Below, one piece after another: positions 1 to 64,000 of a stretch of DNA of 64,000 bases. Position 1 is the stretch's first letter. Each line of letters begins with the position of its first letter. The DNA comes from Patescibacteria group bacterium (GTDB taxonomy: Bacteria; Patescibacteriota; Patescibacteriia; UBA9570; JAHJKD01). Where the stretch lies: contig JBAZVM010000008.1 of NCBI GenBank assembly GCA_041660885.1, positions 7,537 to 71,536 on the forward strand, in the 5' to 3' direction. Both the position numbers and the translations under genes were made by a program. The notes below the pieces were generated by a model. It was not told the DNA's origin. It worked only from the letters and a program-made list of their open reading frames with translations, and searched no databases.

Positions 1-454
1 CGTTAAAGCGCGTTTCCAATGTTTTTCTATAATGCACGAAGTTGGCGTCGATATCTTCGGTAAGCGAGTAAGCGATGTTCACTCTTTGGGTGGGAAAAAC
101 ACTTTTCAAAACAGAAGCCAAATCCGGCTGCCAGGGATTATCCGTAGCTACCACCACTTCCGGCCCGCTTTCCGAATAGAGCACTACGCGGTATTGCCTG
201 GCCACATCTTCATTGATGCGCTGTACTTGCTCCGGAGTAGGAATATTAGAGTTTAAATCGGCATAAAGTATGCCATAATATTCCGCCACGGCCTGGCCAA
301 ATAAATCTTTGTTTATCAAGCCTTCATTGAAAAAATATTCTTCCAACAAGCCATTAGTTTTATCAGACCATTCTTCCGCTTTTTGCATGTCCTCCGGAGT
401 GGCATAGCTTCCTTTTATCAGAATATCTTTTATTATGAGGTTGCGCTCGTTCAT
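1..454 (-). CDS. PilB/GspE-like secretion ATPase, N-terminal part only (CDS runs off the left edge)
   Basis: Absent from the ORF track because no stop lies in the window. The reverse complement from ATG at 452-454 reads without stops: MNERNLIIKDILIKGSYATPEDMQKAEEWSDKTNGLLEEYFFNEGLINKDLFGQAVAEYYGILYADLNS...VVATDNPW. This is the pattern of the GspE/PilB N-terminal (T2SSE_N) domain and resembles the N-terminus of the full PilB at 49231-50976. It replaces the plus-strand ORF 32-256. Confidence 0.6.
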   Translation of the reverse strand, partial: MNERNLIIKDILIKGSYATPEDMQKAEEWSDKTNGLLEEYFFNEGLINKDLFGQAVAEYYGILYADLNSNIPTPEQVQRINEDVARQYRVVLYSESGPEVVVATDNPWQPDLASVLKSVFPTQRVNIAYSLTEDIDANFVHYRKTLETRFN

Positions 455-466
455 ATAATATTTATT

Positions 467-856
467 TTAATCTTTAGGGTGTTCTAAATATTCTTTTATA
501 TCTGAAATAATATCTTCCAGCCGAAAATCAGCTTTGGTGTAATATTTATTGACGCCCAAACGCAAATAGCTTTTTACTTTTTCCGCGCTAGCCGTATTGG
601 AAACCACGAAAACGGGAATTTTTTTCCACTGCTCATTATTTTTTATTTTCGCCACGAAATCCAGGCCGTTTTCTTCGCCAATCAAATAATGGTCCAGCCA
701 AATGGCGCTGATTTTCATTTTATCTTCCAAATAATTTAAAGCTTGTTTTACTTGTCTGGCCGTTACCACTTCAAATCCGCTTTTTGTTAATTTCGCTTTA
801 ATGGCCTCAGCCAATGGCCGTTCGTCTTCCACTACTAGGATGGTATAATTTTTCAT
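467..856 (-). CDS. Stand-alone response-regulator receiver (CheY-like), no output domain
   Basis: 129 aa with an ATG start. Receiver signature: ILVVEDE...(acidic pocket), WLDHYL (phospho-Asp region), VFVVSNT, and K in the KYYTK region. Confidence 0.85.
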   Translation of the reverse strand: MKNYTILVVEDERPLAEAIKAKLTKSGFEVVTARQVKQALNYLEDKMKISAIWLDHYLIGEENGLDFVAKIKNNEQWKKIPVFVVSNTASAEKVKSYLRLGVNKYYTKADFRLEDIISDIKEYLEHPKD

Positions 857-875
857 AAATATAAATAAATATTAA

Positions 876-3140
876 TTAACTTCCCAAAGCTTTCGTGCCC
901 GCTTTCTTTACCATGCCTTTAATAGGCAGGGATACATAAAAAGCCGTGCCTTTGTTTTCCTCGGAATCAAACCAAATCTTGCCCTGAGCTTGATCTACTA
1001 TGGCCTTTACAATGTACAACCCCAAGCCCGTGCCTTCCGTATCTTTGGCGCGCACGTTATCGGCTCGGAATAGTTTGTTATAGATTTGGCCTTGTTGAGA
1101 TTTCGGTATGCCATAACCGGTGTCTTTCACCATTATCAAAATATCTTTCCCTTTCTTGGAAATGGCTACGGAAATATTTCCTTTTTCCGGAGTGTATTTG
1201 ACCGCGTTGGAAAGTAAATTTTGAAAAACAATTCTGGTTAATTTTGGATCGGCTTTTATTTGCGGTACATCTTTTTCGTATTTTTTTATAATTTTTTGTT
1301 TTTTCGCGTTAATCGTGGCGCTTAGCTCTTTAAGAATTTCCTCGGCAAAAATGCTGATATCCAAAAGCTCCGGTTCCACCATGAAAGTGCCAAGCTCTAT
1401 GCGGGATACATCCAATAAAGCATTCACCAGATCCACCATGCGCTGGTTGCCGTGGTATATTTCTTCCAAGTACTGCTTTTGCTCCTCATTTATTTTTCCT
1501 GCGTCTCCGGCCAGCAACATTTCCGTATACCAATTAATGGAAGAAAGCGGGGTGCGCAATTGATGGCTGGCTAAAGACACAAATTCTGTTTTCGCTTGGT
1601 CTACCGCTTTTATTTTCGTAATATCGCGTTCAATGCCCACGAAAAAGGTTACATTCCCATTTTCACCGACCACCGGGGATATATTAGCTTCAGCAATATA
1701 TTTTTCTCCGCCTTTGCGCTGGTTATTTATTTCTCCCTTGAATACTTTCTTTTCCTGTTTTATTGCGCGCCACATCTTTTCGTAAAATTCTTTTGGCATC
1801 AATCCTCCCCATAACTTCAAGCAGCCGGCCTTTTCCCAAAGCACTTCTTTATTACTAAAACCGGTAATGGTTTCCACGGCTTTATTGGCGTATAAAATAC
1901 GGCCATCGGGATCCGTGATTACTATATGGTCCGAAGCATTGGCCACGGCTAATTGAAATTTTTCCAAATCATGCGCCAATTTTTCCGTTTTTTCTTTTTC
2001 TTCTTCCACGTCTTCTAAAACATTGATCATGGCTTTTTGCGCTTGTTCCGCTTCAAAATTATTTTTTACCAATTCTTCCTCCGCTTGTAGGCGCTCAATA
2101 ACTTTTCCCAAACGATCAACAATAGAATCCAACATTTGCTGCTCTCCTTTCAAAAAAATTTCTTCCCCATCATCTTTTATTTCTTCGTTATAGCCAACTT
2201 CAATTTGCCCGTAATTAGTATTATGAACATTAATCTGCCCTTTTATGCTTTTCTTTATTTCATCAGCGCGCCCGGAGGTATATTTTTTATAAGGGGCGGT
2301 TAAAGCAACAATTATTTTTTCCTCATAGCGAAAACCAGATGGCAGAGTATTTACGACTTTGGTAAAAATATCCTCAAAAGAAATATTTTTTTCCGAAATA
2401 AAATGAAAAATTTCATAAAGACACTTGGCTTGCTTGGCTGTTGCGGCTAAATTTTCAGCTTGAACTGCTAGTCTTCTTTTTATTCTTCTTTGGCTTAAAT
2501 AATAATAGAAAGAGATTAAATATATTAACAAAAATGCGGCTATTAAACTTCCCGGAAAATACATCTTCGCTTGTATCCGCTTTTCCCATAGGCTGCTCTC
2601 TACATCTACCCCCAATACTCCCACAGTTTTATTGGTTTCTAAATCATTTATGGGAATAAAAACCGAAATATAATTTCCGTATTCATCGGAATACGGACCG
2701 GCTATTACCGCTTGGTTATTTGTAAAAACATTGAATAGCTCCGCGGGGGGCTTTTCGTAAACCAAACCCGGCGTGGTATGGAAAGGATGCTCAAGCGGAA
2801 TGGAATCAACGTAGAAAAAAATTTCATTATCTTTTATACTCATCAAATATGCCCAGCGATACCCCATGTTCACTAACGGCTCTTGCATCAGATCCAGTTG
2901 CTCCCGCAATCTTACATAATCCGGGTTTTGAAGGTCTTCATCAGTTCCTGATAAATTTTCTATTCTTCGTGGATTTACCGCGGATTTAATAAACTCTCCT
3001 GTTTCCAGCAAATTAATTTTTTCTTGATTTTCCAGATTTTTCATATAAATTTCCGCGGCCATAAAGCCGACACCAACAATAACCAGAGCCCCGAAAAGGA
3101 ATATAAAAATATTAATTCTGGAAAACTTTCTATTGGCCAT
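876..3140 (-). CDS. Membrane sensor histidine kinase (extracytoplasmic sensor, PAS, HisKA, HATPase_c)
   Basis: 754 aa. An N-terminal TM helix, a sensor domain of about 180 aa and a second TM. A PAS-like region (HIVITDPDGRILYANKAVETITGF). H-box FVSLASHQLRTPL. N/G boxes LLSNAVKYTP, DTGYGIP and GTGLGLYIVK. Confidence 0.9.
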   Translation of the reverse strand: MANRKFSRINIFIFLFGALVIVGVGFMAAEIYMKNLENQEKINLLETGEFIKSAVNPRRIENLSGTDEDLQNPDYVRLREQLDLMQEPLVNMGYRWAYLMSIKDNEIFFYVDSIPLEHPFHTTPGLVYEKPPAELFNVFTNNQAVIAGPYSDEYGNYISVFIPINDLETNKTVGVLGVDVESSLWEKRIQAKMYFPGSLIAAFLLIYLISFYYYLSQRRIKRRLAVQAENLAATAKQAKCLYEIFHFISEKNISFEDIFTKVVNTLPSGFRYEEKIIVALTAPYKKYTSGRADEIKKSIKGQINVHNTNYGQIEVGYNEEIKDDGEEIFLKGEQQMLDSIVDRLGKVIERLQAEEELVKNNFEAEQAQKAMINVLEDVEEEKEKTEKLAHDLEKFQLAVANASDHIVITDPDGRILYANKAVETITGFSNKEVLWEKAGCLKLWGGLMPKEFYEKMWRAIKQEKKVFKGEINNQRKGGEKYIAEANISPVVGENGNVTFFVGIERDITKIKAVDQAKTEFVSLASHQLRTPLSSINWYTEMLLAGDAGKINEEQKQYLEEIYHGNQRMVDLVNALLDVSRIELGTFMVEPELLDISIFAEEILKELSATINAKKQKIIKKYEKDVPQIKADPKLTRIVFQNLLSNAVKYTPEKGNISVAISKKGKDILIMVKDTGYGIPKSQQGQIYNKLFRADNVRAKDTEGTGLGLYIVKAIVDQAQGKIWFDSEENKGTAFYVSLPIKGMVKKAGTKALGS

Positions 3141-4608
3141 CGTTTTTCTTTTTTTTGTTTATAACTTTTTTCAGTTCCGCCATTTTTAATTCTCGGCCGA
3201 CCATCAATTTGTTCATGCGCTCCATGATATCCGATCTTTTTCTATATTCTTCCTGTTCTTGCTTTCTTTGTGTAATATCGCGCAAGATACCCACGGCGTG
3301 ACATTTGTTTCTTATTTCCGTGGCCGTCAAAGATAACTCCACTAATATTTCACTATTATCTTTTTTTCTCATAGCTAATTCCATCGTCGTATTCAAACTG
3401 CATATGTTGCTTCCGCCCTCAAATTGCTTTATCTCTTTTTGATATTTCTCATTATCCTTTTTGGCCACTATCAAACTAAGCAGCTTTTTTCCCATAACTT
3501 CTTTTTTCGAATAACCGAATATTTTTTCAGCAGCTTCATTCCAATAAGTAATTTCAGCGTCTTCGTCTATCATGAATATGCCGTCTTTGGCCACTGTGGC
3601 GATAGAACGAAATTTTTCTTCGCTGTCTTTATATTGCGCCGCTGCTTTATCCGCGGCGTTTTGCGCCCGATTGCGGGAAGAAGAAAAAGAATAAATTAAT
3701 AAAGAAGTGCCAAAACTCATGAGAAGGCCGAAGATCAGCACTATCGATGGTAAATACTGTTCCGGACCAGTCAAACCGAAATTTTTGTTTGCGTAATATA
3801 TAAATAACCACGGATGCCCGTAGAGGTTTCGTTCTATTCGATACTCCATGTATTGGTTTTGCGCTGCGCTGTCTGCTAAATTTTTCTCGCTTTCGAATAA
3901 TAAATTGCTATTATCTATCGTGGAACTTAAGCTGGCATCCTTGATGGAAAAAAACAAATTTTCTTCATTCCCATGCGCGTTTTTTATAATATTAGATAAA
4001 AAAATATCCGCATCTATGGGTGTATTAACAAACCCGATCAAAGCTCTATTGCGTTCTTGCGCGTTGGAAATGAGTTCCCCTTCTTTATAAATGGGGATGG
4101 TAATAAAAAAACCCGGTTTATTATTGCTATACAGGGTAACCATACCAGATGCTTGCACATTATCATTATCCGCAGCCTTTTTCATGAGCGCTGCCCTTGT
4201 CGGATCTGCTTTTAAATCGGTATCAAGAACGCCAATATTCTTTTCTTCTGGATAGGCGTATTTTATCCGCCATTGTTCGGTTTGCTCTGTTTGGCTTTTC
4301 TCTATGAAATACACAGAATCTACGCCCGGATAAGCGTCAACAATATTCAACGCCTCTTCAAATTGCTGGAATTCATCTGCGTCTACAATTTCGCTGGCAT
4401 CGAATAATCCGCGCACTCCGTATAAAGCTCCGGCATATATCTCTATATTGTGTTCAATGTCTACTATTTGCTTTTCCGCCTGATTCTCAAAATTCTGGCG
4501 GGCTTTAAGATGTATATTATTTTCAAAAAAGAAATAGAAAAAAACAGAAGCGCTAATGCCAATAATAAAAAGGGCGGCCGGGAGAGCTATTGTTTTAAAA
4601 AATTTCAT
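3130..4608 (-). CDS. CHASE-like extracytoplasmic sensor plus PAS protein lacking any kinase or output domain
   Basis: 492 aa. Strong SD (AAGGAGGA) before the ATG. TM, a periplasmic domain of about 270 aa, a second TM, then PAS (DGIFMIDEDAEITYWNEAAEKIFGYSKKEV) and a C-terminal coiled coil. No H-box or ATPase motifs. The stop overlaps the start of the kinase gene by 11 nt. Confidence 0.65.
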   Translation of the reverse strand: MKFFKTIALPAALFIIGISASVFFYFFFENNIHLKARQNFENQAEKQIVDIEHNIEIYAGALYGVRGLFDASEIVDADEFQQFEEALNIVDAYPGVDSVYFIEKSQTEQTEQWRIKYAYPEEKNIGVLDTDLKADPTRAALMKKAADNDNVQASGMVTLYSNNKPGFFITIPIYKEGELISNAQERNRALIGFVNTPIDADIFLSNIIKNAHGNEENLFFSIKDASLSSTIDNSNLLFESEKNLADSAAQNQYMEYRIERNLYGHPWLFIYYANKNFGLTGPEQYLPSIVLIFGLLMSFGTSLLIYSFSSSRNRAQNAADKAAAQYKDSEEKFRSIATVAKDGIFMIDEDAEITYWNEAAEKIFGYSKKEVMGKKLLSLIVAKKDNEKYQKEIKQFEGGSNICSLNTTMELAMRKKDNSEILVELSLTATEIRNKCHAVGILRDITQRKQEQEEYRKRSDIMERMNKLMVGRELKMAELKKVINKKKKNDGQ

Positions 4609-4624
4609 GTTCCTCCTTTAAAAT

Positions 4625-4996
4625 TTATTTTAACATTTGCTCCACGTATTCCACGATTTTTGCCAAAGGAGTGTTTGATTTCACGAAATAATCCTTGGCG
4701 CCCAATTCCATCACGGTTTTTTTATCTTCCTCTTGAGATAAATTAGATGTAACAATAACATTAACCATTTTTCCTTTTTCTTTCAGTTCTCTTAGAACAT
4801 CAAAGCCGTTTTTCTTAGGCATTATTAAATCTAATAAAACCAAATCGAAATTTTCTTTAAATAGCAAATCTATGGCTTGTTCGCCATCAAAAGCCTGGAC
4901 CACTTCGTATCCGGAATGCTGTAATTTTAACGTTAAAACCTTGGAAATCGGCCTGTCGTCTTCCGCTACTAATATTCTTTTTGTTTTATCAGCCAT
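4625..4996 (-). CDS. Stand-alone response-regulator receiver
   Basis: 123 aa: ILVAEDD, LVLLDLIMPKKNGF, VIVTSNL, AKDYFVK. Confidence 0.85.
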   Translation of the reverse strand: MADKTKRILVAEDDRPISKVLTLKLQHSGYEVVQAFDGEQAIDLLFKENFDLVLLDLIMPKKNGFDVLRELKEKGKMVNVIVTSNLSQEEDKKTVMELGAKDYFVKSNTPLAKIVEYVEQMLK

Positions 4997-5082
4997 TTTT
5001 TTATATGAAAAAATAAAAAAAACTATATTTCTTAAATAATATTATAACAGATTTTTTAATGGGAAGCAAAGTGAACAAAATT

Positions 5083-5157
5083 TGGAGCGGGATACGGGAA
5101 TCGAACCCGTCTCTCATCCTTGGGAAGGATGCATAATAGCCACTATACTAATCCCGC
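5083..5157 (-). tRNA. tRNA-Gly (anticodon CCC), CCA encoded
   Basis: The reverse complement GCGGGAT..CATCC-TTCCCAA-GGATG..ACGGG-TTCGATT-CCCGT-ATCCCGC-T-CCA folds as a cloverleaf. It has a 7-bp acceptor stem, a 5-bp anticodon stem, a 7-nt loop with CCC at positions 34-36, and a T-loop TTCGATT. Confidence 0.85.
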
Positions 5158-5162
5158 AAACA

Positions 5163-6368
5163 TTACTTATTCCCCCAAATCGCGTCTAATATCTTCACTC
5201 TGGTTACTAATAAAGAAGGAATAATGCCGGCTAACATGGAAACCCAGACGAATATTTCCAATCTCATTATATAATCGGCGTATTCCAGCACCAAAGTAAC
5301 ATCGCCAATGGGCAAAGAAAAGGGGTAAGCTTTAAAATAAGTTACTATCAAACCAAAGAAAATGGCCGTGCCGATAGCTATGCCGGAAAGAGAATAAACA
5401 ACGGTTTGCAAAATATAAGTGGCGTTAATTAAATACGGGCGCACGCCAATGGCGCGCAATATGCCCACTTGCTGGCGTTTGCTGGTTACGTCAATGTAAA
5501 TCACGATAAAAATGGTTACGGCCGCGATTAATATGCCCACAATAGACATGATAACGTTAATGCTCACAAAGCTTTTCGTGATGGCCTTCATGATGCCGGC
5601 CGCTTCTTCCCAGCCGTAAAACTTACCTTTTATGTTCTTTGCTTTGATTTCTTCAATGACTTTTGCTTCTTCTCCGGTTTTGCTGATTTTCATGATAAAG
5701 CTGGTGGCTGTATTTTCGCTACCGGGGAACATTTCATTGAATGCTTTATTGGTGATGAAGGCTCTTTTATCCGTTTCTAAAAATTTGGTATAAAAAATTC
5801 CTTTAATGGTAAATTCCTTGCTTTGGCTGTCGAAGCTTAGAGTGACTTTGTCTCCCACTTTCGCGTCTTGAAAAGAGAAGGCGTTCATTTCCACTTCTTC
5901 TCCGCCCGCTATTTGCCGGCCGATTATTATCTGATCAGTGTCATCCGGGCTTAAATATTCCCCTTCAGTCATGTTATCGTAGATGTTTGTCACCCCTTTT
6001 TCTAATTCCGGATCAACTGCTAAAATAGTCCAGTTGCCCTTCACGTTCTTATACTTCATGCTGGCGGGAACGATTATTTGCGGACTGACCGCTTCAATTT
6101 TATCGATGCTTTCCAAATCGGTTTTTATCTGGCTCGTTTCCTTGAAAAAATCTTCCCCGTCCGGCGGAAGCATCATGATATTGCCGGTAAAAGTATTAAC
6201 TACTTGCTTATTGGTATTACTGATAACGCCGGCGAATAAAGAATTCACGAAAATCAAATTGATAAACGCAATGGACATTAAAAAAATAATCAAGGACAAA
6301 GTCCACTTATTGCCTCTTTTCAAATGGCACCAAAGCAGAAAAAAAGGAATTTTAAATTCTTGCTTCAT
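5163..6368 (-). CDS. ABC transporter permease, FtsX/MacB-LolE type
   Basis: 401 aa. An N-terminal TM, a large extracytoplasmic domain, then 3 C-terminal TMs with the FtsX-type motif (RQQVGILRAIGV). Overlaps the upstream ATPase gene by 4 nt. Confidence 0.8.
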   Translation of the reverse strand: MKQEFKIPFFLLWCHLKRGNKWTLSLIIFLMSIAFINLIFVNSLFAGVISNTNKQVVNTFTGNIMMLPPDGEDFFKETSQIKTDLESIDKIEAVSPQIIVPASMKYKNVKGNWTILAVDPELEKGVTNIYDNMTEGEYLSPDDTDQIIIGRQIAGGEEVEMNAFSFQDAKVGDKVTLSFDSQSKEFTIKGIFYTKFLETDKRAFITNKAFNEMFPGSENTATSFIMKISKTGEEAKVIEEIKAKNIKGKFYGWEEAAGIMKAITKSFVSINVIMSIVGILIAAVTIFIVIYIDVTSKRQQVGILRAIGVRPYLINATYILQTVVYSLSGIAIGTAIFFGLIVTYFKAYPFSLPIGDVTLVLEYADYIMRLEIFVWVSMLAGIIPSLLVTRVKILDAIWGNK

Positions 6369-7036
6369 ATTATTTTTCCATCGGCTAAATGAATGATACG
6401 ATTGGCGAATACCTCTTCTTCCGGTTCGTGGGTGACCATGACAATCGTATGATTATCGTGTTTATTTAATTCTTTTAGAATTTTCATAACAGAATTGGCG
6501 GCCTGGGTATCCAAATTGGCCGTGGGCTCGTCCGCGAAAATCACTTTAGGATCGTTGATCAAAGCGCGGGCAATGGCCACTTTCTGTTTTTCTCCGCCGG
6601 AAAGCTGGTTCGGTAAACTTTTTATTCTTCTCTCCATTCCGACTTTAGATAATAAACGATGCGCTCTTTTTTCGCATTCTATTTTTTTATTAAGAAGCAT
6701 GGCGGGAAGCATGACATTTTCCAAAGCGGTTAGTTCGGAAAGCAAAGCGTATTCCTGAAAAATATAGCCAATTTTTGTTAAACGCATTTTCGCTCTTAAT
6801 TTTTCTTTCATCTGAATAACTTCCTCGTCTAATAAATGTATGGTTCCGGAATCGGGTTTATCCAATAAACCTAATTGCCTGAGCAAGGTGGATTTGCCGG
6901 AGCCGTTGCGTCCTTTAATAATTAAAAAATCTCCTTCGTGCAAATCGAAAGAAACCCCCTTTAAAGCGTGTACTTTTACATGCCCGCTTTCGTAAAATTT
7001 ATGAATATTGTGAACGGATACTATTTTATTCGGCAT
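6365..7036 (-). CDS. ABC transporter ATP-binding protein (MacB/LolD-like)
   Basis: Walker [11 protein letters not shown]-loop, signature [15 protein letters not shown], Walker [10 protein letters not shown]-loop VTHE. The start is moved to ATG 7034-7036 ([11 protein letters not shown]...) because the longer ORF (to 7099) runs through tRNA-Pro. Confidence 0.9.
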
Positions 7037-7050
7037 ATTACTTATGAATT

Positions 7051-7127
7051 TGGTCGGGGTAGAGAGACTCGAACTCTCGACCTCATGCACCCCATGCATG
7101 CGCGCTAGCCAACTGCGCTATACCCCG
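7051..7127 (-). tRNA. tRNA-Pro (anticodon GGG), CCA encoded
   Basis: Reverse complement CGGGGTA-TA-GCGC-AGTTGGCTA-GCGC-G-CATGC-ATGGGGT-GCATG-AGGTC-GAGAG-TTCGAGT-CTCTC-TACCCCG-A-CCA. This is a perfect cloverleaf of 77 nt with anticodon GGG. Confidence 0.88.
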
Positions 7128-7169
7128 GCAAAGCCTATTTTAGATAATTTATATGAGAAAAGCAAACTG

Positions 7170-7560
7170 TTAAGTGAAATGTGACCGCCGACCGCACGAA
7201 CGCGATTTGAAATCGAGTCCGCGCAGCCGACGGTGTCCCTTCAGATACGGTGCCAGCGGCTGATGCCGTCGGCACTTCGACGAAGGGTGAAGGTCCAGAC
7301 CAAGCCAGTAGCAAGGTCCTTTCCCTCGTAGAAACTGCGACCGCCCACGCACCAAAACCGAAGGACCAGAATCCCTACCATGATCCACCCCCTGACAAAA
7401 ACAAAAAGGCTTCTTACCCCAATAATAGTTCGGATAAAAAGCCTTCTTGCTTTTGCCCACTTGCGCGAGCCGTATCGTTCCCTTAGGGTAGGTTTTGCCA
7501 CCTTATCCAAAAGACAGGTTGGCGAGCAGTCATCGGGCCTAATCCCTCGTGCTTCTCTTG
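7170..7560 (-). ncRNA. Unclassified structured RNA candidate (strand uncertain)
   Basis: About 390 nt, visibly GC-richer than the surroundings and covered only by four mutually overlapping low-complexity ORFs on both strands. Complementary segments: 7182-7193 (TGAC-CGCCGACC) with 7517-7532 (GGTTGGCG-agca-GTCA); 7227-7233 CCGACGG with 7266-7272 CCGTCGG; 7315-7321 GGTCCTT with 7361-7367 AAGGACC; 7406-7412 AAGGCTT with 7439-7445 AAGCCTT. A GCTATAAT -10 motif on the minus strand at 7605-7612 and co-orientation with tRNA-Pro favour the minus strand. Confidence 0.45.
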
Positions 7561-7604
7561 ATAGTTTTAATTCTTAAAGAGCTATAAAAAGATACTAACA
7601 ATAA

Positions 7605-7612
7605 ATTATAGC
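7605..7612 (-). promoter_or_regulatory. Candidate -10 element (GCTATAAT) upstream of the GC-rich RNA region
   Basis: The minus strand reads cGCTATAATttat, overlapping the stop codon of the 7606-8148 gene. The same 8-mer precedes four other transcription units in this window. Confidence 0.35.
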
Positions 7613-8148
7613 GCCGTCAAATTTTTACGATCAATATTATAAAATCCCCACTCGCTCCAGCGCCAAATGGCTTGATATTTTGGTTTGCACTTATATTTTT
7701 TGGTGTATTCTCCTTCTAATACCACCAACTCGTTCTTACCATCATTATCTATGTCCTTTATTTCCGCGGAACAATTCGGTTTATTTAAATTAGAAGACTG
7801 CCAAACGGAATTTACCGTTTCCCCATCTAATTGATAAAGAAATAAATGATTCTTTATGGAATCATCATTCTTCCGCACCCAAAAAGGCTTGGACGAACCG
7901 TAATCGCCCGGTTTCCAAACCAATAAATTTATCTCGGTTTGGCCGTCGTTATTGCTGTCCGCCAAAATAAATTGGTCCACATGCCATTCTTTGGGCGTCT
8001 GCCATAAATGTTTATCGTTTTTCGTTATGGTGAAAATATTGTTTTGCAATGAATAACAAACGCCTGCCATACATTCAACGGTACGGACATGCCATGGCAT
8101 GTCCGTACGCGATAATAAAAAATACAACGCGATTAAAATTAATTCCAT
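7606..8148 (-). CDS. Small FG-GAP/VCBS-like repeat protein with an N-terminal hydrophobic anchor
   Basis: 180 aa. ADSNNDGQTEINLLVW and IKDIDNDGKNELVVLEG are FG-GAP/VCBS-type Ca-binding loop motifs. The ATG directly abuts the upstream TAA (TAAATG). Confidence 0.55.
   Translation of the reverse strand: MELILIALYFLLSRTDMPWHVRTVECMAGVCYSLQNNIFTITKNDKHLWQTPKEWHVDQFILADSNNDGQTEINLLVWKPGDYGSSKPFWVRKNDDSIKNHLFLYQLDGETVNSVWQSSNLNKPNCSAEIKDIDNDGKNELVVLEGEYTKKYKCKPKYQAIWRWSEWGFYNIDRKNLTAL
8081..8108. repeat. Perfect 28-nt GC-rich palindrome inside the CDS
   Basis: GTACGGACATGCCA|TGGCATGTCCGTAC. The two 14-nt arms are exact reverse complements. It encodes ..RTDMPWHVRT.. just after the hydrophobic N-terminus. 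Confidence 0.9.
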
Positions 8149-10404
8149 TTATTCATAAGCCATGAACGAATCGGTCCAGGTTGGCCTGTCTGGCGCTTCT
8201 TCCGAATCCATCAGTTCCCACCATTTGCTGTCGGTTAATCTGTCATCCATAGGCCAGCTGAATTCGTAATAAGAATAAACGCCTCCTTTTAATATTTTCA
8301 TCACGCCGTCTACGGGCATTACCACGTAAATATCGGAAATATATCCGGTAGCTTCTTCCTGCACGGAACCGTTCGGGTCCGTGGCGATATCGGAAACCAA
8401 AGCCGAAGGATTGGCGGAAAGGTAGCTATCTTCGCTCAGACCCTGCGCTTCCATCTCGTCTTGATTTATATCGAGCCAGAAATGTTCGATTTGCCCGCCA
8501 TAAGAACGAATCAACTCATATTCATCGTCCGTCAGAGTTTCATTGTTCAGTTCTTTCTCCGAGATGGTTTTTAATTGTAGAACCAGTTCCTGCAGGGTGG
8601 ATAAATTCTCCGAATAATCCGCGCTTAATAAATTTCTGGCTTCCAAGCCTTCTTTGGTCATGGCAAGCAAGCCGGCTAAACGGCTGTATACATAAACGTT
8701 AGGCTCCACATAACCGCGGTCGTCATCCGTGTAAGTGGGCTCTGGCCCGCCGCCCAATTCGGCGTAAACCTGTTTGGCGTATAAAATCGTATCGTGTTTT
8801 AATTCCGTGTAACTGCCCAGATAACTATTCAGGTCTTTCCTGACCCAAGCTTGATTTTGCATAAATTGCGGATAGCCTTCCCCTTTCTCCTGCGTGAGCG
8901 GTTGTAAGGAATACAGCCAGCCCCAGTATAAATTCTGCGTCCAAGTATCTGTATCTAAACCTTTTATATAAGTAGACATGTTATTCATATTTTCCGTATA
9001 ACATGCATAATCAGTTTCGCCCTGATCATCTAGAATACTTAAAGCTTCATCAGACCCCATGGCCGCGGTAACATCCAAAGCCTTGGGTAAATAGCGCGCT
9101 TGCGACGCGTTCCATTTTTCCACGCCGTCTTCACAAGTGGATTCTTTGTCTCCCACTTCGCGATAAATCAAACGCTGCATTACGGAAGCATCAATGGTAA
9201 AACGCTGGCCCATAAAGCGGAAGCCTTTTATCTCTTCTTCCCTGTTTGGCTGGATAGAGGCGTTATAAATCGGCATGGAATTAATTTGCGGAGGCTCTAA
9301 AGCCTGCATTTCCGTAATCACCTCATCCATTTTGGTTGTATCGCTAATTACTGTGTCTAAATTCGGAGATCCGCCATATACTTTCTTTAATATTTCTTCG
9401 GTCTGGTAATAAGTTATGTCATCGCTTTTCCCCACAAAAAAATTCGTGGGCTCGTATATTTTATCCCAGCTATCTTGATTATTGGCTTTATCCAAAGCCA
9501 TGGTTATTAAAACAGCGGATTTTGTTTCCTCATTTTCTTTCAAGCGAAAAGTCAGGCGGCCATACCACATCATGGTTTTAAAATATGCTTTAAGTTCTTC
9601 ACTTTTATCGTAATGGCCGCGCGGAATATATTGCGTGTAATCTTCCAACAGCTCGCTTCCCCCTCCTTCTATCCATAAAGGTGAAGCTTCAATGCCGGCA
9701 TGAGCATCTATCAGCATTAATTCCGAGTTCATTACATCGGCCACGTAAGACGGCACATCCGCGTTGCTATCCAATAATTTGCTGCCCACGCTGAAGAAAC
9801 CGACATTTCTTTTAGCGGCATTCTCCCATTCTGTATCGCGCAATTCTTCGTATTGAGCCATGGATTCCGCCAGCATTAAAGAGTTCAAATTCTCTAATTC
9901 GGGTATTAATTTATTTTCTTCCAGCTTTTTAAGAAGATCATCAAACATTAAATGATAATTGTGCACGATGGAATCTGTCGTTACGAAATTGGGAATTTTA
10001 TCGTACCGGTTTTCTTCGTAAATGGGAAAAAATTCCGAGCGATAACCAGGCAGCACTATAAAATTATTTTCGGACAACTTTTTTTCCGCGGCCGGAGTAA
10101 GCGTGAAGCGTTCTTTATTCACCACGTTGCTTAAGTTCGCCTCTACTTCATAGGCAGGCACTTGCGGATCAATATCCACTTCCACTTCTTTATACGCGGC
10201 GAATTGCGAAGCCTCGGCTTCTTGCGGCAGAATGCTTTCCGTAACTGTTTCCGTAACTGTTTCCGTTACGGTTTCCACGGTTTTTTCACCTTGGCTAAAA
10301 TAAAAAGCCACGGCCACGGCAGCTAAAATTATAAAGACGATAACTAAAGCCAAAACCACCAAGCCTATGATCAGGCCGATTTTTGCGCTCCCTTTATTTT
10401 TCAT
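8149..10404 (-). CDS. Large membrane-anchored protein, DUF3160-like
   Basis: 751 aa. An N-terminal TM, a (TVTE)n linker, then motifs I associate with DUF3160 (IPNFVTTDSIVHNYHLMFDDLLKKLEE, YIPRGHY, WYGRLTF). The family call is from memory only. Confidence 0.5.
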   Translation of the reverse strand: MKNKGSAKIGLIIGLVVLALVIVFIILAAVAVAFYFSQGEKTVETVTETVTETVTESILPQEAEASQFAAYKEVEVDIDPQVPAYEVEANLSNVVNKERFTLTPAAEKKLSENNFIVLPGYRSEFFPIYEENRYDKIPNFVTTDSIVHNYHLMFDDLLKKLEENKLIPELENLNSLMLAESMAQYEELRDTEWENAAKRNVGFFSVGSKLLDSNADVPSYVADVMNSELMLIDAHAGIEASPLWIEGGGSELLEDYTQYIPRGHYDKSEELKAYFKTMMWYGRLTFRLKENEETKSAVLITMALDKANNQDSWDKIYEPTNFFVGKSDDITYYQTEEILKKVYGGSPNLDTVISDTTKMDEVITEMQALEPPQINSMPIYNASIQPNREEEIKGFRFMGQRFTIDASVMQRLIYREVGDKESTCEDGVEKWNASQARYLPKALDVTAAMGSDEALSILDDQGETDYACYTENMNNMSTYIKGLDTDTWTQNLYWGWLYSLQPLTQEKGEGYPQFMQNQAWVRKDLNSYLGSYTELKHDTILYAKQVYAELGGGPEPTYTDDDRGYVEPNVYVYSRLAGLLAMTKEGLEARNLLSADYSENLSTLQELVLQLKTISEKELNNETLTDDEYELIRSYGGQIEHFWLDINQDEMEAQGLSEDSYLSANPSALVSDIATDPNGSVQEEATGYISDIYVVMPVDGVMKILKGGVYSYYEFSWPMDDRLTDSKWWELMDSEEAPDRPTWTDSFMAYE

Positions 10405-10458
10405 ATTATTTTATTTAAGATTAATAATAGCTATATATTACCAAATATTCTATAAAAA

Positions 10459-10467
10459 TGCTATAAT
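10459..10467 (+). promoter_or_regulatory. Extended -10 promoter TGCTATAAT, 6 nt from the ATG (leaderless-type)
   Basis: The sequence reads aaaaTGCTATAATtttgccATG, with no SD possible in the 6-nt spacer. Confidence 0.45.
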
Positions 10468-10473
10468 TTTGCC

Positions 10474-12399
10474 ATGGAAAATTTATCTTTACGCGCCAAA
10501 ATAGCGTTAATCAGCCTTGGTTTTATTATGGTTATTTGCCCTTGGCTCGGAGGCGGATTACTACCGGACTTCTCTTACCAAATCATTCTTATTCTTACAG
10601 CTTTATCGCTTTTTTTATTCGGCATGGTTTTTATCGTGGAAAAAAAGCCATTTATATCAGAAAAAAAGCCTTTTATATTTATTTTTCTTTTTTTATTTAT
10701 CGCGGCCGGAATAATAAGTTCTATTTTTTCTATTCGTTCATACAACAGTTGGTCGGAGTCTATTATGTGGCTTGCCGGAATCGCTCTTTTTATAATTCTC
10801 TCCCAATTGAATACCGAAGGCATTTTAAAAAAATTTGCTTGGTTTTTTATCAGTATGGGATCCATAGTTTCCGTGGCCGGTTTTATTATTTTTTTTCTTA
10901 ATGATGAATCCAGATTAGAATCGGTTTTGGCCAATCCGAATTTATTATCCGGCTATCTTATTGGTATCTGGCCTATTGTTTTAACTTTATTATTTTTACC
11001 TTCTGCAAAAAAAGTAAAAATTCTGCTCTATATTCTAAACATAATCATAGCAAGCGCTTTTGTTTTAACGGTTTCTTACAGTGCGTGGGCGGCTATTGTG
11101 CCGATTATATTATTCTTGATCATATATTTTAGAAAAAAAATATTCAATATAAAATTCATGGCTTGGGTTTTATTAGCCTGTTTATTGATATTTACTAATG
11201 TTTCCTTATTGCGTTATTACAATACTAATTCTGCCACAGAGGGCGTGGCGGTTTATAAAAGCATTACCAAAACTCACGCCAGTTACAGCGGCAGCCAGCG
11301 CTTAGATTTTTTAAAAAACGGTTTAAATATTTTCACTGAACATCCGCTAACCGGCATCGGGCTTAATAATTTAAAGCTGGCTTACCAAAAAAAACAAACC
11401 AATATCGTGGAAACTCCCCGCTCCACGCACAATAATTATTTGGATATTTCTATTGAAATGGGAATATTAGGCATTATCGGCTTTGGCGGATTTATTTTAT
11501 TTTTATTTATTAAATTTTTAAAATTAAAAAATAATTTATATTGCTTGGGATTATTTTTAGGATGGATGGGTTTATTGATTTACGGGGCCGTGGATTTTGC
11601 CTGGCAAATAAAAATTATTATTGTGCATTTTTTTATTATGTCCGGGTTGTTGTATGGGTGTTATTTGCGGCAAAATAAAAACTCCGTAGTGGCGACTCTA
11701 GAGTCGCCACTACTACGAAATGCATCCCGTAAAATAATAATTTTTATTTTTATAATTTTATCCCTTACATTTTTCGCGCGCGGGGTGCAAATATTTTTAA
11801 ACAATAATAATAAAATTCAAGGCGAACGCTACCAAGAATTAAGTGAATACAGAACCGCGATTAGCTATTATAATCAAGCTTACCGATACGACAAAGATCC
11901 GGATTTATTAGCTAAAATTGGCATTCTGCAATACACGGAAGAAAACTACGCGGAGGCGGAAAAAACCACACTCCTATGGATAGAAAAAAGCCCCCACGAT
12001 CCCTCGGCTTACCAATTGCTCGGGCGAATATTCAAAGCGCAAAATAAATTAGTTGAAGCCAATGAACAATTTAATAAAGCGTTAATCCTGGCCCCTTATA
12101 CGAATTCGGAAATAAAATTGGATTCTATCGAAACAAATTTTATGTTAGGCAATTATAAAATCGTTGTTGATGAAGTAGATCCCTATATTATTATTTATAG
12201 CGTTAACAGGCCGGAGCCGACATGGGAAATAAAAAACAGCATTTCCATAAACTTAACGAAAATGCTGGATTACCAAGGAGACGCTTATTTAGCTTTAGGT
12301 GATAAAGAAAAAGCCAGGGATTCCTGGCAACGAGCTCTGTTGGAGCGGCCTTCTTATTATATCGCCCAGCAAAAAATTGATAAATTAGATAACTTATAA
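10474..12399 (+). CDS. O-antigen ligase/polymerase-like (Wzy_C) polytopic membrane protein with a C-terminal TPR domain
   Basis: 641 aa with about 10-12 TM segments. A loop with HPLTGIGLNNLKLAY...PRSTHNNYLDISIEMG, typical of the O-antigen ligase family. C-terminal TPR-like repeats (YNQAYRYDKDP, YQLLGRIFKAQNKLVEANEQFNKAL). Confidence 0.7.
   Translation: MENLSLRAKIALISLGFIMVICPWLGGGLLPDFSYQIILILTALSLFLFGMVFIVEKKPFISEKKPFIFIFLFLFIAAGIISSIFSIRSYNSWSESIMWLAGIALFIILSQLNTEGILKKFAWFFISMGSIVSVAGFIIFFLNDESRLESVLANPNLLSGYLIGIWPIVLTLLFLPSAKKVKILLYILNIIIASAFVLTVSYSAWAAIVPIILFLIIYFRKKIFNIKFMAWVLLACLLIFTNVSLLRYYNTNSATEGVAVYKSITKTHASYSGSQRLDFLKNGLNIFTEHPLTGIGLNNLKLAYQKKQTNIVETPRSTHNNYLDISIEMGILGIIGFGGFILFLFIKFLKLKNNLYCLGLFLGWMGLLIYGAVDFAWQIKIIIVHFFIMSGLLYGCYLRQNKNSVVATLESPLLRNASRKIIIFIFIILSLTFFARGVQIFLNNNNKIQGERYQELSEYRTAISYYNQAYRYDKDPDLLAKIGILQYTEENYAEAEKTTLLWIEKSPHDPSAYQLLGRIFKAQNKLVEANEQFNKALILAPYTNSEIKLDSIETNFMLGNYKIVVDEVDPYIIIYSVNRPEPTWEIKNSISINLTKMLDYQGDAYLALGDKEKARDSWQRALLERPSYYIAQQKIDKLDNL
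11686..11713. repeat. Perfect 28-nt GC-rich palindrome inside the CDS
   Basis: GTAGTGGCGACTCT|AGAGTCGCCACTAC. It encodes ..VVATLESPLL.. in the linker between the membrane domain and the TPR domain. Confidence 0.9.
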
Positions 12400-12402
12400 T
12401 AA

Positions 12403-12672
12403 TTATTGTTTTATTTTTTGTATCTCACGACAATAAGCAATAATTTTTCGAAATAGTTCTTCGGCAAAATCTTCCTCTATGTTGTTTGCTACGGCTAACT
12501 CCCTAACTTGTTTAATAACAACTTCTTCACGTTTAGCATCAGGCGTGGGAATGTTCATTCTTCCTTTCACGCGGGAAATAGTATAAACCACATCGGTTCT
12601 TTCGGCTACCAATTCTATAATTTTTTTATCAATTATATCTACTTCTTTTCTTAATTTTTCCACTTCGTTCAT
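12403..12672 (-). CDS. Chorismate mutase, AroQ (type II) class, stand-alone
   Basis: 89 aa. LRKEVDIIDKKIIELVAERTDVV...R...P..D..RE..V fits the AroQ helical-bundle pattern. Confidence 0.75.
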   Translation of the reverse strand: MNEVEKLRKEVDIIDKKIIELVAERTDVVYTISRVKGRMNIPTPDAKREEVVIKQVRELAVANNIEEDFAEELFRKIIAYCREIQKIKQ

Positions 12673-12678
12673 ATATTT

Positions 12679-13209
12679 TTATTTAGGTCTGACTTCGTTT
12701 AGCCCTCCTGGACGGCTATCTCGATAGGCCAAATAGGCGGAATTGCGACCCACAGTATCCGCGTATTCTGATATTTCATCAACTAGTTTTTTCAAATACC
12801 TTCTAATAAATACTCTTAACATTTCAGTGGTCATTTTATTGGTATTTTGTATTTTTTTCATGGATTCTATTACCAATTTCATTGTTTCCCATAATTCAAG
12901 CAATGCGGTCATATGCTCGTCGTCTTGATCCAATTCCGAAATTTTTTCTCGTAACATTGGCAAACCATCACGCAATTTATCAAGGGGTTCTTCTAAATCA
13001 ACTATAGCCTCTTTAAAATTTTCAAAGTCATCTTCGGTCAAATCGGGGCCTTTCTCTAAAAAATCATCAGTCATTACTATTAATGGTTGCAAAAAATGAT
13101 TCATACGCAAATCACAAGCACCAATGGCTTCATAAAAATCACTAAAATCCAAAATTTCACCCTCTCTATCTTCAGCGTGCGGTGATGGTACTCTTCCTTC
13201 GTTAACCAT
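12679..13209 (-). CDS. Hypothetical acidic protein
   Basis: 176 aa, ATG start, tightly packed in the operon (6-nt and 12-nt gaps). No motif recognised. Confidence 0.5.
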   Translation of the reverse strand: MVNEGRVPSPHAEDREGEILDFSDFYEAIGACDLRMNHFLQPLIVMTDDFLEKGPDLTEDDFENFKEAIVDLEEPLDKLRDGLPMLREKISELDQDDEHMTALLELWETMKLVIESMKKIQNTNKMTTEMLRVFIRRYLKKLVDEISEYADTVGRNSAYLAYRDSRPGGLNEVRPK

Positions 13210-13221
13210 AATAAATGATGA

Positions 13222-13683
13222 TTATCTTTCGTCCGCTCCGTAGACCCAATCAAAATCCATTTTTTTATATTCGAAAATTTCGTCTTTCTTGAAAAAGCGT
13301 TTAATTTCTTTTTTGGCGGTTTCAGCGGAATCGGAAGCGTGCACGATATTGCATTGCGTGCTCATGGCAAAATCTCCGCGAATGGAACCGGCATCGGCTT
13401 CCCTACCCTTGGTGGGGCCCACGATCAAGCGAATGGCGCTGACCGCTTCCACGCCTTCCAAAGCCATAACCACAACCGGAGAAGCTTGCATGAATTTTTT
13501 TAGGTTCTTGAAAAACGGTTTATCTTTATGATGAGAATAGTGCTCGTCTATTTTTAAATCGTCGATGGCCATCATTTTTAAACCAACCAATTTCAAACCC
13601 TTGCGCTCAAAACGATGGATAATTTCCCCCAATAAATTACGCTGTAAAGCATCAGGCTTTACGATAATCAATGTTCTTTCCAT
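13222..13683 (-). CDS. ndk: Nucleoside diphosphate kinase
   Basis: MERTLIIVKPDA...LVGLK...GPTKG...IRGDFA...NIVHASDS is the canonical Ndk sequence with the active-site His in NIVHAS. Confidence 0.95.
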   Translation of the reverse strand: MERTLIIVKPDALQRNLLGEIIHRFERKGLKLVGLKMMAIDDLKIDEHYSHHKDKPFFKNLKKFMQASPVVVMALEGVEAVSAIRLIVGPTKGREADAGSIRGDFAMSTQCNIVHASDSAETAKKEIKRFFKKDEIFEYKKMDFDWVYGADER

Positions 13684-13684
13684 A

Positions 13685-14059
13685 TTATTTTTTCTTTTTT
13701 AACAATGATTTTACTTTGGAAACGACTTCCGCAGGCGTATGATTGGCTTTAATAAAATAGTCGTCCGCGCCAAGTTCTTTGCCCTTTTTTATGTCTTCGT
13801 CTTGGCCCAAATTGGTTAACATGATCACCGGAGTATTCTGTAAATCTTTATCCGCTTTTATTCTTTTTAAAGTTACGAACCCGTCCATTTTCGGCATGAT
13901 AATATCCAATAAAACCAAATCCGGCTTTTCTTCTTTGGCTTTTTTCAGGCCATCCGAGCCATTATAAGCGGAGATTACTTTATAGCCGTCTTGGCTGAAT
14001 TTTTGCGTATACATGCTATGGAGCATTTCGTCGTCTTCCACTAAGAGAATTTTTGGCAT
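13685..14059 (-). CDS. Stand-alone response-regulator receiver
   Basis: 124 aa: ILLVEDD, LVLLDIIMPKMDGF, VIMLTNL, ADDYFIK. The stop lies 1 nt from the ndk start. Confidence 0.85.
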   Translation of the reverse strand: MPKILLVEDDEMLHSMYTQKFSQDGYKVISAYNGSDGLKKAKEEKPDLVLLDIIMPKMDGFVTLKRIKADKDLQNTPVIMLTNLGQDEDIKKGKELGADDYFIKANHTPAEVVSKVKSLLKKKK

Positions 14060-14094
14060 AATTTATGTAATTATTAATTTTTAAAACCTGCTAT

Positions 14095-14103
14095 ATTATA
14101 GCA
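14095..14103 (-). promoter_or_regulatory. Extended -10 promoter (TGCTATAAT) for the receiver-ndk operon
   Basis: The minus strand reads TGCTATAATATAGCAGG, about 36 nt upstream of ATG 14059. It is part of the near-palindrome TGCTATATTATAGCA, which is also found at 55028-55042. Confidence 0.45.
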
Positions 14104-14124
14104 CATTTAAAAAACACCAGCAAT

Positions 14125-15531
14125 TTAGGCATTTTCAAAGGCATAACCTAAGCGCAGAATATCGCTTTCCCTGAATTGATCCCCGATAATCTGCATACCC
14201 ACTGGCAAACCTTTCACTTCACCAGCCGGTATAGAAAGCGCCGGAACTCCGGCTAAATTTATAGGTGCGGTTAAAATATCCGCCAAATACATGGAAATAG
14301 GATCTTGGCATTTTTCGCCTAATTTAAAAGCGGTGGTTGGCGCGGTTGGGGTAACCAGACAATCAACTTGCTTAAAAACATTCTCAAAATCTTTTCGGAT
14401 AAGCGTGCGCACTTTAGAAGCTTGCCTGTAATAGGCATCGATATATCCGGCGGATAAACTGTAGGCGCCGATCATGATTCTTCTTTTTACTTCATCGCCA
14501 AAGCCTTGGGCGCGTGATTTTTCGTAAACATCGAGCAGTTCTTCCGCGCCGGCGGCTTTAAAGCCGTATTTTATGCCGTCGTACCTGGCCAGATTAGAAC
14601 TGACTTCCGATGGCACAATAATATAATAAACCGGTATGGCGTATTTTGTATGCGGCAGGCTGACTTCCGTAATTTTTGCTCCCAGCTTTTTTATTTTTTC
14701 AATAGCTTGCTCTATCGTTTGTTTCACATCGTTATCTAAACCTTCCACGTAAAAAAATTCTTTTGGTATGCCCACTTTCATGCCTTTGATGCTTTTTTTC
14801 ATATCTTTAATATAATCAGGAACGATAACGTCGGGCGTGGTGCTATCGAATTTATCTTTTCCGGCAATGGCCTGTAATACCAAAGCGGCGTCTTCCACGT
14901 CTTGGGTAATGGGGCCGATAGTGTCTAAAGAAGAAGCCATGGCAATAACTCCGTAGCGCGACACTCTACCATAAGTAACTTTCAAACCAACCAAGCCGCA
15001 AAAGCTGGCGGGCTGGCGGATGGAGCCGCCGGTATCGGTACCCAAAGCAAACACCGCTTGGTTTGAAGCCACGGCGCAAGCCGCGCCTGAAGAAGAACCG
15101 CCGGGTACGCGGGTTTCATCAATAGGATTTTTAGTAGGACCAAAAGCCGAAGACTCGCCGGAAACCCCCATGGCAAATTCATCCATATTGGCTTTGCCCA
15201 GCAACACCGCATCGTTTAATTTATTTACCGCAGTAGCGTTGAAAGGCGGAACATACGGCTCTAATATTTTTGAGCCGGCCGTAGTTCTGATATTTTTCGT
15301 ACAAAAATTATCTTTCAGCGCGTAAGGTATGCCGGTTAAAATATTGCAATCCTCTTCCGCTAATAATTTGTCCGCTTCCTTAGCCGCCTCTAAAGCTTCT
15401 TTTTCTAAAATAGTAATAAAAGCATTAAGATTATTTTTCTTCTTGATATTCTTTAAATATTCTTTGGTCAATTCCAAAGAAGAAATTTCTTTATTGATTA
15501 GCTGATTATGCAATTTTAAAATCTGGCCCAT
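14125..15531 (-). CDS. gatA: Glu-tRNA(Gln)/Asp-tRNA(Asn) amidotransferase subunit A
   Basis: 468 aa with the amidase signature GGSSSGAACAVA...GTDTGGSIRQPASFCG. Overlaps the gatC stop as TAATG. Confidence 0.95.
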   Translation of the reverse strand: MGQILKLHNQLINKEISSLELTKEYLKNIKKKNNLNAFITILEKEALEAAKEADKLLAEEDCNILTGIPYALKDNFCTKNIRTTAGSKILEPYVPPFNATAVNKLNDAVLLGKANMDEFAMGVSGESSAFGPTKNPIDETRVPGGSSSGAACAVASNQAVFALGTDTGGSIRQPASFCGLVGLKVTYGRVSRYGVIAMASSLDTIGPITQDVEDAALVLQAIAGKDKFDSTTPDVIVPDYIKDMKKSIKGMKVGIPKEFFYVEGLDNDVKQTIEQAIEKIKKLGAKITEVSLPHTKYAIPVYYIIVPSEVSSNLARYDGIKYGFKAAGAEELLDVYEKSRAQGFGDEVKRRIMIGAYSLSAGYIDAYYRQASKVRTLIRKDFENVFKQVDCLVTPTAPTTAFKLGEKCQDPISMYLADILTAPINLAGVPALSIPAGEVKGLPVGMQIIGDQFRESDILRLGYAFENA

Positions 15532-15815
15532 TAGAAAATGTTCTTTACTTTTAAATGATTCTCTTCCGTTTCCGGCGCGGAAGATAAAATTTCCTCGCGG
15601 GAAAAATGGTAATCTACTTCATCTGCGCGTTTAATATTTGTAAGCCCGGTTACTTGGCTGGTTTCTTCGATATTTTTCGTGTTTACTTCTTTAAGTTGAG
15701 CAACATAATCTAAAATGGCAGAAAGCTCTTTCTGGTATTTTTTTACCTCGTTTTTAGAAAGCGAAAGACGCACTAATTTAGCGATCTTTTGTACTTCGTT
15801 CTCGGTTAATTTCAT
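15531..15815 (-). CDS. gatC: Glu-tRNA(Gln)/Asp-tRNA(Asn) amidotransferase subunit C
   Basis: 94 aa: VQKIAKLVRLSLSKNEV...ILDYVAQLKEVNT. Size and position directly before gatA also fit. Confidence 0.9.
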   Translation of the reverse strand: MKLTENEVQKIAKLVRLSLSKNEVKKYQKELSAILDYVAQLKEVNTKNIEETSQVTGLTNIKRADEVDYHFSREEILSSAPETEENHLKVKNIF

Positions 15816-15821
15816 GCTATG

Positions 15822-15831
15822 ATTATAAGCA
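15822..15831 (-). promoter_or_regulatory. Candidate -10 (TGCTTATAAT), 6 nt from the gatC ATG (leaderless-type)
   Basis: The minus strand reads tttTGCTTATAATcatagcATG. Confidence 0.4.
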
Positions 15832-15870
15832 AAATACGCGCTTTTGGCAATATTTTCGCCTCTCCCCTAA

Positions 15871-15894
15871 CCCCTCTCCATGTCTGGAGAGGGG
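15871..15894 (-). terminator. GC-rich hairpin between the giant-gene array and gatC (possible terminator, no U-tract)
   Basis: CCCCTCTCCA-tgtc-TGGAGAGGGG, a 10-bp perfect stem 20 nt downstream of the 1690-aa gene stop. Confidence 0.4.
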
Positions 15895-15914
15895 AAATTG
15901 CTGTGGGGATGAAT

Positions 15915-18900
15915 TTATTTAAACGGCTCCCAGCGATAAACTTCTTTTCCCTTGCCATTAATAATGGCGATAATTTTTTTATTTCTTATCTTCAAGCGAT
16001 AATCTCGGCGAATGTATTTATACATGCTTCGTTTCAACAAATGGAATTTATTATCCTCAATATTAAAGCTGTAAGCTTTTAGGTATATGGAAGAACCGCG
16101 CTTGGAAGAGACTACCACTTCTTCGGTGTTCTTTGTGGTATTCAAGTTTCCCACGGCCATTCTTCTCCAATGCAACTTGGGAGATAATCTTTTTGATGTG
16201 ATTAAAGTGCCAAGAGTGTCATAAACGCGCACAGACGAACCAGAGCGCTTTTTTACGGCAAAAACATAAATGTCGTTTTTGATTTCGGCTAATCTGGGAA
16301 GTACCCCGCCCACATGGAAAGCTTCCCAGCTGGCCATTAGCAGATGATCTTGGTTGAATAAACGGATTATACCCCTTCCCTTGTTAGTGCCCGTGCTGTA
16401 ATGCACTATTTCGCTGTCGGAATCATCGTCTGGCTCGGTTACGGAAACCAACACGGCATTGCTTTGGGCGGTTAAACTTCCGGAGTCTGTGGCAACAAAG
16501 TACACTTCCTCCGTACCAATATAATCTTCACTGCTGGTCATGGTAACTTCTCCATTGCTAACGGTAATTGTAATATCCGTATTACCGGTGACGGAATAAG
16601 ATAAGATAGGATCTTCCGCGTCTGAAAAATAACTATCTAAGTCAAAAACATTAGCTACGGTATCGCCGGCAAAAAATGAAACGCTTGAAAGTGACCCGGA
16701 AAAGGTCGGAGCGGTATTGGTTTCATCAATAGGGGCGGCGGTGTTATCCAGCGCGAAAGCCGCGCTCTCCACGGCCGTTCCAATGTCGGTGCCGTCGTAT
16801 GGCGTAATGCGTATTAGCGCGTCGGGCACATCTGCCGCAGGTTCATCAGTCATGGAATTCCATATAGACGAAACCGTGTTCGCGCCACTTGATGTTAAAA
16901 TATATCCCGCAGCCTCACCAATGGGATAGGCATTTGTATTATCTATTTCCGGATCGCCAAAGGTGGCCGTGGTATTATCGTCGGTTGTAGAAATAGTAGC
17001 TTTTTCCCAGCCCGCGCCGATATTATACTCTACAAGAGCTTCTACGGTGTCGTCATCGTCTGCGTCGTCCGCTTGAAAAGAAAAGGATACATCTCCGCTA
17101 TCATCCGCTACTTGAGAAGCGGTAACAGAAGCGGCTGTGGGCGCGGTATTTGCCGGACCGCCGCCGCCATCAAACGTAAACGCTACTTTCCCAACAGTTG
17201 GAGTATCAAAAGGATCGTCGGTATATAAAGTTGCAGCTAAATCCAAAGTGGCAGTGACGCCTGCATCAAAGCCTCCGCTGGCTGCCCAATCAGTGTTGAC
17301 CAAAGCGCTCATTTCCGTACTATCCATTTGGTTATTGGCGCCCGCTGCCACGGCCGCGGAAATGGCCGCGCTTTTATTGTTCGGAGATGCCGCTGTCCAA
17401 ACGCTGGCGTTATCGCGATAATACCAATTTCCTTCCGTGCCGCCATGATCTGAATTTTTATTGGAAGCGATGGCTCTCCATGAACCCCAAACTTTATAGC
17501 TGTCTCCGCCATCAAAGGAAACCGAGTAATACGCGTGCTGCCCGTTTAAAGTTTCCGTAACAGTAGCGGCATCTATACTTGTTTTTGCCGAAACATCCAA
17601 TTGGCTGGTGGCATTGGAACTGAAAGTAAAGTAAGTATCAGCCGGAACACCGTCTGGAATTACTTTATCCAGAGTTTGATTCCAAGTATCCCCCACCCAA
17701 GCTGCGCCATCCGCGTCAAAAATTAATGAGTCGGCGTATTCCACGGTGTTTGATTTTTCTTTTTTCAGCCTGCCGTTTGTCGGATCCACAATAGAAAAAG
17801 AACCTTCTTCGTCTTGCACTGTCCAAATTTCATTTCGAGCGGTATTCACTTGAACATCCAATGGATGCTGCCCCACTTCATAAAGCCCCATGGGTTCGCC
17901 GTCGGAAGTTCTGACGGCCGTAAGAAAACCGATTTCTACCGCGCTTAATAACGCACCGTCGACAGTCCAAAGCATGTCTCTGGTCGAATCATAAATGGTT
18001 TCATCCGCCCATTCATAGATTATTGGCAATGGATACTTACTATCAGTTACAGTACCATTGGCAAAAGCAGTATCGTGAACTTTCACCATATAACCGTAAT
18101 AATTCCATGTTGCCCAAATATCTTCGTGCGTTGAATCGTAAGTAATAGCGTTGATTGCTGCATCGGGGTCAAGCGTGGTATCTAACGACCCGTCGCTCGG
18201 GTCATACTGCAATAAAGTATCATCAAAATAAGATCCCACCCAAATGGCATCGTGTGCCACATCATATCCAACAGTAATTGGCATATTACTCGCGGCAAAA
18301 GTGCTGGCTCCAATGGTGCCAAAATGATAACTGCCGGTATCGGCATCAACAACTGTTATCGTATCATCATCGTAATTGGCTATCCATAAATTGTTTCTAC
18401 TGGAATCTAAAGCAATACCACGCGGGTCATTGCCCACGGCAGTGGTAATTAAAGTGGAAGTCGCAACATCCAAAATATTTACCGTATTATCAGCGGCGTT
18501 AGGAAAAAATATGTGTTCCCTGGTGGCATCAGCGGTCTTCGCGTATATTTCCGTATCAACAAATTGTTCCACATTAATAAAATCGTCGTTTAGCTTAACA
18601 GTGCCGTCTTGATTTTCCATACAAGTTATAGAATCAACAGTTATTTCTCCATCCAATAGAGCCAATTCATCGTAAATATCCAACGGCAAAATATTGTCTC
18701 TTGTTAGTTCCGCGCTATAACCAAGTGTGGCTTCATCAACTACTTGAACAAAAGTATAGACTGTTCCGCCGATATCTATTTTGCATCCCGGTTTTATTTT
18801 AGAAGCAGTAAGATCTATATAGATACTATTGTTATAATCATCCATGTCATGGTAAAAACTTACCAGCCCGTTTCCCCAAGGATAAAACGCACCAATGGTA

Positions 18901-20987
18901 GTGCTGGTAGTATCTTTAATATCTTCCTCGTCAAAATCCGAGATTTGTTCAAATTCAAATGCCGTAGTCGCGGTATCGTCATCCTGGTTTTTCACAGCTA
19001 CATCATCTGGATTGATACCGTTAAAACGCGTATCAGTAGAAGAAGTTGAACCAAGTTGAATGGTATAAGAAACTAGACCGTCGTTATCAGCATCATTTTG
19101 CCCGGTCACTGTTACGGTTTGCTCGGTTTCCCAATTGGCCGAGGTGAAAGTTAATAGCGCGGTGGAAACCGTTCCTTCGCTGGTGTCCGAACTGACCACG
19201 GGGATAGTAACATCATTTTGCGGACGGCTGGTTAAATAAACAGTGAATGTAGCCGTATCACCGTCTTCCGATGTTTCGCTGCTGATTTCAGAAACATAGA
19301 TTTCAATACTTTCCGAAAAATCGATATTCGTGTTTCCACTAATATCCACACAGCGCAAGCGGCAATCAAATTCCGCGCTGGTATTATTAATGTCGGTAAG
19401 GGCGGCATCAAAAAATAACACATCACCATCAAAATGTAATTCCGCCGGGGTGCCTGATGAAGTGCTGTAAACCGGCAGCCTGGTGCTGCGCGTAATGCCA
19501 TCCGTGGAAGAAACGCCAAGCCCGATTACTGCCTCGCGCGTAAATGTTTGCGTGTCGCCGGCGCCGAATTGGATATATCCGGTATAATCAGAATAATCTC
19601 TGGTAAAATTATAGAATGTATTATCTCCGGTAATAACATGGTTATTATGAGTTTGAGTGGAAAACTGCGCGAGGACAACCGTTCCTTCATTGGCATCGAA
19701 AGTTCCGCCGTTGTTATCCCAGTTTTCTCCCAATAACGTGGTCTCCGCTGCAGTATAAGTTCCTCCAACATTTAAGGTTAAATCCTTATAGAATCTCATA
19801 CTTGAATAAGTATCGCTGTCTATTTCTCCGGCATTAAGAGTCACGTCACCTTGAAATCCCATTGTGCCTTGAATTGTGGCGTTTGGATTATCCAAAATCA
19901 ACCCGGGAAGAAAATCTCCGCTCTCGGCTAGTGTAATGGTTTGAGTGGATGTTCCTGTCCAATGAATTATTCCGTCTCCTCCGTCGAAATCGTCTGCCCC
20001 GGTATTATTAATAGTGGTTTGTGCTTCGATGGTTCCGGTATAAACAGCGCCATCGGTTAAAGTTAAAACTCCTTCCGCCACTAAAGTGTCCCCTGTGGCA
20101 ATAGTGACTCGACGGAGGCTGGTTGTTTTATGAACTATAATATTATTCAATGTCAGGCTGGTGTTGACATCAGCGCCCGTATTGGAAGTTCCGCTGAATT
20201 CCAAAGTGCCGCCGTTATCATCGAAAGTTACCCCGCTCTGAACCGTAAGGTCGCCAGACAAAGTAAGCGTGCCTGATGTGGAAGTAAATGTACTGCCAGT
20301 ATTCAAAGTTAACGGACCTGTATCGGATATGGATTGCGTGGCGCCGGTAAAAGTTCCTCCATTTTGCACAAAACCGCTGGTACCAACGGCTAAAGTAGCC
20401 GCTTGGGTTATAACGCCACCATAATCTGAATCAATGGTAATCCCTGCAATCGTAACCGCTGTATTAATGGTGACACTTTTACTTGAAGTAGTGCCATCAA
20501 AAACTACGGTATCGGTTGTAAGCGGTGCCGTATTCAAATCCCAATTCTCCGGAGTGTTCCAGTTATTGTCTATTCCTCCGCCATCCCAAGTTTTAACGGC
20601 CGCGCTAGCGGACTTGGTAAACCAAGGAGTTCTATAAAAAGTCACGGCGGAAAAATCAGCGATGTATATTAAAGCGATAATGGCTAAGCCAAAACATAAA
20701 GCGTACGCTTGCACGCTTTCTTTTAGTTGAAGATGTTTATGATAAGAATGTTTATATGTGCCATTTCTGTGCCGTTTGGCTTCAAAATGAAAACTGCGAT
20801 AAGAGCTTAAAAAAAGCAGGCTGAAAGCCTGCGCAAAAGTATAAAAACAAACTAAAGGAAACAAAAGGAGCTTATGAAAAAAACCAAGAGCCGGTATTCT
20901 TTTTTTTTCAGTGCTTTTTTTAATAAAGTACGGAATCCTTTTCATAAATTTTTTAAAATACAAAAAATTATGCTCATATTTTAACAT
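15915..20987 (-). CDS. Giant surface protein paralog 1 (1690 aa; likely true start ATG 20945)
   Basis: An uninterrupted ORF. It carries the shared N-terminal module (from MKRIPYFIKKS...) and a W-DGGG..NW..NW start. Next come beta-helix-like T/G-rich repeats and a Ca/cadherin-like segment. YVTN/NHL-like propeller repeats follow (NLWIANYDDDTITVVD, DAIWVGSYFDDTLLQYDP, NEIWTVQDEEGSFSIVDP). It ends with the shared C-terminal domain. Confidence 0.8.
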   Translation of the reverse strand: MLKYEHNFLYFKKFMKRIPYFIKKSTEKKRIPALGFFHKLLLFPLVCFYTFAQAFSLLFLSSYRSFHFEAKRHRNGTYKHSYHKHLQLKESVQAYALCFGLAIIALIYIADFSAVTFYRTPWFTKSASAAVKTWDGGGIDNNWNTPENWDLNTAPLTTDTVVFDGTTSSKSVTINTAVTIAGITIDSDYGGVITQAATLAVGTSGFVQNGGTFTGATQSISDTGPLTLNTGSTFTSTSGTLTLSGDLTVQSGVTFDDNGGTLEFSGTSNTGADVNTSLTLNNIIVHKTTSLRRVTIATGDTLVAEGVLTLTDGAVYTGTIEAQTTINNTGADDFDGGDGIIHWTGTSTQTITLAESGDFLPGLILDNPNATIQGTMGFQGDVTLNAGEIDSDTYSSMRFYKDLTLNVGGTYTAAETTLLGENWDNNGGTFDANEGTVVLAQFSTQTHNNHVITGDNTFYNFTRDYSDYTGYIQFGAGDTQTFTREAVIGLGVSSTDGITRSTRLPVYSTSSGTPAELHFDGDVLFFDAALTDINNTSAEFDCRLRCVDISGNTNIDFSESIEIYVSEISSETSEDGDTATFTVYLTSRPQNDVTIPVVSSDTSEGTVSTALLTFTSANWETEQTVTVTGQNDADNDGLVSYTIQLGSTSSTDTRFNGINPDDVAVKNQDDDTATTAFEFEQISDFDEEDIKDTTSTTIGAFYPWGNGLVSFYHDMDDYNNSIYIDLTASKIKPGCKIDIGGTVYTFVQVVDEATLGYSAELTRDNILPLDIYDELALLDGEITVDSITCMENQDGTVKLNDDFINVEQFVDTEIYAKTADATREHIFFPNAADNTVNILDVATSTLITTAVGNDPRGIALDSSRNNLWIANYDDDTITVVDADTGSYHFGTIGASTFAASNMPITVGYDVAHDAIWVGSYFDDTLLQYDPSDGSLDTTLDPDAAINAITYDSTHEDIWATWNYYGYMVKVHDTAFANGTVTDSKYPLPIIYEWADETIYDSTRDMLWTVDGALLSAVEIGFLTAVRTSDGEPMGLYEVGQHPLDVQVNTARNEIWTVQDEEGSFSIVDPTNGRLKKEKSNTVEYADSLIFDADGAAWVGDTWNQTLDKVIPDGVPADTYFTFSSNATSQLDVSAKTSIDAATVTETLNGQHAYYSVSFDGGDSYKVWGSWRAIASNKNSDHGGTEGNWYYRDNASVWTAASPNNKSAAISAAVAAGANNQMDSTEMSALVNTDWAASGGFDAGVTATLDLAATLYTDDPFDTPTVGKVAFTFDGGGGPANTAPTAASVTASQVADDSGDVSFSFQADDADDDDTVEALVEYNIGAGWEKATISTTDDNTTATFGDPEIDNTNAYPIGEAAGYILTSSGANTVSSIWNSMTDEPAADVPDALIRITPYDGTDIGTAVESAAFALDNTAAPIDETNTAPTFSGSLSSVSFFAGDTVANVFDLDSYFSDAEDPILSYSVTGNTDITITVSNGEVTMTSSEDYIGTEEVYFVATDSGSLTAQSNAVLVSVTEPDDDSDSEIVHYSTGTNKGRGIIRLFNQDHLLMASWEAFHVGGVLPRLAEIKNDIYVFAVKKRSGSSVRVYDTLGTLITSKRLSPKLHWRRMAVGNLNTTKNTEEVVVSSKRGSSIYLKAYSFNIEDNKFHLLKRSMYKYIRRDYRLKIRNKKIIAIINGKGKEVYRWEPFK

Positions 20988-21013
20988 ATAATGCTAATTT
21001 TGTGTAGAGGAAA

Positions 21014-24000
21014 TTAAAATGGTTTCCAGCGGTAGACTTCTTTGCCCTTACCGTTGAGGACTACGATGACATTCTGATCCTCTATCTGCAAACGATAATC
21101 TTTGCGCACATATTTGAATTTAGATCTCTTTTCTAAAGTGAAATGATGCGAATCCGGATTAAAACTATAAATTTTAAAGTATATTGAAGAAGCGCGCTTG
21201 GTGGCGATGGCGGTTTCTTCGGTGTTAATTCTTCCGTCTAAATCTCCGATAGCTATTTTTCTCCAATGTAATTTTGGGGATAATCTTTTTTTGGCTAATA
21301 ATCTTCCTCTTATAGTATAAGCGTGCAAAGTGGTGCCTGATCTTTTCTTAATGGCAAAGATGTAAGAATTATTTTTAATGGCGGCCAAACGAGGTATAAC
21401 TCCACCCACTCCGAAAGCCTGCCATGATGTTATCAGTTCGTTATTTTTAGTCCAAACTTTTATTATTCCTCTTCCCCTGTTGGTTCCGGTGATATGATCA
21501 ATATCGCTTTCCGTAAACTTTGAAACTGTTACTATTATGGCATTGCTGGTGGCGGTTTCTCCGGAAGGATCTTCAGCTATAAAATTCATGGCTTCTTGGC
21601 CGGAATAATTATTATCCGTTTCCATGGTAACTATTCCTTCTTCAATATTAACGGTTATTTCCTCGTTGCCCGTTGCCGAATAAGTTAGAACATCTCCTTC
21701 GGCATCGGCAAAGTAATCGTTCAGGTCAAACAGCGCGGCCGTGGTTATGCCGGAATAGAAAGAAACATTAGGCAGAGAGCCGACAAAGTAAGGAGGCGTA
21801 TTGGTTTGTTCAGAAACATTATTTACGGTGATATCCAAAGTATGAGAAACCGTGTTTTCCGCGTCAGTCGCGTCGAAACGCACTTGATAAGTGCCCGCGT
21901 CATCGGCGCCGGTGTGCCAAGTAAAGGTGCCGGATTTATTTCCATGATCAGTGAAGAGTTCATTAATATTACTTAAATTTCCCAGCATATCTACTGCGTC
22001 TAAAGTAATAGCGGAACTGTCCACATCAGCGGCTGTGATAGGCAATACGATAGTATCTCCTTCGTCTACTGTTACGCTGTCGTTGATGTCGGTGACGAAA
22101 GTGGGAGCATCGTTGCTGGCGGTGACATGAATGGTAATTTGGTCTACGCCGGAATCCACGGTTCCGTCGTTTACCGTTAAGCTATAAACGCAATCGTAGC
22201 TAGATTCTTTATTCAAGAGAGTAACGGTTGGCGTGGCGCTGGTGTTGTTATCTAAGCTGCAACCATCTCCGCTGTCAGATACTTCCGTCCACGCGTAGGT
22301 AATAACATCTCCGGTATCTACATCAGAACCAGTTCCACTTAAAGCAACAGATCCGGCAGACTCGTTTGTATTAATATCAACGCCGGCATCAGCTATTGGC
22401 GTATCATTAACCGGATCTACGGTTAAAGTAATGTCATTACTGTCTACCGTAGCTAAACCGGTATCCGTGCATCTGAATTTTACAGTCTGGTTGCCGTTGT
22501 AATTTGCGTCCGGTGTGAAAGATACTTTATTATCACCGTCTATGCTTACGGTAATGTTGGCGGGGTCTGTTGGTACGGTATAGGTGCAGCTGTCTCCGGG
22601 GTCGATATCAGTGAAGTAAGTGTCTAAATCAAAAGCATTGGTTTTGGTGGTGTCTTCGTCCCAAGCCATAACAGAAATAATACCGGCAAAAGTCGGGGCA
22701 TCATTAACATTGGAAACATTCACGGTGATGGAATTGGAAGCAGTGGAAGCGCTGCCTAAGTCTTCACAAGAGAATTGGATAGTGTCTGTGCCAGTGGCAT
22801 TGGCTAATAAGGTAAAGTCTATGGTTTGATCTCCGTTAATAGTCATGGTGCCTAATGCTGCGGCTAAATCATTGGTAGCAGTGCAAGTGTATAGGTCGTT
22901 ATCATTCCAATCAGCATCAGAGAAGTAAGTGTCTAAATCAAAAGCATTTGGCGTATTTACATCTTCTGTTAAATTTTGAGTGGGTATACTGCTATCTAAA
23001 GCAGGTGATGTGTTTAGAGTAGTAAAATTGGTGCAAGAAGAATAACTGGAATCGCCACTGGTTTGATCATCGCTATAGCGTACTTTGAAAGAATATTGCG
23101 TGTGTCCTTTAAGATCTGTTTTACCCGCATGGCTGTTTTGGAAAGAACCATCGGTAGAATCAATATCTATGCTGGTTAAGTTTGTTCCGCTGTCTTCTTT
23201 TTGCCAAATAGCTGAACCGGAACAATCAGAAGATTCATAAACATACCAATCACTGGATGTGTGCGGATCTGAATCAGAGTCGCTAAAGGCTGATGCGGTT
23301 AAAGTGGCATTCTTGCTTTGGTCTGTGGCGCCATTGATTGGTAAAGAGTTGGTTGGCGTAGGGGGAACATTATTAGCTGCCGAGGTAAAGTTTACCGGGG
23401 TGGACCAATCTGAATCTCCACCCGGAGAGGCGTATCTAACGCAAGCGTAATAACTGGTGTTGGCTGTTAATCTTGTTTTTCCTGCTAATGCTCCTGAGAA
23501 GGTACCATTGGTGCTGTTAGCTGTTATGCTGGTTTTGTTTACGGCATCATTATCTTTAGACCAAACAATATTGCTAACGCAAGAATTGCTGGTGGAGATA
23601 GTCCAATCAGAGCTTTGGTGTTCGCCATAACCGCTGTAAGCGCTGCCGCTCATAGCCGGAGTCCTAGTTGAATCGCTCATGGTTAGGGTAGGAGCATTGG
23701 CTGTGGCATCGTATTCCAGAGTAATACTGTCTAGTTCCACTTCTTCCGTGGTATCGGAGATTAAGAAAGCTTTAAAGTAGAAGTCTCCGGTGCCAATTTC
23801 AGAAGGAAAATTAATTAAATAGGCGTTTACTTGCTCAATCGTATTGTATTGAGAAGGCTCACTCGTTACCGCTGTCCAAGCCGCGCCATTATGGTAGTAC
23901 CAGTCTGTGCCATTATCGGAAATATTATAGCCGATGGATCCTTCTACCGTTCCGGTTGTCGCGCTTATGCCTAATAAATTGGTATAAGTGGGGTGCGTGC

Positions 24001-27000
24001 CGGCTAAAGACGGAGAAACCGTGATATCAGAGAAAGTAGAATTGTTTTCAATGCCACCGGGAACGAGAGTGGGTTCAATGGTGGCGTATTTGCGGATTCT
24101 AAAATTATCTATCTTGGCACCGGTTGAAGTTTCATAATTATATAAACCAACATATCCCGAAGTCCAAGTGGCTTCAGTATAAGAATTAGATGCTACTAAG
24201 GCGGTTTTTTCCTGATCAGTATAATATTTCGTATTAAGAGTTGTTCCGGAAAAAATTTCACTCATATACATCCAGACATTGTCGGAAAATGTATAATCTT
24301 TAGAATTAAGGATGCCACCCCACCCAGCGGATACACGATGATGAAAATAATTAGTATTAACCGGATGTCTTTTAATACTAACATCAACATTATCCGCATT
24401 GTTTTTTGCCTGAGAACGATGCATCATGCCATTGTCCATCGTGGTGTGGGCATAAAGATCATAATCCATGGCGTAATTAGTAAATGAAGAAGCAGAATCA
24501 GCCATAATAAAATTATAACCAGCGCCGCTAACATAATTTAATGTACCGCCTGTCGTATCAAAAGTTCCGGCAATAGCCACCCACTTGCTTAAGTCACCGC
24601 TAAAATCGTCGAAAAACTCAAACGTGTCCGTGCCACTACTAGCACTGCTCACGCCGGCATTGCCATAATACATATATATATTCGCGGAAGAGGAGGCGCC
24701 AACGCTTGGTACTTCCACCCAGAAATAAGCTCTGGTGGAATCAGTTTTACTTTCCAACCAATAGTCTATTAATGATGTGCCATTTGAAGAGGTAAATCTG
24801 ATGTCATCAAAATCCGCTTGCATATCAGCATCGTAACTAACTGGAATACGCACCTGATAGTTGGTAAGCTCAGAAGCCGTATTATTAAACACGGTAAATA
24901 TTTGCCTTTTAGACCAATCGGCCAAAGCAATACTGGATTCTTCGGTCCAAGCAATTATTGGTTCACTAGAAACATTCTGACGGACACGGAAATCATCAAA
25001 ATAAGCAGCGGCTGTACCCGTATTATATGTCGCCATTCCAACATAACCGCTATTATTGGTTGTAGCTGTGTCCGCGACACTCCAACCTCCGGAATCGGGT
25101 GTATTAAGAATCCAGCTCTTGCCGCGTATATTATTTCCTTCTATTTGAAACCGCCAATTCCACCATTCGCCAGTTGCTTGCGCGGTTGTCGTAGAAGCCT
25201 TCCACACAATATTTTCATCTAACAATTGGAGTGTTGTTGATGCAACATGCGCAGTAAGTGCATATTCCCTGGAGCTACTTGTTGTAAGAGCATTCCCCCT
25301 TCCTAGAAGATAGATATGCGAATCACCTCCGCCAACCGTTGAAAGATTAACTTTTGCATCTATAATCGTATCTGTAACGCTTAATAATGAGCCATCTACA
25401 TTTGCGAGCACTTTGTCGATCGTTCCGGAGCTAACATCCGGTCTATATAAGGTATTACTAGAAATTTGCCAATTGCCGTCTCCATATTCACTCCAATCCG
25501 CACCTAGACTAGTTGAATCATCGCGATTAAAGTCATCAAAGAAAATAAATGTATTATCGCCGCTAGAGCCGCTTGAAACAGTCGCATTCCCATAATACAT
25601 ATATATGGTAGCCGATGAAGAAGCGGAAATAGTCGGCACTTCCACCCAAACAACGGCTCTGCTGGAATCGGTTTTACTTTCCAGCCAATAGTCTATTTCT
25701 GTTGTACCGTTAGAGGTAGTAAATCTTAAATCATCAAAATCCGCTTGCATGTCGGCATCATATAAAACATCTAGTTTCACTTGATAATTTGTAAGTTCAG
25801 ATGCAGTGGCATTAGTGACGGTAATTTCTTTGCGTTTTGTATAGTTGAGCAAAGGCGCTCCTTTATATACTCCGGCGCCTTGATCTTTTAATCTGGCTAA
25901 ACTATTGCTGGAAGCGTCTAACTCCACATAAGTATTGTTATAATCATAATTATCTCCGACAACAGCTTCATTAAAATGCCAAGTGGCATCAGTAGATGGA
26001 TAATCATATTCCGTGGTAAAGGTCACTGAACCCCAATCGCTGTCTCCTGCGTCGTTGGTATAGCGCACGCAAGATTTGTATGTTGTGTTATTTGATAAGC
26101 CAGCACCAACCGTGATAGAAGTAAGATTAACCGCGTCGTGTTCCGATTCCCAAACAGCCGCATCACTGCACGTGTCGGTGGAGGCGACGATTTTCCAATC
26201 AGTAGTATTATGCGTTATATCCGACACATAAGCGGAACCCGTCATTGTCGGCGTTAGGCTGTTGTTATAAGAATTATTCAAGGGGCTTGAAAATGAAGGT
26301 GTGTCCGCGACAGATACTTCAATTAATGAAGAAGTTCCAGCTTCCCCAGCATATCCAGTGGTTCCGGCAATCACGCTTAAGGAGCCACCATAGGAATCAT
26401 CGCTAGTGGATATATAAATGCGTCCACCGCCACCGGCGCCGGCATTGGCGGTTTGCGCGCTAGAACCATTCGTCGTAATGTTGGCGCTTCCGGTGAGTGA
26501 TCCGGTTATAGCCGCCCAAACAGAGCCTCCGGAACCGCCTCCATAGTTACTGCTAGATCCGCTGTAATCTGATCCACCGTTGGCGCTGATCGTGCCGCCT
26601 ACGCTCATATTTCCACCGACGGTAAGTTTTACCGCGCCGCCGCCGGAAGATCCATAATTGGAAGCCGTGCTTCCCATGCCTCCTGAACCGATATTGGAAG
26701 GAGCAGTTTCCGAGCCGTATGTGGCGCCACCAGTGTCTCCACCGTCTGAAGTGTTTCCTCCGCGGCCGCCGTATCCGCCGCCGGATCCATAAGTGCCGGC
26801 ATCATGGCCATGGCCATCGCCATAGCCGCCGTTATAACCTTTTCCATCCACATTAATCGTTCCGGTTGCTCCAATAGTAGCGTCTCCTGTTGTGGTGTAA
26901 ACAATTTTATATGTTTCCGCGGTAGTATTCTTCGATGTGGTCATTGTGCCATCAACATCCAAAGAATTTATTGATCGAGTTGTGTCGGCATATAGTATTG

Positions 27001-30000
27001 CGCTTGTTGGAATGTTAAGATCAGCGCTCGCGCCAAACATAGAAGCCCATGTTCCTCCGCTGTCAGTAATGTTTCCTCCTGTCCAAGTATTCGTCGTAGA
27101 TGTAATAGTAGTATCGGAATTCAATAAAAGATGCCCATCGTTGGAAATTGTTACCGCATCAAATGTAAATGAAGCCGGCGTACCGCTATTAGTAAGCGGT
27201 GTTTTACCATAATATTTCACTCCGTTTGTCACATCATCATGGCTGCCGTTGTCAATCACTAAGAGATCACTATTTAAAGTGTTATCTTTCCAATAGACCG
27301 TGCCGGCGCCGCCAAAATAAGTGCCTCCGGTTATCCAACCGCCATAAGCTGTCGGTGTGATTGTTGAAGAGTTGGTGTCATAGTAAATGGCTATGCGTCC
27401 GCCGCCGCCGCCTTCACCACTAGTATTGCATGGGTTGCCCCCTCTGACAGTGATAGTACCCGCTCCTTGAAGCGTTGCCGCATCAAGATATACCGAACCG
27501 CCGGAACCACCGCCGCTGGAGTCGCATTGCCCGCCAGAGGGATCATTCGCGTTGGCAGAAATACTTCCGGAAAGAATTAAGTTACCGCCAACAGTTAGCT
27601 TAACAGCTCCGCCGCCCCAGATAGTTCTTTCATCGCAGTACCAGCAACTGCCCGAACTACCTATATCCGTCGGCGCGGTAAGAGATCCGTAAATTAAACC
27701 CGAAGTTGCGCTTGGGTTATACCCTTGCCCGCCATAACTAGCTCCCTTGTTATTATTATCAGGCTTTCCATCTCCGTAGCCAGAATAGAATCCTTTTCCC
27801 ACCGCATTTATAGAAGCATCGGATTGAATGGTAAAATTATTTGTAGTTGTTAAATCCATCTTATAACTGGCTACCGAATAATTTTGTGAATGTGTTAAGA
27901 CTCCATGGACATCCATACTATTGAATGTACGCGTCGTATCCGCGAACAAATAAGATCCGTCAGGCACAACCACATCCGCATCGCTGGCAAAATAATCGTC
28001 TAATATGCCGCCCCGATCCGTTATGTTCCCTCCGGTCCAATCAAAGTGCGTATAATCAATAGTTGTATCGGAATTTAATAGAAGATTTCCGTCATTTGAT
28101 ATGGTAAGCGTATCAATAGTCAGCGAAAGAGGCGTGCCGCTGGGAGTTAGCGGGGTTCTGCCAATCCAATAATCGCTAATGGTATAATTATGGGAATTAT
28201 TATCAATAATTAAATTCTCATAAGCGTCTAAATTTCCATTTATATAAACCGTACCGGCTCCGCCCAATCCTTCGGGATAACTCGCATTATAGCCGCCATA
28301 GGCGGTTGGCGTGCTAGAATAAGTATCATGATCGTAATATAGAGCTACGCGTCCGCCGCCGCCGGATTTATTAGAACCGGTGCTGCCGTCCGCTGTTATC
28401 GCTCCCGCTCCGTCTATAGTATCAACATCCAAATAAATTGAACCGCCTCCAGCGCCATATTCGGATCCGCTGGTGCCGACAGCGACAATTGTGCCAGTCA
28501 TGGTTAGTGTACCGCCAACTGTAAGCTGCACGGCGCCGCCGCCATTAGTGGAACTAGAAACGGAACCGCCACCACCGCTACCTAATGTTATCGGATTAGT
28601 TATGGAACCGTAAGTCAATGATTTATCGTACCAGACCGAACCGGCTCCTTGCCCTCCATGACCACCACCGCTGCCTCGGCCATATGAGTCTCCTCCGCCG
28701 TGTCCGTCTCCTTGTTCATAAAAAAATCCGCGGGAGGTGACATTAACAGAACCGCCCGAGGCAATATTAAAATTTCCCGTTGTTTCCACATTTAAGCGAT
28801 ATACGGCCGTAGAATAATTTTGCGAATGAGTTAGCGTGCCATTCACTTCCATGGAAGTATAGGCTGAGCCGCCTGTTCTTGCTGAATTGGCGTATAGATA
28901 GGATCCGATCGGAACAACTACGGCACCGGAAGTGACAGTACTTAAAGAACCTCCATTATCCGTAATATTTCCACCTGTCCAATTTAGCGTTGTGCTGCAA
29001 GTTAGAGTTTGCCCGCTCTCTAACGCTAAATGTCCGTCATTACTAATGGTGCAAGTATTATAAGACGCGGTGCTAAGAGGGGTTTTTCCAATATAGAAAT
29101 CACCAACTTGGCCGGTGCTGTCTTTGCTGTTGTTATCTATAATTACGGTATCCGTAACTGCGGTGTTATCTTTTATATAAATCGTGCCGGCGCCGCCGAA
29201 ATGCGTACTAGTACCCCCGTAATTTCCGCCATAAGCTTGCTTCGTAATGCTGGAACTGTTGTCCGTGTCGTAGTAAATGGCAATGCGTCCCCCGCCACCA
29301 TCGCCGTAGGCATTAGAATTCCCCGTCGCACCATTTACAGTTACTGTTCCCGCTCCGGATAGAGTGCCGACACTAAGATAAATAGATCCACCCGACCCTC
29401 CGGCGCCAAGGCTGGTATGGTTTCCGCCATCCGCGTGAATGTGTCCGGAAATAGTTGCCTCGCCTTCCACGGTTAAACGCGCGGCACCGCCGCCTCTGGA
29501 ATCGCCGCAACAATAAGTGCCGCCCCCGCATCCCAGATCCACTGGCGCGGTCACGGAACCGTATGAGCTTCCACCGGCTCCGGAATATCCATCTCCGCCT
29601 GTTCCGCCGTATCCGCCGCCGCCGGAAGTATTGCCGTTTGTGCCCTTTCCGGTTCCATACCCGGAAATATATCCTTTACTGCTGACATCAATCGCTCCGG
29701 CCATAGTGGCATCTCCGGTTTGCACATCTATATAAACCGAACCAACAACAGAACCGGAAGAAGCCGCGGTATGCGTAATCGTGCCATTTGATTCAACTGT
29801 TAAATCATCTTCATCTATATTAAGCGCTCCGGATGTGATCGCGTCATAATCAAAATTTAAAATAGTCGGGTTTGTGCCGCCTAAAGTTAATGAATTAACA
29901 GTTGTAGTGCCATTGATATTAATGGTTTCATTATAATCAATCAAAACATCGTCCGCGGCATCTGGCACGGTATCATCGGACCAATTTTCTTTAGTCTCCC

Positions 30001-30397
30001 AATCGTTATCCACGCCACCGCTATCCCAAGAAACACTCGCTGCTCGCGCTTCTTTCGTTAACAAAGGCTGTCGAGAAAAGGCAACAGTTGATAAATCAAC
30101 GAAATAGATTAAAGAAATAATGCCAAGACCTAAGGCAATGGTATAAGCACGCACTCCTCTTTTTAGTTTAAGATGCTCGTGGTAAGAATGTTTATATGTA
30201 CTATTCTTACGCTGTTTGGCTTCAAAGTTAAAGCTATGGTAAGGACTTAAGAATAATAAGTAAAAAGCATGAACAACGGAGTAAATACAGATTAAAGGTA
30301 ATAATAATAGTTTATGAAAAAACTTAGAAACAGGAGTTCTTTTCTTTTTATTGCTCTTTTTTATAATGTCTGAAATTCGCTTCACAAATAAAGACAT
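21014..30397 (-). CDS. Giant surface protein paralog 2 (3127 aa)
   Basis: An uninterrupted ORF. It has the shared N-module and about 5 Gly-rich beta-helix units of ~315 aa (GGGGRIAIYYDT, GGAGTIYIKD). Two DUF2341-like modules are present (..ELTNYQV...DADMQADFDDxRFTxSxGT..DYWLE...WVEVP...IYMYYGN), each followed by a ConA/LamG-like domain. FN3-like units and cadherin-like modules with NDAPTF/VNDTPIA boundaries come next, then the shared C-domain. Confidence 0.85.
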   Translation of the reverse strand: MSLFVKRISDIIKKSNKKKRTPVSKFFHKLLLLPLICIYSVVHAFYLLFLSPYHSFNFEAKQRKNSTYKHSYHEHLKLKRGVRAYTIALGLGIISLIYFVDLSTVAFSRQPLLTKEARAASVSWDSGGVDNDWETKENWSDDTVPDAADDVLIDYNETININGTTTVNSLTLGGTNPTILNFDYDAITSGALNIDEDDLTVESNGTITHTAASSGSVVGSVYIDVQTGDATMAGAIDVSSKGYISGYGTGKGTNGNTSGGGGYGGTGGDGYSGAGGSSYGSVTAPVDLGCGGGTYCCGDSRGGGAARLTVEGEATISGHIHADGGNHTSLGAGGSGGSIYLSVGTLSGAGTVTVNGATGNSNAYGDGGGGRIAIYYDTDNSSSITKQAYGGNYGGTSTHFGGAGTIYIKDNTAVTDTVIIDNNSKDSTGQVGDFYIGKTPLSTASYNTCTISNDGHLALESGQTLTCSTTLNWTGGNITDNGGSLSTVTSGAVVVPIGSYLYANSARTGGSAYTSMEVNGTLTHSQNYSTAVYRLNVETTGNFNIASGGSVNVTSRGFFYEQGDGHGGGDSYGRGSGGGHGGQGAGSVWYDKSLTYGSITNPITLGSGGGGSVSSSTNGGGAVQLTVGGTLTMTGTIVAVGTSGSEYGAGGGSIYLDVDTIDGAGAITADGSTGSNKSGGGGRVALYYDHDTYSSTPTAYGGYNASYPEGLGGAGTVYINGNLDAYENLIIDNNSHNYTISDYWIGRTPLTPSGTPLSLTIDTLTISNDGNLLLNSDTTIDYTHFDWTGGNITDRGGILDDYFASDADVVVPDGSYLFADTTRTFNSMDVHGVLTHSQNYSVASYKMDLTTTNNFTIQSDASINAVGKGFYSGYGDGKPDNNNKGASYGGQGYNPSATSGLIYGSLTAPTDIGSSGSCWYCDERTIWGGGAVKLTVGGNLILSGSISANANDPSGGQCDSSGGGSGGSVYLDAATLQGAGTITVRGGNPCNTSGEGGGGGRIAIYYDTNSSTITPTAYGGWITGGTYFGGAGTVYWKDNTLNSDLLVIDNGSHDDVTNGVKYYGKTPLTNSGTPASFTFDAVTISNDGHLLLNSDTTITSTTNTWTGGNITDSGGTWASMFGASADLNIPTSAILYADTTRSINSLDVDGTMTTSKNTTAETYKIVYTTTGDATIGATGTINVDGKGYNGGYGDGHGHDAGTYGSGGGYGGRGGNTSDGGDTGGATYGSETAPSNIGSGGMGSTASNYGSSGGGAVKLTVGGNMSVGGTISANGGSDYSGSSSNYGGGSGGSVWAAITGSLTGSANITTNGSSAQTANAGAGGGGRIYISTSDDSYGGSLSVIAGTTGYAGEAGTSSLIEVSVADTPSFSSPLNNSYNNSLTPTMTGSAYVSDITHNTTDWKIVASTDTCSDAAVWESEHDAVNLTSITVGAGLSNNTTYKSCVRYTNDAGDSDWGSVTFTTEYDYPSTDATWHFNEAVVGDNYDYNNTYVELDASSNSLARLKDQGAGVYKGAPLLNYTKRKEITVTNATASELTNYQVKLDVLYDADMQADFDDLRFTTSNGTTEIDYWLESKTDSSRAVVWVEVPTISASSSATIYMYYGNATVSSGSSGDNTFIFFDDFNRDDSTSLGADWSEYGDGNWQISSNTLYRPDVSSGTIDKVLANVDGSLLSVTDTIIDAKVNLSTVGGGDSHIYLLGRGNALTTSSSREYALTAHVASTTLQLLDENIVWKASTTTAQATGEWWNWRFQIEGNNIRGKSWILNTPDSGGWSVADTATTNNSGYVGMATYNTGTAAAYFDDFRVRQNVSSEPIIAWTEESSIALADWSKRQIFTVFNNTASELTNYQVRIPVSYDADMQADFDDIRFTSSNGTSLIDYWLESKTDSTRAYFWVEVPSVGASSSANIYMYYGNAGVSSASSGTDTFEFFDDFSGDLSKWVAIAGTFDTTGGTLNYVSGAGYNFIMADSASSFTNYAMDYDLYAHTTMDNGMMHRSQAKNNADNVDVSIKRHPVNTNYFHHRVSAGWGGILNSKDYTFSDNVWMYMSEIFSGTTLNTKYYTDQEKTALVASNSYTEATWTSGYVGLYNYETSTGAKIDNFRIRKYATIEPTLVPGGIENNSTFSDITVSPSLAGTHPTYTNLLGISATTGTVEGSIGYNISDNGTDWYYHNGAAWTAVTSEPSQYNTIEQVNAYLINFPSEIGTGDFYFKAFLISDTTEEVELDSITLEYDATANAPTLTMSDSTRTPAMSGSAYSGYGEHQSSDWTISTSNSCVSNIVWSKDNDAVNKTSITANSTNGTFSGALAGKTRLTANTSYYACVRYASPGGDSDWSTPVNFTSAANNVPPTPTNSLPINGATDQSKNATLTASAFSDSDSDPHTSSDWYVYESSDCSGSAIWQKEDSGTNLTSIDIDSTDGSFQNSHAGKTDLKGHTQYSFKVRYSDDQTSGDSSYSSCTNFTTLNTSPALDSSIPTQNLTEDVNTPNAFDLDTYFSDADWNDNDLYTCTATNDLAAALGTMTINGDQTIDFTLLANATGTDTIQFSCEDLGSASTASNSITVNVSNVNDAPTFAGIISVMAWDEDTTKTNAFDLDTYFTDIDPGDSCTYTVPTDPANITVSIDGDNKVSFTPDANYNGNQTVKFRCTDTGLATVDSNDITLTVDPVNDTPIADAGVDINTNESAGSVALSGTGSDVDTGDVITYAWTEVSDSGDGCSLDNNTSATPTVTLLNKESSYDCVYSLTVNDGTVDSGVDQITIHVTASNDAPTFVTDINDSVTVDEGDTIVLPITAADVDSSAITLDAVDMLGNLSNINELFTDHGNKSGTFTWHTGADDAGTYQVRFDATDAENTVSHTLDITVNNVSEQTNTPPYFVGSLPNVSFYSGITTAALFDLNDYFADAEGDVLTYSATGNEEITVNIEEGIVTMETDNNYSGQEAMNFIAEDPSGETATSNAIIVTVSKFTESDIDHITGTNRGRGIIKVWTKNNELITSWQAFGVGGVIPRLAAIKNNSYIFAIKKRSGTTLHAYTIRGRLLAKKRLSPKLHWRKIAIGDLDGRINTEETAIATKRASSIYFKIYSFNPDSHHFTLEKRSKFKYVRKDYRLQIEDQNVIVVLNGKGKEVYRWKPF
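22380..23800. repeat. Long inter-paralog repeat, copy A (partner 31870-33290)
   Basis: The DNA aligns by eye with 31870-33290 at a constant offset of about 9490. The core, about 22690-23800, is nearly identical. It encodes the identical peptide FYFKAFLISDTTEEVELDSITLEYDATANAPTLTMSDSTRTPAMSGSAYSGYGEHQSSDWTISTSNSCVSNIVWSKDNDAVNK... Confidence 0.8.
26340..29900. repeat. Internal tandem array of ~0.95-kb Gly-rich beta-helix units in paralog 2
   Basis: Recurring protein blocks: ...NV.GKGY.GGYG.G.......GG.YGG.GG.......YGS...P...GSGG......GGGA.KLTVGG.L...G.I.A.G......GGGSGGS.Y......G.G.ITA.G......GGGGRIAIYYD......P.AYGG.......GGAGT.Y... Boundaries are approximate. Confidence 0.6.
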
Positions 30398-30421
30398 TGA
30401 AGTGAAAAAATTATTAATAAT

Positions 30422-30430
30422 ATTATAACA
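30422..30430 (-). promoter_or_regulatory. Extended -10 promoter TGTTATAAT for giant paralog 2
   Basis: The minus strand reads ttttTGTTATAATattatt, about 24 nt before ATG 30397. The same 9-mer precedes paralog 3. Confidence 0.45.
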
Positions 30431-30432
30431 AA

Positions 30433-30465
30433 AAATACGAAATAAAACAATCAGTTTTCGTATTT
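30433..30465 (-). terminator. Candidate intrinsic terminator after giant paralog 3
   Basis: The minus strand reads AAATACGAAA-actgattgtttta-TTTCGTATTT followed by TTTT. The stem is 10 bp and AT-rich, extendable by flanking A/T runs. Confidence 0.45.
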
Positions 30466-30484
30466 TTTTATGTGATAAAAAATT

Positions 30485-33400
30485 CTATTCAAACGGAGTC
30501 CAACGAAAGACTTCTTTGCCCTTGTCGTTAAGAACTATGATGACGTTTTTATTTTCTATTTGCAGGCGATAATCCTGGCGCACATATCTGAACATGCTTC
30601 TCTTTTGTAAATGAAATTTATTATCATCGGTATTGAAACTATAAACTTTTAAGTAAATGGAAGCTCCACGTTTAGAAGCAACCACAATTTCTTCCGTGTT
30701 CTTAGTGGTGTTTAGATTGCCCACGGACATCTTTCTCCAATGCAATTTGGGAGATAATCTTTTTGCTGTGATGAAATTGCCATCTATATCGTAAGCGCGA
30801 ATAGAAGAGCCAGCTCTCTTTTTTACGGCAAAGACATACATATGATTTTTAATCTCGGCTAATCTGGGAATCACTCCGCCTACGGGGAAAGCTTGGAAAG
30901 TGGTTATCAAAACATTATCTTCCGTATAAAGGTTTACTATACCTCTTCCCCTGTTGGTACCGGTACAGTAATTCACTTCTTGGTCTTCGGTATTTCCATC
31001 TTCCGCCGCGGTAACGCTGACAATCATTTCATTGCTTTCCGCCGTGGCGCCATCCGGATCAGCCGCGATAAAACGCATATCTTCGGAGCCTTCGTAACTT
31101 GCATCAGCGGTAAATGTCACTTCGCCATTATCATTTATATTTGCAGTAACATCTTGATTTCCGGCAACGCTATAGGTTAATAGATCGCCATTAGGATCAG
31201 AGAAATAATCATCAAGGTCAAATACAACCGGGGTAGTTGTGCCAGCAATAAAGGAAACGTTATCTAAACTGCCGGCAAACATCGGGGCGATATTAGTTTC
31301 AATTACGGTTATGTTTAATACTTGAGTAACATTATTATCGCTGTCGCTGGCTTGGAAAGTAGTAGTATAGGTACCGGCTTGATCCAGGGTTGGGGTCCAA
31401 GCAAAAGTGCCGGTGTTATTGCCATTGTCGGTAAACAAAGTAGCAATGTCTACTCCGATATTTGAATAATCATTAGTCGTATCCAAAGCGCTTAATGTTA
31501 GGCTGGAGGTATCAACATCGTTGGCCCCTACCGAGAAAGTAAGATGAGAGCCGGTGCCAATGGTTTTTTCATCAATAGACACAAAAGATGGAGCATCGTT
31601 ATCAGCGGCTACTTCTATGAGCATATCATCAGCCGCGGAAGTTACGGTGCCATCATTTACTTCCAAAGAATATCGGCAAGCGTAATTAGAACTTTTATTA
31701 ATAATTGCCACTGAGGGATTAATGGTGGTGGATCCGGTTAAGCTGCAAGCATCAGAGGCATCCAGCGTTTCTACCCATTGGTAAGTTATAACATCGCCGG
31801 TATCAACATCGCTTGATCCGGAACCATCCAGCGTAACCGTGGCTGCATCTTCATTCACATTTTGGTTGCTTCCGGCATTAGCTATTGGCGTATCATTAAC
31901 CGGATTAACCGTCAAAGAAATGTCTCCGCTGTCCACTGTGGCCAAGCCAACATCCGTGCATCTGAATTTAACAGTTTGGCTGCCGTTGTAATTTGCGTCA
32001 GGAGAGAATGATACTTCATTGTCTCCGTCTATGTTTACGGTAATGTTGGCGGGGTCTGTTGGTACGGTATAGGTACAGCTGTCTCCGGGGTCGATATCAG
32101 TAAAATAAGTATCTAAATCAAAAGCTAGATTTTTGTCAGTATCTTCATTCCAAGCAGCTACTGTCGGTGATCCGGCAAAGGTTGGGGCATCATTAACATT
32201 AGCAACATTCACGGTGATGGAATTGGAAGCAGTGGAAGCGCTGCCTAAGTCTTCACAAGAGAATTGGATGGTATCCGTGCCAGTGGCATTGGCTAATAAG
32301 GTAAAGTCTATGGTTTGGTCTCCGTTAATAGTCATGGTGCCTAATGCTGCGGATAAATCATTGGTAGCAGTGCAAGTATATAGGTCGTTATCATTCCAAT
32401 CAGCATCAGAGAAGTAAGTGTCTAAATCAAAAGCATTGGGTGTATTTACATCTTCTGTTAAGTTTTGAGTGGGTATACTGCTATCTAAAGCAGGTGAAGT
32501 ATTTAACGTGGTGAAATTGGTGCAAGAAGAATAGCTGGAGTCTCCACTGGTTTGATCATCAGAGTATCTTACTTTGAAAGAATATTGAGTGTGTCCTTTT
32601 AAGTTTGTTTTACCAAGATGGCTGTCTAAGAAAGAGCCGTCTGTGCCATCTATATCTATACTGGCTAAATTAGTAGCGGTGTCGACAGCGCTCCAAATAG
32701 CAGAACCGGAACAATCAGAAGATTCGTACACATACCAATCACTATATGTGTGCGGATCTGAATCAGAGTCGCTAAAGGCGGAAGCGGTTAAAGTGGCATT
32801 CTTGCTTTGGTCTGTGGCACCATTGGTTGGCAAAGAATTGGTGGGGGTAGAGGGAACATTATTAGCAGCCGAGGTAAAGTTTACCGGAGTGGACCAATCT
32901 GAATCTCCTCCCGGAGAAGCGTATCTAACGCAAGCGTAATAACTGGTATTGGCTGTTAATCTTGTTTTTCCTGCTAATGCTCCTGAGAAGGTACCATTGG
33001 TGCTGTTGGCTGTTATGCTGGTTTTATTTACGGCGTCGTTGTCTTTAGACCAAACAATATTGCTAACGCAAGAATTGCTGGTGGAAATAGTCCAATCAGA
33101 GCTTTGATGTTCGCCATAACCGCTGTAAGCGCTGCCGCTCATAGCCGGAGTCCTAGTTGAATCGCTCATGGTTAGAGTGGGGGCGTTGGCTGTGGCATCG
33201 TATTCCAGAGTAATACTGTCTAATTCCACTTCTTCCGTGGTATCGGAGATTAAGAAAGCTTTGAAGTAGAAATCTCCTGTGCCTACATCAGTGGCAAAGG
33301 TTGGTAAATAGGCGTTTACTTCGGCTATAGTATTGTATTGGGATGCTATACTTGTAACTGCTTCCCAAGAAGTACCATCATGGTAATACCAATTCGTGCC

Positions 33401-36400
33401 ATCATTAGAAATATTATAAACAACCAATCCCTCCATATTACCATCTGTAGCGCTAAGCCCTAACAAAGTTCCAAAGGTTGGATGCGTTCCAGCTAAAGAA
33501 GGAGATACGGTTATTTCTGAAAAGAAGCGACTCGTTTCTGTCTCATCCGGTATTAAAGTAGGTTCAGGAAAAGCATATTCTCGAATAAGAGTTTTCCCAG
33601 GATAGCTTGATGTTGAATAACTAGTATTTTGGTACAAATCCGCTCTTTCATCCGCCGTCAGCATTCCAGTATAAACATTAATTTCATCCATTCTTCCCGT
33701 CCACCATCTCCCGCCACCACCCCATCTGCCAAATCTTAAATATTGCCCGCTGAAAGATATCGTGGAAGCTCCGCCAGAACCAACCAGCGATCCATTCACG
33801 TAAACCCACGATCCAGTCGTATCTTTGATCGCGACAATGTGCTGCCAATTACTGGCGGTTAAATCAAACGTTCCTGTAATGCCATTAAAACCATACCGAT
33901 TTGTTGTTCCGCCGTCTTGTTGCATAACGAAGTTATGAGAAGCGTCATGATTATTATCAAAAATGTCCGCGTATGTATTTTGAGTCGCGCCCGGCCTTAC
34001 CCAAAGGCTGATAGAAAAAGTCTGGTAGTCAAGCCACGACCCCATATCAATATTATCGTCCGAACCATCAAATGCAATGCAAGTGCCGCTATGACAATTA
34101 GCCGCTGTTTGCCACGCCGGTATTCCAGCTAATGTTCCACTGTGCGAAGAACCCGACTGATCAACTAAGGATGTTCCCGATCCTTCTTCCATAAGAAGAG
34201 AGGAGGTGTTTCCACTTATTTCTCTAATGAAAGTATCTGCCACACTAGATAAAGAAGTCGCTGTATTATTTCCATAATACAGATAAAAAGTTGCCGTTGA
34301 TGAGGCAGGAATCGTTGGCACTTCTACCCAGAAGTATGCCAAACTGGAATCCGTTTTGTTATCTAACCAATAGTCCAACAATGTTGTTCCGTCGGATGAG
34401 GTAAACCGAATGTCATCGAAATCCGCTTGCATGTCTGAATCATATGGGAGTGTAATTTTAACTTGATAATTCGTGAGTTCGGAAGCTGTATTATTTACGA
34501 TGCTGTAAGATTGCCGATAATTCCAATCCGCTAAAGCCGCGTTTGCGCTTGCTTCACCAACCCAAGCCGTGGTTGGTTCAGTCGCTGCGTACTTGCGAAC
34601 AAAAATCCAATCCCAATTTGCCGTGTAACTTTGTGAAGCGTAACCATCTGGTCTCTCGCCTAACATGATATATTCCGCACTTAATCCGCCATTATTATTT
34701 GTTATTGTTTGGGCTGATGTTGTACCTTCATTGTACATATAAATTGTAGACCCTGTGCCAATAGCAGTCATCTTTACCCTTATCCAATTAGTCATATATG
34801 TCCAATCAGCCCTAGTATATGCGCCATCGTTCCATGAATGAGGTAAATTGGTTGGATGGAACAAAAGATTATAACCATTGCTTGCTGAACCCCACCATCC
34901 GCCTATCATATGTCCATTGCTTGCTTCCGTGGTCACGTAGTGTCTTGTCTCTAAAATGTAATTGCCAGTGAATGTGCCTACGCTTTTCAATTGATAGTCG
35001 GTATTTCCGCCGTTCAAATATCCGCTGGATTCAGTAAAACCAGTGCCACTCTGCCACAATGCTAAATCAATAGAGCCGTCATCAAAATCATCACCAAACA
35101 CAAATGTATTGGAAATATCAGAATAGGCGGCAGCACTCGCATAACCGTAATACATATAGATAGTTGCAAAAGAAGAGGCGGGAATCGTTGGCACCTCTAA
35201 CCAAATTGTAGCTGATGTTGAATCTGTTTTTGTTTCTATCCAATAATCAAGAAGGGTTGTACCATCAGAGGAGGTAAACCTGATATCGTCAAAATCCGCT
35301 TGCATATCGGCATCATATAAAACATCAAACTTTACTTGATAATTTGTAAGTTCTGACGCGGTAGTATTGGAAACCATCATTGTTTTACGTTTAGGATAAT
35401 CAAGCAAAGGCGCGCCTTTATATACTCCGGCCCCTTGATCTTTTAATCTAGCCAAGCTGTTGCCGGAAGCGTCTAGCTCTGCATAAGTATCATTATAATC
35501 ATAATTATCTCCGACAACAGCTTCATTAAAATGCCACGTGGCATCGCTAGAGGGATAATTATATTCCGTGGTAATGGTAATATAATCCCAATCGCTGTCT
35601 CCAGCGGAATTGGTATAGCGCACGCAAGCTTTGTATGTTGTGTTATAAGATAAAGAAGTTCCTACGGTTATAGAAGTTAAATTTACCGCGTCATGTTCCG
35701 ATTCCCAAATAGCCGCATCATCGCAAGTGTCGGTTGAAGCGACAATTTTCCAATCGGAAGAGTCTTGCCCTAAGCCGTTATCGGAATAGGTAGAAGATGT
35801 GATTACCGGAGTAAGACTATTATTGTAAGAATTATCTAGCGGGTTGGAAATAGCAGGCGCATCAGGAACAGTGCGCTGAACTAATGAAGCAGTTCCGGAT
35901 TCTCCCGCGTATCCGGTTGTAGCTGTAGTTACACTCATGGATCCTAAATAGGTTGAAGTGCCAGCTATGGCATATATACGGCCGCCGCCGCCGGCTCCGG
36001 CATTGCCCATTCTCGCGTTTGAACCATTAGCACTAAGATTAGAGCTGCCAGATAAAGCACCGGTTGCATCCAACCATATTGAGCCTCCGGAACCTCCGCC
36101 CCAAGCCCAATCCCATCCGCTATAATCCGTGCCTCCGTTCGCACTCATCGCGCCTCCGACGCTCATATTTCCGCCCGCGAATAATTTTATCGCGCCGCCT
36201 CCGGAAGAACCATAATTTGAAGCCGCTTCCCCCTTTCCTCCCGAACCAATGTTTGAAGGAGCTGTCGCTGATCCGTAAGTAGCGCCGCCGGTGTCTCCGC
36301 CATCCGAAGTGTTTCCTCCGCGGCCGCCGTATCCTCCGCCAGATCCGTAACTGCCGGCATCATGGCCGTGGCCATCTCCGTATCCGCCGTTGAATCCTCT

Positions 36401-39400
36401 TCCGTCTACATTTACAGATCCTGTCGCGCCGATAGTAATATCGGAAGTCGTGGCTATATCTATTTTATACGTTTCTAAAGTACTATTTTTTGAATGAGAA
36501 AGAACACCGTTTACTTCTAAACTGGTAAGAATTGCCCCGCCTGTTTTCGCCGTGTTGGCGTATAAATATGAACCGGCCGGGATCACAACTGCTCCATTGG
36601 TAACACCGCTTAATACACCGCTATTATCTGTGATGTTTCCGCCGGTCCAATTCAATGTTCCGCAAGTAAGGGTAACACCGGCTGATAATACAATATGCCC
36701 GTCATTAGAAATGGTGCAGGTATTATAACTATCACTAGTTACCGGTGTTTTACCCAGCCAATAATCACTGACGGTATAGTCATGGCTGTTATTATCGATT
36801 AGCAAAGTATCCGTAACCGTGGTTTCATCTTTAATATAAATCGTTCCGGCGCCGCCAAAACGCGCGCTTCCGGTATTATATCCGCCGTATGCCGTAATAG
36901 TAGAAGAAAAATTATCCGTGTCATAATAGATGGCAACACGCCCGCCGCCGCCATCAGCATAGGACGAATTAAGAGATGTCCCTCCATTGGCAGTAATGCC
37001 GCCCGCGCCTTCAATGGTATCTGCAACAAGGTATATGGAACCTCCAGACCCCGCGCCATCATGATCAACGGTCATAGCTAAACCATTGGCATAAACAGGG
37101 CCGGTGAGCGTGAGAGTTGTACCAGCAGTTAATTTTACCGCACCGCCGCCTCGGCCGTTTCGCGTAGACCAAACGCCACCACCACTGCCAATCTTTGTCG
37201 GAGTTTTAATCAATCCATTAGTTGCCCCTCCGGTGTAATAAACACCATCCCCTCCTTCACCGCCGTAAGATCCGCCGCCGCACCAGCCAGATCCTCCTCC
37301 ATTGCCGGCACCATCGCCATATCCACCGCTAAAGCCTCTACCATTAACATTTACCTCCGCGCCCGTTGCTACATTTATGGCGCCGCTGGTGGTGTAATCA
37401 ATTTTATATGATTCAACGTTTGTATTGTTCCAATGAGACAATACCTCGTTAATGGTTAAACTAGTAACACTGCGCGCGGTATTGGCGTATAAATAAGAAT
37501 CATCTGGCACTACTACGGCGCCGGAGGTTACGGTAGAAAGGCTGCCTCCGTTATCAGAAATATTTCCTCCAGTCCAAGTTAAAGTTGTGTAATTAATGGT
37601 CAACCCTGAAACAAGATCAAGATGGCCGTCGTTTGCAATGGTTACTGTTTCAAAAGTATATGGAGAAATATCTGTCGGCAATGGCGTTTTTCCGTAATAA
37701 CGCGTATCTGAAGTATAATCATGGCTATTATTTTTAATAGTTAAAATTCCATCATCATCAGGATTGTCGTGTTCTTCAACATAAATAGTTCCGGCGCCGC
37801 CAAAACGCGCGCTTCCGGTATTATACCCGCCGTATACCGTGGGCGTACCGGAATAAGTAGTGCTATCATAATAAATGGCAATGCGGCCGCCTCCGCCACC
37901 GGCATAGTTAGAATTAAGAGCTGTACCACCATTAGCTGTAATGCCACCCGCGCCGGCCATTGATGCTGTGTCAATATAAACTGAGCCTCCCGAACCACCG
38001 CCATTGTGGTCGACTGTGACAGTATATCCATCCGCATAAATTGAACCTGTCACCGTGAGTGCTGTACCGACGGTTAATCTGATTGAACCGCCGCCGGCAT
38101 TATCAAAACGATCAACCGCCCAGTACCCGCCGCCGCTGCCGAGATCATCCGGTTCATAGATTGATCCATAAGTAGTGCCTCCAGCATAGTAAACACCGTC
38201 TCCTCCTTCACCGCCGTAAGAACCGCCGCCACAGTATCCGGATCCTCCGCCGCTGCCTGCATGCTGGTTGCTATCAGCGCTATATCCTCCGGCATATCCT
38301 TTGCCATTTACATTTATTTCCGCTCCGCTTTCCACGGTGACGGCACCGGTTGTAGTATAATTAATTTTATATGCTTCCGTGTTGCTATTGTTCCAATTAG
38401 ACATAATCCCATTAACCGTTAAGCTGGTAACGCTCCGTGTAGTATTCGCGTAATAATAAGAACCAGACGGTACTACAACAGCGCCGGTAGACAAGGTATT
38501 AATAACACCTCCTCCGTTATCAGCAATATTTCCGCCTGTCCAAGTTAAGCCTCCATCTGTTAAAGTTATATCTGTATCCGAGTTTAAATCTAGATGGCCG
38601 TCATTAGAAACAGTAAGATAATCCAAAGTTAAATCTAAATGCGTACCGCTTGGGGTAAGGGGTGTTTTTCCATACGATCCAGAATATCTAGTGTAATCGT
38701 GACTGTTATTATTAATAGTTAAAGTTCCATCATCACTAGCGTCGTCATGATCTTTCGTGTAAACAGTACCAGATCCGCCAAAACGTATACTTGAAGAATT
38801 ATACCCTCCATATGCCGTGGGAGTAATGGAATTTGTGTCGTTGTAATAAATGGCAATGCGTCCGCCGCCGCCATCAGCATAGTTCGTATGTTTTGATGTT
38901 CCTCCATTGGCTGTAATGCTTCCCGCGCCGGCAAGAGTAGCAACATCAAGATAAACGGAACCGCCGGATCCTGCGGCATTATGGTCTGCGGAAACGGCGT
39001 TACCATTCGCGGAAATTGAACCGGACACTGTCAGTGTTCCGGCAACATTTAATTTTACAGCGCCGCCGCCGCTATTGGTGCGATCAATCGCCCAGTACCC
39101 GCCGCCACTGCCGAGATCATCAGGTGATGTGATTGATCCATAAACATTTCCTCCGGCATAATAAATTCCTTCTCCGCCCTCACCGCCGTAAGATCCGCCG
39201 CCGCAATATCCAGACCCGCCTCCACTGCCAGCACCTGTACCGTATCCTCCGGCGTATCCTTTATTATTTACATTAATAGATCCAATAATATCAGAGTCTC
39301 CGGTTTGTACATCTATATTTACCGTTGCAACAACTCCCTGTGCTCCTGCTGTATGAGTAATTGTTCCGTTTGACTCTACTGTTAAATCACCCGAGTCTAT

Positions 39401-40654
39401 AATTAATGCACCATCTGTAAGCGCGTCGTAATCGAAATTGAGCGTTGAGGCGTTCGTTCCGCCCACAACCAAAGAATTAATAGTGGTATCGCGAGAAACT
39501 AGGGTTGAAGTTTCCGTGCCGCTAGCGGAATTATAAATATTTGCAATTTCCGTTTTTGCCAAAGATTTATTATAAATACGAATATCATCCATGGTTCCGT
39601 CAGTATAATTTCCTAAAGAACCGGAACAACTGTTATCGCTGTTTACGCCAATTAACATAGAGCAGGTGCCAAAATTTAATGTGGCGTAGCTTGTTCCGGT
39701 GGTAGCATCAACAGTGCCATTTTTATAAACTTTTACCGTCCCTCCTTGGCGCGTTACCGCTAGATGAGTCCATTCTCCAGCGGAGACAGCAGTGGTAGAA
39801 GTCATGATTGAAGTATTATCTAACATTACAACCACTTTTCCGCTGCCATTTATGTATACATAAAATTCATCTACCCACCATTCACCGCTGTTCCCGGCTC
39901 TAAAAAGCATTTCATCGGTAGCCGCGTCTAAATATACCCAAGTGGCATAAGTAAAATCACCGGTTGGTATGGCATAAGTAGAATCAACGGTAATATAATC
40001 ACTGCTTCCATTAAAAGTTAAACCGTCGTTTATTTTGGCGGCTGTGCTAAGAGAGCTAGTGTTTTGCTGTGCAGTTCCATTTTTTGCGGCAATGGCTTCT
40101 ACCACCGTAGTATTAGCCGCGTCATCATTCATTAAAAAGTGAGCCGTGGGGGTTGTTTCAGCCAAACCGATGTTGACGCTAGCAGAGGCCGCGTCTATTT
40201 CCACATCGTCCGCGTCTGTGGGCACGGCATCGCCGGACCAATTCAGAGGATCGCTCCAAGAAGAGCCGTCTCCTCCGCCATCCCATGTTACGCCTGCAGC
40301 CTGCGCTTCTTTAGTAAGCCAAGGAGTTCTATAAAAAGCTACGGCAGAAAGATCTACGATGTAGATTAAAGAGATGATGCCAAGACCTAAAGCTATGGTA
40401 TAAGCGCGGAAACCTCTCTTTTTCTTTAAATGCTCATGATAAGAATGTTTATATGTGCCATTCTTATGTTGTTTGGCTTCAAAGTTAAAACTATGGTAAG
40501 GGCTTAAAAATAATAAGTAAAAAGCATGAACTACGGAGTACACGCAAATTAAAGGTAATAACAACAGTTTATAAAAGAACTTAGAAGCAGGAGTTCTTTT
40601 CTTTTTATTACTCTTTTTTATAATGTCTGAAATTCTTTTCACGAATAGAGACAT
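30485..40654 (-). CDS. Giant surface protein paralog 3 (3389 aa)
   Basis: An uninterrupted ORF. After the shared N-module comes a LamG_3-like domain (..FNGSSDYITV...GEWTHLAVT..G.VKVYKNG...DDIRIYNKSL). Five Gly/Cys-rich beta-helix units follow (GSGGGSGYCGGGSYGGEGG). The rest is an FN3-like unit, two DUF2341-like modules with LamG-like partners, cadherin-like NDAPTF modules and the shared C-domain. Confidence 0.85.
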   Translation of the reverse strand: MSLFVKRISDIIKKSNKKKRTPASKFFYKLLLLPLICVYSVVHAFYLLFLSPYHSFNFEAKQHKNGTYKHSYHEHLKKKRGFRAYTIALGLGIISLIYIVDLSAVAFYRTPWLTKEAQAAGVTWDGGGDGSSWSDPLNWSGDAVPTDADDVEIDAASASVNIGLAETTPTAHFLMNDDAANTTVVEAIAAKNGTAQQNTSSLSTAAKINDGLTFNGSSDYITVDSTYAIPTGDFTYATWVYLDAATDEMLFRAGNSGEWWVDEFYVYINGSGKVVVMLDNTSIMTSTTAVSAGEWTHLAVTRQGGTVKVYKNGTVDATTGTSYATLNFGTCSMLIGVNSDNSCSGSLGNYTDGTMDDIRIYNKSLAKTEIANIYNSASGTETSTLVSRDTTINSLVVGGTNASTLNFDYDALTDGALIIDSGDLTVESNGTITHTAGAQGVVATVNIDVQTGDSDIIGSINVNNKGYAGGYGTGAGSGGGSGYCGGGSYGGEGGEGIYYAGGNVYGSITSPDDLGSGGGYWAIDRTNSGGGAVKLNVAGTLTVSGSISANGNAVSADHNAAGSGGSVYLDVATLAGAGSITANGGTSKHTNYADGGGGRIAIYYNDTNSITPTAYGGYNSSSIRFGGSGTVYTKDHDDASDDGTLTINNNSHDYTRYSGSYGKTPLTPSGTHLDLTLDYLTVSNDGHLDLNSDTDITLTDGGLTWTGGNIADNGGGVINTLSTGAVVVPSGSYYYANTTRSVTSLTVNGIMSNWNNSNTEAYKINYTTTGAVTVESGAEINVNGKGYAGGYSADSNQHAGSGGGSGYCGGGSYGGEGGDGVYYAGGTTYGSIYEPDDLGSGGGYWAVDRFDNAGGGSIRLTVGTALTVTGSIYADGYTVTVDHNGGGSGGSVYIDTASMAGAGGITANGGTALNSNYAGGGGGRIAIYYDSTTYSGTPTVYGGYNTGSARFGGAGTIYVEEHDNPDDDGILTIKNNSHDYTSDTRYYGKTPLPTDISPYTFETVTIANDGHLDLVSGLTINYTTLTWTGGNISDNGGSLSTVTSGAVVVPDDSYLYANTARSVTSLTINEVLSHWNNTNVESYKIDYTTSGAINVATGAEVNVNGRGFSGGYGDGAGNGGGSGWCGGGSYGGEGGDGVYYTGGATNGLIKTPTKIGSGGGVWSTRNGRGGGAVKLTAGTTLTLTGPVYANGLAMTVDHDGAGSGGSIYLVADTIEGAGGITANGGTSLNSSYADGGGGRVAIYYDTDNFSSTITAYGGYNTGSARFGGAGTIYIKDETTVTDTLLIDNNSHDYTVSDYWLGKTPVTSDSYNTCTISNDGHIVLSAGVTLTCGTLNWTGGNITDNSGVLSGVTNGAVVIPAGSYLYANTAKTGGAILTSLEVNGVLSHSKNSTLETYKIDIATTSDITIGATGSVNVDGRGFNGGYGDGHGHDAGSYGSGGGYGGRGGNTSDGGDTGGATYGSATAPSNIGSGGKGEAASNYGSSGGGAIKLFAGGNMSVGGAMSANGGTDYSGWDWAWGGGSGGSIWLDATGALSGSSNLSANGSNARMGNAGAGGGGRIYAIAGTSTYLGSMSVTTATTGYAGESGTASLVQRTVPDAPAISNPLDNSYNNSLTPVITSSTYSDNGLGQDSSDWKIVASTDTCDDAAIWESEHDAVNLTSITVGTSLSYNTTYKACVRYTNSAGDSDWDYITITTEYNYPSSDATWHFNEAVVGDNYDYNDTYAELDASGNSLARLKDQGAGVYKGAPLLDYPKRKTMMVSNTTASELTNYQVKFDVLYDADMQADFDDIRFTSSDGTTLLDYWIETKTDSTSATIWLEVPTIPASSFATIYMYYGYASAAAYSDISNTFVFGDDFDDGSIDLALWQSGTGFTESSGYLNGGNTDYQLKSVGTFTGNYILETRHYVTTEASNGHMIGGWWGSASNGYNLLFHPTNLPHSWNDGAYTRADWTYMTNWIRVKMTAIGTGSTIYMYNEGTTSAQTITNNNGGLSAEYIMLGERPDGYASQSYTANWDWIFVRKYAATEPTTAWVGEASANAALADWNYRQSYSIVNNTASELTNYQVKITLPYDSDMQADFDDIRFTSSDGTTLLDYWLDNKTDSSLAYFWVEVPTIPASSTATFYLYYGNNTATSLSSVADTFIREISGNTSSLLMEEGSGTSLVDQSGSSHSGTLAGIPAWQTAANCHSGTCIAFDGSDDNIDMGSWLDYQTFSISLWVRPGATQNTYADIFDNNHDASHNFVMQQDGGTTNRYGFNGITGTFDLTASNWQHIVAIKDTTGSWVYVNGSLVGSGGASTISFSGQYLRFGRWGGGGRWWTGRMDEINVYTGMLTADERADLYQNTSYSTSSYPGKTLIREYAFPEPTLIPDETETSRFFSEITVSPSLAGTHPTFGTLLGLSATDGNMEGLVVYNISNDGTNWYYHDGTSWEAVTSIASQYNTIAEVNAYLPTFATDVGTGDFYFKAFLISDTTEEVELDSITLEYDATANAPTLTMSDSTRTPAMSGSAYSGYGEHQSSDWTISTSNSCVSNIVWSKDNDAVNKTSITANSTNGTFSGALAGKTRLTANTSYYACVRYASPGGDSDWSTPVNFTSAANNVPSTPTNSLPTNGATDQSKNATLTASAFSDSDSDPHTYSDWYVYESSDCSGSAIWSAVDTATNLASIDIDGTDGSFLDSHLGKTNLKGHTQYSFKVRYSDDQTSGDSSYSSCTNFTTLNTSPALDSSIPTQNLTEDVNTPNAFDLDTYFSDADWNDNDLYTCTATNDLSAALGTMTINGDQTIDFTLLANATGTDTIQFSCEDLGSASTASNSITVNVANVNDAPTFAGSPTVAAWNEDTDKNLAFDLDTYFTDIDPGDSCTYTVPTDPANITVNIDGDNEVSFSPDANYNGSQTVKFRCTDVGLATVDSGDISLTVNPVNDTPIANAGSNQNVNEDAATVTLDGSGSSDVDTGDVITYQWVETLDASDACSLTGSTTINPSVAIINKSSNYACRYSLEVNDGTVTSAADDMLIEVAADNDAPSFVSIDEKTIGTGSHLTFSVGANDVDTSSLTLSALDTTNDYSNIGVDIATLFTDNGNNTGTFAWTPTLDQAGTYTTTFQASDSDNNVTQVLNITVIETNIAPMFAGSLDNVSFIAGTTTPVVFDLDDYFSDPNGDLLTYSVAGNQDVTANINDNGEVTFTADASYEGSEDMRFIAADPDGATAESNEMIVSVTAAEDGNTEDQEVNYCTGTNRGRGIVNLYTEDNVLITTFQAFPVGGVIPRLAEIKNHMYVFAVKKRAGSSIRAYDIDGNFITAKRLSPKLHWRKMSVGNLNTTKNTEEIVVASKRGASIYLKVYSFNTDDNKFHLQKRSMFRYVRQDYRLQIENKNVIIVLNDKGKEVFRWTPFE
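31870..33290. repeat. Long inter-paralog repeat, copy B (partner 22380-23800)
   Basis: See copy A. For example, 33191-33290 matches 23701-23800 with only scattered substitutions. Confidence 0.8.
35880..39500. repeat. Internal tandem array of ~0.95-kb Gly-rich beta-helix units in paralog 3
   Basis: Antisense pseudo-ORFs with similar sequences recur at 36799, 37741 and 38719, a spacing of 942-978 nt. The protein blocks repeat five times. Boundaries are approximate. Confidence 0.6.
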
Positions 40655-40696
40655 GAAATTATTAAAATATATGAAATAACAAAAAACTTATTAATT

Positions 40697-40705
40697 ATTA
40701 TAACA
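40697..40705 (-). promoter_or_regulatory. Extended -10 promoter TGTTATAAT for giant paralog 3
   Basis: The minus strand reads tatgTTATAATaatta, about 42 nt upstream of ATG 40654 and just downstream of the ligA stop. Confidence 0.45.
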
Positions 40706-40719
40706 TAATATATAATTTC

Positions 40720-42702
40720 TTACAAAATACTAATAAATTCTTTTTCTGAAAGGATTTTTATGTTAATTTTCTTTGCTTTCGTATATTTAGAGCCAGGTTC
40801 CTCCCCCGCAATTACATAATCGGTCTGTTTAGAAACTGAGGAGGAAATATTTCCGCCGGCTTGCCTGATTTTTTCTTTGGCTTCATCGCGCGTCATGGTT
40901 TTTAAAGTGCCGGTTAAGACGAATGTGTTGCCGGTTATCGATTTATTGGCGGAGACGCGATAAATCGCGTCTCTACGGATACACACCCCATTTTGCAATA
41001 ATTTTTTTATTAAATCCTTATTTTTCTTATCTTGAAAAAAATCATACACGCTTTTGGCCATCACTTCTCCCACTTCGTGAATTTTATTAAGTTCTTCTTG
41101 GGAAGCGTTTATTAATTTGGAAAGCGAACCAAACTGGCCAGCCAAGTCATAAGCGGTTTCTTCACCCACATGGCGTATGCCCAAAGCGTAAATGAATTTA
41201 GCAAAAGAAACCTCTTTAGCTTTGGCAATACTCTTAATTAGATTGTCCGCGGATTTTTCCGCGAATCGTTCCAACAGCTGCAGATCTTCTTTTCTTAGAG
41301 AAAAAATATCAGCCGCGTCCGCGATCAATCCTTCTTCCAGCAGCTGATCTATAATTTTCGGGCCAAGGCCGTCGATATCAAAGGCTTTTTTAGAAACAAA
41401 ATGATAAAGCTTTTCTTTTTCTTGCGCAAAGCATTGCTTGTTGGAACAATAATGCGCCACTTCGCCTTCGCGGCGCAGAACTTTGGAACCGCATGCCGGG
41501 CAAGTCTTGGGAAAAATAAAAGCCTTGGCATTATTCGGCCGCAAATTTTTTAGCACTTTAACAATATCGGGGATAATATCTCCGGCCTTCTGGATGATTA
41601 CCGTGTCCCCTACGCGCACATCCAGCCTTTTTATTTCATCTTCATTATGCAAAGTAGCACGGGCGACTGTTGTTCCGGCCACAGATACCGGTTTTAAATG
41701 CGCTACGGGTGTCAGCGCGCCCGTGCGGCCTACTTGTACTTGAATATCCTCCACAATAGTCGTTGCTTGCTCGGCCGGATATTTATAGGCGATTCCTCCT
41801 CTAGGCGCTTTACCGGCCACTCCCAACTTTTTAAACAACGCAATATCATTTACGTTAATCACCGTGCCATCGGACCAGTAATTAAATTTTTTGCGTATCT
41901 TACCGATTTTTTCGTAATATTTTTCTACTTCGTTTAAATCACGGCAATGAGCGTTATGCTCGTTGCTTCTAAACCCCAAGCGCGTTAATTCTTGATGCAC
42001 TTGTTCGTGCGTGGCAAGCCCGATATCGGAAGCAATATCATAAGCCATAAAATCCAGCTTGCGCGAGGCGGGAATTTTTGGGTCCAACTGGCGGATAGAG
42101 CCGGCCGCGATATTGCGCGGGTTCGCGTATTTGCCTTCTTCTCGCTTATTCAAAGCCTCAAAATTTTTCTTGCTCATATACACTTCCCCACGCACCTCTA
42201 TTTTTTTTGGGAAAGGTTCGTTTAATTTTAATGGAATGGAATTAATTGTCTTTAAATTAGAAGTGACGTCTTCTCCGATTTTTCCGTCCCCTCTTGTGGA
42301 ACCTTGCGTTAATAAACCGTTTTCGTAAATTAAATTAACAGCCAAGCCGTCCATTTTTATTTCCGCGTAATAATCAAATTTATCCTGCGGCGCCAACTTT
42401 TTTATTCTTTTTTCCCAATCCTGAAGTTCATCAAAGCTAAAGCAATCCACCAGCGAAAGCATGGGTTTGCTATGAGCGACTTTATGAAAAGCGGCCAGCG
42501 CTTTTCCCGCCACCCTTTGCGTGGGTGAATCCGGCGTAATTAAAACGGGCCACTCCTGCTCCAATATAAAAAGCTCGCGCTTTAGCGAATCTAAAGCCGC
42601 GTCGGATATTTCTTGCTTATCCAAAACATGATACTGATAACGGTAATGGTTTATCTCTTTTTTTAATTTTTCTATTCTGGCCTTAGCTTCAGATTTATTC
42701 AT
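40720..42702 (-). CDS. ligA: NAD-dependent DNA ligase
   Basis: 660 aa. Adenylation motif KMDGLA, an OB fold, a Zn finger CPACGSKVLRREGEVAHYCSNKQC, HhH repeats and a C-terminal BRCT (FVLTGTL...R.EAKEKI...GG.ISSSVSKQTDYVIAGE.PGSK..KA). Confidence 0.95.
   Translation of the reverse strand: MNKSEAKARIEKLKKEINHYRYQYHVLDKQEISDAALDSLKRELFILEQEWPVLITPDSPTQRVAGKALAAFHKVAHSKPMLSLVDCFSFDELQDWEKRIKKLAPQDKFDYYAEIKMDGLAVNLIYENGLLTQGSTRGDGKIGEDVTSNLKTINSIPLKLNEPFPKKIEVRGEVYMSKKNFEALNKREEGKYANPRNIAAGSIRQLDPKIPASRKLDFMAYDIASDIGLATHEQVHQELTRLGFRSNEHNAHCRDLNEVEKYYEKIGKIRKKFNYWSDGTVINVNDIALFKKLGVAGKAPRGGIAYKYPAEQATTIVEDIQVQVGRTGALTPVAHLKPVSVAGTTVARATLHNEDEIKRLDVRVGDTVIIQKAGDIIPDIVKVLKNLRPNNAKAFIFPKTCPACGSKVLRREGEVAHYCSNKQCFAQEKEKLYHFVSKKAFDIDGLGPKIIDQLLEEGLIADAADIFSLRKEDLQLLERFAEKSADNLIKSIAKAKEVSFAKFIYALGIRHVGEETAYDLAGQFGSLSKLINASQEELNKIHEVGEVMAKSVYDFFQDKKNKDLIKKLLQNGVCIRRDAIYRVSANKSITGNTFVLTGTLKTMTRDEAKEKIRQAGGNISSSVSKQTDYVIAGEEPGSKYTKAKKINIKILSEKEFISIL
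40952..40973. repeat. GC-rich inverted repeat (10-bp arms, 2-nt centre) inside ligA
   Basis: GAGACGCGAT-aa-ATCGCGTCTC. It encodes ..RRDAIYRVS.. in the linker between the HhH and BRCT domains. Confidence 0.85.
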
Positions 42703-42705
42703 ATA

Positions 42706-43518
42706 TTACTTGTTAAGGCTCTGCTCAGAGAATAAAACATAATCGCCAATTCCGGATAATGGAGGTTTCCAAATGGTATCCGCTCGCAGTTTAATGGAGG
42801 TTTTACCGCTTACGCCTTCCGATTCTATCGTAATATAATTTGGTAAAGGGTAATTAATATATCCCTCAGCCGATAAATGCATCTCCACATCATTTAAATC
42901 GCAACCCAAAGATTTTAATCTGACAATATGGCTCATATCTTCAAGCAGAGCATAATCATAAGGCGAGCCAGAAGGCAGAGTAACTATAAAATCTTCTGGA
43001 GAAATAATAGATGGTGCGGCCGTGCCTTTGGTAAATGATTTTACCCCGAATTCGGCGGCTTGTACCGAACACCCTGAGGTAGTCCACGACATGAAAATGG
43101 TACCGGGGCCTGTTGGCATTATGGAACTGCCATCTTCCTCGTTAAATAAATCTATTTGCTTGCTTTGGCCTTTTTTTAAATCAAAAGTAAGAGTATCCAC
43201 TTTATCGTTGTCGGCATCAACGCTGTAGGAAGATTCCGCGTTGGTAAGCGTGCCGCTGAATACATCCACTTCTGTGAGAGTGTCCTCCATACCCGCGCTT
43301 TTATCTTGTTTATTTGCTTTTATTTCATATAAGCTTTTTTCCAAACCGGTTTCCGCGGCCGAATAAGCGTTGATCATGTTGCTGAAATTATCGCTCATGC
43401 GCACGCTAATCAAAACTACGAAAGACAATGTCAAAGCTATGGCGCTCGCGCCCATCATTAATACGGTAGCGTATAGTATTATCGATCCTTTTTGATTTTT
43501 TTTACGTTTATCTTTCAT
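42706..43518 (-). CDS. PilX-like pilus-associated protein (N-terminal anchor, no prepilin cleavage motif)
   Basis: 270 aa. MKDKRKKNQKGSIILYATVLMMGASAIALTLSFVVL resembles the PilX N-terminal domain. It is the last gene of the minor-pilin block and overlaps the upstream gene by 11 nt. Confidence 0.5.
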   Translation of the reverse strand: MKDKRKKNQKGSIILYATVLMMGASAIALTLSFVVLISVRMSDNFSNMINAYSAAETGLEKSLYEIKANKQDKSAGMEDTLTEVDVFSGTLTNAESSYSVDADNDKVDTLTFDLKKGQSKQIDLFNEEDGSSIMPTGPGTIFMSWTTSGCSVQAAEFGVKSFTKGTAAPSIISPEDFIVTLPSGSPYDYALLEDMSHIVRLKSLGCDLNDVEMHLSAEGYINYPLPNYITIESEGVSGKTSIKLRADTIWKPPLSGIGDYVLFSEQSLNK

Positions 43519-44074
43519 AAATTCTGCTTACTACAGCAGTTTGTAAAACTTGTTTGATACTTTTATCTAATGCGTGATGCGCTACCATATTAATAATGAC
43601 CCTGGGCTGCTCATTGAAAGAGCATGCCACGTAAGAACCGGTAGAAAAATTATCACAATAAGGATTAGACAATGGATAAATGCGGAAACTGATGCTATCT
43701 ATTACTATATCCGTAGAATTTATCGCTTGACTGCCTCCTGATGAGGGATAGTAATAAATATTTGTTTGGGTAGAACTTTTGCTTAATCTGGTTTGATTTC
43801 CGTCTGAATCAATTAAATACAAAGTTATATTACTCAAACCGACCGGACTGGAATAAAGCGCGTAATTTATTTTATTCGTGCGAATTTTTTGCGCCATAAA
43901 TTCCATGGTATAGCTCATTTCTCCTTCCAATTTTTTTCTACGAATGATTTTTTCCGGATGCTGAGTAAACAAAACAGTTAAATCCATGACAATAATAAAT
44001 ATCACTAAAAATATCATCATGGAAACCAAGACTTCTATCAAAGAAAATCCTTTATTATTTAATTTTCCAGTCAT
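43508..44074 (-). CDS. Minor (pseudo)pilin with a prepilin-type N-terminal cleavage/methylation domain
   Basis: MTGKLNNKG|FSLIEVLVSMMIFLVIF is a class III signal. The start was chosen at ATG 44074. The ORF track's longer form (to 44143) lies inside the upstream gene, and ATG 44092 is an alternative. Confidence 0.7.
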   Translation of the reverse strand: MTGKLNNKGFSLIEVLVSMMIFLVIFIIVMDLTVLFTQHPEKIIRRKKLEGEMSYTMEFMAQKIRTNKINYALYSSPVGLSNITLYLIDSDGNQTRLSKSSTQTNIYYYPSSGGSQAINSTDIVIDSISFRIYPLSNPYCDNFSTGSYVACSFNEQPRVIINMVAHHALDKSIKQVLQTAVVSRIYER

Positions 44075-44657
44075 ATAATTTTTCTTCAACATATTTATTA
44101 TGTATTTTTCCGCGTTCAGTCCACTGCACTTGCACTGTAACATGAATACCTATTTTTGGTGTTAACAACGGACAAGTACCGGTAGTTTTTTCACTACCAT
44201 CGGAACAAACAGGGTATAAATAAACCAAGCGAGTAAACGGTGTAACAATACCACCCGTGGAGGTATGGGTATAAAAATTGGTTGTGCTATTTTTATATAT
44301 TTTGCAATTGGCATTGGTAATAACATTCGGCGTCCAATTATACGCCCAATTGTTTGTGGTAGTAGAAAAATTAATCGTGGCGGTATAATCGTACGACGGC
44401 GATGCACCACCATATAAACCAGTATCCCAAACCACTCCGGATGTGCCCGCTTCCATAGCCAACCAATTACTGTCCCGCTTGGCGCGAACGGCTTCTATAC
44501 TTTCTCGCGCCAAGTTCGCGGCAATCACTTCCTGAGTGCGTTCGCTGGATATTTTATTCATCATCACCACCAAAGAAACAACGCTAAGAATGCCAAAGAC
44601 CAAAATGAACATGGCGGCCATAACTTCCAATAATGTTTGTCCGCGATTGTCTTTCAT
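44055..44657 (-). CDS. Minor pilin, PilV-like
   Basis: MKDNRG|QTLLEVMAAMFILVFGILSVVSLV is a prepilin-like N-terminus with Glu at +5. 200 aa. Confidence 0.7.
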   Translation of the reverse strand: MKDNRGQTLLEVMAAMFILVFGILSVVSLVVMMNKISSERTQEVIAANLARESIEAVRAKRDSNWLAMEAGTSGVVWDTGLYGGASPSYDYTATINFSTTTNNWAYNWTPNVITNANCKIYKNSTTNFYTHTSTGGIVTPFTRLVYLYPVCSDGSEKTTGTCPLLTPKIGIHVTVQVQWTERGKIHNKYVEEKLYDWKIK

Positions 44658-45166
44658 CTTATTTGTGAAGTTACTCCGTTAATAGTTATGTTTTTAGTTA
44701 AAGCCGAATTCACGGTACTGACTAAAGTAAAATTATAATCCGATGTGAACTGCGCACCATCGGCATAAGCTTTGCCTTCATAAAGGGAAAAAACAATATC
44801 GCGATGAAGGCCGGACACCCTTTGTATGTTTGTTTTGTTATCTAAATAATAAATTTCTATATCGCTATCATTCATAGGGCCGTCATATTTATAATTTCCA
44901 TTAATATCCAAATATAAAATATATTTATTTTCCTCATACCACGGCCCAACTACGCCATACCCATAACCGACAATGCCCGATGGAATGTTATATCCGCTTA
45001 TGGCGTAATTGCGCGCTTGCTCTATAACGCTGATCATTTGTTTTCTGTTGTTTTCCAAATCTTTTTCGGGGCTTCTTTGCCTGGTGATGAATAACAAAGC
45101 GGATAAAGCTATAATAGCGGTTACCACCATCACTTCCACTAAAGTAAAGCCGGTATTTTTTTTCAT
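44654..45166 (-). CDS. Minor pilin, GspH/FimT-like
   Basis: MKKNTG|FTLVEVMVVTAIIALSALLF. The ATG at 45164-45166 overlaps the pilD stop (ATGA). Confidence 0.7.
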   Translation of the reverse strand: MKKNTGFTLVEVMVVTAIIALSALLFITRQRSPEKDLENNRKQMISVIEQARNYAISGYNIPSGIVGYGYGVVGPWYEENKYILYLDINGNYKYDGPMNDSDIEIYYLDNKTNIQRVSGLHRDIVFSLYEGKAYADGAQFTSDYNFTLVSTVNSALTKNITINGVTSQIR

Positions 45167-45918
45167 AATAATAATCCTAAGTACCAATCAAGAATAAATT
45201 GGCCGAAAAGCATGGTGGTAAAAGTGGCCGCGGTTAAAAAAGTGCCAAATGGCATGGGATCGTTTAATTTTTTTCGCTTTTTAATGATTAAAGCCACCCC
45301 CCAAATCGCGCCCACGGCATAAGCCATAAACAAAGCCAGCAGCACGGCTTGCCAGCCCAGTATCAAACCCATTAATATTCCCAAACGAATATCCCCTCCG
45401 CCGATCCATCTTCCTTTGGAAATAATATATTGAAAAAAGAAAAACCCTCCGCCGATAAGCGCTCCTAAGCCCAAATCCCACCATTCCTTGCCAAGAAGCA
45501 AATTGCCAAGAAGAGCCACGACCATGGCCGGCAGGGTGAATTTATCCAATATCAAATAATATTTTAAATCGTATAAAAAAATTATTATTAAAAAACAAGA
45601 TATGACGATATTAAAAACAATTGCGAAATAATTTGGGGAAAATAAATAAATAAATAAAAAAACCGTTCCCGTGGCTAATTCCATTAAAAAATATTGCGGG
45701 GATATTTTTTTATGGCAATAACCACAGCGGCCTTTTAAAAAAATATAAGAAAAAAGAGGAACCAAATCCAAAAATCCCAACACATGTTTACAATGCACGC
45801 AATGAGACCTTTTTATAAAAAAACTTTCTTTCTTTTTCGTACGCAATACCACCACATTTAAAAAACTTCCGATTATCAATCCGAGTACAAAAAACATTAT
45901 TCCTAACAATAAATTCAT
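45163..45918 (-). CDS. pilD: Prepilin peptidase / N-methyltransferase (A24 family)
   Basis: MNLLLGIMFFVLGLIIGSFLNVV, Cys pairs CVHCKH..CGYCHKKI, and a polytopic C-terminus with GGGDIRL. The track's longer ORF starts at a TTG inside the pilA terminator, so it was trimmed. Confidence 0.9.
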   Translation of the reverse strand: MNLLLGIMFFVLGLIIGSFLNVVVLRTKKKESFFIKRSHCVHCKHVLGFLDLVPLFSYIFLKGRCGYCHKKISPQYFLMELATGTVFLFIYLFSPNYFAIVFNIVISCFLIIIFLYDLKYYLILDKFTLPAMVVALLGNLLLGKEWWDLGLGALIGGGFFFFQYIISKGRWIGGGDIRLGILMGLILGWQAVLLALFMAYAVGAIWGVALIIKKRKKLNDPMPFGTFLTAATFTTMLFGQFILDWYLGLLL

Positions 45919-45933
45919 AGCTTTATTATAACA

Positions 45934-45965
45934 AAAAAAGCCCCTCAATAAAAGGGGCTTTTTTC
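45934..45965 (-). terminator. Intrinsic terminator after the major pilin gene
   Basis: The minus strand reads AAAAAAGCCCC-ttttattga-GGGGCTTTTTTT, starting 12 nt after the pilA stop. A GC-core stem plus a U-tract. Confidence 0.8.
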
Positions 45966-45976
45966 TGAGCTAAAAA

Positions 45977-46456
45977 CTAGCTACCAATGCAAAGATAAAA
46001 TGGACTAGCATCCGTGCATAGTGTCTGTGCCGTTCCGGAAGATCTGTTAGTAACTGTTTTACCGCAACTCACACCATCGCTATCTTGATCTAGAATTTGG
46101 TTATCCTTTTCCAGCGTTGTGGCCAAACAATATCCTACGCCTAACGCTTCATAACCATACGTATATTGATCTCCAGCAACACCACCGCCCGGAGGCGCTG
46201 GCAGAGCACCGTTTAATTGGTCTACTAACGCTGTTTCTAATGCGGCCCAAGAAGTTGGTTGCGGATAAGCGTTGTTATCGTTGTAATACATTTCCACGGC
46301 GCTTTGGAGAGATTTAATATCGGAAATTCTTTTGGTATCTCTAGCTTTTGATTGAGCGGAGGTTAATGAAATAATAGCTAAAGTGGCCAATAAGCCAATA
46401 ATAGCTACTACGATCAATAATTCGATCAATGTGAAGCCTTTTTTATTTAATTTCAT
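45977..46456 (-). CDS. pilA: Major type IV pilin
   Basis: MKLNKKG|FTLIELLIVVAIIGLLATLAIISL is a canonical class III signal. 159 aa with a C-terminal Cys pair. It has its own SD, -10 and terminator. Confidence 0.9.
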   Translation of the reverse strand: MKLNKKGFTLIELLIVVAIIGLLATLAIISLTSAQSKARDTKRISDIKSLQSAVEMYYNDNNAYPQPTSWAALETALVDQLNGALPAPPGGGVAGDQYTYGYEALGVGYCLATTLEKDNQILDQDSDGVSCGKTVTNRSSGTAQTLCTDASPFYLCIGS

Positions 46457-46461
46457 TCTTT

Positions 46462-46480
46462 CACCTCCCTTCTTATTATA
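46462..46480 (-). promoter_or_regulatory. pilA Shine-Dalgarno (AGGGAGGTGA) and -10 (TATAAT)
   Basis: The minus strand reads aaaccTATAATaagaAGGGAGGTGAaagaATG. A second TGCTATTAT lies at 46498-46506. Confidence 0.6.
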
Positions 46481-46519
46481 GGTTTAGTTATCTTTAATAT
46501 AATAGCATATTTTGCTTAC

Positions 46520-47731
46520 TCAAGCAAAGTTTTCCGTTAATTGGTACATGGGCATAAGCACGCTCATTACCAGCACCATAGCGGCCGCGCCAATCAAGAT
46601 TAAAACCATCGGTTCTATCAGGCTTACCAGGGCTTTTACTTCGGAATCCGTTTCTCCTTCGTAAAAATCCGCCACTTTGGTTAAAACCGTATCTATTTTG
46701 CCGCTTTCCTCCCCCACATTAATCATATTGGTTACCAGCGGCGGTACTATCTTTTCCTGTGCCAAAATAGATGAAACTGTTTTGCCCATTTCCACTTCTT
46801 GAGCGGTTTTTAAAAATATTTTCTTATAAACCTCATTATTTACGATGTCAGCGACAATTTCAAAGGATTTTGTAACCGGTACTCCGCTGGAAAGCAAACT
46901 GGATAAACTGCGGGAAAAACGCACCATTACGGTTTTCCACATAATTCTTCCAATAATAGGGGCTTTTATTTTTAATAAATCCATATAATACTTGCCGGAT
47001 ACGCTTTTACCGTATAAATATATTCCCACGCCAAAAACGATAGCAACTAAAAATAGCATCCACCAATAGCTCACCATAAAATCGCTGGTGCCTATCAGCA
47101 TTCTAGTGGTTATAGGTAGATCCATGCCCATAGTGGAGAAAACATCTTTAAATTTTGGCACCACGAAAATCATCATGCCTATGCCCATGAATATCAGAAC
47201 GCCAAAAATGAAAGCCGGATAAATCATGGCGCCGGTAACGCGGCTTCTTAAAGCGTAATCTTTTTCTATTTGGTCCGCCAGGTAAACCAGCACTTTATCC
47301 AAACGGCCGGTAGTTTCTCCGGCGCGCACCAAATGCACGAAAAAATTATCAAAGACTTTAGGATAACGGCTTAAAGACTGGGAAAATTTAGCGCCTCCAT
47401 CCACATCCGCCGCGATATCGGCGATAATCACTTTGAAATAGGCATTATTAGTTTGTTTAACCATAACGCGCAAGGATTTTACCAAAGGCACGCTGGCGTT
47501 AAGCATAACAGAAAGCTGACGCGCGAAAAAAATAACGTCTTTACGCTTCACGCCGTTAAAAATATTCATCACTTTATCTATGGTTTTCTGAAAAGTATTA
47601 ACCTTTAAAGAAACTACTATCAGCTGCTGTTCCTTTAATATTTCCGCGGCCGCTTGCTCCGAAGGGGCTTCCACCGTACCGCTAATACTGGCTCCTCCTT
47701 GTTTGCGCGCTTGATATTTATAATTTGGCAT
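46520..47731 (-). CDS. pilC: Type IV pilus platform protein (GspF/PilC family)
   Basis: 403 aa with two T2SSF repeats and 3 TM segments. The C-terminus reads LIEPMVLILIGAAAMVLVMSVLMPMYQL. Confidence 0.9.
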   Translation of the reverse strand: MPNYKYQARKQGGASISGTVEAPSEQAAAEILKEQQLIVVSLKVNTFQKTIDKVMNIFNGVKRKDVIFFARQLSVMLNASVPLVKSLRVMVKQTNNAYFKVIIADIAADVDGGAKFSQSLSRYPKVFDNFFVHLVRAGETTGRLDKVLVYLADQIEKDYALRSRVTGAMIYPAFIFGVLIFMGIGMMIFVVPKFKDVFSTMGMDLPITTRMLIGTSDFMVSYWWMLFLVAIVFGVGIYLYGKSVSGKYYMDLLKIKAPIIGRIMWKTVMVRFSRSLSSLLSSGVPVTKSFEIVADIVNNEVYKKIFLKTAQEVEMGKTVSSILAQEKIVPPLVTNMINVGEESGKIDTVLTKVADFYEGETDSEVKALVSLIEPMVLILIGAAAMVLVMSVLMPMYQLTENFA

Positions 47732-47734
47732 ATT

Positions 47735-48820
47735 TTATTGGTAGCGGTTTATTATTGTTTGCAAAAATTCTCGATCATGGGCGTTTTCCAAGGCCACGGC
47801 CATGCTGATTTCTCCTTTATGCATAAGCTCGGCTAAAGACCTGTCAAAAGCCACCATATTTTGTTTGGTGGAATTATAAAGCACGTTAGGCATCTTATTC
47901 ACTTCTCCGGAAGCAATAATGGCTCTGGCGGATTGGTCGTTCTCCGGAAAAAAAAGTTCGCAGGCCACGGCCGCGGTGCCGGATAAACTCGGCAACATTC
48001 TTTGCACCATTACCCCGCATAAAGTATCAGCTAGCTTATTCTGCACGAAATTATGCTCGGCCACGGGAAATTCATTAATTATGTTTTCCAGAACTTTAAT
48101 AGTAGATTCCGCGTTTACGGCCGCGATAACCAGCCGGCCGGAATCAACCACTTTAAAGGCTTGTTCGATCATTTCTTTGCCTGCCAATTCGGATAACACA
48201 ACCACGTCGACATCTTCTTCTCCAATAAATTTTAATGCCTCTAAAATCGTGGGGGTGTCTCGGCCCAATTCCCGCTGTTCAATAATGCTGCGATTATCCA
48301 CAAATAAATATTCAATGGGATTCTCAATGGTGATGATATGCTTAGTTTCATTTTGATTGATAGTTTCCACAATGCCGGCCAAGGTGGAAGATTTCCCCGC
48401 GCCGAATGTGCCGGCAATTAAAATTAAACCCTTCTTTAGAGCGGCTATTTGCTGGGCGTAAGGGGGCAACCCCAGCTCAGATAAATTTTTAATATGGCTG
48501 GGTATTAACTTCAGGGATACAGATAAAACGCCTTTTTGAAAATAAACGCTGACTTTAAAACGCATTTTATTCGATGTGGTGTAGGTGAAAACAATTTCCT
48601 TTTTTACATCTAATGCTTTTTGCTGTTCCGGAGTTAACCAACTGTCCACGATGTTCTTTAAAAAATTAACGTTTAACAAAACTTCATTGTTCAATGGAAA
48701 CAACTTTCCGTCTACGCGCAAAATCGGATAATTCCCCGCGACCAAATGAAGGTCGGAAGCTTTATATTCCGCCACAGCCGCCAGCAACTTGTTCAATAAT
48801 AATTGATCAGTCGTATCCAT
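47735..48820 (-). CDS. pilT: Twitching-motility-type retraction ATPase (PilT family)
   Basis: ASDLHLVAGNYPILRVDG, Walker A GTFGAGKSST, Asp box and His box. The start was set to ATG 48820 because the track start 48832 is TTG. Confidence 0.85.
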   Translation of the reverse strand: MDTTDQLLLNKLLAAVAEYKASDLHLVAGNYPILRVDGKLFPLNNEVLLNVNFLKNIVDSWLTPEQQKALDVKKEIVFTYTTSNKMRFKVSVYFQKGVLSVSLKLIPSHIKNLSELGLPPYAQQIAALKKGLILIAGTFGAGKSSTLAGIVETINQNETKHIITIENPIEYLFVDNRSIIEQRELGRDTPTILEALKFIGEEDVDVVVLSELAGKEMIEQAFKVVDSGRLVIAAVNAESTIKVLENIINEFPVAEHNFVQNKLADTLCGVMVQRMLPSLSGTAAVACELFFPENDQSARAIIASGEVNKMPNVLYNSTKQNMVAFDRSLAELMHKGEISMAVALENAHDREFLQTIINRYQ

Positions 48821-48835
48821 AGAACAAAGCAAAAT

Positions 48836-49213
48836 TTATTTTATAACTTTCTTGATTTTTTCCACCACTTCCGAAGGCGTGAAATAAGCTTTGATTAAAT
48901 AATCAACCGCGCCCATGGCTAATCCTTTATCCACATCCTCTTTTTGCCCTAAATTCGTTAGCAATATTACCGGAATATTTTTTGTCTTTTCTTCTTTTTT
49001 CAAAGCCTTCAGCACTCCCCAGCCATCCACTTTAGGCAGCAAAATATCCAATAAAACCACATCGGGCGCCTTTTCCTGGGCCAGCTTTATGCCTTCCGCG
49101 CCGTCTCCGGCTGCGTACACCGTAAAATTCTGATTCTCCAACTTGCTTTGGTACATGCGCGCTAAAAATGCGTCGTCTTCTACCAGCAAAATTTTAAGCT
49201 TTTCTTTTTCCAT
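48836..49213 (-). CDS. Stand-alone response-regulator receiver embedded between pilB and pilT
   Basis: 125 aa: ILLVEDD, VVLLDILLPKVDGW, VILLTNL, AVDYLIK. Confidence 0.85.
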   Translation of the reverse strand: MEKEKLKILLVEDDAFLARMYQSKLENQNFTVYAAGDGAEGIKLAQEKAPDVVLLDILLPKVDGWGVLKALKKEEKTKNIPVILLTNLGQKEDVDKGLAMGAVDYLIKAYFTPSEVVEKIKKVIK

Positions 49214-49230
49214 AGTATTGAAAATTAATG

Positions 49231-50976
49231 TTAATCTTTGGTGGCGTTTAATACTTCTTCCAGCGTGGTTAAACCGCGCAGCGCTTTAATAATGCCATCT
49301 TGTTTCATGGTCAGTAACCCTTGGCGCTTGCACTCTTCTTTGACTACGTTAATATCGCTGATTTTTCCGGCCGCGATTATTTCTTTCAGATGGTCCGTTA
49401 CTTCCAGCACTTCCACCATGGCGATACGGCCGCGATAACCGGATTGCTCGCAAATGGGGCAGCCCTTGGCTTTTTTAAATTTTAACGGCCTGGTTAAATC
49501 AAGGTCTTTCGGCAAAACAGAAGCCTGGATATCTTTCAATTCGGCAAAAATGGTGTCTTCTTCGGCTTTGGGCAAATTAACGACTTCTTGGCATTTATCG
49601 CAAATTTTTCTGATTAATCTTTGCGCCACTACTACGTTCATGGAAGAAGAAATTAAAAAAGGTTCTATGCCCATGTCGATCATTCTGGGAATAGCGCCGA
49701 AAGCGTCGTTAGTGTGCAATGTGGAAAGTACCATATGCCCGGTAAGCGCCGCATGCACGGCCAGCTCAGCGGTTTCTTTATCGCGGATTTCTCCGACCAT
49801 CACCACATCGGGGTCTTGGCGCAGGATGGAACGAAGGCCGGCGGCAAAAGTCAGCCCCACTTCGGGCCGCACTTGCGCTTGGCCCACGCCGGGAATATTA
49901 TATTCCACCGGATCTTCCAGCGTTACGATATTTACATCTTCTTTATTTAAGATGGTTAATAAAGAATAAAGCGTAGTGCTTTTTCCGGAACCCGTGGGCC
50001 CGGTTACCAGAACCAAACCATGAGGGGTTTTTATATTGCTTTTCACCACTTCTAAATTTCTATCGCTAAAGCCCAAGGCTTCCAATGTCAATGCTTCTTT
50101 GGAAGTGTCCAAGATACGCATCACGACTTTTTCCCTGTTATATAAAGGCAAAGTGGAAACACGGAATTCCACGTCCCTTCCTTCGAATTTTATTTTAAAG
50201 CGTCCGTCTTGGGGCAATCTGGTTTCATCTATTTTTAAATTGGAAAGAACTTTAATTCTGGCTACCAAAGAGGGGTGGATGTTAATAGGCAGGAGCAAAG
50301 AAGTATGCAGAACGCCGTCTACTCTGTAGCGCACGCGCGTTTCCATTTCTAAGGGTTCAACATGAATATCCGAAGCGCCGCCTTCAATGGCGTGGCGTAA
50401 AATTACGGCCACGGTTTTGGAAACCGGCGCGCTTTTTACCACTTTTTCCGACTCTTCTTCTTTTAACAAATCTTGATTGCCTTCTTCCAATACATCGGAT
50501 TTTTGCAAAGCCTCGGATATTTCCTGGGAAAGGCTGGCATATTGCTTTAAAACAGAATTCAAGCTGGAAGCGCTGGTAAGATAATAAATAAAACGCATTC
50601 CTTTATTTCGGCTGATAAAATCCAAAGCCTCTACCGCTTTATAATCCTGCGGATCAAGCAAGGCTATGTTAATATCGTTTTCCTTCTTGGCGAAAGGAAC
50701 AAGATGATAAGTGCGCGCCACTTCCTCGGGTATGATGTTCAAGATTTCCTTGGCCACTTGCTGGCCGGTTAAATCAATCACCGGAATATTCAGCACTTGG
50801 CCTTTCAAATTTAGCATGGCGTCTTCCGTGAGAATGCGTTTTTGCACCAATAAATCGAAAATATTCACTCTCTGCAAGCTGCTCTCGTTAATCAACGCTT
50901 GAAATTGTTCGTTGGAAAGAAGTTTGCGCGAAGTTAAAGCTTCGGCGATTAATTGTGTAACATTATCTAGCGCCAT
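49231..50976 (-). CDS. pilB: Type IV pilus extension ATPase (GspE/PilB family)
   Basis: 581 aa. An N-terminal T2SSE_N domain, Walker A GPTGSGKSTT, Walker B/Asp box, His box and a tetracysteine motif CDKC...CPIC. Confidence 0.92.
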   Translation of the reverse strand: MALDNVTQLIAEALTSRKLLSNEQFQALINESSLQRVNIFDLLVQKRILTEDAMLNLKGQVLNIPVIDLTGQQVAKEILNIIPEEVARTYHLVPFAKKENDINIALLDPQDYKAVEALDFISRNKGMRFIYYLTSASSLNSVLKQYASLSQEISEALQKSDVLEEGNQDLLKEEESEKVVKSAPVSKTVAVILRHAIEGGASDIHVEPLEMETRVRYRVDGVLHTSLLLPINIHPSLVARIKVLSNLKIDETRLPQDGRFKIKFEGRDVEFRVSTLPLYNREKVVMRILDTSKEALTLEALGFSDRNLEVVKSNIKTPHGLVLVTGPTGSGKSTTLYSLLTILNKEDVNIVTLEDPVEYNIPGVGQAQVRPEVGLTFAAGLRSILRQDPDVVMVGEIRDKETAELAVHAALTGHMVLSTLHTNDAFGAIPRMIDMGIEPFLISSSMNVVVAQRLIRKICDKCQEVVNLPKAEEDTIFAELKDIQASVLPKDLDLTRPLKFKKAKGCPICEQSGYRGRIAMVEVLEVTDHLKEIIAAGKISDINVVKEECKRQGLLTMKQDGIIKALRGLTTLEEVLNATKD

Positions 50977-51904
50977 TGATATTGCTGTTGTTATTGCTAG
51001 GCAAGCTAAAAGGATGGCTGTTGCCTTGTTCCGTGATCAATAATGACCGCGGAGATTCATTGTCGGTTTCGTCTAAAGCGGTTATAGTATAATAATAAAT
51101 AATATTGTCGGAAACCGTTTGATCAAGATAAATTTCACTGCCATCGGTAATGCGAGCGATCTCCGTATTATTGTTCACTTCCCCGAATTTTTCCGTGCGA
51201 TAAATAATTATTTCGGCTAAATCATCATCCGGCGGGTTAATCCAAGAAATTGCCAATTCATTGCCCTGGGCCGTGTTTGTTACCGTTACATTTTCCGGAG
51301 AAACCGGCGGAGTTTTATCAGTCGCAAAACCGGGATAAACAATATTATCTCCGGATTCTGTTTGCGATTCGCCCACCGTAGCCACGGAACGAACTTCATA
51401 ATAATATATAACATCGTTTTGCAAATCGCTGTCTCTAAATTGTCCGGAAACCGGCAATTCATCGGCTACCAATTTCTTCTCGCCGTTGGCTGATTCTCCG
51501 CGGTAGATGCGTACAAATTGGTAATCCAAATATTCCGGCTGAAGCCAATAGATGATCAAAGTTCTGCCAATTTTCGGATCATATACTGAAATATTAACGG
51601 GCGGCACGGGCGCGTCTTTCCCCGTGGAAACGCCCATGGTTTGGCGATTATATTCCAGTCTTTCTGATTTTTTTAAAAAATAAAAACTTTTATCGTCTAA
51701 TTTATCCACTCCAAATTCCGAAATAATTTTTAAAGAAGAGGCTTGGCCGATCGTCAAATCGCTCTGAGTGGTATCGGATAATTTTTGCTGAAAATAAAGG
51801 CTATAAACCAAATAAGCGGCGATTATCAACACGGCCAACAAACAAGCAATAACCAATAAATTCTTCCAATTGAATGATAAATTAAAACGATTTTTCTTGC
51901 TCAT
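50963..51904 (-). CDS. Membrane-anchored protein with two FN3-like domains (pilus-operon member)
   Basis: 313 aa with an N-terminal TM. Two units start with PP-V-P-N-(I/V)- and contain ...W..P......(I/V)(I/R)IYR.E..., which is FN3-like. Overlaps the pilB start by 14 nt. Confidence 0.55.
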   Translation of the reverse strand: MSKKNRFNLSFNWKNLLVIACLLAVLIIAAYLVYSLYFQQKLSDTTQSDLTIGQASSLKIISEFGVDKLDDKSFYFLKKSERLEYNRQTMGVSTGKDAPVPPVNISVYDPKIGRTLIIYWLQPEYLDYQFVRIYRGESANGEKKLVADELPVSGQFRDSDLQNDVIYYYEVRSVATVGESQTESGDNIVYPGFATDKTPPVSPENVTVTNTAQGNELAISWINPPDDDLAEIIIYRTEKFGEVNNNTEIARITDGSEIYLDQTVSDNIIYYYTITALDETDNESPRSLLITEQGNSHPFSLPSNNNSNINGAR

Positions 51905-51907
51905 ATT

Positions 51908-52600
51908 TTATTGTGGTAGAGCTAATTCTTCTTCTGTTACTTCGCTATTTACAGCGGTATTTGTTTCCAAGGAAACAGCGTCATCGGAATAATAATAAGT
52001 AGTGAAAGTAAACGAATACATGGTTTTTTCCGGGGTATAGCTGACGGAAGTAATATCTATCAACCTGATATTATTTTCCAAACTATCTAAAAAAGACTTG
52101 AATCTTTCATAAGTAAAATCTTGCCCCGCTTCCCCGCCAGTTAAATTAACATTTAAAGAAACTGTTTTTATTTCCGCGGGCAAGGTCGTGGTAGGTTCAA
52201 CAATCGCGGCGGTAATATCCGGAGTGGCCGTCTCCGCAGCTTCGCTTATATTCACGCTGGTTAATACCAGCCCATTATCTTTCGCTAATACTTCCATTTG
52301 TGCGAAAAGCAGATACACTTCTTCATTTTGCGGTAAAATATAATCTAGATTCTGCCACGCGCGGAAAGTTAATTCTTCCTCCGCTTGTTTCATGGCTTCC
52401 AATTCTTGCAAATAAGTTTCCCGTTCGCTTTTTTGGCTTAAAGTATCATTATATTGCAGAACGCCATTTTGTTTTAATTGCTGATATTGCGGCCAGAGCA
52501 TGAAATATCCGCCAACGATTATAATAACCAAGCTTAATCCTATGGCGAAATATTTGCTGTAAGAATCAAACGCGTTTTTTAAATCTTCTTTTATTGCCAT
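51908..52600 (-). CDS. pilO: PilO-like pilus assembly protein
   Basis: 230 aa. A short N-terminus, a TM (FAIGLSLVIIIVGGYFMLW), a coiled coil and a C-terminal alpha/beta region. Its position after pilN also fits. Confidence 0.55.
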   Translation of the reverse strand: MAIKEDLKNAFDSYSKYFAIGLSLVIIIVGGYFMLWPQYQQLKQNGVLQYNDTLSQKSERETYLQELEAMKQAEEELTFRAWQNLDYILPQNEEVYLLFAQMEVLAKDNGLVLTSVNISEAAETATPDITAAIVEPTTTLPAEIKTVSLNVNLTGGEAGQDFTYERFKSFLDSLENNIRLIDITSVSYTPEKTMYSFTFTTYYYSDDAVSLETNTAVNSEVTEEELALPQ

Positions 52601-53874
52601 AAATCGTTTCCATAATAAAATATTTCCGGTTTTACGGTTAAACTAACATTGAAACTGATAGGTTGCTGATTTTGCCCGATTTGTTCGGCGTTCACGTTAG
52701 TATTGGCGACATTGCCTTCTACCGTTTCCGTACTCATATTGGCGCTAACCACTGATACTTTAGAAATAAAATCCGCTTGCTTGAATAAAGCTATCTGTTG
52801 GGAAACCGTTTCAAAATCCGGTGCCGTGGCGGCCAGAGTAAAAGTGCCGCTAACATCTCCGGTTAAACTGGTGTAATAAACATCAGGCAAAGTGTATTGC
52901 TCCAGCAAAGAAAAAAAGTTTGTCCAATAAATGTGTTTATCAAGCAAGGTTATTATATTTTCCACTTTCTGGTTAAAGGCTAGTGCTTCTTTTTGCCAAG
53001 GTTCATACTCGGCTATGTTTCCGTCCAATTGATTAATCTGCAGCTTGGTTTCGTTGACCTTGCTTAATAGATTGGCTTGATAAATTATCATGCCTCCAGA
53101 CGCTAAAAGAATCACAGCCATGGAAGCAATGGCCGCCCAAAGAAGAGAGCGCATTTTGGAAGTAGCTTGCGTATCAGCGTGTTTTTGGCCGGGCAATAAA
53201 TTTACGCCTAAAAAACCTTTGGCATAATCGCCTTTTTTAATTTTTTCTAATTCCTTTTTATTGATGGCAACAAGATTGTCTTTATCCGTTAACGCGGGCT
53301 GGGCTACGATACCCTGTTTATCGGCTTGGATTAGAGGTTTTTTCGGCACTGGGGCGGGAGCCGGCGTTGGCGCAGGTTGATTTATTACAGGCATGGGTTT
53401 CGGCTGCGGTATGGGCTTTGGCGGTATAATTGGAGGAGGAACCGGTTTTGGAAAAACAATAGGCTTGGGCGCCGGCTTTGGAATAATTTTCGGTTCTGCT
53501 TTGGGCAGAGGGGCCGGTTTTTGCTTTAAAAATAATGGTTTATAAGATTTAACCGGAGGAACTGTTTTCACAAGTTTGGGTTTTGGCGGAGGGAAAGTTA
53601 TTTTCGTGCGCGGCTTTAGCGGAGGCGTAAAAACTGGCGCTTTTGGCGGCGTGGAATAGGGATAAGATTTTTGCGGCTCTTCTTTTTTTTCTTTACGCTT
53701 GAAAATATTTTTAATTCTTTGCCAAAGCGAAACTTTCGGCTCTGTATTTTTCTTTACTACCGGTTTTTTTGGTTCCTCCTTAACTGGTTTGGTGTAGTCT
53801 ACGCCTGTTTTTGCTTTGCCAGACTCTTTTTTATTTTTTTGAGGATTCTGATTTTTGATGAAGTCAATTTCCAT
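52591..53874 (-). CDS. pilN: PilN-like assembly protein with a long N-terminal Lys/Pro-rich extension
   Basis: The VNLLP motif is followed by a TM (LLWAAIASMAVILLASGG) and a coiled coil at about aa 220-300. This is preceded by about 215 aa of K/P-rich low complexity. The ATG at 53874 was used because the track start is TTG. Confidence 0.6.
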   Translation of the reverse strand: MEIDFIKNQNPQKNKKESGKAKTGVDYTKPVKEEPKKPVVKKNTEPKVSLWQRIKNIFKRKEKKEEPQKSYPYSTPPKAPVFTPPLKPRTKITFPPPKPKLVKTVPPVKSYKPLFLKQKPAPLPKAEPKIIPKPAPKPIVFPKPVPPPIIPPKPIPQPKPMPVINQPAPTPAPAPVPKKPLIQADKQGIVAQPALTDKDNLVAINKKELEKIKKGDYAKGFLGVNLLPGQKHADTQATSKMRSLLWAAIASMAVILLASGGMIIYQANLLSKVNETKLQINQLDGNIAEYEPWQKEALAFNQKVENIITLLDKHIYWTNFFSLLEQYTLPDVYYTSLTGDVSGTFTLAATAPDFETVSQQIALFKQADFISKVSVVSANMSTETVEGNVANTNVNAEQIGQNQQPISFNVSLTVKPEIFYYGNDLWQ

Positions 53875-53883
53875 CAAATAAAT

Positions 53884-54981
53884 TTAACTAATAATTTCTC
53901 TCATGGCCAAACCAACGGCCACGGAAAGCCTTGGCCCTATTTCCGCCAATATGGGGCGCAATTCCGTTGGGTACATTACCCTAGCCCATGGATCTCCGAT
54001 AAACACTTCGGTATTTAAAGTCTGAGCTAGATAAGTGGATAAATTCGGTAAAAAAGACGATCCGCCCGTGAGAATTATTTTCTCTATATTCGATTGGTTT
54101 TGATTCTGGTAAAGGTTAATCACATAGCGAATTTCATTAACCACGGAAGAGACTATAAATTCGATTCTTTTCGGTATTTGGCTGCTGTTTTGACCGGCTG
54201 AAGCCAAGCCGAAATCGCGTTTAAATTGCTCCGCGCGCTCGATATCCACATTCAAGCTGTTGGCAATGGTGCGGGTGATGGTTTGGCCGCCTAAATCGAT
54301 ACTGCGATTGATCAAGGGAACGCTGGAAAGAACAACGCTGATATTCGTTGTGGCTGCGCCAATATCCACTATCATAATAGGCAATTTATCGTGTCCTACC
54401 AGTACTCTTTCCAAAGCAAAAGCTTCGGTTTCCAAGCTGACTAAATCCAATCCCGCGGCTTTGAATATTTCAATATAACGGCTCACCAAATTCTGGGGAG
54501 CGGCGGTGATTAATATTTTTACGTATTTTTTTGGCGCTGTTTTAATTGGGGAATTATTATTACCATTGGAAGCGGCAGTACTTGGCACGGCTCCGCTATC
54601 TTCCAAGACCTTCCAATCCAGCACCATTTCTTCCAAAGGCATGGGCACTATTTTCTTGGCTTCCCATTGCACGGCCGATTCCAGCTCCTTTTTCGGCATT
54701 TCCGGCAAGGAAATAACCGAGCTGAACACGGTATAACTGGGCAAAGCGGCCACGGCTTGATTGGTGGTAACCCGCGCTTTCTGGCAAAGAGATTTTAAAG
54801 CGTTGATAAGTTTGTCCCGGCTGTCATTTCCCGTGTTTTTTAATATTTCATGGTTTTGCTCGACATAAGCATAGGTCACAAGCTTGGGCTGACCTTTTAA
54901 ATTGGTTAATTCCACGATTTTTAAAGCGGAATTGCCTACATCTACGCCCAAATAATTTTCCTTGGAAGAAAATAATCCCAT
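53884..54981 (-). CDS. pilM: Type IV pilus assembly ATPase-fold protein PilM
   Basis: 365 aa with an actin-like fold pattern: LGVDVGNSALKIVEL ... MIVDIGAATTNISVV ... IILTGGSSFLPNL. Confidence 0.85.
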   Translation of the reverse strand: MGLFSSKENYLGVDVGNSALKIVELTNLKGQPKLVTYAYVEQNHEILKNTGNDSRDKLINALKSLCQKARVTTNQAVAALPSYTVFSSVISLPEMPKKELESAVQWEAKKIVPMPLEEMVLDWKVLEDSGAVPSTAASNGNNNSPIKTAPKKYVKILITAAPQNLVSRYIEIFKAAGLDLVSLETEAFALERVLVGHDKLPIMIVDIGAATTNISVVLSSVPLINRSIDLGGQTITRTIANSLNVDIERAEQFKRDFGLASAGQNSSQIPKRIEFIVSSVVNEIRYVINLYQNQNQSNIEKIILTGGSSFLPNLSTYLAQTLNTEVFIGDPWARVMYPTELRPILAEIGPRLSVAVGLAMREIIS

Positions 54982-55033
54982 ATTATTAATTATATTAAGA
55001 AATTTAAAAATATAATAATAAAAACTTTGCTAT

Positions 55034-55042
55034 ATTATAGCA
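55034..55042 (-). promoter_or_regulatory. Extended -10 promoter TGCTATAAT upstream of pilM
   Basis: The minus strand reads TGCTATAATATAGCAAAG, about 50 nt upstream of ATG 54981. Confidence 0.45.
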
Positions 55043-55082
55043 TAAACGTTTTTGCGGTGCAATTATTTCCTCTTAAAAGCTT

Positions 55083-57563
55083 TTATATCTCTACCAAATT
55101 AAACTTTTTGGTGAGTTTGTATTCTTTCAGCACTTTATTATTCTTGTTTAGCAGTTGAATGATATTGTTTCCGTCTTTTTGCGTGGCGGAGACTATGATA
55201 CCGCTCTCATTGAAGGTTACTTTCTTCATTACGCCTAATTGTTCTTTGCCTATGTTGAATTTGATGGCGGCCAGTCTGATGGTTATTTTATTTAGTTTCT
55301 TGGAAGTGATAACCACGTACTTTTTCTCGTTTAACGTGAGGATTTGAAAAGCATTATATTTATAGCTTATTTTACTGCTTAATGTTTTCCTGCTTAATAT
55401 GTTGCCGTCGTAAACATCAACCAAGGCCAATAATCTTCCCAATGGATTTAAAATAAGGTAATAACCCGTGTCTTGATATTGTTTGATCTGTGTTTTGTGG
55501 ATAAAAGTGGGTATATCGGAGACGCTGTAAACATAAATGGAATTATCAGCGTAGGTTACTTTGATATTGCCTCTTTTGTATCCTTCCACGGAAACAACGG
55601 CGGAAGCGTACAAATCTTCATCCAATGCATCATAAGTGCTGTATTGAGGGTGTAAATTGCTTTTATTGTTTACTTCATCGATTAAGCCGTCGTTGTCATT
55701 ATCCACGTTATCCCCGTCTATTTCCACGCCATTATTAATAATGGTGTCGTTGGTATCATTGTCGTTGGTAACGTATCCCGTTGGAGGGGTTAGGGAGCAA
55801 ACGGAAGTGGTAACCAAAGGATTGCCTAGACCGTCGGTATCATAATCTTGGTAATAGGTTTGGTTGGCATTTATAGTGGCGTCGTCATCATTACAATCAG
55901 TGCCTGTTTCACTACTGTCGTTATCATGATCGTTGTCGTTAAGATCAGTAGCGTTGGCTACGTATCCCGCTGGAACGGTTACAGAGCAAATACTTGTTGT
56001 TTGGCTGGTATTGCCTAGACCATCTCCGTCTGAATCTTGGTAATAGGTTTGATTGGCGGAGACTGTGGCGTCATCATCATTGCAATCAGTGCCATCAAAC
56101 AATCCATCCCCTCCGGCCACACCATCGCCATCGTTATCTATATAGAGGTAGCCCAAGTAGGCGGCACCGGCGTTTGCTCCGCCGTCACCATTATTTCGAG
56201 CATTTGCTAAAATATCATCGAAGCCATCGTTATTTACGTCCCCGGCGGAAGAAACGAAATTACCAGCCCAATCGCCCGCGGCCTCGCCAATAAATTTTAC
56301 TGCGGTAGATAATGAAGCATCGTCTAAGAGATCTGCTTGGCCGTAGATAAGATAAGCGGCGCCGGCATCTGCTCCGCCGTCATCATTCTTATACGCGCCT
56401 ATTAATATATCATCATAACCGTCATTATTAACATCACCGGCGGAATAAACATCAACAGTTCCATCGCCCGCGGCCTCGCCAATAAATTTTACTGCGGTAG
56501 ATAATGAAGCATCGTCTAAGAGATCTGCTTGGCCGTAGATAAGATAAGCAGCGCCGGCACCAGAGCCTCCGGCATCATTAGAAGGAGCACCTACTAAAAT
56601 ATCATCATAATCGTCGTTATTTACGTCCCCGGCGGAAGAAACGGAACTACCAGCCCAATCGCCCGCGGCCTCACCAGTAAATTTTACTGCGGTAGATAAT
56701 GAAGCATCGTCTAAGAGATCTGCTTGGCCGTAGATAAGATAAGCCGCGCCGATAGCATTATTAGAATCTGCGCCTATTAATATGTCATCATAGCCATCAT
56801 TATTTACGTCTCCGGCGGAAGAAACGGAAACGCCGGCTTCATCTCCCTCCGCTTCACCGGTGAATTTTGCATCTGTGTCTGCTAAACTGATAGTGCCGGA
56901 ATAAGGCGTGGCTTGGCCGTAAATGAGGTAAACCGCGCCGGTATATGCATCAACACCATATGCGCTTATTAAAATATCATCATAGCCATCATTATTTACG
57001 TCTCCGGCGGAAGAAACGGAAATGCTGGCTTCATCATCTCCCGCTCCACCGGTGAATTTTGCATCTGCATCTGCTAAACTGATAGTGCCGGAATAAGGCG
57101 TGGCTTGGCCGTAAATGAGGTAAACCGCGCCGATCCATGCACCAACACCATTTGCGCCTATTAAAATATCATCATAGCCATCATTATTTACGTCTCCGGC
57201 GGAAGAAATTGATTGGCCGGCAGCATCCCCAGCCGCTTCGCCGGTAAATTTTACTGCTTCAGACAAAGTAGCTCCGGTTAAACCTTCAGCTCGGCCATAG
57301 ATAAGATAAGCCGCGCCAGCACCAGAGCCTCCAGCATCATTGGCAGGCGCGCCTATTAATATGTCATCATAACCATCATTATTTACGTCTCCGGCGGAAG
57401 AAACGGAATTGACATAATCGCCAGCCGCTTCGCCGGTAAATTCTTCAAACAAAGACAAGTTGTATTCTTCTTGGGAAAAAGTGGCTAAGGGGAAAACCAA
57501 TAGCGCGACGGGCAAACACAAAAAACTCATTGATAATATGAGTTTAGATAATTTAAGCGACAT
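55083..57563 (-). CDS. Secreted FG-GAP (integrin-alpha-like) repeat protein with a Cys/Asp-rich stalk and a C-terminal basic domain
   Basis: 826 aa with a signal peptide (MSLKLSKLILSMSFLCLPVALLVFPLATFSQE). About 8 repeats of S(S/V)SSAGDVNNDGYDDILIGA....GAAYLIYG. Two CNDDDAT(V/I)(S/I)ANQTYYQD.D.DGLGN units. A C-terminal region of about 180 aa resembles the giant-protein C-domain. Confidence 0.8.
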   Translation of the reverse strand: MSLKLSKLILSMSFLCLPVALLVFPLATFSQEEYNLSLFEEFTGEAAGDYVNSVSSAGDVNNDGYDDILIGAPANDAGGSGAGAAYLIYGRAEGLTGATLSEAVKFTGEAAGDAAGQSISSAGDVNNDGYDDILIGANGVGAWIGAVYLIYGQATPYSGTISLADADAKFTGGAGDDEASISVSSAGDVNNDGYDDILISAYGVDAYTGAVYLIYGQATPYSGTISLADTDAKFTGEAEGDEAGVSVSSAGDVNNDGYDDILIGADSNNAIGAAYLIYGQADLLDDASLSTAVKFTGEAAGDWAGSSVSSAGDVNNDDYDDILVGAPSNDAGGSGAGAAYLIYGQADLLDDASLSTAVKFIGEAAGDGTVDVYSAGDVNNDGYDDILIGAYKNDDGGADAGAAYLIYGQADLLDDASLSTAVKFIGEAAGDWAGNFVSSAGDVNNDGFDDILANARNNGDGGANAGAAYLGYLYIDNDGDGVAGGDGLFDGTDCNDDDATVSANQTYYQDSDGDGLGNTSQTTSICSVTVPAGYVANATDLNDNDHDNDSSETGTDCNDDDATINANQTYYQDYDTDGLGNPLVTTSVCSLTPPTGYVTNDNDTNDTIINNGVEIDGDNVDNDNDGLIDEVNNKSNLHPQYSTYDALDEDLYASAVVSVEGYKRGNIKVTYADNSIYVYSVSDIPTFIHKTQIKQYQDTGYYLILNPLGRLLALVDVYDGNILSRKTLSSKISYKYNAFQILTLNEKKYVVITSKKLNKITIRLAAIKFNIGKEQLGVMKKVTFNESGIIVSATQKDGNNIIQLLNKNNKVLKEYKLTKKFNLVEI
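56270..57310. repeat. Near-identical tandem DNA repeats (~190-200 nt period) encoding FG-GAP blades
   Basis: The ~66-nt core aaattttactgcggtagataatgaagcatcgtctaagagatctgcttggccgtagataagataagc occurs three times (about 56293, 56481 and 56679). A second core (gtgaattttgcatctg..tctgctaaactgatagtgccggaataaggcgtggcttggccgtaaatgaggtaaaccgcgccg) occurs twice (about 56861 and 57051). Confidence 0.8.
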
Positions 57564-57590
57564 TTATTTTTTTTAGTTGTTTATTGCTTA

Positions 57591-57598
57591 ATTATAGC
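57591..57598 (-). promoter_or_regulatory. Candidate -10 (GCTATAAT) upstream of the FG-GAP gene
   Basis: The minus strand reads tttttTGCTATAATtaagca, 27 nt upstream of ATG 57563. Confidence 0.4.
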
Positions 57599-57625
57599 AA
57601 AAAAATGACTTTTTTCAAAGAATAA

Positions 57626-59029
57626 CTACGGAGTGGATATATTAAGCTCTGGCAAAGTGGCTATTAAATCCTCCAAGCCAGGAGGCGTATTTAATAACGC
57701 GTGTCCATCATAAATAAATTTCTCGGAGGGTACGTCTTTAGTCTCTTCTTTAACGCGATCACGCTGAAAATTAAACGCTTTAGCCATCATTAACCCGTAG
57801 ACATTAAGCGGCTGATTGCCCTCTCCTGTGGAAACGCCGGTTTCACCCAAAACTATATAAGCACCAGCCATTTCCGTGACATTAGAACCGATGGTAAGGT
57901 TACCGGTAATTATCCAAGCCGCGCTGGCTAAATTATATAAATTTTCTACGGAAGAATCTCCATAAGAAATATTGCGGTTTACTGTTAAGTCTCCATCTAT
58001 AATAATGGTTCCGTTACCTAAAGTATTGGCAACGCCAATAGAGCCGGAACCGTTGGGGATGGTAATGGGATCATCAATAATCAGATTTCCATTATATATA
58101 TAAGAATCCCCGTCTAAAACGCGATTATCTAACTCCGTATCAGTAAAAAATTCCGTAGCCGAACTTTCAAGCGAAGTAATGTTTATTTTGCCGATATTAC
58201 TGCGGTAAGAGCCGCTATTTAACTCCGGAAACGGGATATCGTAGCCGGTCATGGTGCCGCCGGATAAATTAGTATCAAAATTAGAAACGGTTCCCGTGCT
58301 AAGGATTAAAAAGCTGGCGTTAACTTGGCCCGTGGGCGCGGGAATATCGATATCCGCGCCACTATATACATCGCCGTATTTGGTTTGTATCCAACCATCT
58401 ACTCCAATTACAGACGCATCAAATTGCACAAGACCGAACCCTTTACCGCCAGAGGGAGCGCTAAATCCCCAACCCACTAGTTTTCCATAACTCTCCCATG
58501 GCGGCGTATCTTTATAGAAGTCCCGATCCAAAGAAACGCCGTAATTACTGCCGCGCAATTTTATCCAACCCCATTCATTCGATTTTGGTGTTTTTTCATT
58601 CCAGCCGTATTTTCCCAAAGAATATATTCTCGCCCAACCGGAAATTTCCCCGGATTCGCTGTAAACCGCGCCCGAAGTAACATAAGCAGGCAAAGTTTCG
58701 CCGGCACTTAAATAATCATTGGCATTACCGCTAAATTGTATCCAACCTAAAACATCGCTTGTTGTGGCATCCTTAGTTCCAGCCCAAGCCCAGCCGTTTA
58801 CTGTTTTTGTATCTGTATCTACGGAAACATGATAATCGTTTGCGCATATAACATTCAGATTATGGCAATTAAAGCTAATAAACCCCGGGCTGGCGTAAGT
58901 AGAAGAAGCCGTGCCTATCCATCCCCAACCCATGATATCCACCACTTCGGCTTTAGCGGAATGGCAAAACAAAAAAAACAAGACGACTATAAAAATCTTA
59001 AGATGAAAAAAATAAAATTTATGTGCCAT
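57626..59029 (-). CDS. Secreted protein with a G-W repeat N-half and a beta-helix-like C-half (function unknown)
   Basis: The start was moved to ATG 59029 (MAHKFYFFHLKIFIVVLFFLFCHSAKA, a signal peptide). The longer track ORF overlaps the upstream gene. Recurrent motifs: GWGWIG, NGWAWAG, LGWIQFSG, SGWARI, WGWIKL, VGWGF, DGWIQ. Confidence 0.6.
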   Translation of the reverse strand: MAHKFYFFHLKIFIVVLFFLFCHSAKAEVVDIMGWGWIGTASSTYASPGFISFNCHNLNVICANDYHVSVDTDTKTVNGWAWAGTKDATTSDVLGWIQFSGNANDYLSAGETLPAYVTSGAVYSESGEISGWARIYSLGKYGWNEKTPKSNEWGWIKLRGSNYGVSLDRDFYKDTPPWESYGKLVGWGFSAPSGGKGFGLVQFDASVIGVDGWIQTKYGDVYSGADIDIPAPTGQVNASFLILSTGTVSNFDTNLSGGTMTGYDIPFPELNSGSYRSNIGKINITSLESSATEFFTDTELDNRVLDGDSYIYNGNLIIDDPITIPNGSGSIGVANTLGNGTIIIDGDLTVNRNISYGDSSVENLYNLASAAWIITGNLTIGSNVTEMAGAYIVLGETGVSTGEGNQPLNVYGLMMAKAFNFQRDRVKEETKDVPSEKFIYDGHALLNTPPGLEDLIATLPELNISTP

Positions 59030-60959
59030 TATTGCAATAAGTGTCAAAATTGACGGTACCAACCGGTGAAAAATTCCAAGAAGTAACGCCCGCGGTTGTG
59101 CTGGCAAACGCGCAGAAAGCTGTTCCTGCGGAATCGGTAACAATAATACCACTGAAATGATTGGGCCCAGACACGCCGTAATTGCCATTACTGGTAGACC
59201 AAACATTGATACCGGATTTTACCCCGGTAGATAAATTAATCCAACTCTCCCACATATTAGTGCCATCGAATGTTAAATAGCATCTCCCTGAACCTCCACT
59301 GCACGAAGCGTCTCTTTGATAGACCGTACTGCCATAAGCCGGAATAATGTAAATTTTCTTTACACTTTCATTAACTGCCCAAATATTAGTGCCATCAAAT
59401 TGCATATCAGAAATAGTGTTCGGCACTTCAAATTCTTGAGTGAAAGTACAAGTATTAGTTGGCGCTCCGACGCAATCATTAGGATTCAATTTCCCTAAAT
59501 TAATAGTGGCAGAAGGACCAATATTCCCCACCCATAAATATGTATTGTCATACAATAAATTATGATTTTTAACTCCTGTATAATACCATTCTGCGGTACA
59601 ACTTCCTACTCGGCAATTTTTATTTATTTTAATAATTCTTTTTGTGCTATTACTTTGACATGCCATCCAAATATAGGTGCCATCATAAGCTAAGCCATTT
59701 GGATCTTGGCATCCTCCACTTACTATAGTGGTAGTATCGATACTGCCGCTTACAGTCATTTTTTCGTTAAAATAATGCAAACGATTTTGTATATTGTCTG
59801 TCATCCAAAAAATATTATCAGTTCCAGAAATACTATCCGCATATATCATGTCATTACATTGCCCAACGGCCACTGCGGGAGAATAAGTATATTTTAATAA
59901 ACCCGTATCTTTATCTGTAAGATAAACTTTGCAGGTTGATTGGTTAACCATGGCGATGTATTGATTAGTGCTAACTATAGGGCCATATTCACTAGGAGCA
60001 GAAGAAGCTAGCGGATCGGCATATAATACTTGCAGGTCAGAGGGTCTAATTTTTAACAATGCGAGAGTGCTTGTGCTTTGATTAACCGCTTTCGCCCACA
60101 CATAAGTGCCATCAAACACGGCATTGTGAACATTATAATAAGGCCCGGGGCGTAAAAATTGTATTGTCGCGTCTCTTCTAATCGGTTCTATAATATACGG
60201 ATATAAAGATTGTTGAGCTTTTTTCGGCAAAAATTTATTACCAACGGAGTCATAATCTGTTAGAGTTGAGTTAGTAAAGTAACCAGACCAAGAAGTAGTG
60301 CCCAAATGAGCGCAATTTTTTCCAGAAGCGCAAGCGACAATGCTAGAAGTACCCCCATTACTATAAAGACCAACCGCGCCAGCTTGTATTTCCACTGCCG
60401 GAGACGCGGAACTGGTCACTTTCAAACCGGTTGTTGCGGCATTAATATCAAGCTTCCCAGTCATATTATCGCCTGTAGTATTCACCCATTGATCATCACT
60501 ATAAATTTCTTTCCAGGCCGAACCGGTATAAACAAACATTTTATCCGTAGAAGAGTTCCAATATATTTTTCCCTCTATACCAACCACAGGAGTTGAAGTT
60601 CCTTGGGGTAGAATTAAACTACCATTTTGTACATTAAGCTTGCCACGGACAGTATTTGTTGCGCTGGAGGTTCCTAAGTAGATTGTACCATCGGTTTGGA
60701 TAGACAAATCTGCGGATGAAGTTAAAGCTTGCAAAGTCTCCACATTTATTGCTGAACCAGTTCCTATAGTTAATGAACCTGTTTTGATTTGATCATCATC
60801 GGAAGTATTCAGAGGCGGGGCCATATCGCAAGTACTGGGGTCGGCTGTTGGATCGCAAGTGGGTTCTACCCATGTTTGCGCGTTGATTTTCTGAAAACTA
60901 AAGAAAAAACAAAATAAAATCGTTGCTGCCAGTATTAATTTTTCCTTTTTAACCTCCAT
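59019..60959 (-). CDS. Secreted protein with a fibre-like N-terminus and a beta-propeller-like repeat region (function unknown)
   Basis: The start was moved to ATG 60959 (MEVKKEKLILAATILFCFFFSFQKINAQ, a signal peptide). The track start 61079 is TTG and overlaps the divergent gene. The N-part has GKIYWNSSTDKMFVYTGSAWKEI and TGDNMTGKLDIN, reminiscent of tail-fibre motifs. After that come 5 repeats of (F/Y)DG T(Y/N)(V/I/M)W. Confidence 0.6.
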   Translation of the reverse strand: MEVKKEKLILAATILFCFFFSFQKINAQTWVEPTCDPTADPSTCDMAPPLNTSDDDQIKTGSLTIGTGSAINVETLQALTSSADLSIQTDGTIYLGTSSATNTVRGKLNVQNGSLILPQGTSTPVVGIEGKIYWNSSTDKMFVYTGSAWKEIYSDDQWVNTTGDNMTGKLDINAATTGLKVTSSASPAVEIQAGAVGLYSNGGTSSIVACASGKNCAHLGTTSWSGYFTNSTLTDYDSVGNKFLPKKAQQSLYPYIIEPIRRDATIQFLRPGPYYNVHNAVFDGTYVWAKAVNQSTSTLALLKIRPSDLQVLYADPLASSAPSEYGPIVSTNQYIAMVNQSTCKVYLTDKDTGLLKYTYSPAVAVGQCNDMIYADSISGTDNIFWMTDNIQNRLHYFNEKMTVSGSIDTTTIVSGGCQDPNGLAYDGTYIWMACQSNSTKRIIKINKNCRVGSCTAEWYYTGVKNHNLLYDNTYLWVGNIGPSATINLGKLNPNDCVGAPTNTCTFTQEFEVPNTISDMQFDGTNIWAVNESVKKIYIIPAYGSTVYQRDASCSGGSGRCYLTFDGTNMWESWINLSTGVKSGINVWSTSNGNYGVSGPNHFSGIIVTDSAGTAFCAFASTTAGVTSWNFSPVGTVNFDTYCNNGT

Positions 60960-61048
60960 TTTGTTTTTTGACAGAAGCCAATAAATAATTATATAATATA
61001 TGAGATATAATTTATATTCTTTTAAAATATTAACATTTCTTGTTGCTA

Positions 61049-61528
61049 ATGTCAAACAAAGAAATAAACTTTTATACAAAGAGATACCTGGCCTTTTTTA
61101 TAGTGAACGGAATAGTATTAGGTTTGATTATCGGCATTCCTTTGGGATACTGGTTTAAAGGAAGAAATGCTAATATTGAACCTGCCGTTACCAATACCAA
61201 CATGACAACAGATAATAGTACATCGCCTTTATATGTGGAAACGGAAACTAAAACAGTCCAAGCCGGCGTAATCACCGATATTAAAGGAAAAACCATATAT
61301 ATAGATGGGGAAATCATTCAAAACGGTCAAATAGGCAAACAAAATTTTGCCGTAGAAACAAACAACGATACGGTATTCAAAAGAATAGACAACAACAATA
61401 ATATTTTTGAAGACATGTCTCTGAATGATTTAAAAACAGGAGACCAAATTACCGCTATTTCGGCTGAAGATTTTAAAGGAAGAACGGAATTCACGGCTAC
61501 ACAAATAAATTATTATTTAAATAATTAA
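61049..61528 (+). CDS. Small membrane-anchored hypothetical protein
   Basis: ATG at 61049 (the track start 61040 is TTG). One TM ([23 protein letters not shown]), then a soluble domain of about 120 aa. Confidence 0.55.
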
Positions 61529-61539
61529 CTTTAAAAATT

Positions 61540-62115
61540 ATGTGGGGACTAGGAATTCTTGGCGTAGTTATCGCCATTTTAGTGGGCATTGTGCTTGTTT
61601 TAGGCGTATGGCTCATTGCCGTTTACAACAGCTTGGTTAAGCTTAAAAACCAAGTAGACGAAGGCTGGAGCGACATCGACGTGCAATTAAAGCGCCGGCA
61701 CGATTTAATCCCGAATTTGGTGGAAACCGTAAAAGGGTACGCCAGCCACGAAAAAACCCTTCTCGAAAACGTAACCAAAGCGAGAACCGCGGCCATGGGT
61801 GCGCAAACTCCTTCTGAAATGGCTAAAGCAGAAGAAGGTTTAATGGGAACACTAAAATCGTTATTCGCCGTGGCGGAAAACTATCCGCAATTAAAAGCCA
61901 ACGAAAACTTTGGTAAATTGCAAGATGAATTATCAGACACGGAAAATAAAATACAAGCTTCCCGCCGCTTTTACAACGGTGTTGTGCGCGATTTCAACAT
62001 TAAAATTGAAGTATTCCCGAATAATATGGTGGCCGGCATGCTGAAATTCACCAAACGCGCCTTCTTTGAAGTGGCAGATGCGGCAGAAAGAGAAAATGTA
62101 GCAGTAAAATTTTAA
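61540..62115 (+). CDS. lemA: LemA family protein
   Basis: 191 aa. An N-terminal TM, then [39 protein letters not shown]...[21 protein letters not shown]...RR.YN, which is canonical LemA. Confidence 0.9.
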
Positions 62116-62122
62116 ATAATTA

Positions 62123-63022
62123 ATGACCGCTTACAACCAAATAGCTTCCAATAAGAGAAGAACTATAATTCTAATAGCTTTGTTTGTTATTGTTATTATT
62201 GCTTTAGGATATGTTTTCTCCCAAGCCATGGATTACGGCTGGGGCGGAGTGATTCTCGCTACCATTCTCTCTGTCGTCATGTCTTTAGTTAGCTATTATT
62301 CCGGTGATAAACTGGCTTTATTAACCGCCGGAGCCAAGGGGCCAATTAAAAAAGAAGAAAATGCCTACGCTTACCGTTTAGTGGAAAATCTGGCCATAAC
62401 CGCGGGCTTGCCCATGCCGAAGGTATATATTATCCCCGATTCGGCCATAAACGCTTTTGCCACAGGCCGCGATCCTAAACACGCATCTATAGCCATTACC
62501 CAGGGAGCCATAGCCAATTTAGAGAACGAAGAGCTGGAAGGAGTAGTAGCGCATGAATTGGCGCATATCAAGAATTACGATATTCGCTTGATGATGATTG
62601 TGATTATTTGCGTAAGCATTACCACTTTATTGGCCAATTGGTTTTTTCGCTTTAGTTTTTTCGGCGGCCGGCGAAGCAGCAACCGCAATGGTGGAGGGGC
62701 GGGAATTATTTTATTGTTGATCGGAATTGTTTTAGCCATTCTTTCTCCCGTCGCGGCCAAATTGATCCAGCTGGCCATTTCCCGCAAACGCGAATTTATG
62801 GCCGATGCCTCGGGAGTGCTGCTTACCAGATACCCGGAAGGGCTGGCAAAAGCGCTAGAAAAAATAAACCAGCAAGATTTACCGCTAATGCGCGCTAATA
62901 AAGCCACGGCGCATCTATACATTAGCAACCCATTCGCGCATAAAAAAGGCTTTTTTTCTAAAATGTTTTCCACCCACCCCCCTATTGAAGAACGCGTCAA
63001 AGCATTAAGATCTATCGCATAA
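62123..63022 (+). CDS. htpX: M48-family zinc metalloprotease, HtpX-like
   Basis: 299 aa and polytopic. HEXXH as HELAHIKNYD. The downstream Glu is in REFMADASG, and the C-terminus reads THPPIEERV. Confidence 0.9.
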   Translation: MTAYNQIASNKRRTIILIALFVIVIIALGYVFSQAMDYGWGGVILATILSVVMSLVSYYSGDKLALLTAGAKGPIKKEENAYAYRLVENLAITAGLPMPKVYIIPDSAINAFATGRDPKHASIAITQGAIANLENEELEGVVAHELAHIKNYDIRLMMIVIICVSITTLLANWFFRFSFFGGRRSSNRNGGGAGIILLLIGIVLAILSPVAAKLIQLAISRKREFMADASGVLLTRYPEGLAKALEKINQQDLPLMRANKATAHLYISNPFAHKKGFFSKMFSTHPPIEERVKALRSIA

Positions 63023-63039
63023 AAAATTAATATAAAAAT

Positions 63040-63846
63040 ATGAGCCAACACCATCAAGTGATCAGCGTTACGGAAATTTGGTACAGTACCTGGAAAATTT
63101 TTTCCAGCCACTTTATAAAATTCCTTTTTGTGGCCGCCATACCGCTTATAATTTCTTCCTTATTCATGTGGAGCACCGTGGGCTCATTTGTCGTTTCATT
63201 AAAAACTTTGCCGGATCCGCGGGAAATATTCAGCGCTTCTTCGGGCTTTGTTTATTTCTCTATAATCGCTTTCATTATTATAATAATCAGCCAAATATGG
63301 GGCGCTATCGCCATTTTAGTGGCTGCCGTTTATCATAAAGATATCAAGCTGGGTACAATTTTCTATAAATCTTTGGAATATTTTTGGTCATTCATTTTAT
63401 TGGTTCTGCTTACAGCCGTAGTTATAACTTTAGGCATGGTTTTAAGCTATATTGTCATAACTTTAATCGGAGCGCTGATGGGCTTGGTTAATCTTTCTTA
63501 TTTAAAAGATTACTTCGCGTTATTAAATATCGTTCCGGCTTTGCTCAGTATCTTTATATTATTTTCCTTAATTTTTTCTCCGTATTTTCTTATCGAAGCC
63601 AAAGTCGGAGCTTGGCAATCCATGCGTAAAAGCTATAGATTGGTTAAGACTTACTTTTTCCCCATCGTCATTCGGCTAGTTATCGCTTATTTTATTGTTT
63701 ATACCTTGGCGTTTATCCTGAAATTCATCCCTTACGTCGGGGAAACTTTAAGCGTGCTGTTATCCGTACCATTAATTACGATTTATACTTTTGTCCTTTA
63801 CTCCGACCTTAAACCTAAAACCGAAATAACCAACAATGCCTCTTGA
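63040..63846 (+). CDS. Polytopic membrane protein, hypothetical
   Basis: 268 aa with about 6 hydrophobic segments. No motif recognised. Confidence 0.5.
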   Translation: MSQHHQVISVTEIWYSTWKIFSSHFIKFLFVAAIPLIISSLFMWSTVGSFVVSLKTLPDPREIFSASSGFVYFSIIAFIIIIISQIWGAIAILVAAVYHKDIKLGTIFYKSLEYFWSFILLVLLTAVVITLGMVLSYIVITLIGALMGLVNLSYLKDYFALLNIVPALLSIFILFSLIFSPYFLIEAKVGAWQSMRKSYRLVKTYFFPIVIRLVIAYFIVYTLAFILKFIPYVGETLSVLLSVPLITIYTFVLYSDLKPKTEITNNAS

Positions 63847-64000
63847 TATTCTAAATAAGTTCACCAGCAACCTAAAAAATGCCTTGGGCCAAGCGATAAA
63901 TCTCTCCTGGAAATTCAAAAATCCGGAAGTTTCTTCGTTGCATCTTTTTATCGGCTTATTGGAACAAAAAGGCAGTTTAGCCGCGGAAATTTTGCGTAAA
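63836..64000 (+). CDS. Clp/Hsp100-type ATPase, N-terminal Clp_N repeat only (runs off the right edge)
   Basis: ATG 63836 gives MPLDILNKFTSNLKNALGQAINLSWKFKNPEVSSLHLFIGLLEQKGSLAAEILRK, the Clp_N pattern (F....L..A...A......V...HLL.GLL.......A..IL). Confidence 0.6.
   Translation, partial: MPLDILNKFTSNLKNALGQAINLSWKFKNPEVSSLHLFIGLLEQKGSLAAEILRK

Follow-up and report, generated by a model that had tools for sequence, protein, structure and literature searches.

The perfect palindrome at positions 11686-11713 of the window (the whole 64,000-nucleotide stretch of Patescibacteria DNA analysed here) is very probably a single copy of a double-foot GTAG-type REP, an element of the RAYT/TnpA-REP class, inserted into a Wzy_C/TPR gene (Table 1). 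The palindrome is real but ordinary, a known kind of tiny mobile hairpin repeat that RAYT/TnpA-REP transposases spread. The class itself is not new, since it has already been described as double-foot GTAG REPs in the part of Quentin et al. (2018; BMC Genomics 19:475, PMC6006769) that treats these units.

Table 1. Positions of the three palindromic elements of the window and of the genes that carry them.
Feature	Position	Strand	Remarks
Probable double-foot GTAG REP, GTAG-T-GGCGAC-TCTAGA-GTCGCC-A-CTAC	11686..11713	.	In frame in Wzy_C/TPR gene
O-antigen ligase-like (Wzy_C, PF04932) membrane domain + TPR repeats, 641 aa	10474..12399	+	Host gene of the element above
Sister element, 28-nt perfect palindrome GTACGGACATGCCATGGCATGTCCGTAC	8081..8108	.	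In frame (RTDMPWHVRT)
Host of sister element, FG-GAP-like, 180 aa	7606..8148	-	REP just after N-terminal TM helix
Third, decayed REP GCGGAGACGCGATAAATCGCGTCTCTAC	40949..40976	.	In frame (RRDAIYRVSA), ligase-like linker
LigA-like protein (NAD-dependent DNA ligase-like), 660 aa	40720..42702	-	Host of third REP

The 28-mer (GTAGTGGCGACTCTAGAGTCGCCACTAC) is its own reverse complement, with perfect arms of 14 + 14 nt and no loop, and both the sequence and the coordinates agree with an earlier note on this DNA that had pointed out the palindrome. Its feet are GTAG at 11686-11689 and CTAC at 11710-11713, the latter being GTAG on the other strand, which gives the architecture GTAG-N20-CTAC. At 28 nt it falls within the range of the short (20-50 nt) stem-loop-forming palindromes of GTAG-tagged REPs, and it carries the GT[AG]G tetranucleotide found at the foot of their hairpins. 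Only two perfect palindromes with arms of at least 10 nt occur in the whole window, this one and the sister element, compared with a mean chance expectation of 0.09 (arms of at least 10 nt) or 0.01 (arms of at least 12 nt) in 100 first-order Markov simulations. The comparison of composition that the earlier note had proposed also sets the segment apart from its host gene: GC content is 57% in the 28-mer versus 35% in the gene, and the palindrome uses the codons CTA, TCG, CCA and GTA, all minority codons there. The stop-free frame is unremarkable: on either strand, the 28-mer has a stop codon (TAG) in just one of its three frames and can be read through in the other two. Rfam searches at gathering thresholds returned no match at the palindromes of the window.

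The reading frame runs through the palindrome as GTA GTG GCG ACT CTA GAG TCG CCA CTA C and encodes VVATLESPL. This peptide follows the final hydrophobic segment of the Wzy_C part and precedes an extra hydrophobic segment located ahead of the TPR part, so that the in-frame linker site described earlier, between the last membrane helix and an extra helix preceding the TPR domain, is confirmed for the ORF. The segment is absent from all eight Wzy/TPR orthologues aligned (39-56% identity in the alignment), which show gaps of 8 codons (P0007-P0009), 5 codons (P0002-P0004) or 13 codons (P0005-P0006) at this place. Because none of the eight has the segment, and the gap in three is exactly 8 codons long, the alignment identifies it as an insertion in the Wzy_C/TPR gene. 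The earlier note had allowed that comparative alignments might reveal an ancestral segment whose palindromy is not conserved. The Wzy/TPR orthologues without the segment indicate otherwise, as do the orthologues that carry the sister element, in which pairing is kept through compensating changes.

The arms of the palindrome place it, by sequence comparison, in a wider family with the motif GTAG-N-GGCGAC-N6-GTCGCC-N-CTAC, always 28 nt long, which was found at 12 viral loci in IMG/VR and, with A/T at positions 5 and 24, at 73 loci in GTDB genomes. The genomic loci belong mostly to Chloroflexota, and the remaining carriers are Methylobacter, cyanobacteria, Glassbacteria, Omnitrophota, Uhrbacteria and an archaeon. 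The copies are for the most part perfectly palindromic and sit between unrelated flanks. Twenty fixed positions (GTAG, GGCGAC, GTCGCC and CTAC) are common to the window copy and these 85 loci elsewhere. Its nearest relative, in Okeania (L170, GTAGTGGCGACTCGCGAGTCGCCACTAC), matches at 26 of 28 positions, with one complementary pair different. The exact sequence with the TCTAGA centre was found only on contigs of the same organism: a scan with a free 6-nt centre found TCTAGA in none of the 73 genomic relatives (the host MAG not being among the matches), viral contigs held no exact or near-exact match, and a literature search for the literal palindrome sequences returned unrelated primers only. 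It is the arms and the architecture that place the copy in the family, since no second identical copy was found outside the organism's own contigs.

These data also bear on how the two perfect palindromes of the window relate to each other. The earlier note had held that they do not represent a simple repeat family, a view we revise, as both have numerous relatives dispersed through other genomes, each within a repeat family of its own. Its further suggestion, that the two reflect a length- or structure-constrained element or a common generating mechanism, is borne out by their tie to RAYT/TnpA-REP and by length: 23 of 26 distinct GTAG...CTAC palindromes, which were met incidentally in the flanks of fetched loci and are independent of the search patterns, are exactly 28 nt long.

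Members of both families are found beside and in frame inside Y1/HuH transposase genes. A phmmer search with the ORF of L067, which is flanked by two copies, recovered ORFs from over 20 of the fetched loci; in turn, these ORFs match NCBIfam NF047646 (REP-associated tyrosine transposase) with E-values of 1e-11 to 1e-21, below the curated equivalog cut-off, as well as Pfam Y1_Tnp, and several of the JGI copies are named RayT. An alignment of 16 homologues displays the motifs MPNH[VIM]HGI, (F/Y)xWQ and YIxNNP, in accordance with the NH[IFV]H, WQ and YIxNNP signature of subclass 2.4. In L188 (position 4179) and L177 (4324), the transposase ORF itself contains an in-frame unit of the GGCGAC family; in L177 and L183, such units are found 66 and 117 nt outside the ORF. 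The REPs within transposase genes are located between the HuH and Tyr motifs, and the L188 unit encodes the peptide VVATHASPL in a frame identical to that of VVATLESPL in the window. The association with transposases is thus demonstrated at the sequence level in other genomes, and it pertains to the GGCGAC family rather than to the copy at 11686-11713. No RAYT gene was detected in the 64-kb window, either by phmmer or with a profile of the 16 homologues against the six-frame translation, the sole match in these searches being the REP-coded peptide itself (E = 0.09). Transposases of this kind are present in CPR genomes, namely in Parcubacteria (P0284) and Magasanikiibacteriota (P0366), and a literature search found no paper that treats RAYT in connection with either Patescibacteria or CPR.

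Two further elements of the class are present in the window. The sister element at 8081-8108 is a rare variant of an abundant family, GTAG(G/A)GACATGCCATGGCATGTC(C/T)CTAC, found on more than 120 metagenome contigs. It occupies the same place in the orthologues L002 and L003 and is missing from the orthologue L213, which is exactly 8 codons shorter there than L003. The three orthologues that carry it at this one site share 60-72% protein identity, and nearly all differences in the element among them are pairs of changes that compensate each other, with one sense-strand G.U wobble each in addition. The third, decayed element matches GTAGAGACGCGATTAATCGCGTCTCTAC at 25 of 28 positions, and the family of this sequence occurs within and adjoining a RAYT gene in L110. 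As a control, five shuffled windows together gave one match of at least 21/28 to any of 70 family sequences. The host of this third element is named ligase-like from conserved motifs in an alignment, without a database match, and the REP-coded stretch lies in the variable linker before the C-terminal domain. The window thus holds three elements from three sequence families, one copy each, all of them intragenic and in coding linkers, two directly after membrane helices. Both perfect palindromes are in-frame insertions in such linkers.

These observations are best accommodated by a 28-nt unit in which a self-complementary body of 20 nt is flanked by a GTAG foot on the 5' side and a CTAC foot on the 3' side; with a foot at both ends, both DNA strands would therefore present the same GTAG-headed hairpin. 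Being non-autonomous, such REPs would be recognised as folded single-stranded DNA, cut and rejoined by Y1/HuH transposases (RAYT/TnpA-REP, subclass 2.4), with the GTAG foot probably acting like the guide tetranucleotide of IS200/IS605. One copy would have been inserted into the Wzy_C/TPR gene of a Patescibacteria genome. We infer that a RAYT moved this copy, and likewise the strand and the mechanism of insertion. The copy would have survived because its net addition of 8 codons, measured against three orthologues, left the gene in frame, because the landing frame contained no stop codon, and because it landed in the flexible linker that joins the membrane domain to the next helix. With few and short gaps between ORFs in this gene-dense stretch, tolerated intragenic sites would constitute much of the available space. 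Today the copy is presumably a neutral passenger whose transcript would fold into a strong hairpin.

Several features speak against this explanation, besides the lack of a RAYT gene in the 64-kb window and of a second identical copy outside the organism's own contigs. The window has only three elements, from different families, whereas classical REPs reach high copy numbers in a single genome. REPs are for the most part found outside genes, but here all three lie within genes. The unit at 11686-11713 departs from the extragenic location of GTAG-tagged REPs in being in frame inside an ORF, but this does not exclude REP membership, since intragenic REPs are a documented minority (PMC3733652). 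Finally, a 28-nt unit is not frame-preserving by itself, and the net change of +24 nt, seen twice, is not general.

A wider reading, which we regard as unlikely, is that double-foot REPs are intrinsically frame-preserving, peptide-inserting elements that persist in the ORFs of Patescibacteria, perhaps delivered in trans, with their pairing actively maintained. The mobile part would then be 24 nt (body plus one foot) and would join a pre-existing 4-nt target foot, adding 8 codons each time. REPs in gene-dense Patescibacteria genomes would persist mainly inside ORFs, and their pairing would be maintained in orthologues over long times. Phage- or host-borne RAYTs might deliver the elements in trans, as suggested by the presence of the same 28-mers on phage contigs and across phyla. 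The +8-codon rule is not established, because PDB homologues can be aligned gap-free with the G6PD of L038 across its REP-coded peptide and the REP-coded linker of the LigA-like protein is just 2-5 residues longer than in its homologues. If the +24-nt rule were general, it would offer a handle on the mechanism of REP dissemination.

It is also quite improbable, though compatible with a REP origin by exaptation, that the hairpin is or has become a host-selected mRNA structure, such as a translational pause site after the membrane segment or an RNase/stability element, with its palindromy kept by selection on RNA pairing. The RNA hairpin predicted for 11686-11713 in a 68-nt context is indeed strong (-25 kcal/mol, z = -5.1), all three elements of the window lie in linkers, two of them directly after membrane helices, and the sister element has been kept at one site in three orthologues with differences that are mostly compensating or G.U wobbles. 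The frequent G.T pairs and the RNA-level roles proposed for REPs (Di Nocera et al., 2013; PMC3733652) point in the same direction. However, the Wzy/TPR orthologues manage without the segment, and the same 28-mers occur in unrelated genes, intergenic DNA and phages, which argues against a gene-specific role. The two sense-strand wobble pairs have a 1-in-4 chance under neutrality, and conservation of the sister element (82-89%) exceeds that of the remainder of its gene (69-78%) only modestly. The orthologues that hold this element, moreover, carry different common variants of the family, which replacement or arm-to-arm conversion would explain equally well.

Origin de novo by replication error (template switching, snap-back or a 14-nt inverted duplication), with a coincidental likeness to REPs, is highly unlikely and close to refuted. 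While a loop-free perfect palindrome is the expected product of strand switching and a second identical copy was not found, the palindrome has in common with the 85-locus family its exact 28-nt length and 20 fixed positions, the latter with a chance of about 4^-10 in a random 28-nt palindrome. Furthermore, duplicating 14 nt in inverted orientation would put the gene out of frame, the GC content is atypical of the host gene, and the window contains two more elements of the class.

The perfect dyad symmetry of the palindrome could likewise suggest that a dimeric protein or a recombinase binds it as duplex DNA, as it would an operator or a 28-bp Xer/dif-like site, dif sites being 28 bp long and hence equal to it in length. 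This interpretation is largely refuted, and we give it very little credence. Three different sequences of the class occur within 64 kb, all inside ORFs, and the families are dispersed over many phyla and phages with unrelated flanks and up to several copies per contig. The consistent link is to a single-strand-specific HuH transposase, not to a recombinase, and variants keep pairing by compensating changes rather than preserving a fixed half-site. Xer/dif sites occur once per replicon, are usually intergenic and have an imperfect 11-6-11 layout, unlike the three different, fully palindromic intragenic units found here.

That the palindrome is an artefact of assembly or of the library, for instance a palindromic linker or a junction formed by chimerism, is extremely improbable even though palindromic adapters exist in some library types, as the 28-mer is identical in an independent Logan assembly of SRR18595301 (contig L001) and the identical 641-aa host protein is found in NCBI, JGI and Logan, which makes a single-assembler artefact unlikely; in addition, the internal sequences differ at the three sites of the window, the host frame is kept, and the families vary naturally with compensating changes over many studies and assemblers.

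Several other candidates were rejected. The palindrome is not a CRISPR repeat, being a single copy with no second match of at least 21/28 nearby and no array with spacers of ~30-40 nt. Nor is it an intrinsic terminator, as it lies inside an ORF and no T-run directly follows the stem on the sense strand (the hairpin is followed by TACGAAATGCATCCCG on the plus strand and GGAGTTTTTATTTTGCC on the minus strand). A 22-nt palindrome inserted into GTAC with TA duplication (an IS630/mariner-like MITE or repair of a restriction cut) was dropped because the ends of the family are overwhelmingly GTAG/CTAC rather than GTAC and no flanking target is conserved beyond the 28-mer. A reading of the palindrome as a bypassing element was considered and set aside.

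The main value of the finding lies in annotation and interpretation. Three GC-rich in-frame oddities of the window can be explained as passengers rather than host inventions, and REP/RAYT-type elements appear to reach the reduced genomes of Patescibacteria and to persist there inside genes. REP-coded peptides such as VETCHGMSL, RDMPWHV(S/P)T and V(E/V)ATHASPL can give spurious similarity between unrelated proteins. Other practical consequences are that gene callers began one gene at the ATG inside a REP (P0012) and that contigs break at REPs (L002, L013).

Among known systems, the IS200/IS605 elements (IS608 and ISDra2) share with the window elements the Y1 HuH enzyme family and a single-stranded hairpin substrate, and in them the cleavage site is chosen by a guide of 4 nt that precedes the stem on its 5' side (PMC8266576). 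The window element differs in being the hairpin alone, with no transposase gene between two different ends. Rickettsia palindromic elements (RPE) are likewise palindromic repeats that sit in frame in protein-coding genes, in a genome that is small and compact, where surface loops or linkers accommodate them (PMC3733652), although RPE-1 elements are much longer.

With the GTAG-tagged REPs (PMC3733652; Nunvar et al., 2010, PMC2817692) the window elements share a short GC-rich palindrome, a terminal GTAG and complementary stem changes that tell subfamilies apart. Intragenic REPs have been described in frame in unrelated genes, including a DNA ligase gene and DNA repair genes, where they add ~10 residues per unit (Di Nocera et al., 2013; PMC3733652). 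Classical GTAG REPs, in contrast, have an unpaired GTAG at one end only and a 2-5-nt loop, and occur in hundreds of copies per family per genome, mostly downstream of genes, whereas the window elements have a foot on both ends, no DNA loop, and single copies of three families.

Double-foot REPs belong to the REPtrons of TnpA-Y1 subclass 2.4, which correspond to Bertels group 4 (Quentin et al., 2018; PMC6006769, in the part on this subclass). They are defined there by 5' GT[AG]G and 3' C[TC]AC, with units in frame in tnpA-REP (section 13, Table 1). The window copy differs from them in several respects: it belongs to a Patescibacteria genome, the gene that carries it is unrelated, the 64-kb window contains no tnpA-REP, and its exact sequence is unique to date. 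That units are strictly 28 nt long and that identical 28-mers are shared very widely, phage contigs included, is observed here and was not found stated in those sections of PMC6006769. Both feet of the definition are present on the one unit at 11686-11713, as GTAG...CTAC, and units of the GGCGAC family flank tnpA-REP or are embedded in its reading frame between the HuH and Tyr motifs. As far as subclass 2.4 is described in those sections, the likeness thus comprises a GT[AG]G foot with its complement C[TC]AC on a long, fully paired hairpin, members that flank and sit in frame inside tnpA-REP, transposases with NH[IFV]H, WQ and YIxNNP, and a patchy distribution over many phyla.

Perfect palindromes with arms of at least 10 nt occur twice in the 64-kb window, while 100 first-order Markov simulations give a mean of 0.09 at this arm length and 0.01 at arms of at least 12 nt. 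The perfect palindrome described in the earlier note within the Wzy_C/TPR gene is real and far from chance. Its 28-mer is also present in L001, an independent Logan assembly of SRR18595301, and the 641-aa host protein has an exact counterpart in NCBI, JGI and Logan, from a 'Patescibacteria group bacterium' MAG; a single-assembler artefact is an unlikely source. The predicted hairpin is strong (-25 kcal/mol, z = -5.1). The segment is translated as V-V-A-T-L-E-S-P-L between ...YGCYLRQNKNS and LRNASRKIIIFIFIILSL..., and its lack of a stop is unremarkable since two of three frames are open on both strands, the remaining frame opening with G-TAG. The comparison with the host gene proposed in the earlier note sets the segment apart in GC content (57% versus 35%), and several of its codons are infrequent in the gene.

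Features of the window, with strand and sequence where reported
Feature	Position	Strand	Sequence or remarks
Palindrome in Wzy_C/TPR gene	11686-11713		GTAGTGGCGACTCTAGAGTCGCCACTAC; own reverse complement, 14-nt arms, loop absent
Host ORF of this palindrome	10474-12399	+	641 aa; Wzy_C and TPR Pfam domains
Sister palindrome	8081-8108		GTACGGACATGCCATGGCATGTCCGTAC; perfect, arms >=10
Host of sister	7606-8148	-	180-aa protein
Third element, decayed double-foot REP	40949-40976		GCGGAGACGCGATAAATCGCGTCTCTAC; from family-sequence scan
Host ORF of third element	40720-42702	-	660 aa
SAM riboswitch	7469-7567	-	RF00162, 51 bits, above gathering score; directly upstream of the 96-aa ORF
96-aa ORF	7170-7460	-	54% GC, unusually high for the window
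tRNA-Gly(ccc) and tRNA-Pro(ggg) genes	5083-5157 and 7051-7127	-	
Giant ORF, first of three consecutive	15915-20987	-	1690 aa
Giant ORF, second	21014-30397	-	3127 aa
Giant ORF, third	30485-40654	-	3389 aa
Classic terminator-like hairpin	45934-45964		AAAAAAGCCCCT-CAATAAA-AGGGGCTTTTTT; between two minus-strand ORFs

The segment is missing in all eight aligned Wzy_C/TPR orthologues (39-56% identity), which show gaps of exactly 8 codons (P0007, P0008 and P0009), 5 codons (P0002-P0004) or 13 codons (P0005-P0006) in a linker that varies in length among them. Judged from this alignment, the palindrome is an insertion in the Wzy_C/TPR gene.

The motif GTAG-N-GGCGAC-N6-GTCGCC-N-CTAC, which this palindrome fits, is found in 12 IMG/VR loci, and the GGCGAC motif restricted to A or T at positions 5 and 24 in 73 loci of GTDB representative genomes (for example GTAGAGGCGACGCATGCGTCGCCTCTAC, 28 copies, and GTAGAGGCGACCGGCCGGTCGCCTCTAC, 10 copies). 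The nearest relative, GTAGTGGCGACTCGCGAGTCGCCACTAC from an Okeania MAG, differs in one complementary pair; the exact Wzy_C/TPR palindrome with its TCTAGA centre was seen only in contigs of the organism to which the window belongs. The flanks of the fetched loci contain 26 more distinct GTAG...CTAC palindromes that differ in their interior, 23 of them exactly 28 nt long, and no conserved base beyond the 28-mer was seen in flanks.

The sister palindrome, which belongs to a separate sequence family, lies at the same place in two orthologues of its host, as GTAGAGACATGCCATGGTATGTCTCTAC in L002 (72% identity) and GTAGGGACATGCCATGGCGTGTCCCTAC in L003 (60%); a further orthologue, L213, is without the element and 8 codons shorter there. 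The three copies vary mostly by complementary pairs (4/25 and 5/24), each orthologue also has one G.T pair, and the element is 82-89% identical among orthologues versus 69-78% for the remaining gene. This retained pairing could reflect selection on the hairpin, arm-to-arm conversion, or replacement by other family variants. The Logan gene caller set the start of this host gene at an ATG inside the element, yielding 164 aa (P0012), and in the orthologues translation begins further upstream and an N-terminal transmembrane helix is kept; the called start is a REP-induced mis-annotation. The family search pattern GTANNGACATGCCATGGNNTGTCNNTAC matched two phage contigs, with the element between genes, and at least 120 metagenome contigs of 28 to 59% GC with unrelated flanks. 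Two perfect palindromes, GTAGGGACATGCCATGGCATGTCCCTAC (52 copies) and GTAGAGACATGCCATGGCATGTCTCTAC (44 copies), predominate among the matches listed; copies are mostly intergenic, some lying within long ORFs, where they are read as VETCHGMSL or RDMPWHV(S/P)T.

Both families are associated elsewhere with REP-associated tyrosine transposases (RAYTs). Two sister-family copies lie 1.1-1.8 kb apart in several contigs, and in one of these (L067) the intervening 234-aa ORF carries the motifs NHVHGII and RFYEHIVR and matches Pfam Y1_Tnp. Used as a phmmer query against every ORF in the fetched loci, this ORF gave matches in more than 20 loci. In many of these a palindrome is located within the homologous ORF; when 16 homologues are aligned, it falls in a hypervariable stretch that immediately follows the HuH motif and precedes ...FSKPI.GSLS.IINQYK.... 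The homologues likewise match Y1_Tnp, as well as NCBIfam NF047646 'REP-associated tyrosine transposase' (E 1e-11 to 1e-21, scores under the equivalog cut-off), and many relatives bear the JGI label 'REP element-mobilizing transposase RayT'. Relatives in NCBI are found, among others, in MAGs of Parcubacteria and Magasanikiibacteriota (both CPR), Saganbacteria, Labilibaculum and Xenococcus. Around 16 RAYT genes, REP-like units map both within the ORF and at 6-150 nt from it. GGCGAC-family units lie in frame within RAYT homologues of loci L188 and L177 and adjoin them in L177 and L183; the L188 unit encodes VVATHASPL in a frame identical to VVATLESPL of the Wzy_C/TPR palindrome. The 23 of 26 incidental palindromes with a length of 28 nt and the RAYT linkage of the families bear out the earlier suggestion of a length- or structure-constrained element with a common generating mechanism. 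No RAYT gene was found in the 64-kb window.

We further note that the same 28-mers are present on predicted phage contigs (L006 1242-1269 and L007 3201-3228 from IMG/VR, and L128-L139), the L006 unit lying in a short gap after one ORF's stop codon, at the start of the next ORF; phages may carry REPs between hosts. Other contigs contain clusters with a regular 48-49-nt period (L107 1585-1757 and 2759-2882, L043 1722-1846, L088 2096-2171, L057 8232-8307, L028 and L093), made of double-foot REPs of different variants, the period being the sum of one 28-nt unit and a spacer that varies around 20 nt. Some sit within RAYT ORFs. The clusters resemble BIME-type arrays and, superficially, mini-CRISPR arrays. 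Contigs often begin or end at a REP unit (L002 position 1, L013 position 4, L109 position 27), suggesting that these repeats break short-read assemblies.

A scan of the window with 70 family sequences located the third element, alike at 25 of 28 positions to GTAGAGACGCGATTAATCGCGTCTCTAC, a unit that L110 carries both within a RAYT gene and adjoining it; five shuffled windows combined gave one match of at least 21/28. Its in-frame translation, RRDAIYRVSA, is part of a variable linker in a protein of 660 aa that we read, from conserved alignment motifs, as a LigA-like NAD-dependent DNA ligase.

A length of 28 nt is not divisible by three, yet a gain of 8 codons appears in two independent comparisons (the Wzy_C/TPR orthologues and L213), which suggests that one 4-nt foot may derive from the target. 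This gain is not general: in L038 the REP peptide of the G6PD gene aligns gap-free, and homologues of the ligase have linkers only 2-5 residues shorter. A subclass 2.4-type TnpA-REP would have moved the Wzy_C/TPR element as single-stranded DNA; its persistence is probably due to insertion into an open frame, within a tolerant linker and with a net change divisible by three, and it would now be a passenger.

TnpA-REP (RAYT) is a HuH/Y1 enzyme akin to IS200/IS605 transposases that recognises a folded single strand in vitro and cleaves at CT or CA adjoining the structure, with a guide-like role for GTAG (PMC8266576). The GTAG REP catalogue of Di Nocera et al. (2013; PMC3733652) includes complementary stem variants, G.T pairs and in-frame intragenic REPs, one within a DNA ligase gene. 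The account of TnpA-Y1 subclass 2.4 in Quentin et al. (2018; PMC6006769) gives the motifs NH[IFV]H, WQ and YIxNNP, hosts in 'Cyanobacteria, Bacteroidetes and various phyla', and a tie to 'double foot' REPs with 5' GT[AG]G and 3' C[TC]AC. By its sequence, the Wzy_C/TPR palindrome is a double-foot GTAG REP of RAYT subclass 2.4, a kind already described, since each of these published features was recovered independently here; it is a new member of that kind, carried by a Patescibacteria genome and read in frame within the linker of a Wzy_C/TPR gene.

Follow-up and report, generated by a model that had tools for sequence, protein, structure and literature searches.

The window analyzed here, a 64,000-nt stretch from a Patescibacteria (CPR) metagenome-assembled genome (MAG), carries three tandem giant open reading frames (ORFs) on the minus strand, P1, P2 and P3 (Table 1). 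They sit between gatA and ligA, with a complete type IV pilus cluster just beyond (pseudopilins, PilD, PilC, PilT, PilB, PilM and an FG-GAP protein). All three genes are full-length, each with its own start and N-terminal anchor. Pfam searches with whole proteins and 400-aa segments, together with inspection of the N-terminal sequences, disclosed a plan common to the giant proteins: an N-terminal hydrophobic anchor is followed by a long unannotated region of ~315-aa repeats, two DUF2341 domains, a ConA/LamG-type module, an Ig/cadherin/Big_9 array, a K319L-type PKD domain, further Ig domains and a conserved C-terminal domain. In P2 the order is N-terminal TM anchor, ~315-aa repeat modules, two DUF2341 domains, a weak ConA-like segment, an Ig/cadherin-like stalk, PKD, Ig and the conserved C-terminal domain. 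The internal repeats of P3 measure 945 nt, and the number of repeat modules differs between P2 and P3. Over their C-terminal ~1030 residues the two proteins are collinear and anciently diverged. The products of P1, P2 and P3 look like cell-surface stalk or adhesin-like proteins, presumably with a role in adhesion or host attachment.

Immediately 5′ of the region shared by P2 and P3, P3 carries a Laminin_G_3 module (aa 2208–2336). The P2 segment at this position has no sequence similarity to it (BLASTP E = 0.38) and gives only a sub-threshold ConA-fold match in Pfam (3keto-disac_hyd, 21.7 bits), so that an earlier statement that LamG is confined to paralog 3 holds at the sequence level. Because the P2 segment opposite the P3 module is unrelated in sequence, these genes have undergone module replacement at some point. 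Among external proteins, the closest homologs come from Patescibacteria and DPANN and have 43–61% amino-acid identity, as found by protein searches of an index apparently devoid of proteins longer than ~1030 aa; no closer relatives emerged from these searches or from scans of genome and metagenome contigs. On a related contig of Magasanikbacteria type, only one giant gene is present, next to pilB and pilT.

Table 1 Features of the giant-gene region, in window coordinates
Feature	Position (nt)	Strand	P3 counterpart (nt)	Residues	Properties
P1	15915–20987	−		1690 aa	Third paralog; only N-terminal and C-terminal modules in common with P2/P3 (ORF, blastp)
P2	21014–30397	−		3127 aa	ORF; Pfam on whole protein and segments
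P3	30485–40654	−		3389 aa	P2 plan plus Laminin_G_3 at aa 215–371 and aa 2208–2336 (nt 33647–34033) (ORF, Pfam)
Homogenised tract in P2	22448–23791	−		P2 aa 2203–2650	Same-codon fraction 0.76–0.84 inside vs 0.44–0.50 in flanks
Matching tract in P3	31937–33280	−		P3 aa 2459–2906	Offset +9489 (blastn, profile, codon tests)
Block A	23204–23791	−	32693–33280	P2 aa 2203–2398	dS 0.28 (0.18–0.40), dN 0.007
Dip 1	23060–23203	−	32549–32692	P2 aa 2399–2446	dS ~1.3, dN 0.21, 73% nt identity
Block B core	22682–23008	−	32171–32497	P2 aa 2464–2572	dS 0.18 (0.09–0.30), dN 0.008
Second dip	22640–22681	−		14 codons	Parts Block C from Block B
Block C	22448–22639	−	31937–32128	P2 aa 2587–2650	dS 0.55 (0.29–0.99), dN 0.06
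N-terminal island	30188–30376	−	40445–40633	P2 aa 8–70	Same-codon fraction 0.81 vs 0.40 outside; dS 0.47
Middle island	25673–26230	−	35228–35788	P2 aa 1390–1575, P3 aa 1623–1809	Same-codon fraction 0.73 vs 0.46; dS 0.74 overall

A mosaic repeat in the Ig arrays of P2 and P3

Self-blastn over the giant-gene region (15001–41500) aligned 22383–24039 with 31872–33527 at 86.4% identity (1659 columns, E = 0). The offset between the copies is constant at 9489 nt, which equals 3 × 3163, and the repeat is therefore in frame. The first-pass annotation had matched 22380–23800 with 31870–33290 at a constant offset and described the two as near-identical. The repeat and the constancy of its offset are real, but the offset of 9490 implied by those coordinates gives only chance-level identity (15–36% per 100 nt), and "near-identical" is an overstatement for an alignment that is 86% identical over its full 1.66 kb and reaches ~94% only in its core blocks. 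Identity in 50-nt steps is a mosaic, with 96–98% at 22700–23000 and 86–98% at 23200–23800, dips to ~64–66% at 22650 and 23150, and only ~66% at 23800–24050. Long peptide runs are indeed identical in the two proteins (144, 83, 49 and 30 aa). The flanks, likewise as claimed, are far more diverged, with 61–66% nucleotide identity and a proportion of synonymous differences (pS) of ~0.7, while remaining collinear and homologous; divergence along the alignment is thus not uniform.

The tract resolves into three blocks separated by two dips (Table 1). In Block A, the 31 synonymous and 3 nonsynonymous differences are scattered at random, the pattern that a single event and subsequent clock-like decay would leave; the clumping of differences in Block B stems from its 5′ edge. 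Word-7 blastn found no other donor for the two dips anywhere in the window, and they look like unconverted patches left by a discontinuous tract or by separate events.

The tract lies in the Ig array and encodes about four Ig/cadherin-like stalk domains. An AlphaFold2 model of P2 aa 2187–2671 comprises about four all-beta domains (mean pLDDT 75), whose best Foldseek matches in the PDB are the N-cadherin ectodomain, the GhpA base, protocadherin-15, SraP and SiiE. Dip 1 falls within the second predicted Ig domain, and block edges therefore do not track domain boundaries. This pattern in the predicted structure fits an event at the DNA level and would speak against exchange of whole modules. The proposal that exchange shuffles passenger modules is accordingly not borne out by the alignment, in which exchange is in register and homogenising. 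As a separate observation, a 27–35-nt motif encoding NAFDLDTYF is identical among adjacent Ig domains of P2 and the upstream P3 domain, the downstream P3 copy differing by three silent changes; such sharing may, at best weakly, point to micro-conversion.

We considered whether the tract could be an assembly chimera, in which the copy of one gene from a related strain had been mis-joined into the other during metagenome assembly. The source is a MAG contig, and assemblies of the same organism from two other samples, which match the window at 100% throughout their overlap with it, both break inside P3 before reaching the tract. One stops within the N-terminal island (40557) and the other on the border of the internal 945-nt repeats of P3 (39283); protein searches and an exact look-up of P2 found no same-organism fragment covering the tract among indexed sequences. 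Against a chimera, neither giant ORF is disrupted, and the 6% divergence of the copies within blocks is in frame and almost wholly synonymous. Moreover, identity decays gradually to ~65% at the tract edges, and the longest exact P2/P3 match anywhere is 68 nt and lies within the tract, leaving no shared k-mers at would-be junctions. A mis-join appears unlikely on these internal grounds, and very unlikely overall. The warning that the locus is an assembly hazard is nonetheless plausible, given where the two other assemblies end: a 1.35-kb, 94%-identical direct repeat spaced 9.5 kb apart, together with the additional repeats, can break or mis-join short-read assemblies.

Silent-site homogenisation and purifying selection

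To separate DNA homogenisation from protein conservation, a codon alignment was made of the ~1030 C-terminal residues over which P2 and P3 are collinear, and Nei–Gojobori pS and pN were computed in 40-codon windows, with dS and dN per block given with bootstrap intervals (Table 1). In the flanks, pS is about 0.65–0.9 (saturated) with dN of 0.2–0.5, whereas inside the tract pS drops to 0.08–0.24 and pN to ~0. A same-codon test was limited to codons specifying the same amino acid in both proteins, which removes protein-level constraint. Codon choice in these agrees in 84% of cases in Blocks A and B and 76% in Block C, compared with 44% and 50% in the two flanks and a codon-usage expectation of 40% (Fisher p = 3e-20 inside versus outside). 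A two-breakpoint maximum chi-square search returned 97.8, with breakpoints at P2 aa 2191–2644 (nt 22466–23827); the highest value among 500 permutations was 24.6 (0/500 as good). Protein constraint alone does not account for the silent-site identity of the tract. Since silent-site divergence collapses after this control, the DNA appears to have been homogenised between P2 and P3. The first-pass reading of the tract as a footprint of gene conversion or recombination between the paralogs is thus supported by the sequence comparison, with synonymous divergence collapsing inside the tract and saturated outside it.

One reading dispenses with recombination and attributes the low silent divergence of the tract to direct constraint on its silent sites, whether from an overlapping element, the structure of the mRNA or biased codon use. 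In its favor, selection on this module is clearly of unusual strength. Neither codon usage (expectation 0.40) nor the flanks of the same genes (0.44–0.50) approach the agreement seen in the tract, however, and overlapping ORFs or a structured RNA were rejected as the source of constraint: ORFs on the antisense strand or in other frames are short, those of the P2 copy are not congruent with those of the P3 copy, and the tract has no Rfam match. A further counterexample lies in P2 aa 2429–2463, where 35 codons contain 14 synonymous and 0 nonsynonymous differences. Silent sites are nearly saturated here although the peptide is identical, which shows that they are not kept fixed by constraint on the protein. 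Direct silent-site constraint is therefore exceedingly improbable. Since this peptide was kept without DNA homogenisation, part of the peptide identity between P2 and P3 reflects selection, not conversion. The tract does not differ from its flanks in GC or GC3, and a foreign origin of the tract was rejected on this basis.

Blocks A and B together (322 codons) contain 52 synonymous and 5 nonsynonymous differences, giving an omega of ~0.02. The differences are mostly C↔T at third positions, without A-specific bias. Such a ratio marks strong purifying selection on the tract, whereas diversifying selection would have had the reverse effect. Since amino acids have hardly changed after the event, the P2 copy and the P3 copy are evidently both functional. 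The event had been called recent; with dS of 0.18–0.28 in the best blocks, instead of ~0, only the comparison with the saturated flanks makes it look recent.

Further probable P2–P3 exchanges and tests for a variation system

Additional islands of similarity were located by a window-by-window map and then assessed by per-region permutation tests of the same-codon fraction. The first-pass annotation had listed such islands at the N-modules, around 25900–26900 and at the C-domains, and a synonymous signal is present in the first two. The N-module match (30015–30435 versus 40272–40686, 81% by blastn) contains an island in which DNA similarity runs ~35 nt upstream of the start codons. Within the middle match (25579–26935 versus 35134–36493, 74.7%, offset 9555), only 25673–26230 is homogenised, with a core at aa 1441–1520 of pS ~0.3, and the rest is conserved at the protein level only. 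Both islands pass the permutation test (0/300 each). The C-domains, which align by blastn between P1 and P3 at 72.9%, carry no synonymous signal in any pairing (P1/P3, P1/P2 or P2/P3; 39–178 of 300 permutations were as good) and are conserved at the protein level only. P1 likewise gives no synonymous-site signal against P2 or P3 and stands outside every exchange, including that of the tract. As the two weaker islands show, exchange between P2 and P3 has happened more than once, at least three times over evolutionary time.

The same mosaic picture would arise if the tract were the remnant of a comparatively recent duplication, P2 and P3 having once been alike throughout and the flanks having later been replaced, by recombination with other strains or paralogs, with divergent alleles. 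Segment replacement has in fact occurred, as the non-homologous modules 5′ of the shared region and the differing numbers of repeat modules indicate. Such a history would nevertheless need many more events, and it sits poorly with flanks that are collinear, homologous and uniformly saturated on both sides (over more than 1.4 kb on one of them), with three islands having three different dS values, and with a GC3 free of foreign signature. We consider it unlikely.

The mosaic had also been taken as an antigenic or adhesive variation mechanism. In a programmed system of this kind, the paralogs would serve as donor and acceptor cassettes whose frequent segmental exchange varies an adhesin. At least three P2–P3 exchanges, a possible 27–35-nt micro-patch common to adjacent Ig domains, and the fact that an episymbiont lineage carries these surface-protein genes beside its type IV pilus genes would all be compatible with it. 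The machinery of such a system is missing from the locus: self-blastn over 15001–41500 found no truncated or silent cassettes or partial copies, no ORF of at least 200 aa contains a reverse transcriptase or recombinase domain, the inverted repeats are short and imperfect, with no flanking or invertible pair among them, and there are no simple-sequence tracts (SSRs), Tandem Repeats Finder (TRF) giving only two 2-copy repeats of 12–15 nt. A diversity-generating retroelement was rejected, as there is no reverse transcriptase and the differences are mainly C↔T, third-position and synonymous; phase variation by SSRs or an invertible element was likewise rejected for want of SSR tracts, recombinase and adequate inverted repeats. 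The substitution and divergence data also argue against a variation system, with substitutions that are not A-specific, a youngest block already at dS 0.18, an omega that denotes conservation instead of diversification, full-length genes, and contigs from two other samples that are 100% identical to the window in their overlap. A programmed variation system is, in our view, highly improbable.

Proposed history and comparison with known systems

On the comparison of these two sequences, ectopic gene conversion between old tandem paralogs, followed by purifying selection, is the likely explanation of the tract; the best external homologs are too distant to serve as a silent-site outgroup. In this account P2 and P3 are old tandem paralogs of a Patescibacteria (CPR) bacterium and code for giant surface proteins with an N-terminal anchor. 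A 1.35-kb piece of one gene, encoding about four Ig/cadherin-like stalk domains, was probably overwritten by the copy in the other, in either direction. Ectopic, non-reciprocal homologous recombination is the standard mechanism of such homogenisation and would be the process at work here, presumably of RecA type. One discontinuous event, or two or three events, may have left the two short unconverted patches. Since then ~0.2–0.3 synonymous substitutions per site would have gathered with almost no amino-acid change, the stalk segment being held by strong purifying selection. The islands at the N-terminus and near 25.7–26.2 kb would represent older, weaker P2–P3 exchanges.

Both paralogs emerge as maintained by selection, and an Ig-stalk segment with omega of ~0.02 is a candidate functional site. 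It is conceivable, though rather unlikely, that the homogenised and then frozen stalk is a shared functional interface, for example a docking or processing site tied to the type IV pilus machinery, and that P2–P3 exchange tunes host attachment. If this reading were true, both giant proteins would need the stalk segment in identical form.

Cassette-based antigenic variation, as in Neisseria pilE/pilS, Borrelia vlsE and Mycoplasma genitalium mgpB/MgPar, combines one expression site with many silent truncated cassettes and high-frequency switching. As proposed for P2/P3, segments in those systems move non-reciprocally from one surface-protein sequence to a related one, but P2/P3 have neither a single expression site with silent truncated cassettes nor high-frequency switching. 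At the structural level, the predicted string of Ig/cadherin-like beta domains resembles the giant Ig/cadherin-repeat adhesins and hooks SiiE (2yn3), SraP (4m00) and GhpA (9fly), from which P2/P3 differ in sequence (only 10–16% identity) and in having an N-terminal membrane anchor and DUF2341/LamG modules. Unlike RTX/T1SS giant adhesins of the SiiE/LapA type, P2 and P3 lack RTX or T1SS features, with no RTX (HemolysinCabind) Pfam match in the giant proteins, and their neighbors are GatA, LigA and type IV pilus genes.

No report of gene conversion in CPR surface proteins was found in the literature searched, and the present locus documents probable inter-paralog gene conversion in giant surface-protein genes of Patescibacteria, where host-attachment biology is poorly understood. 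Inter-paralog conversion is established among the Helicobacter pylori adhesin/outer-membrane-protein paralogs babA, babB and babC (PMC3960876, PMC4552749, PMC4271554). There, as proposed for P2 and P3, full-length surface-protein paralogs swap internal segments by homologous recombination, leaving mosaic identity and sharply lower silent divergence in the exchanged piece. In contrast to the bab genes, P2 and P3 come from a Patescibacteria MAG, are 9–10 kb long and lie in tandem; their tract is old (dS 0.2–0.3) and strongly conserved, and strain-to-strain or within-population variation is undocumented. Ectopic recombination also acts on the yeast FLO adhesin paralogs (PMC3512402), which are repeat-rich cell-surface adhesins that recombine into chimeric alleles. 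The FLO genes, however, are eukaryotic and subtelomeric and their recombination yields new phenotypes, whereas P2 and P3 have exchanged sequence in register, with a homogenising effect. Set beside these systems, the event is ordinary paralog gene conversion with no new mechanism; what is unusual is the lineage and the very large size of the genes.

Repeat modules, a possible micro-conversion and assembly breakage in the giant genes

The N-terminal halves of the giant surface-protein paralogs P2 and P3 are organized into tandem modules of ~945–954 nt (about 315 aa) each, for which Pfam returned no match. Within P3, 36828–38317 and 37773–39277 share 69% identity, and P2 windows match P3 out of order. 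At a finer scale, a 33–35-nt stretch encoding NAFDLDTYF is 97% identical among adjacent P2 Ig domains, where its two copies are spaced 309 nt apart, and the upstream P3 domain; the downstream P3 copy (32096–32130) carries three silent changes. This stretch may reflect intragenic micro-conversion. Upstream of the two genes, similarity covers the ~35 nt immediately 5' of the start codon. A hairpin between the P3 stop and the P2 start fell below the criteria of the terminator scan.

Two other public assemblies (Logan SRR18595301 and ENA ERZ27249449) yielded the same-organism contigs L003 and L004, both 100% identical to the window. Both stop within P3, one contig end lying inside the N-terminal island common to P2 and P3 and the other at the border of the P3 internal repeats, so short-read assemblies do break up in the giant genes.

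Coordinates of features in the window and in related contigs
Feature	Position	Strand	Remark
NAFDLDTYF-coding stretch	22607-22641, 22916-22948, 32405-32439
Region upstream of P2	30398-30484
Region upstream of P3	40655-40719
Hairpin	30421-30477		22-nt arms
Tandem modules, P2	27063-28163
Tandem modules, P3	36828-39277
Contig L003	40557-49797		100% identical to this part of the window
Contig L004	39283-45292		100% identical to this part of the window
SAM riboswitch hit	7469-7567	-	RF00162, 51 bits
tRNA-Pro	7051-7127
ABC-transporter ATPase ORF	6365-7099	-	as listed from first ATG
Two large ORFs	57626-61079	-	526 aa and 686 aa
Giant homolog region, L005	8090-15037		Magasanikbacteria-type contig
Giant homolog region, L002	104-3880		Magasanikbacteria-type contig

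A candidate structured RNA before tRNA-Pro

No credible ORF follows the SAM riboswitch hit. A 341-nt interval (7128–7468, minus strand) leads directly into tRNA-Pro and includes a GC-rich part (56–61% at 7200–7400). It folds into four long hairpins with a z-score of -6.95, and none of 100 shuffles folded equally well. Rfam matched no family in the interval apart from miRNA precursors, which were judged spurious. The interval may represent an unannotated structured RNA. Read from its first ATG, the ABC-transporter ATPase ORF overlaps tRNA-Pro by 49 nt; its true start probably lies further downstream.

The pilus neighborhood in the window and in relatives

Two large ORFs without a Pfam match adjoin the type IV pilus cluster and an FG-GAP protein (55083–57563); with its start taken at the first TTG, the second shares about 190 nt with the first. 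In the related Magasanikbacteria-type contigs, only one giant homolog (2315 aa in L005) is present, and pilB- and pilT-like genes lie immediately upstream of it. The linkage of the giant gene to the type IV pilus cluster is conserved in these contigs, but the arrangement as three tandem copies is not.
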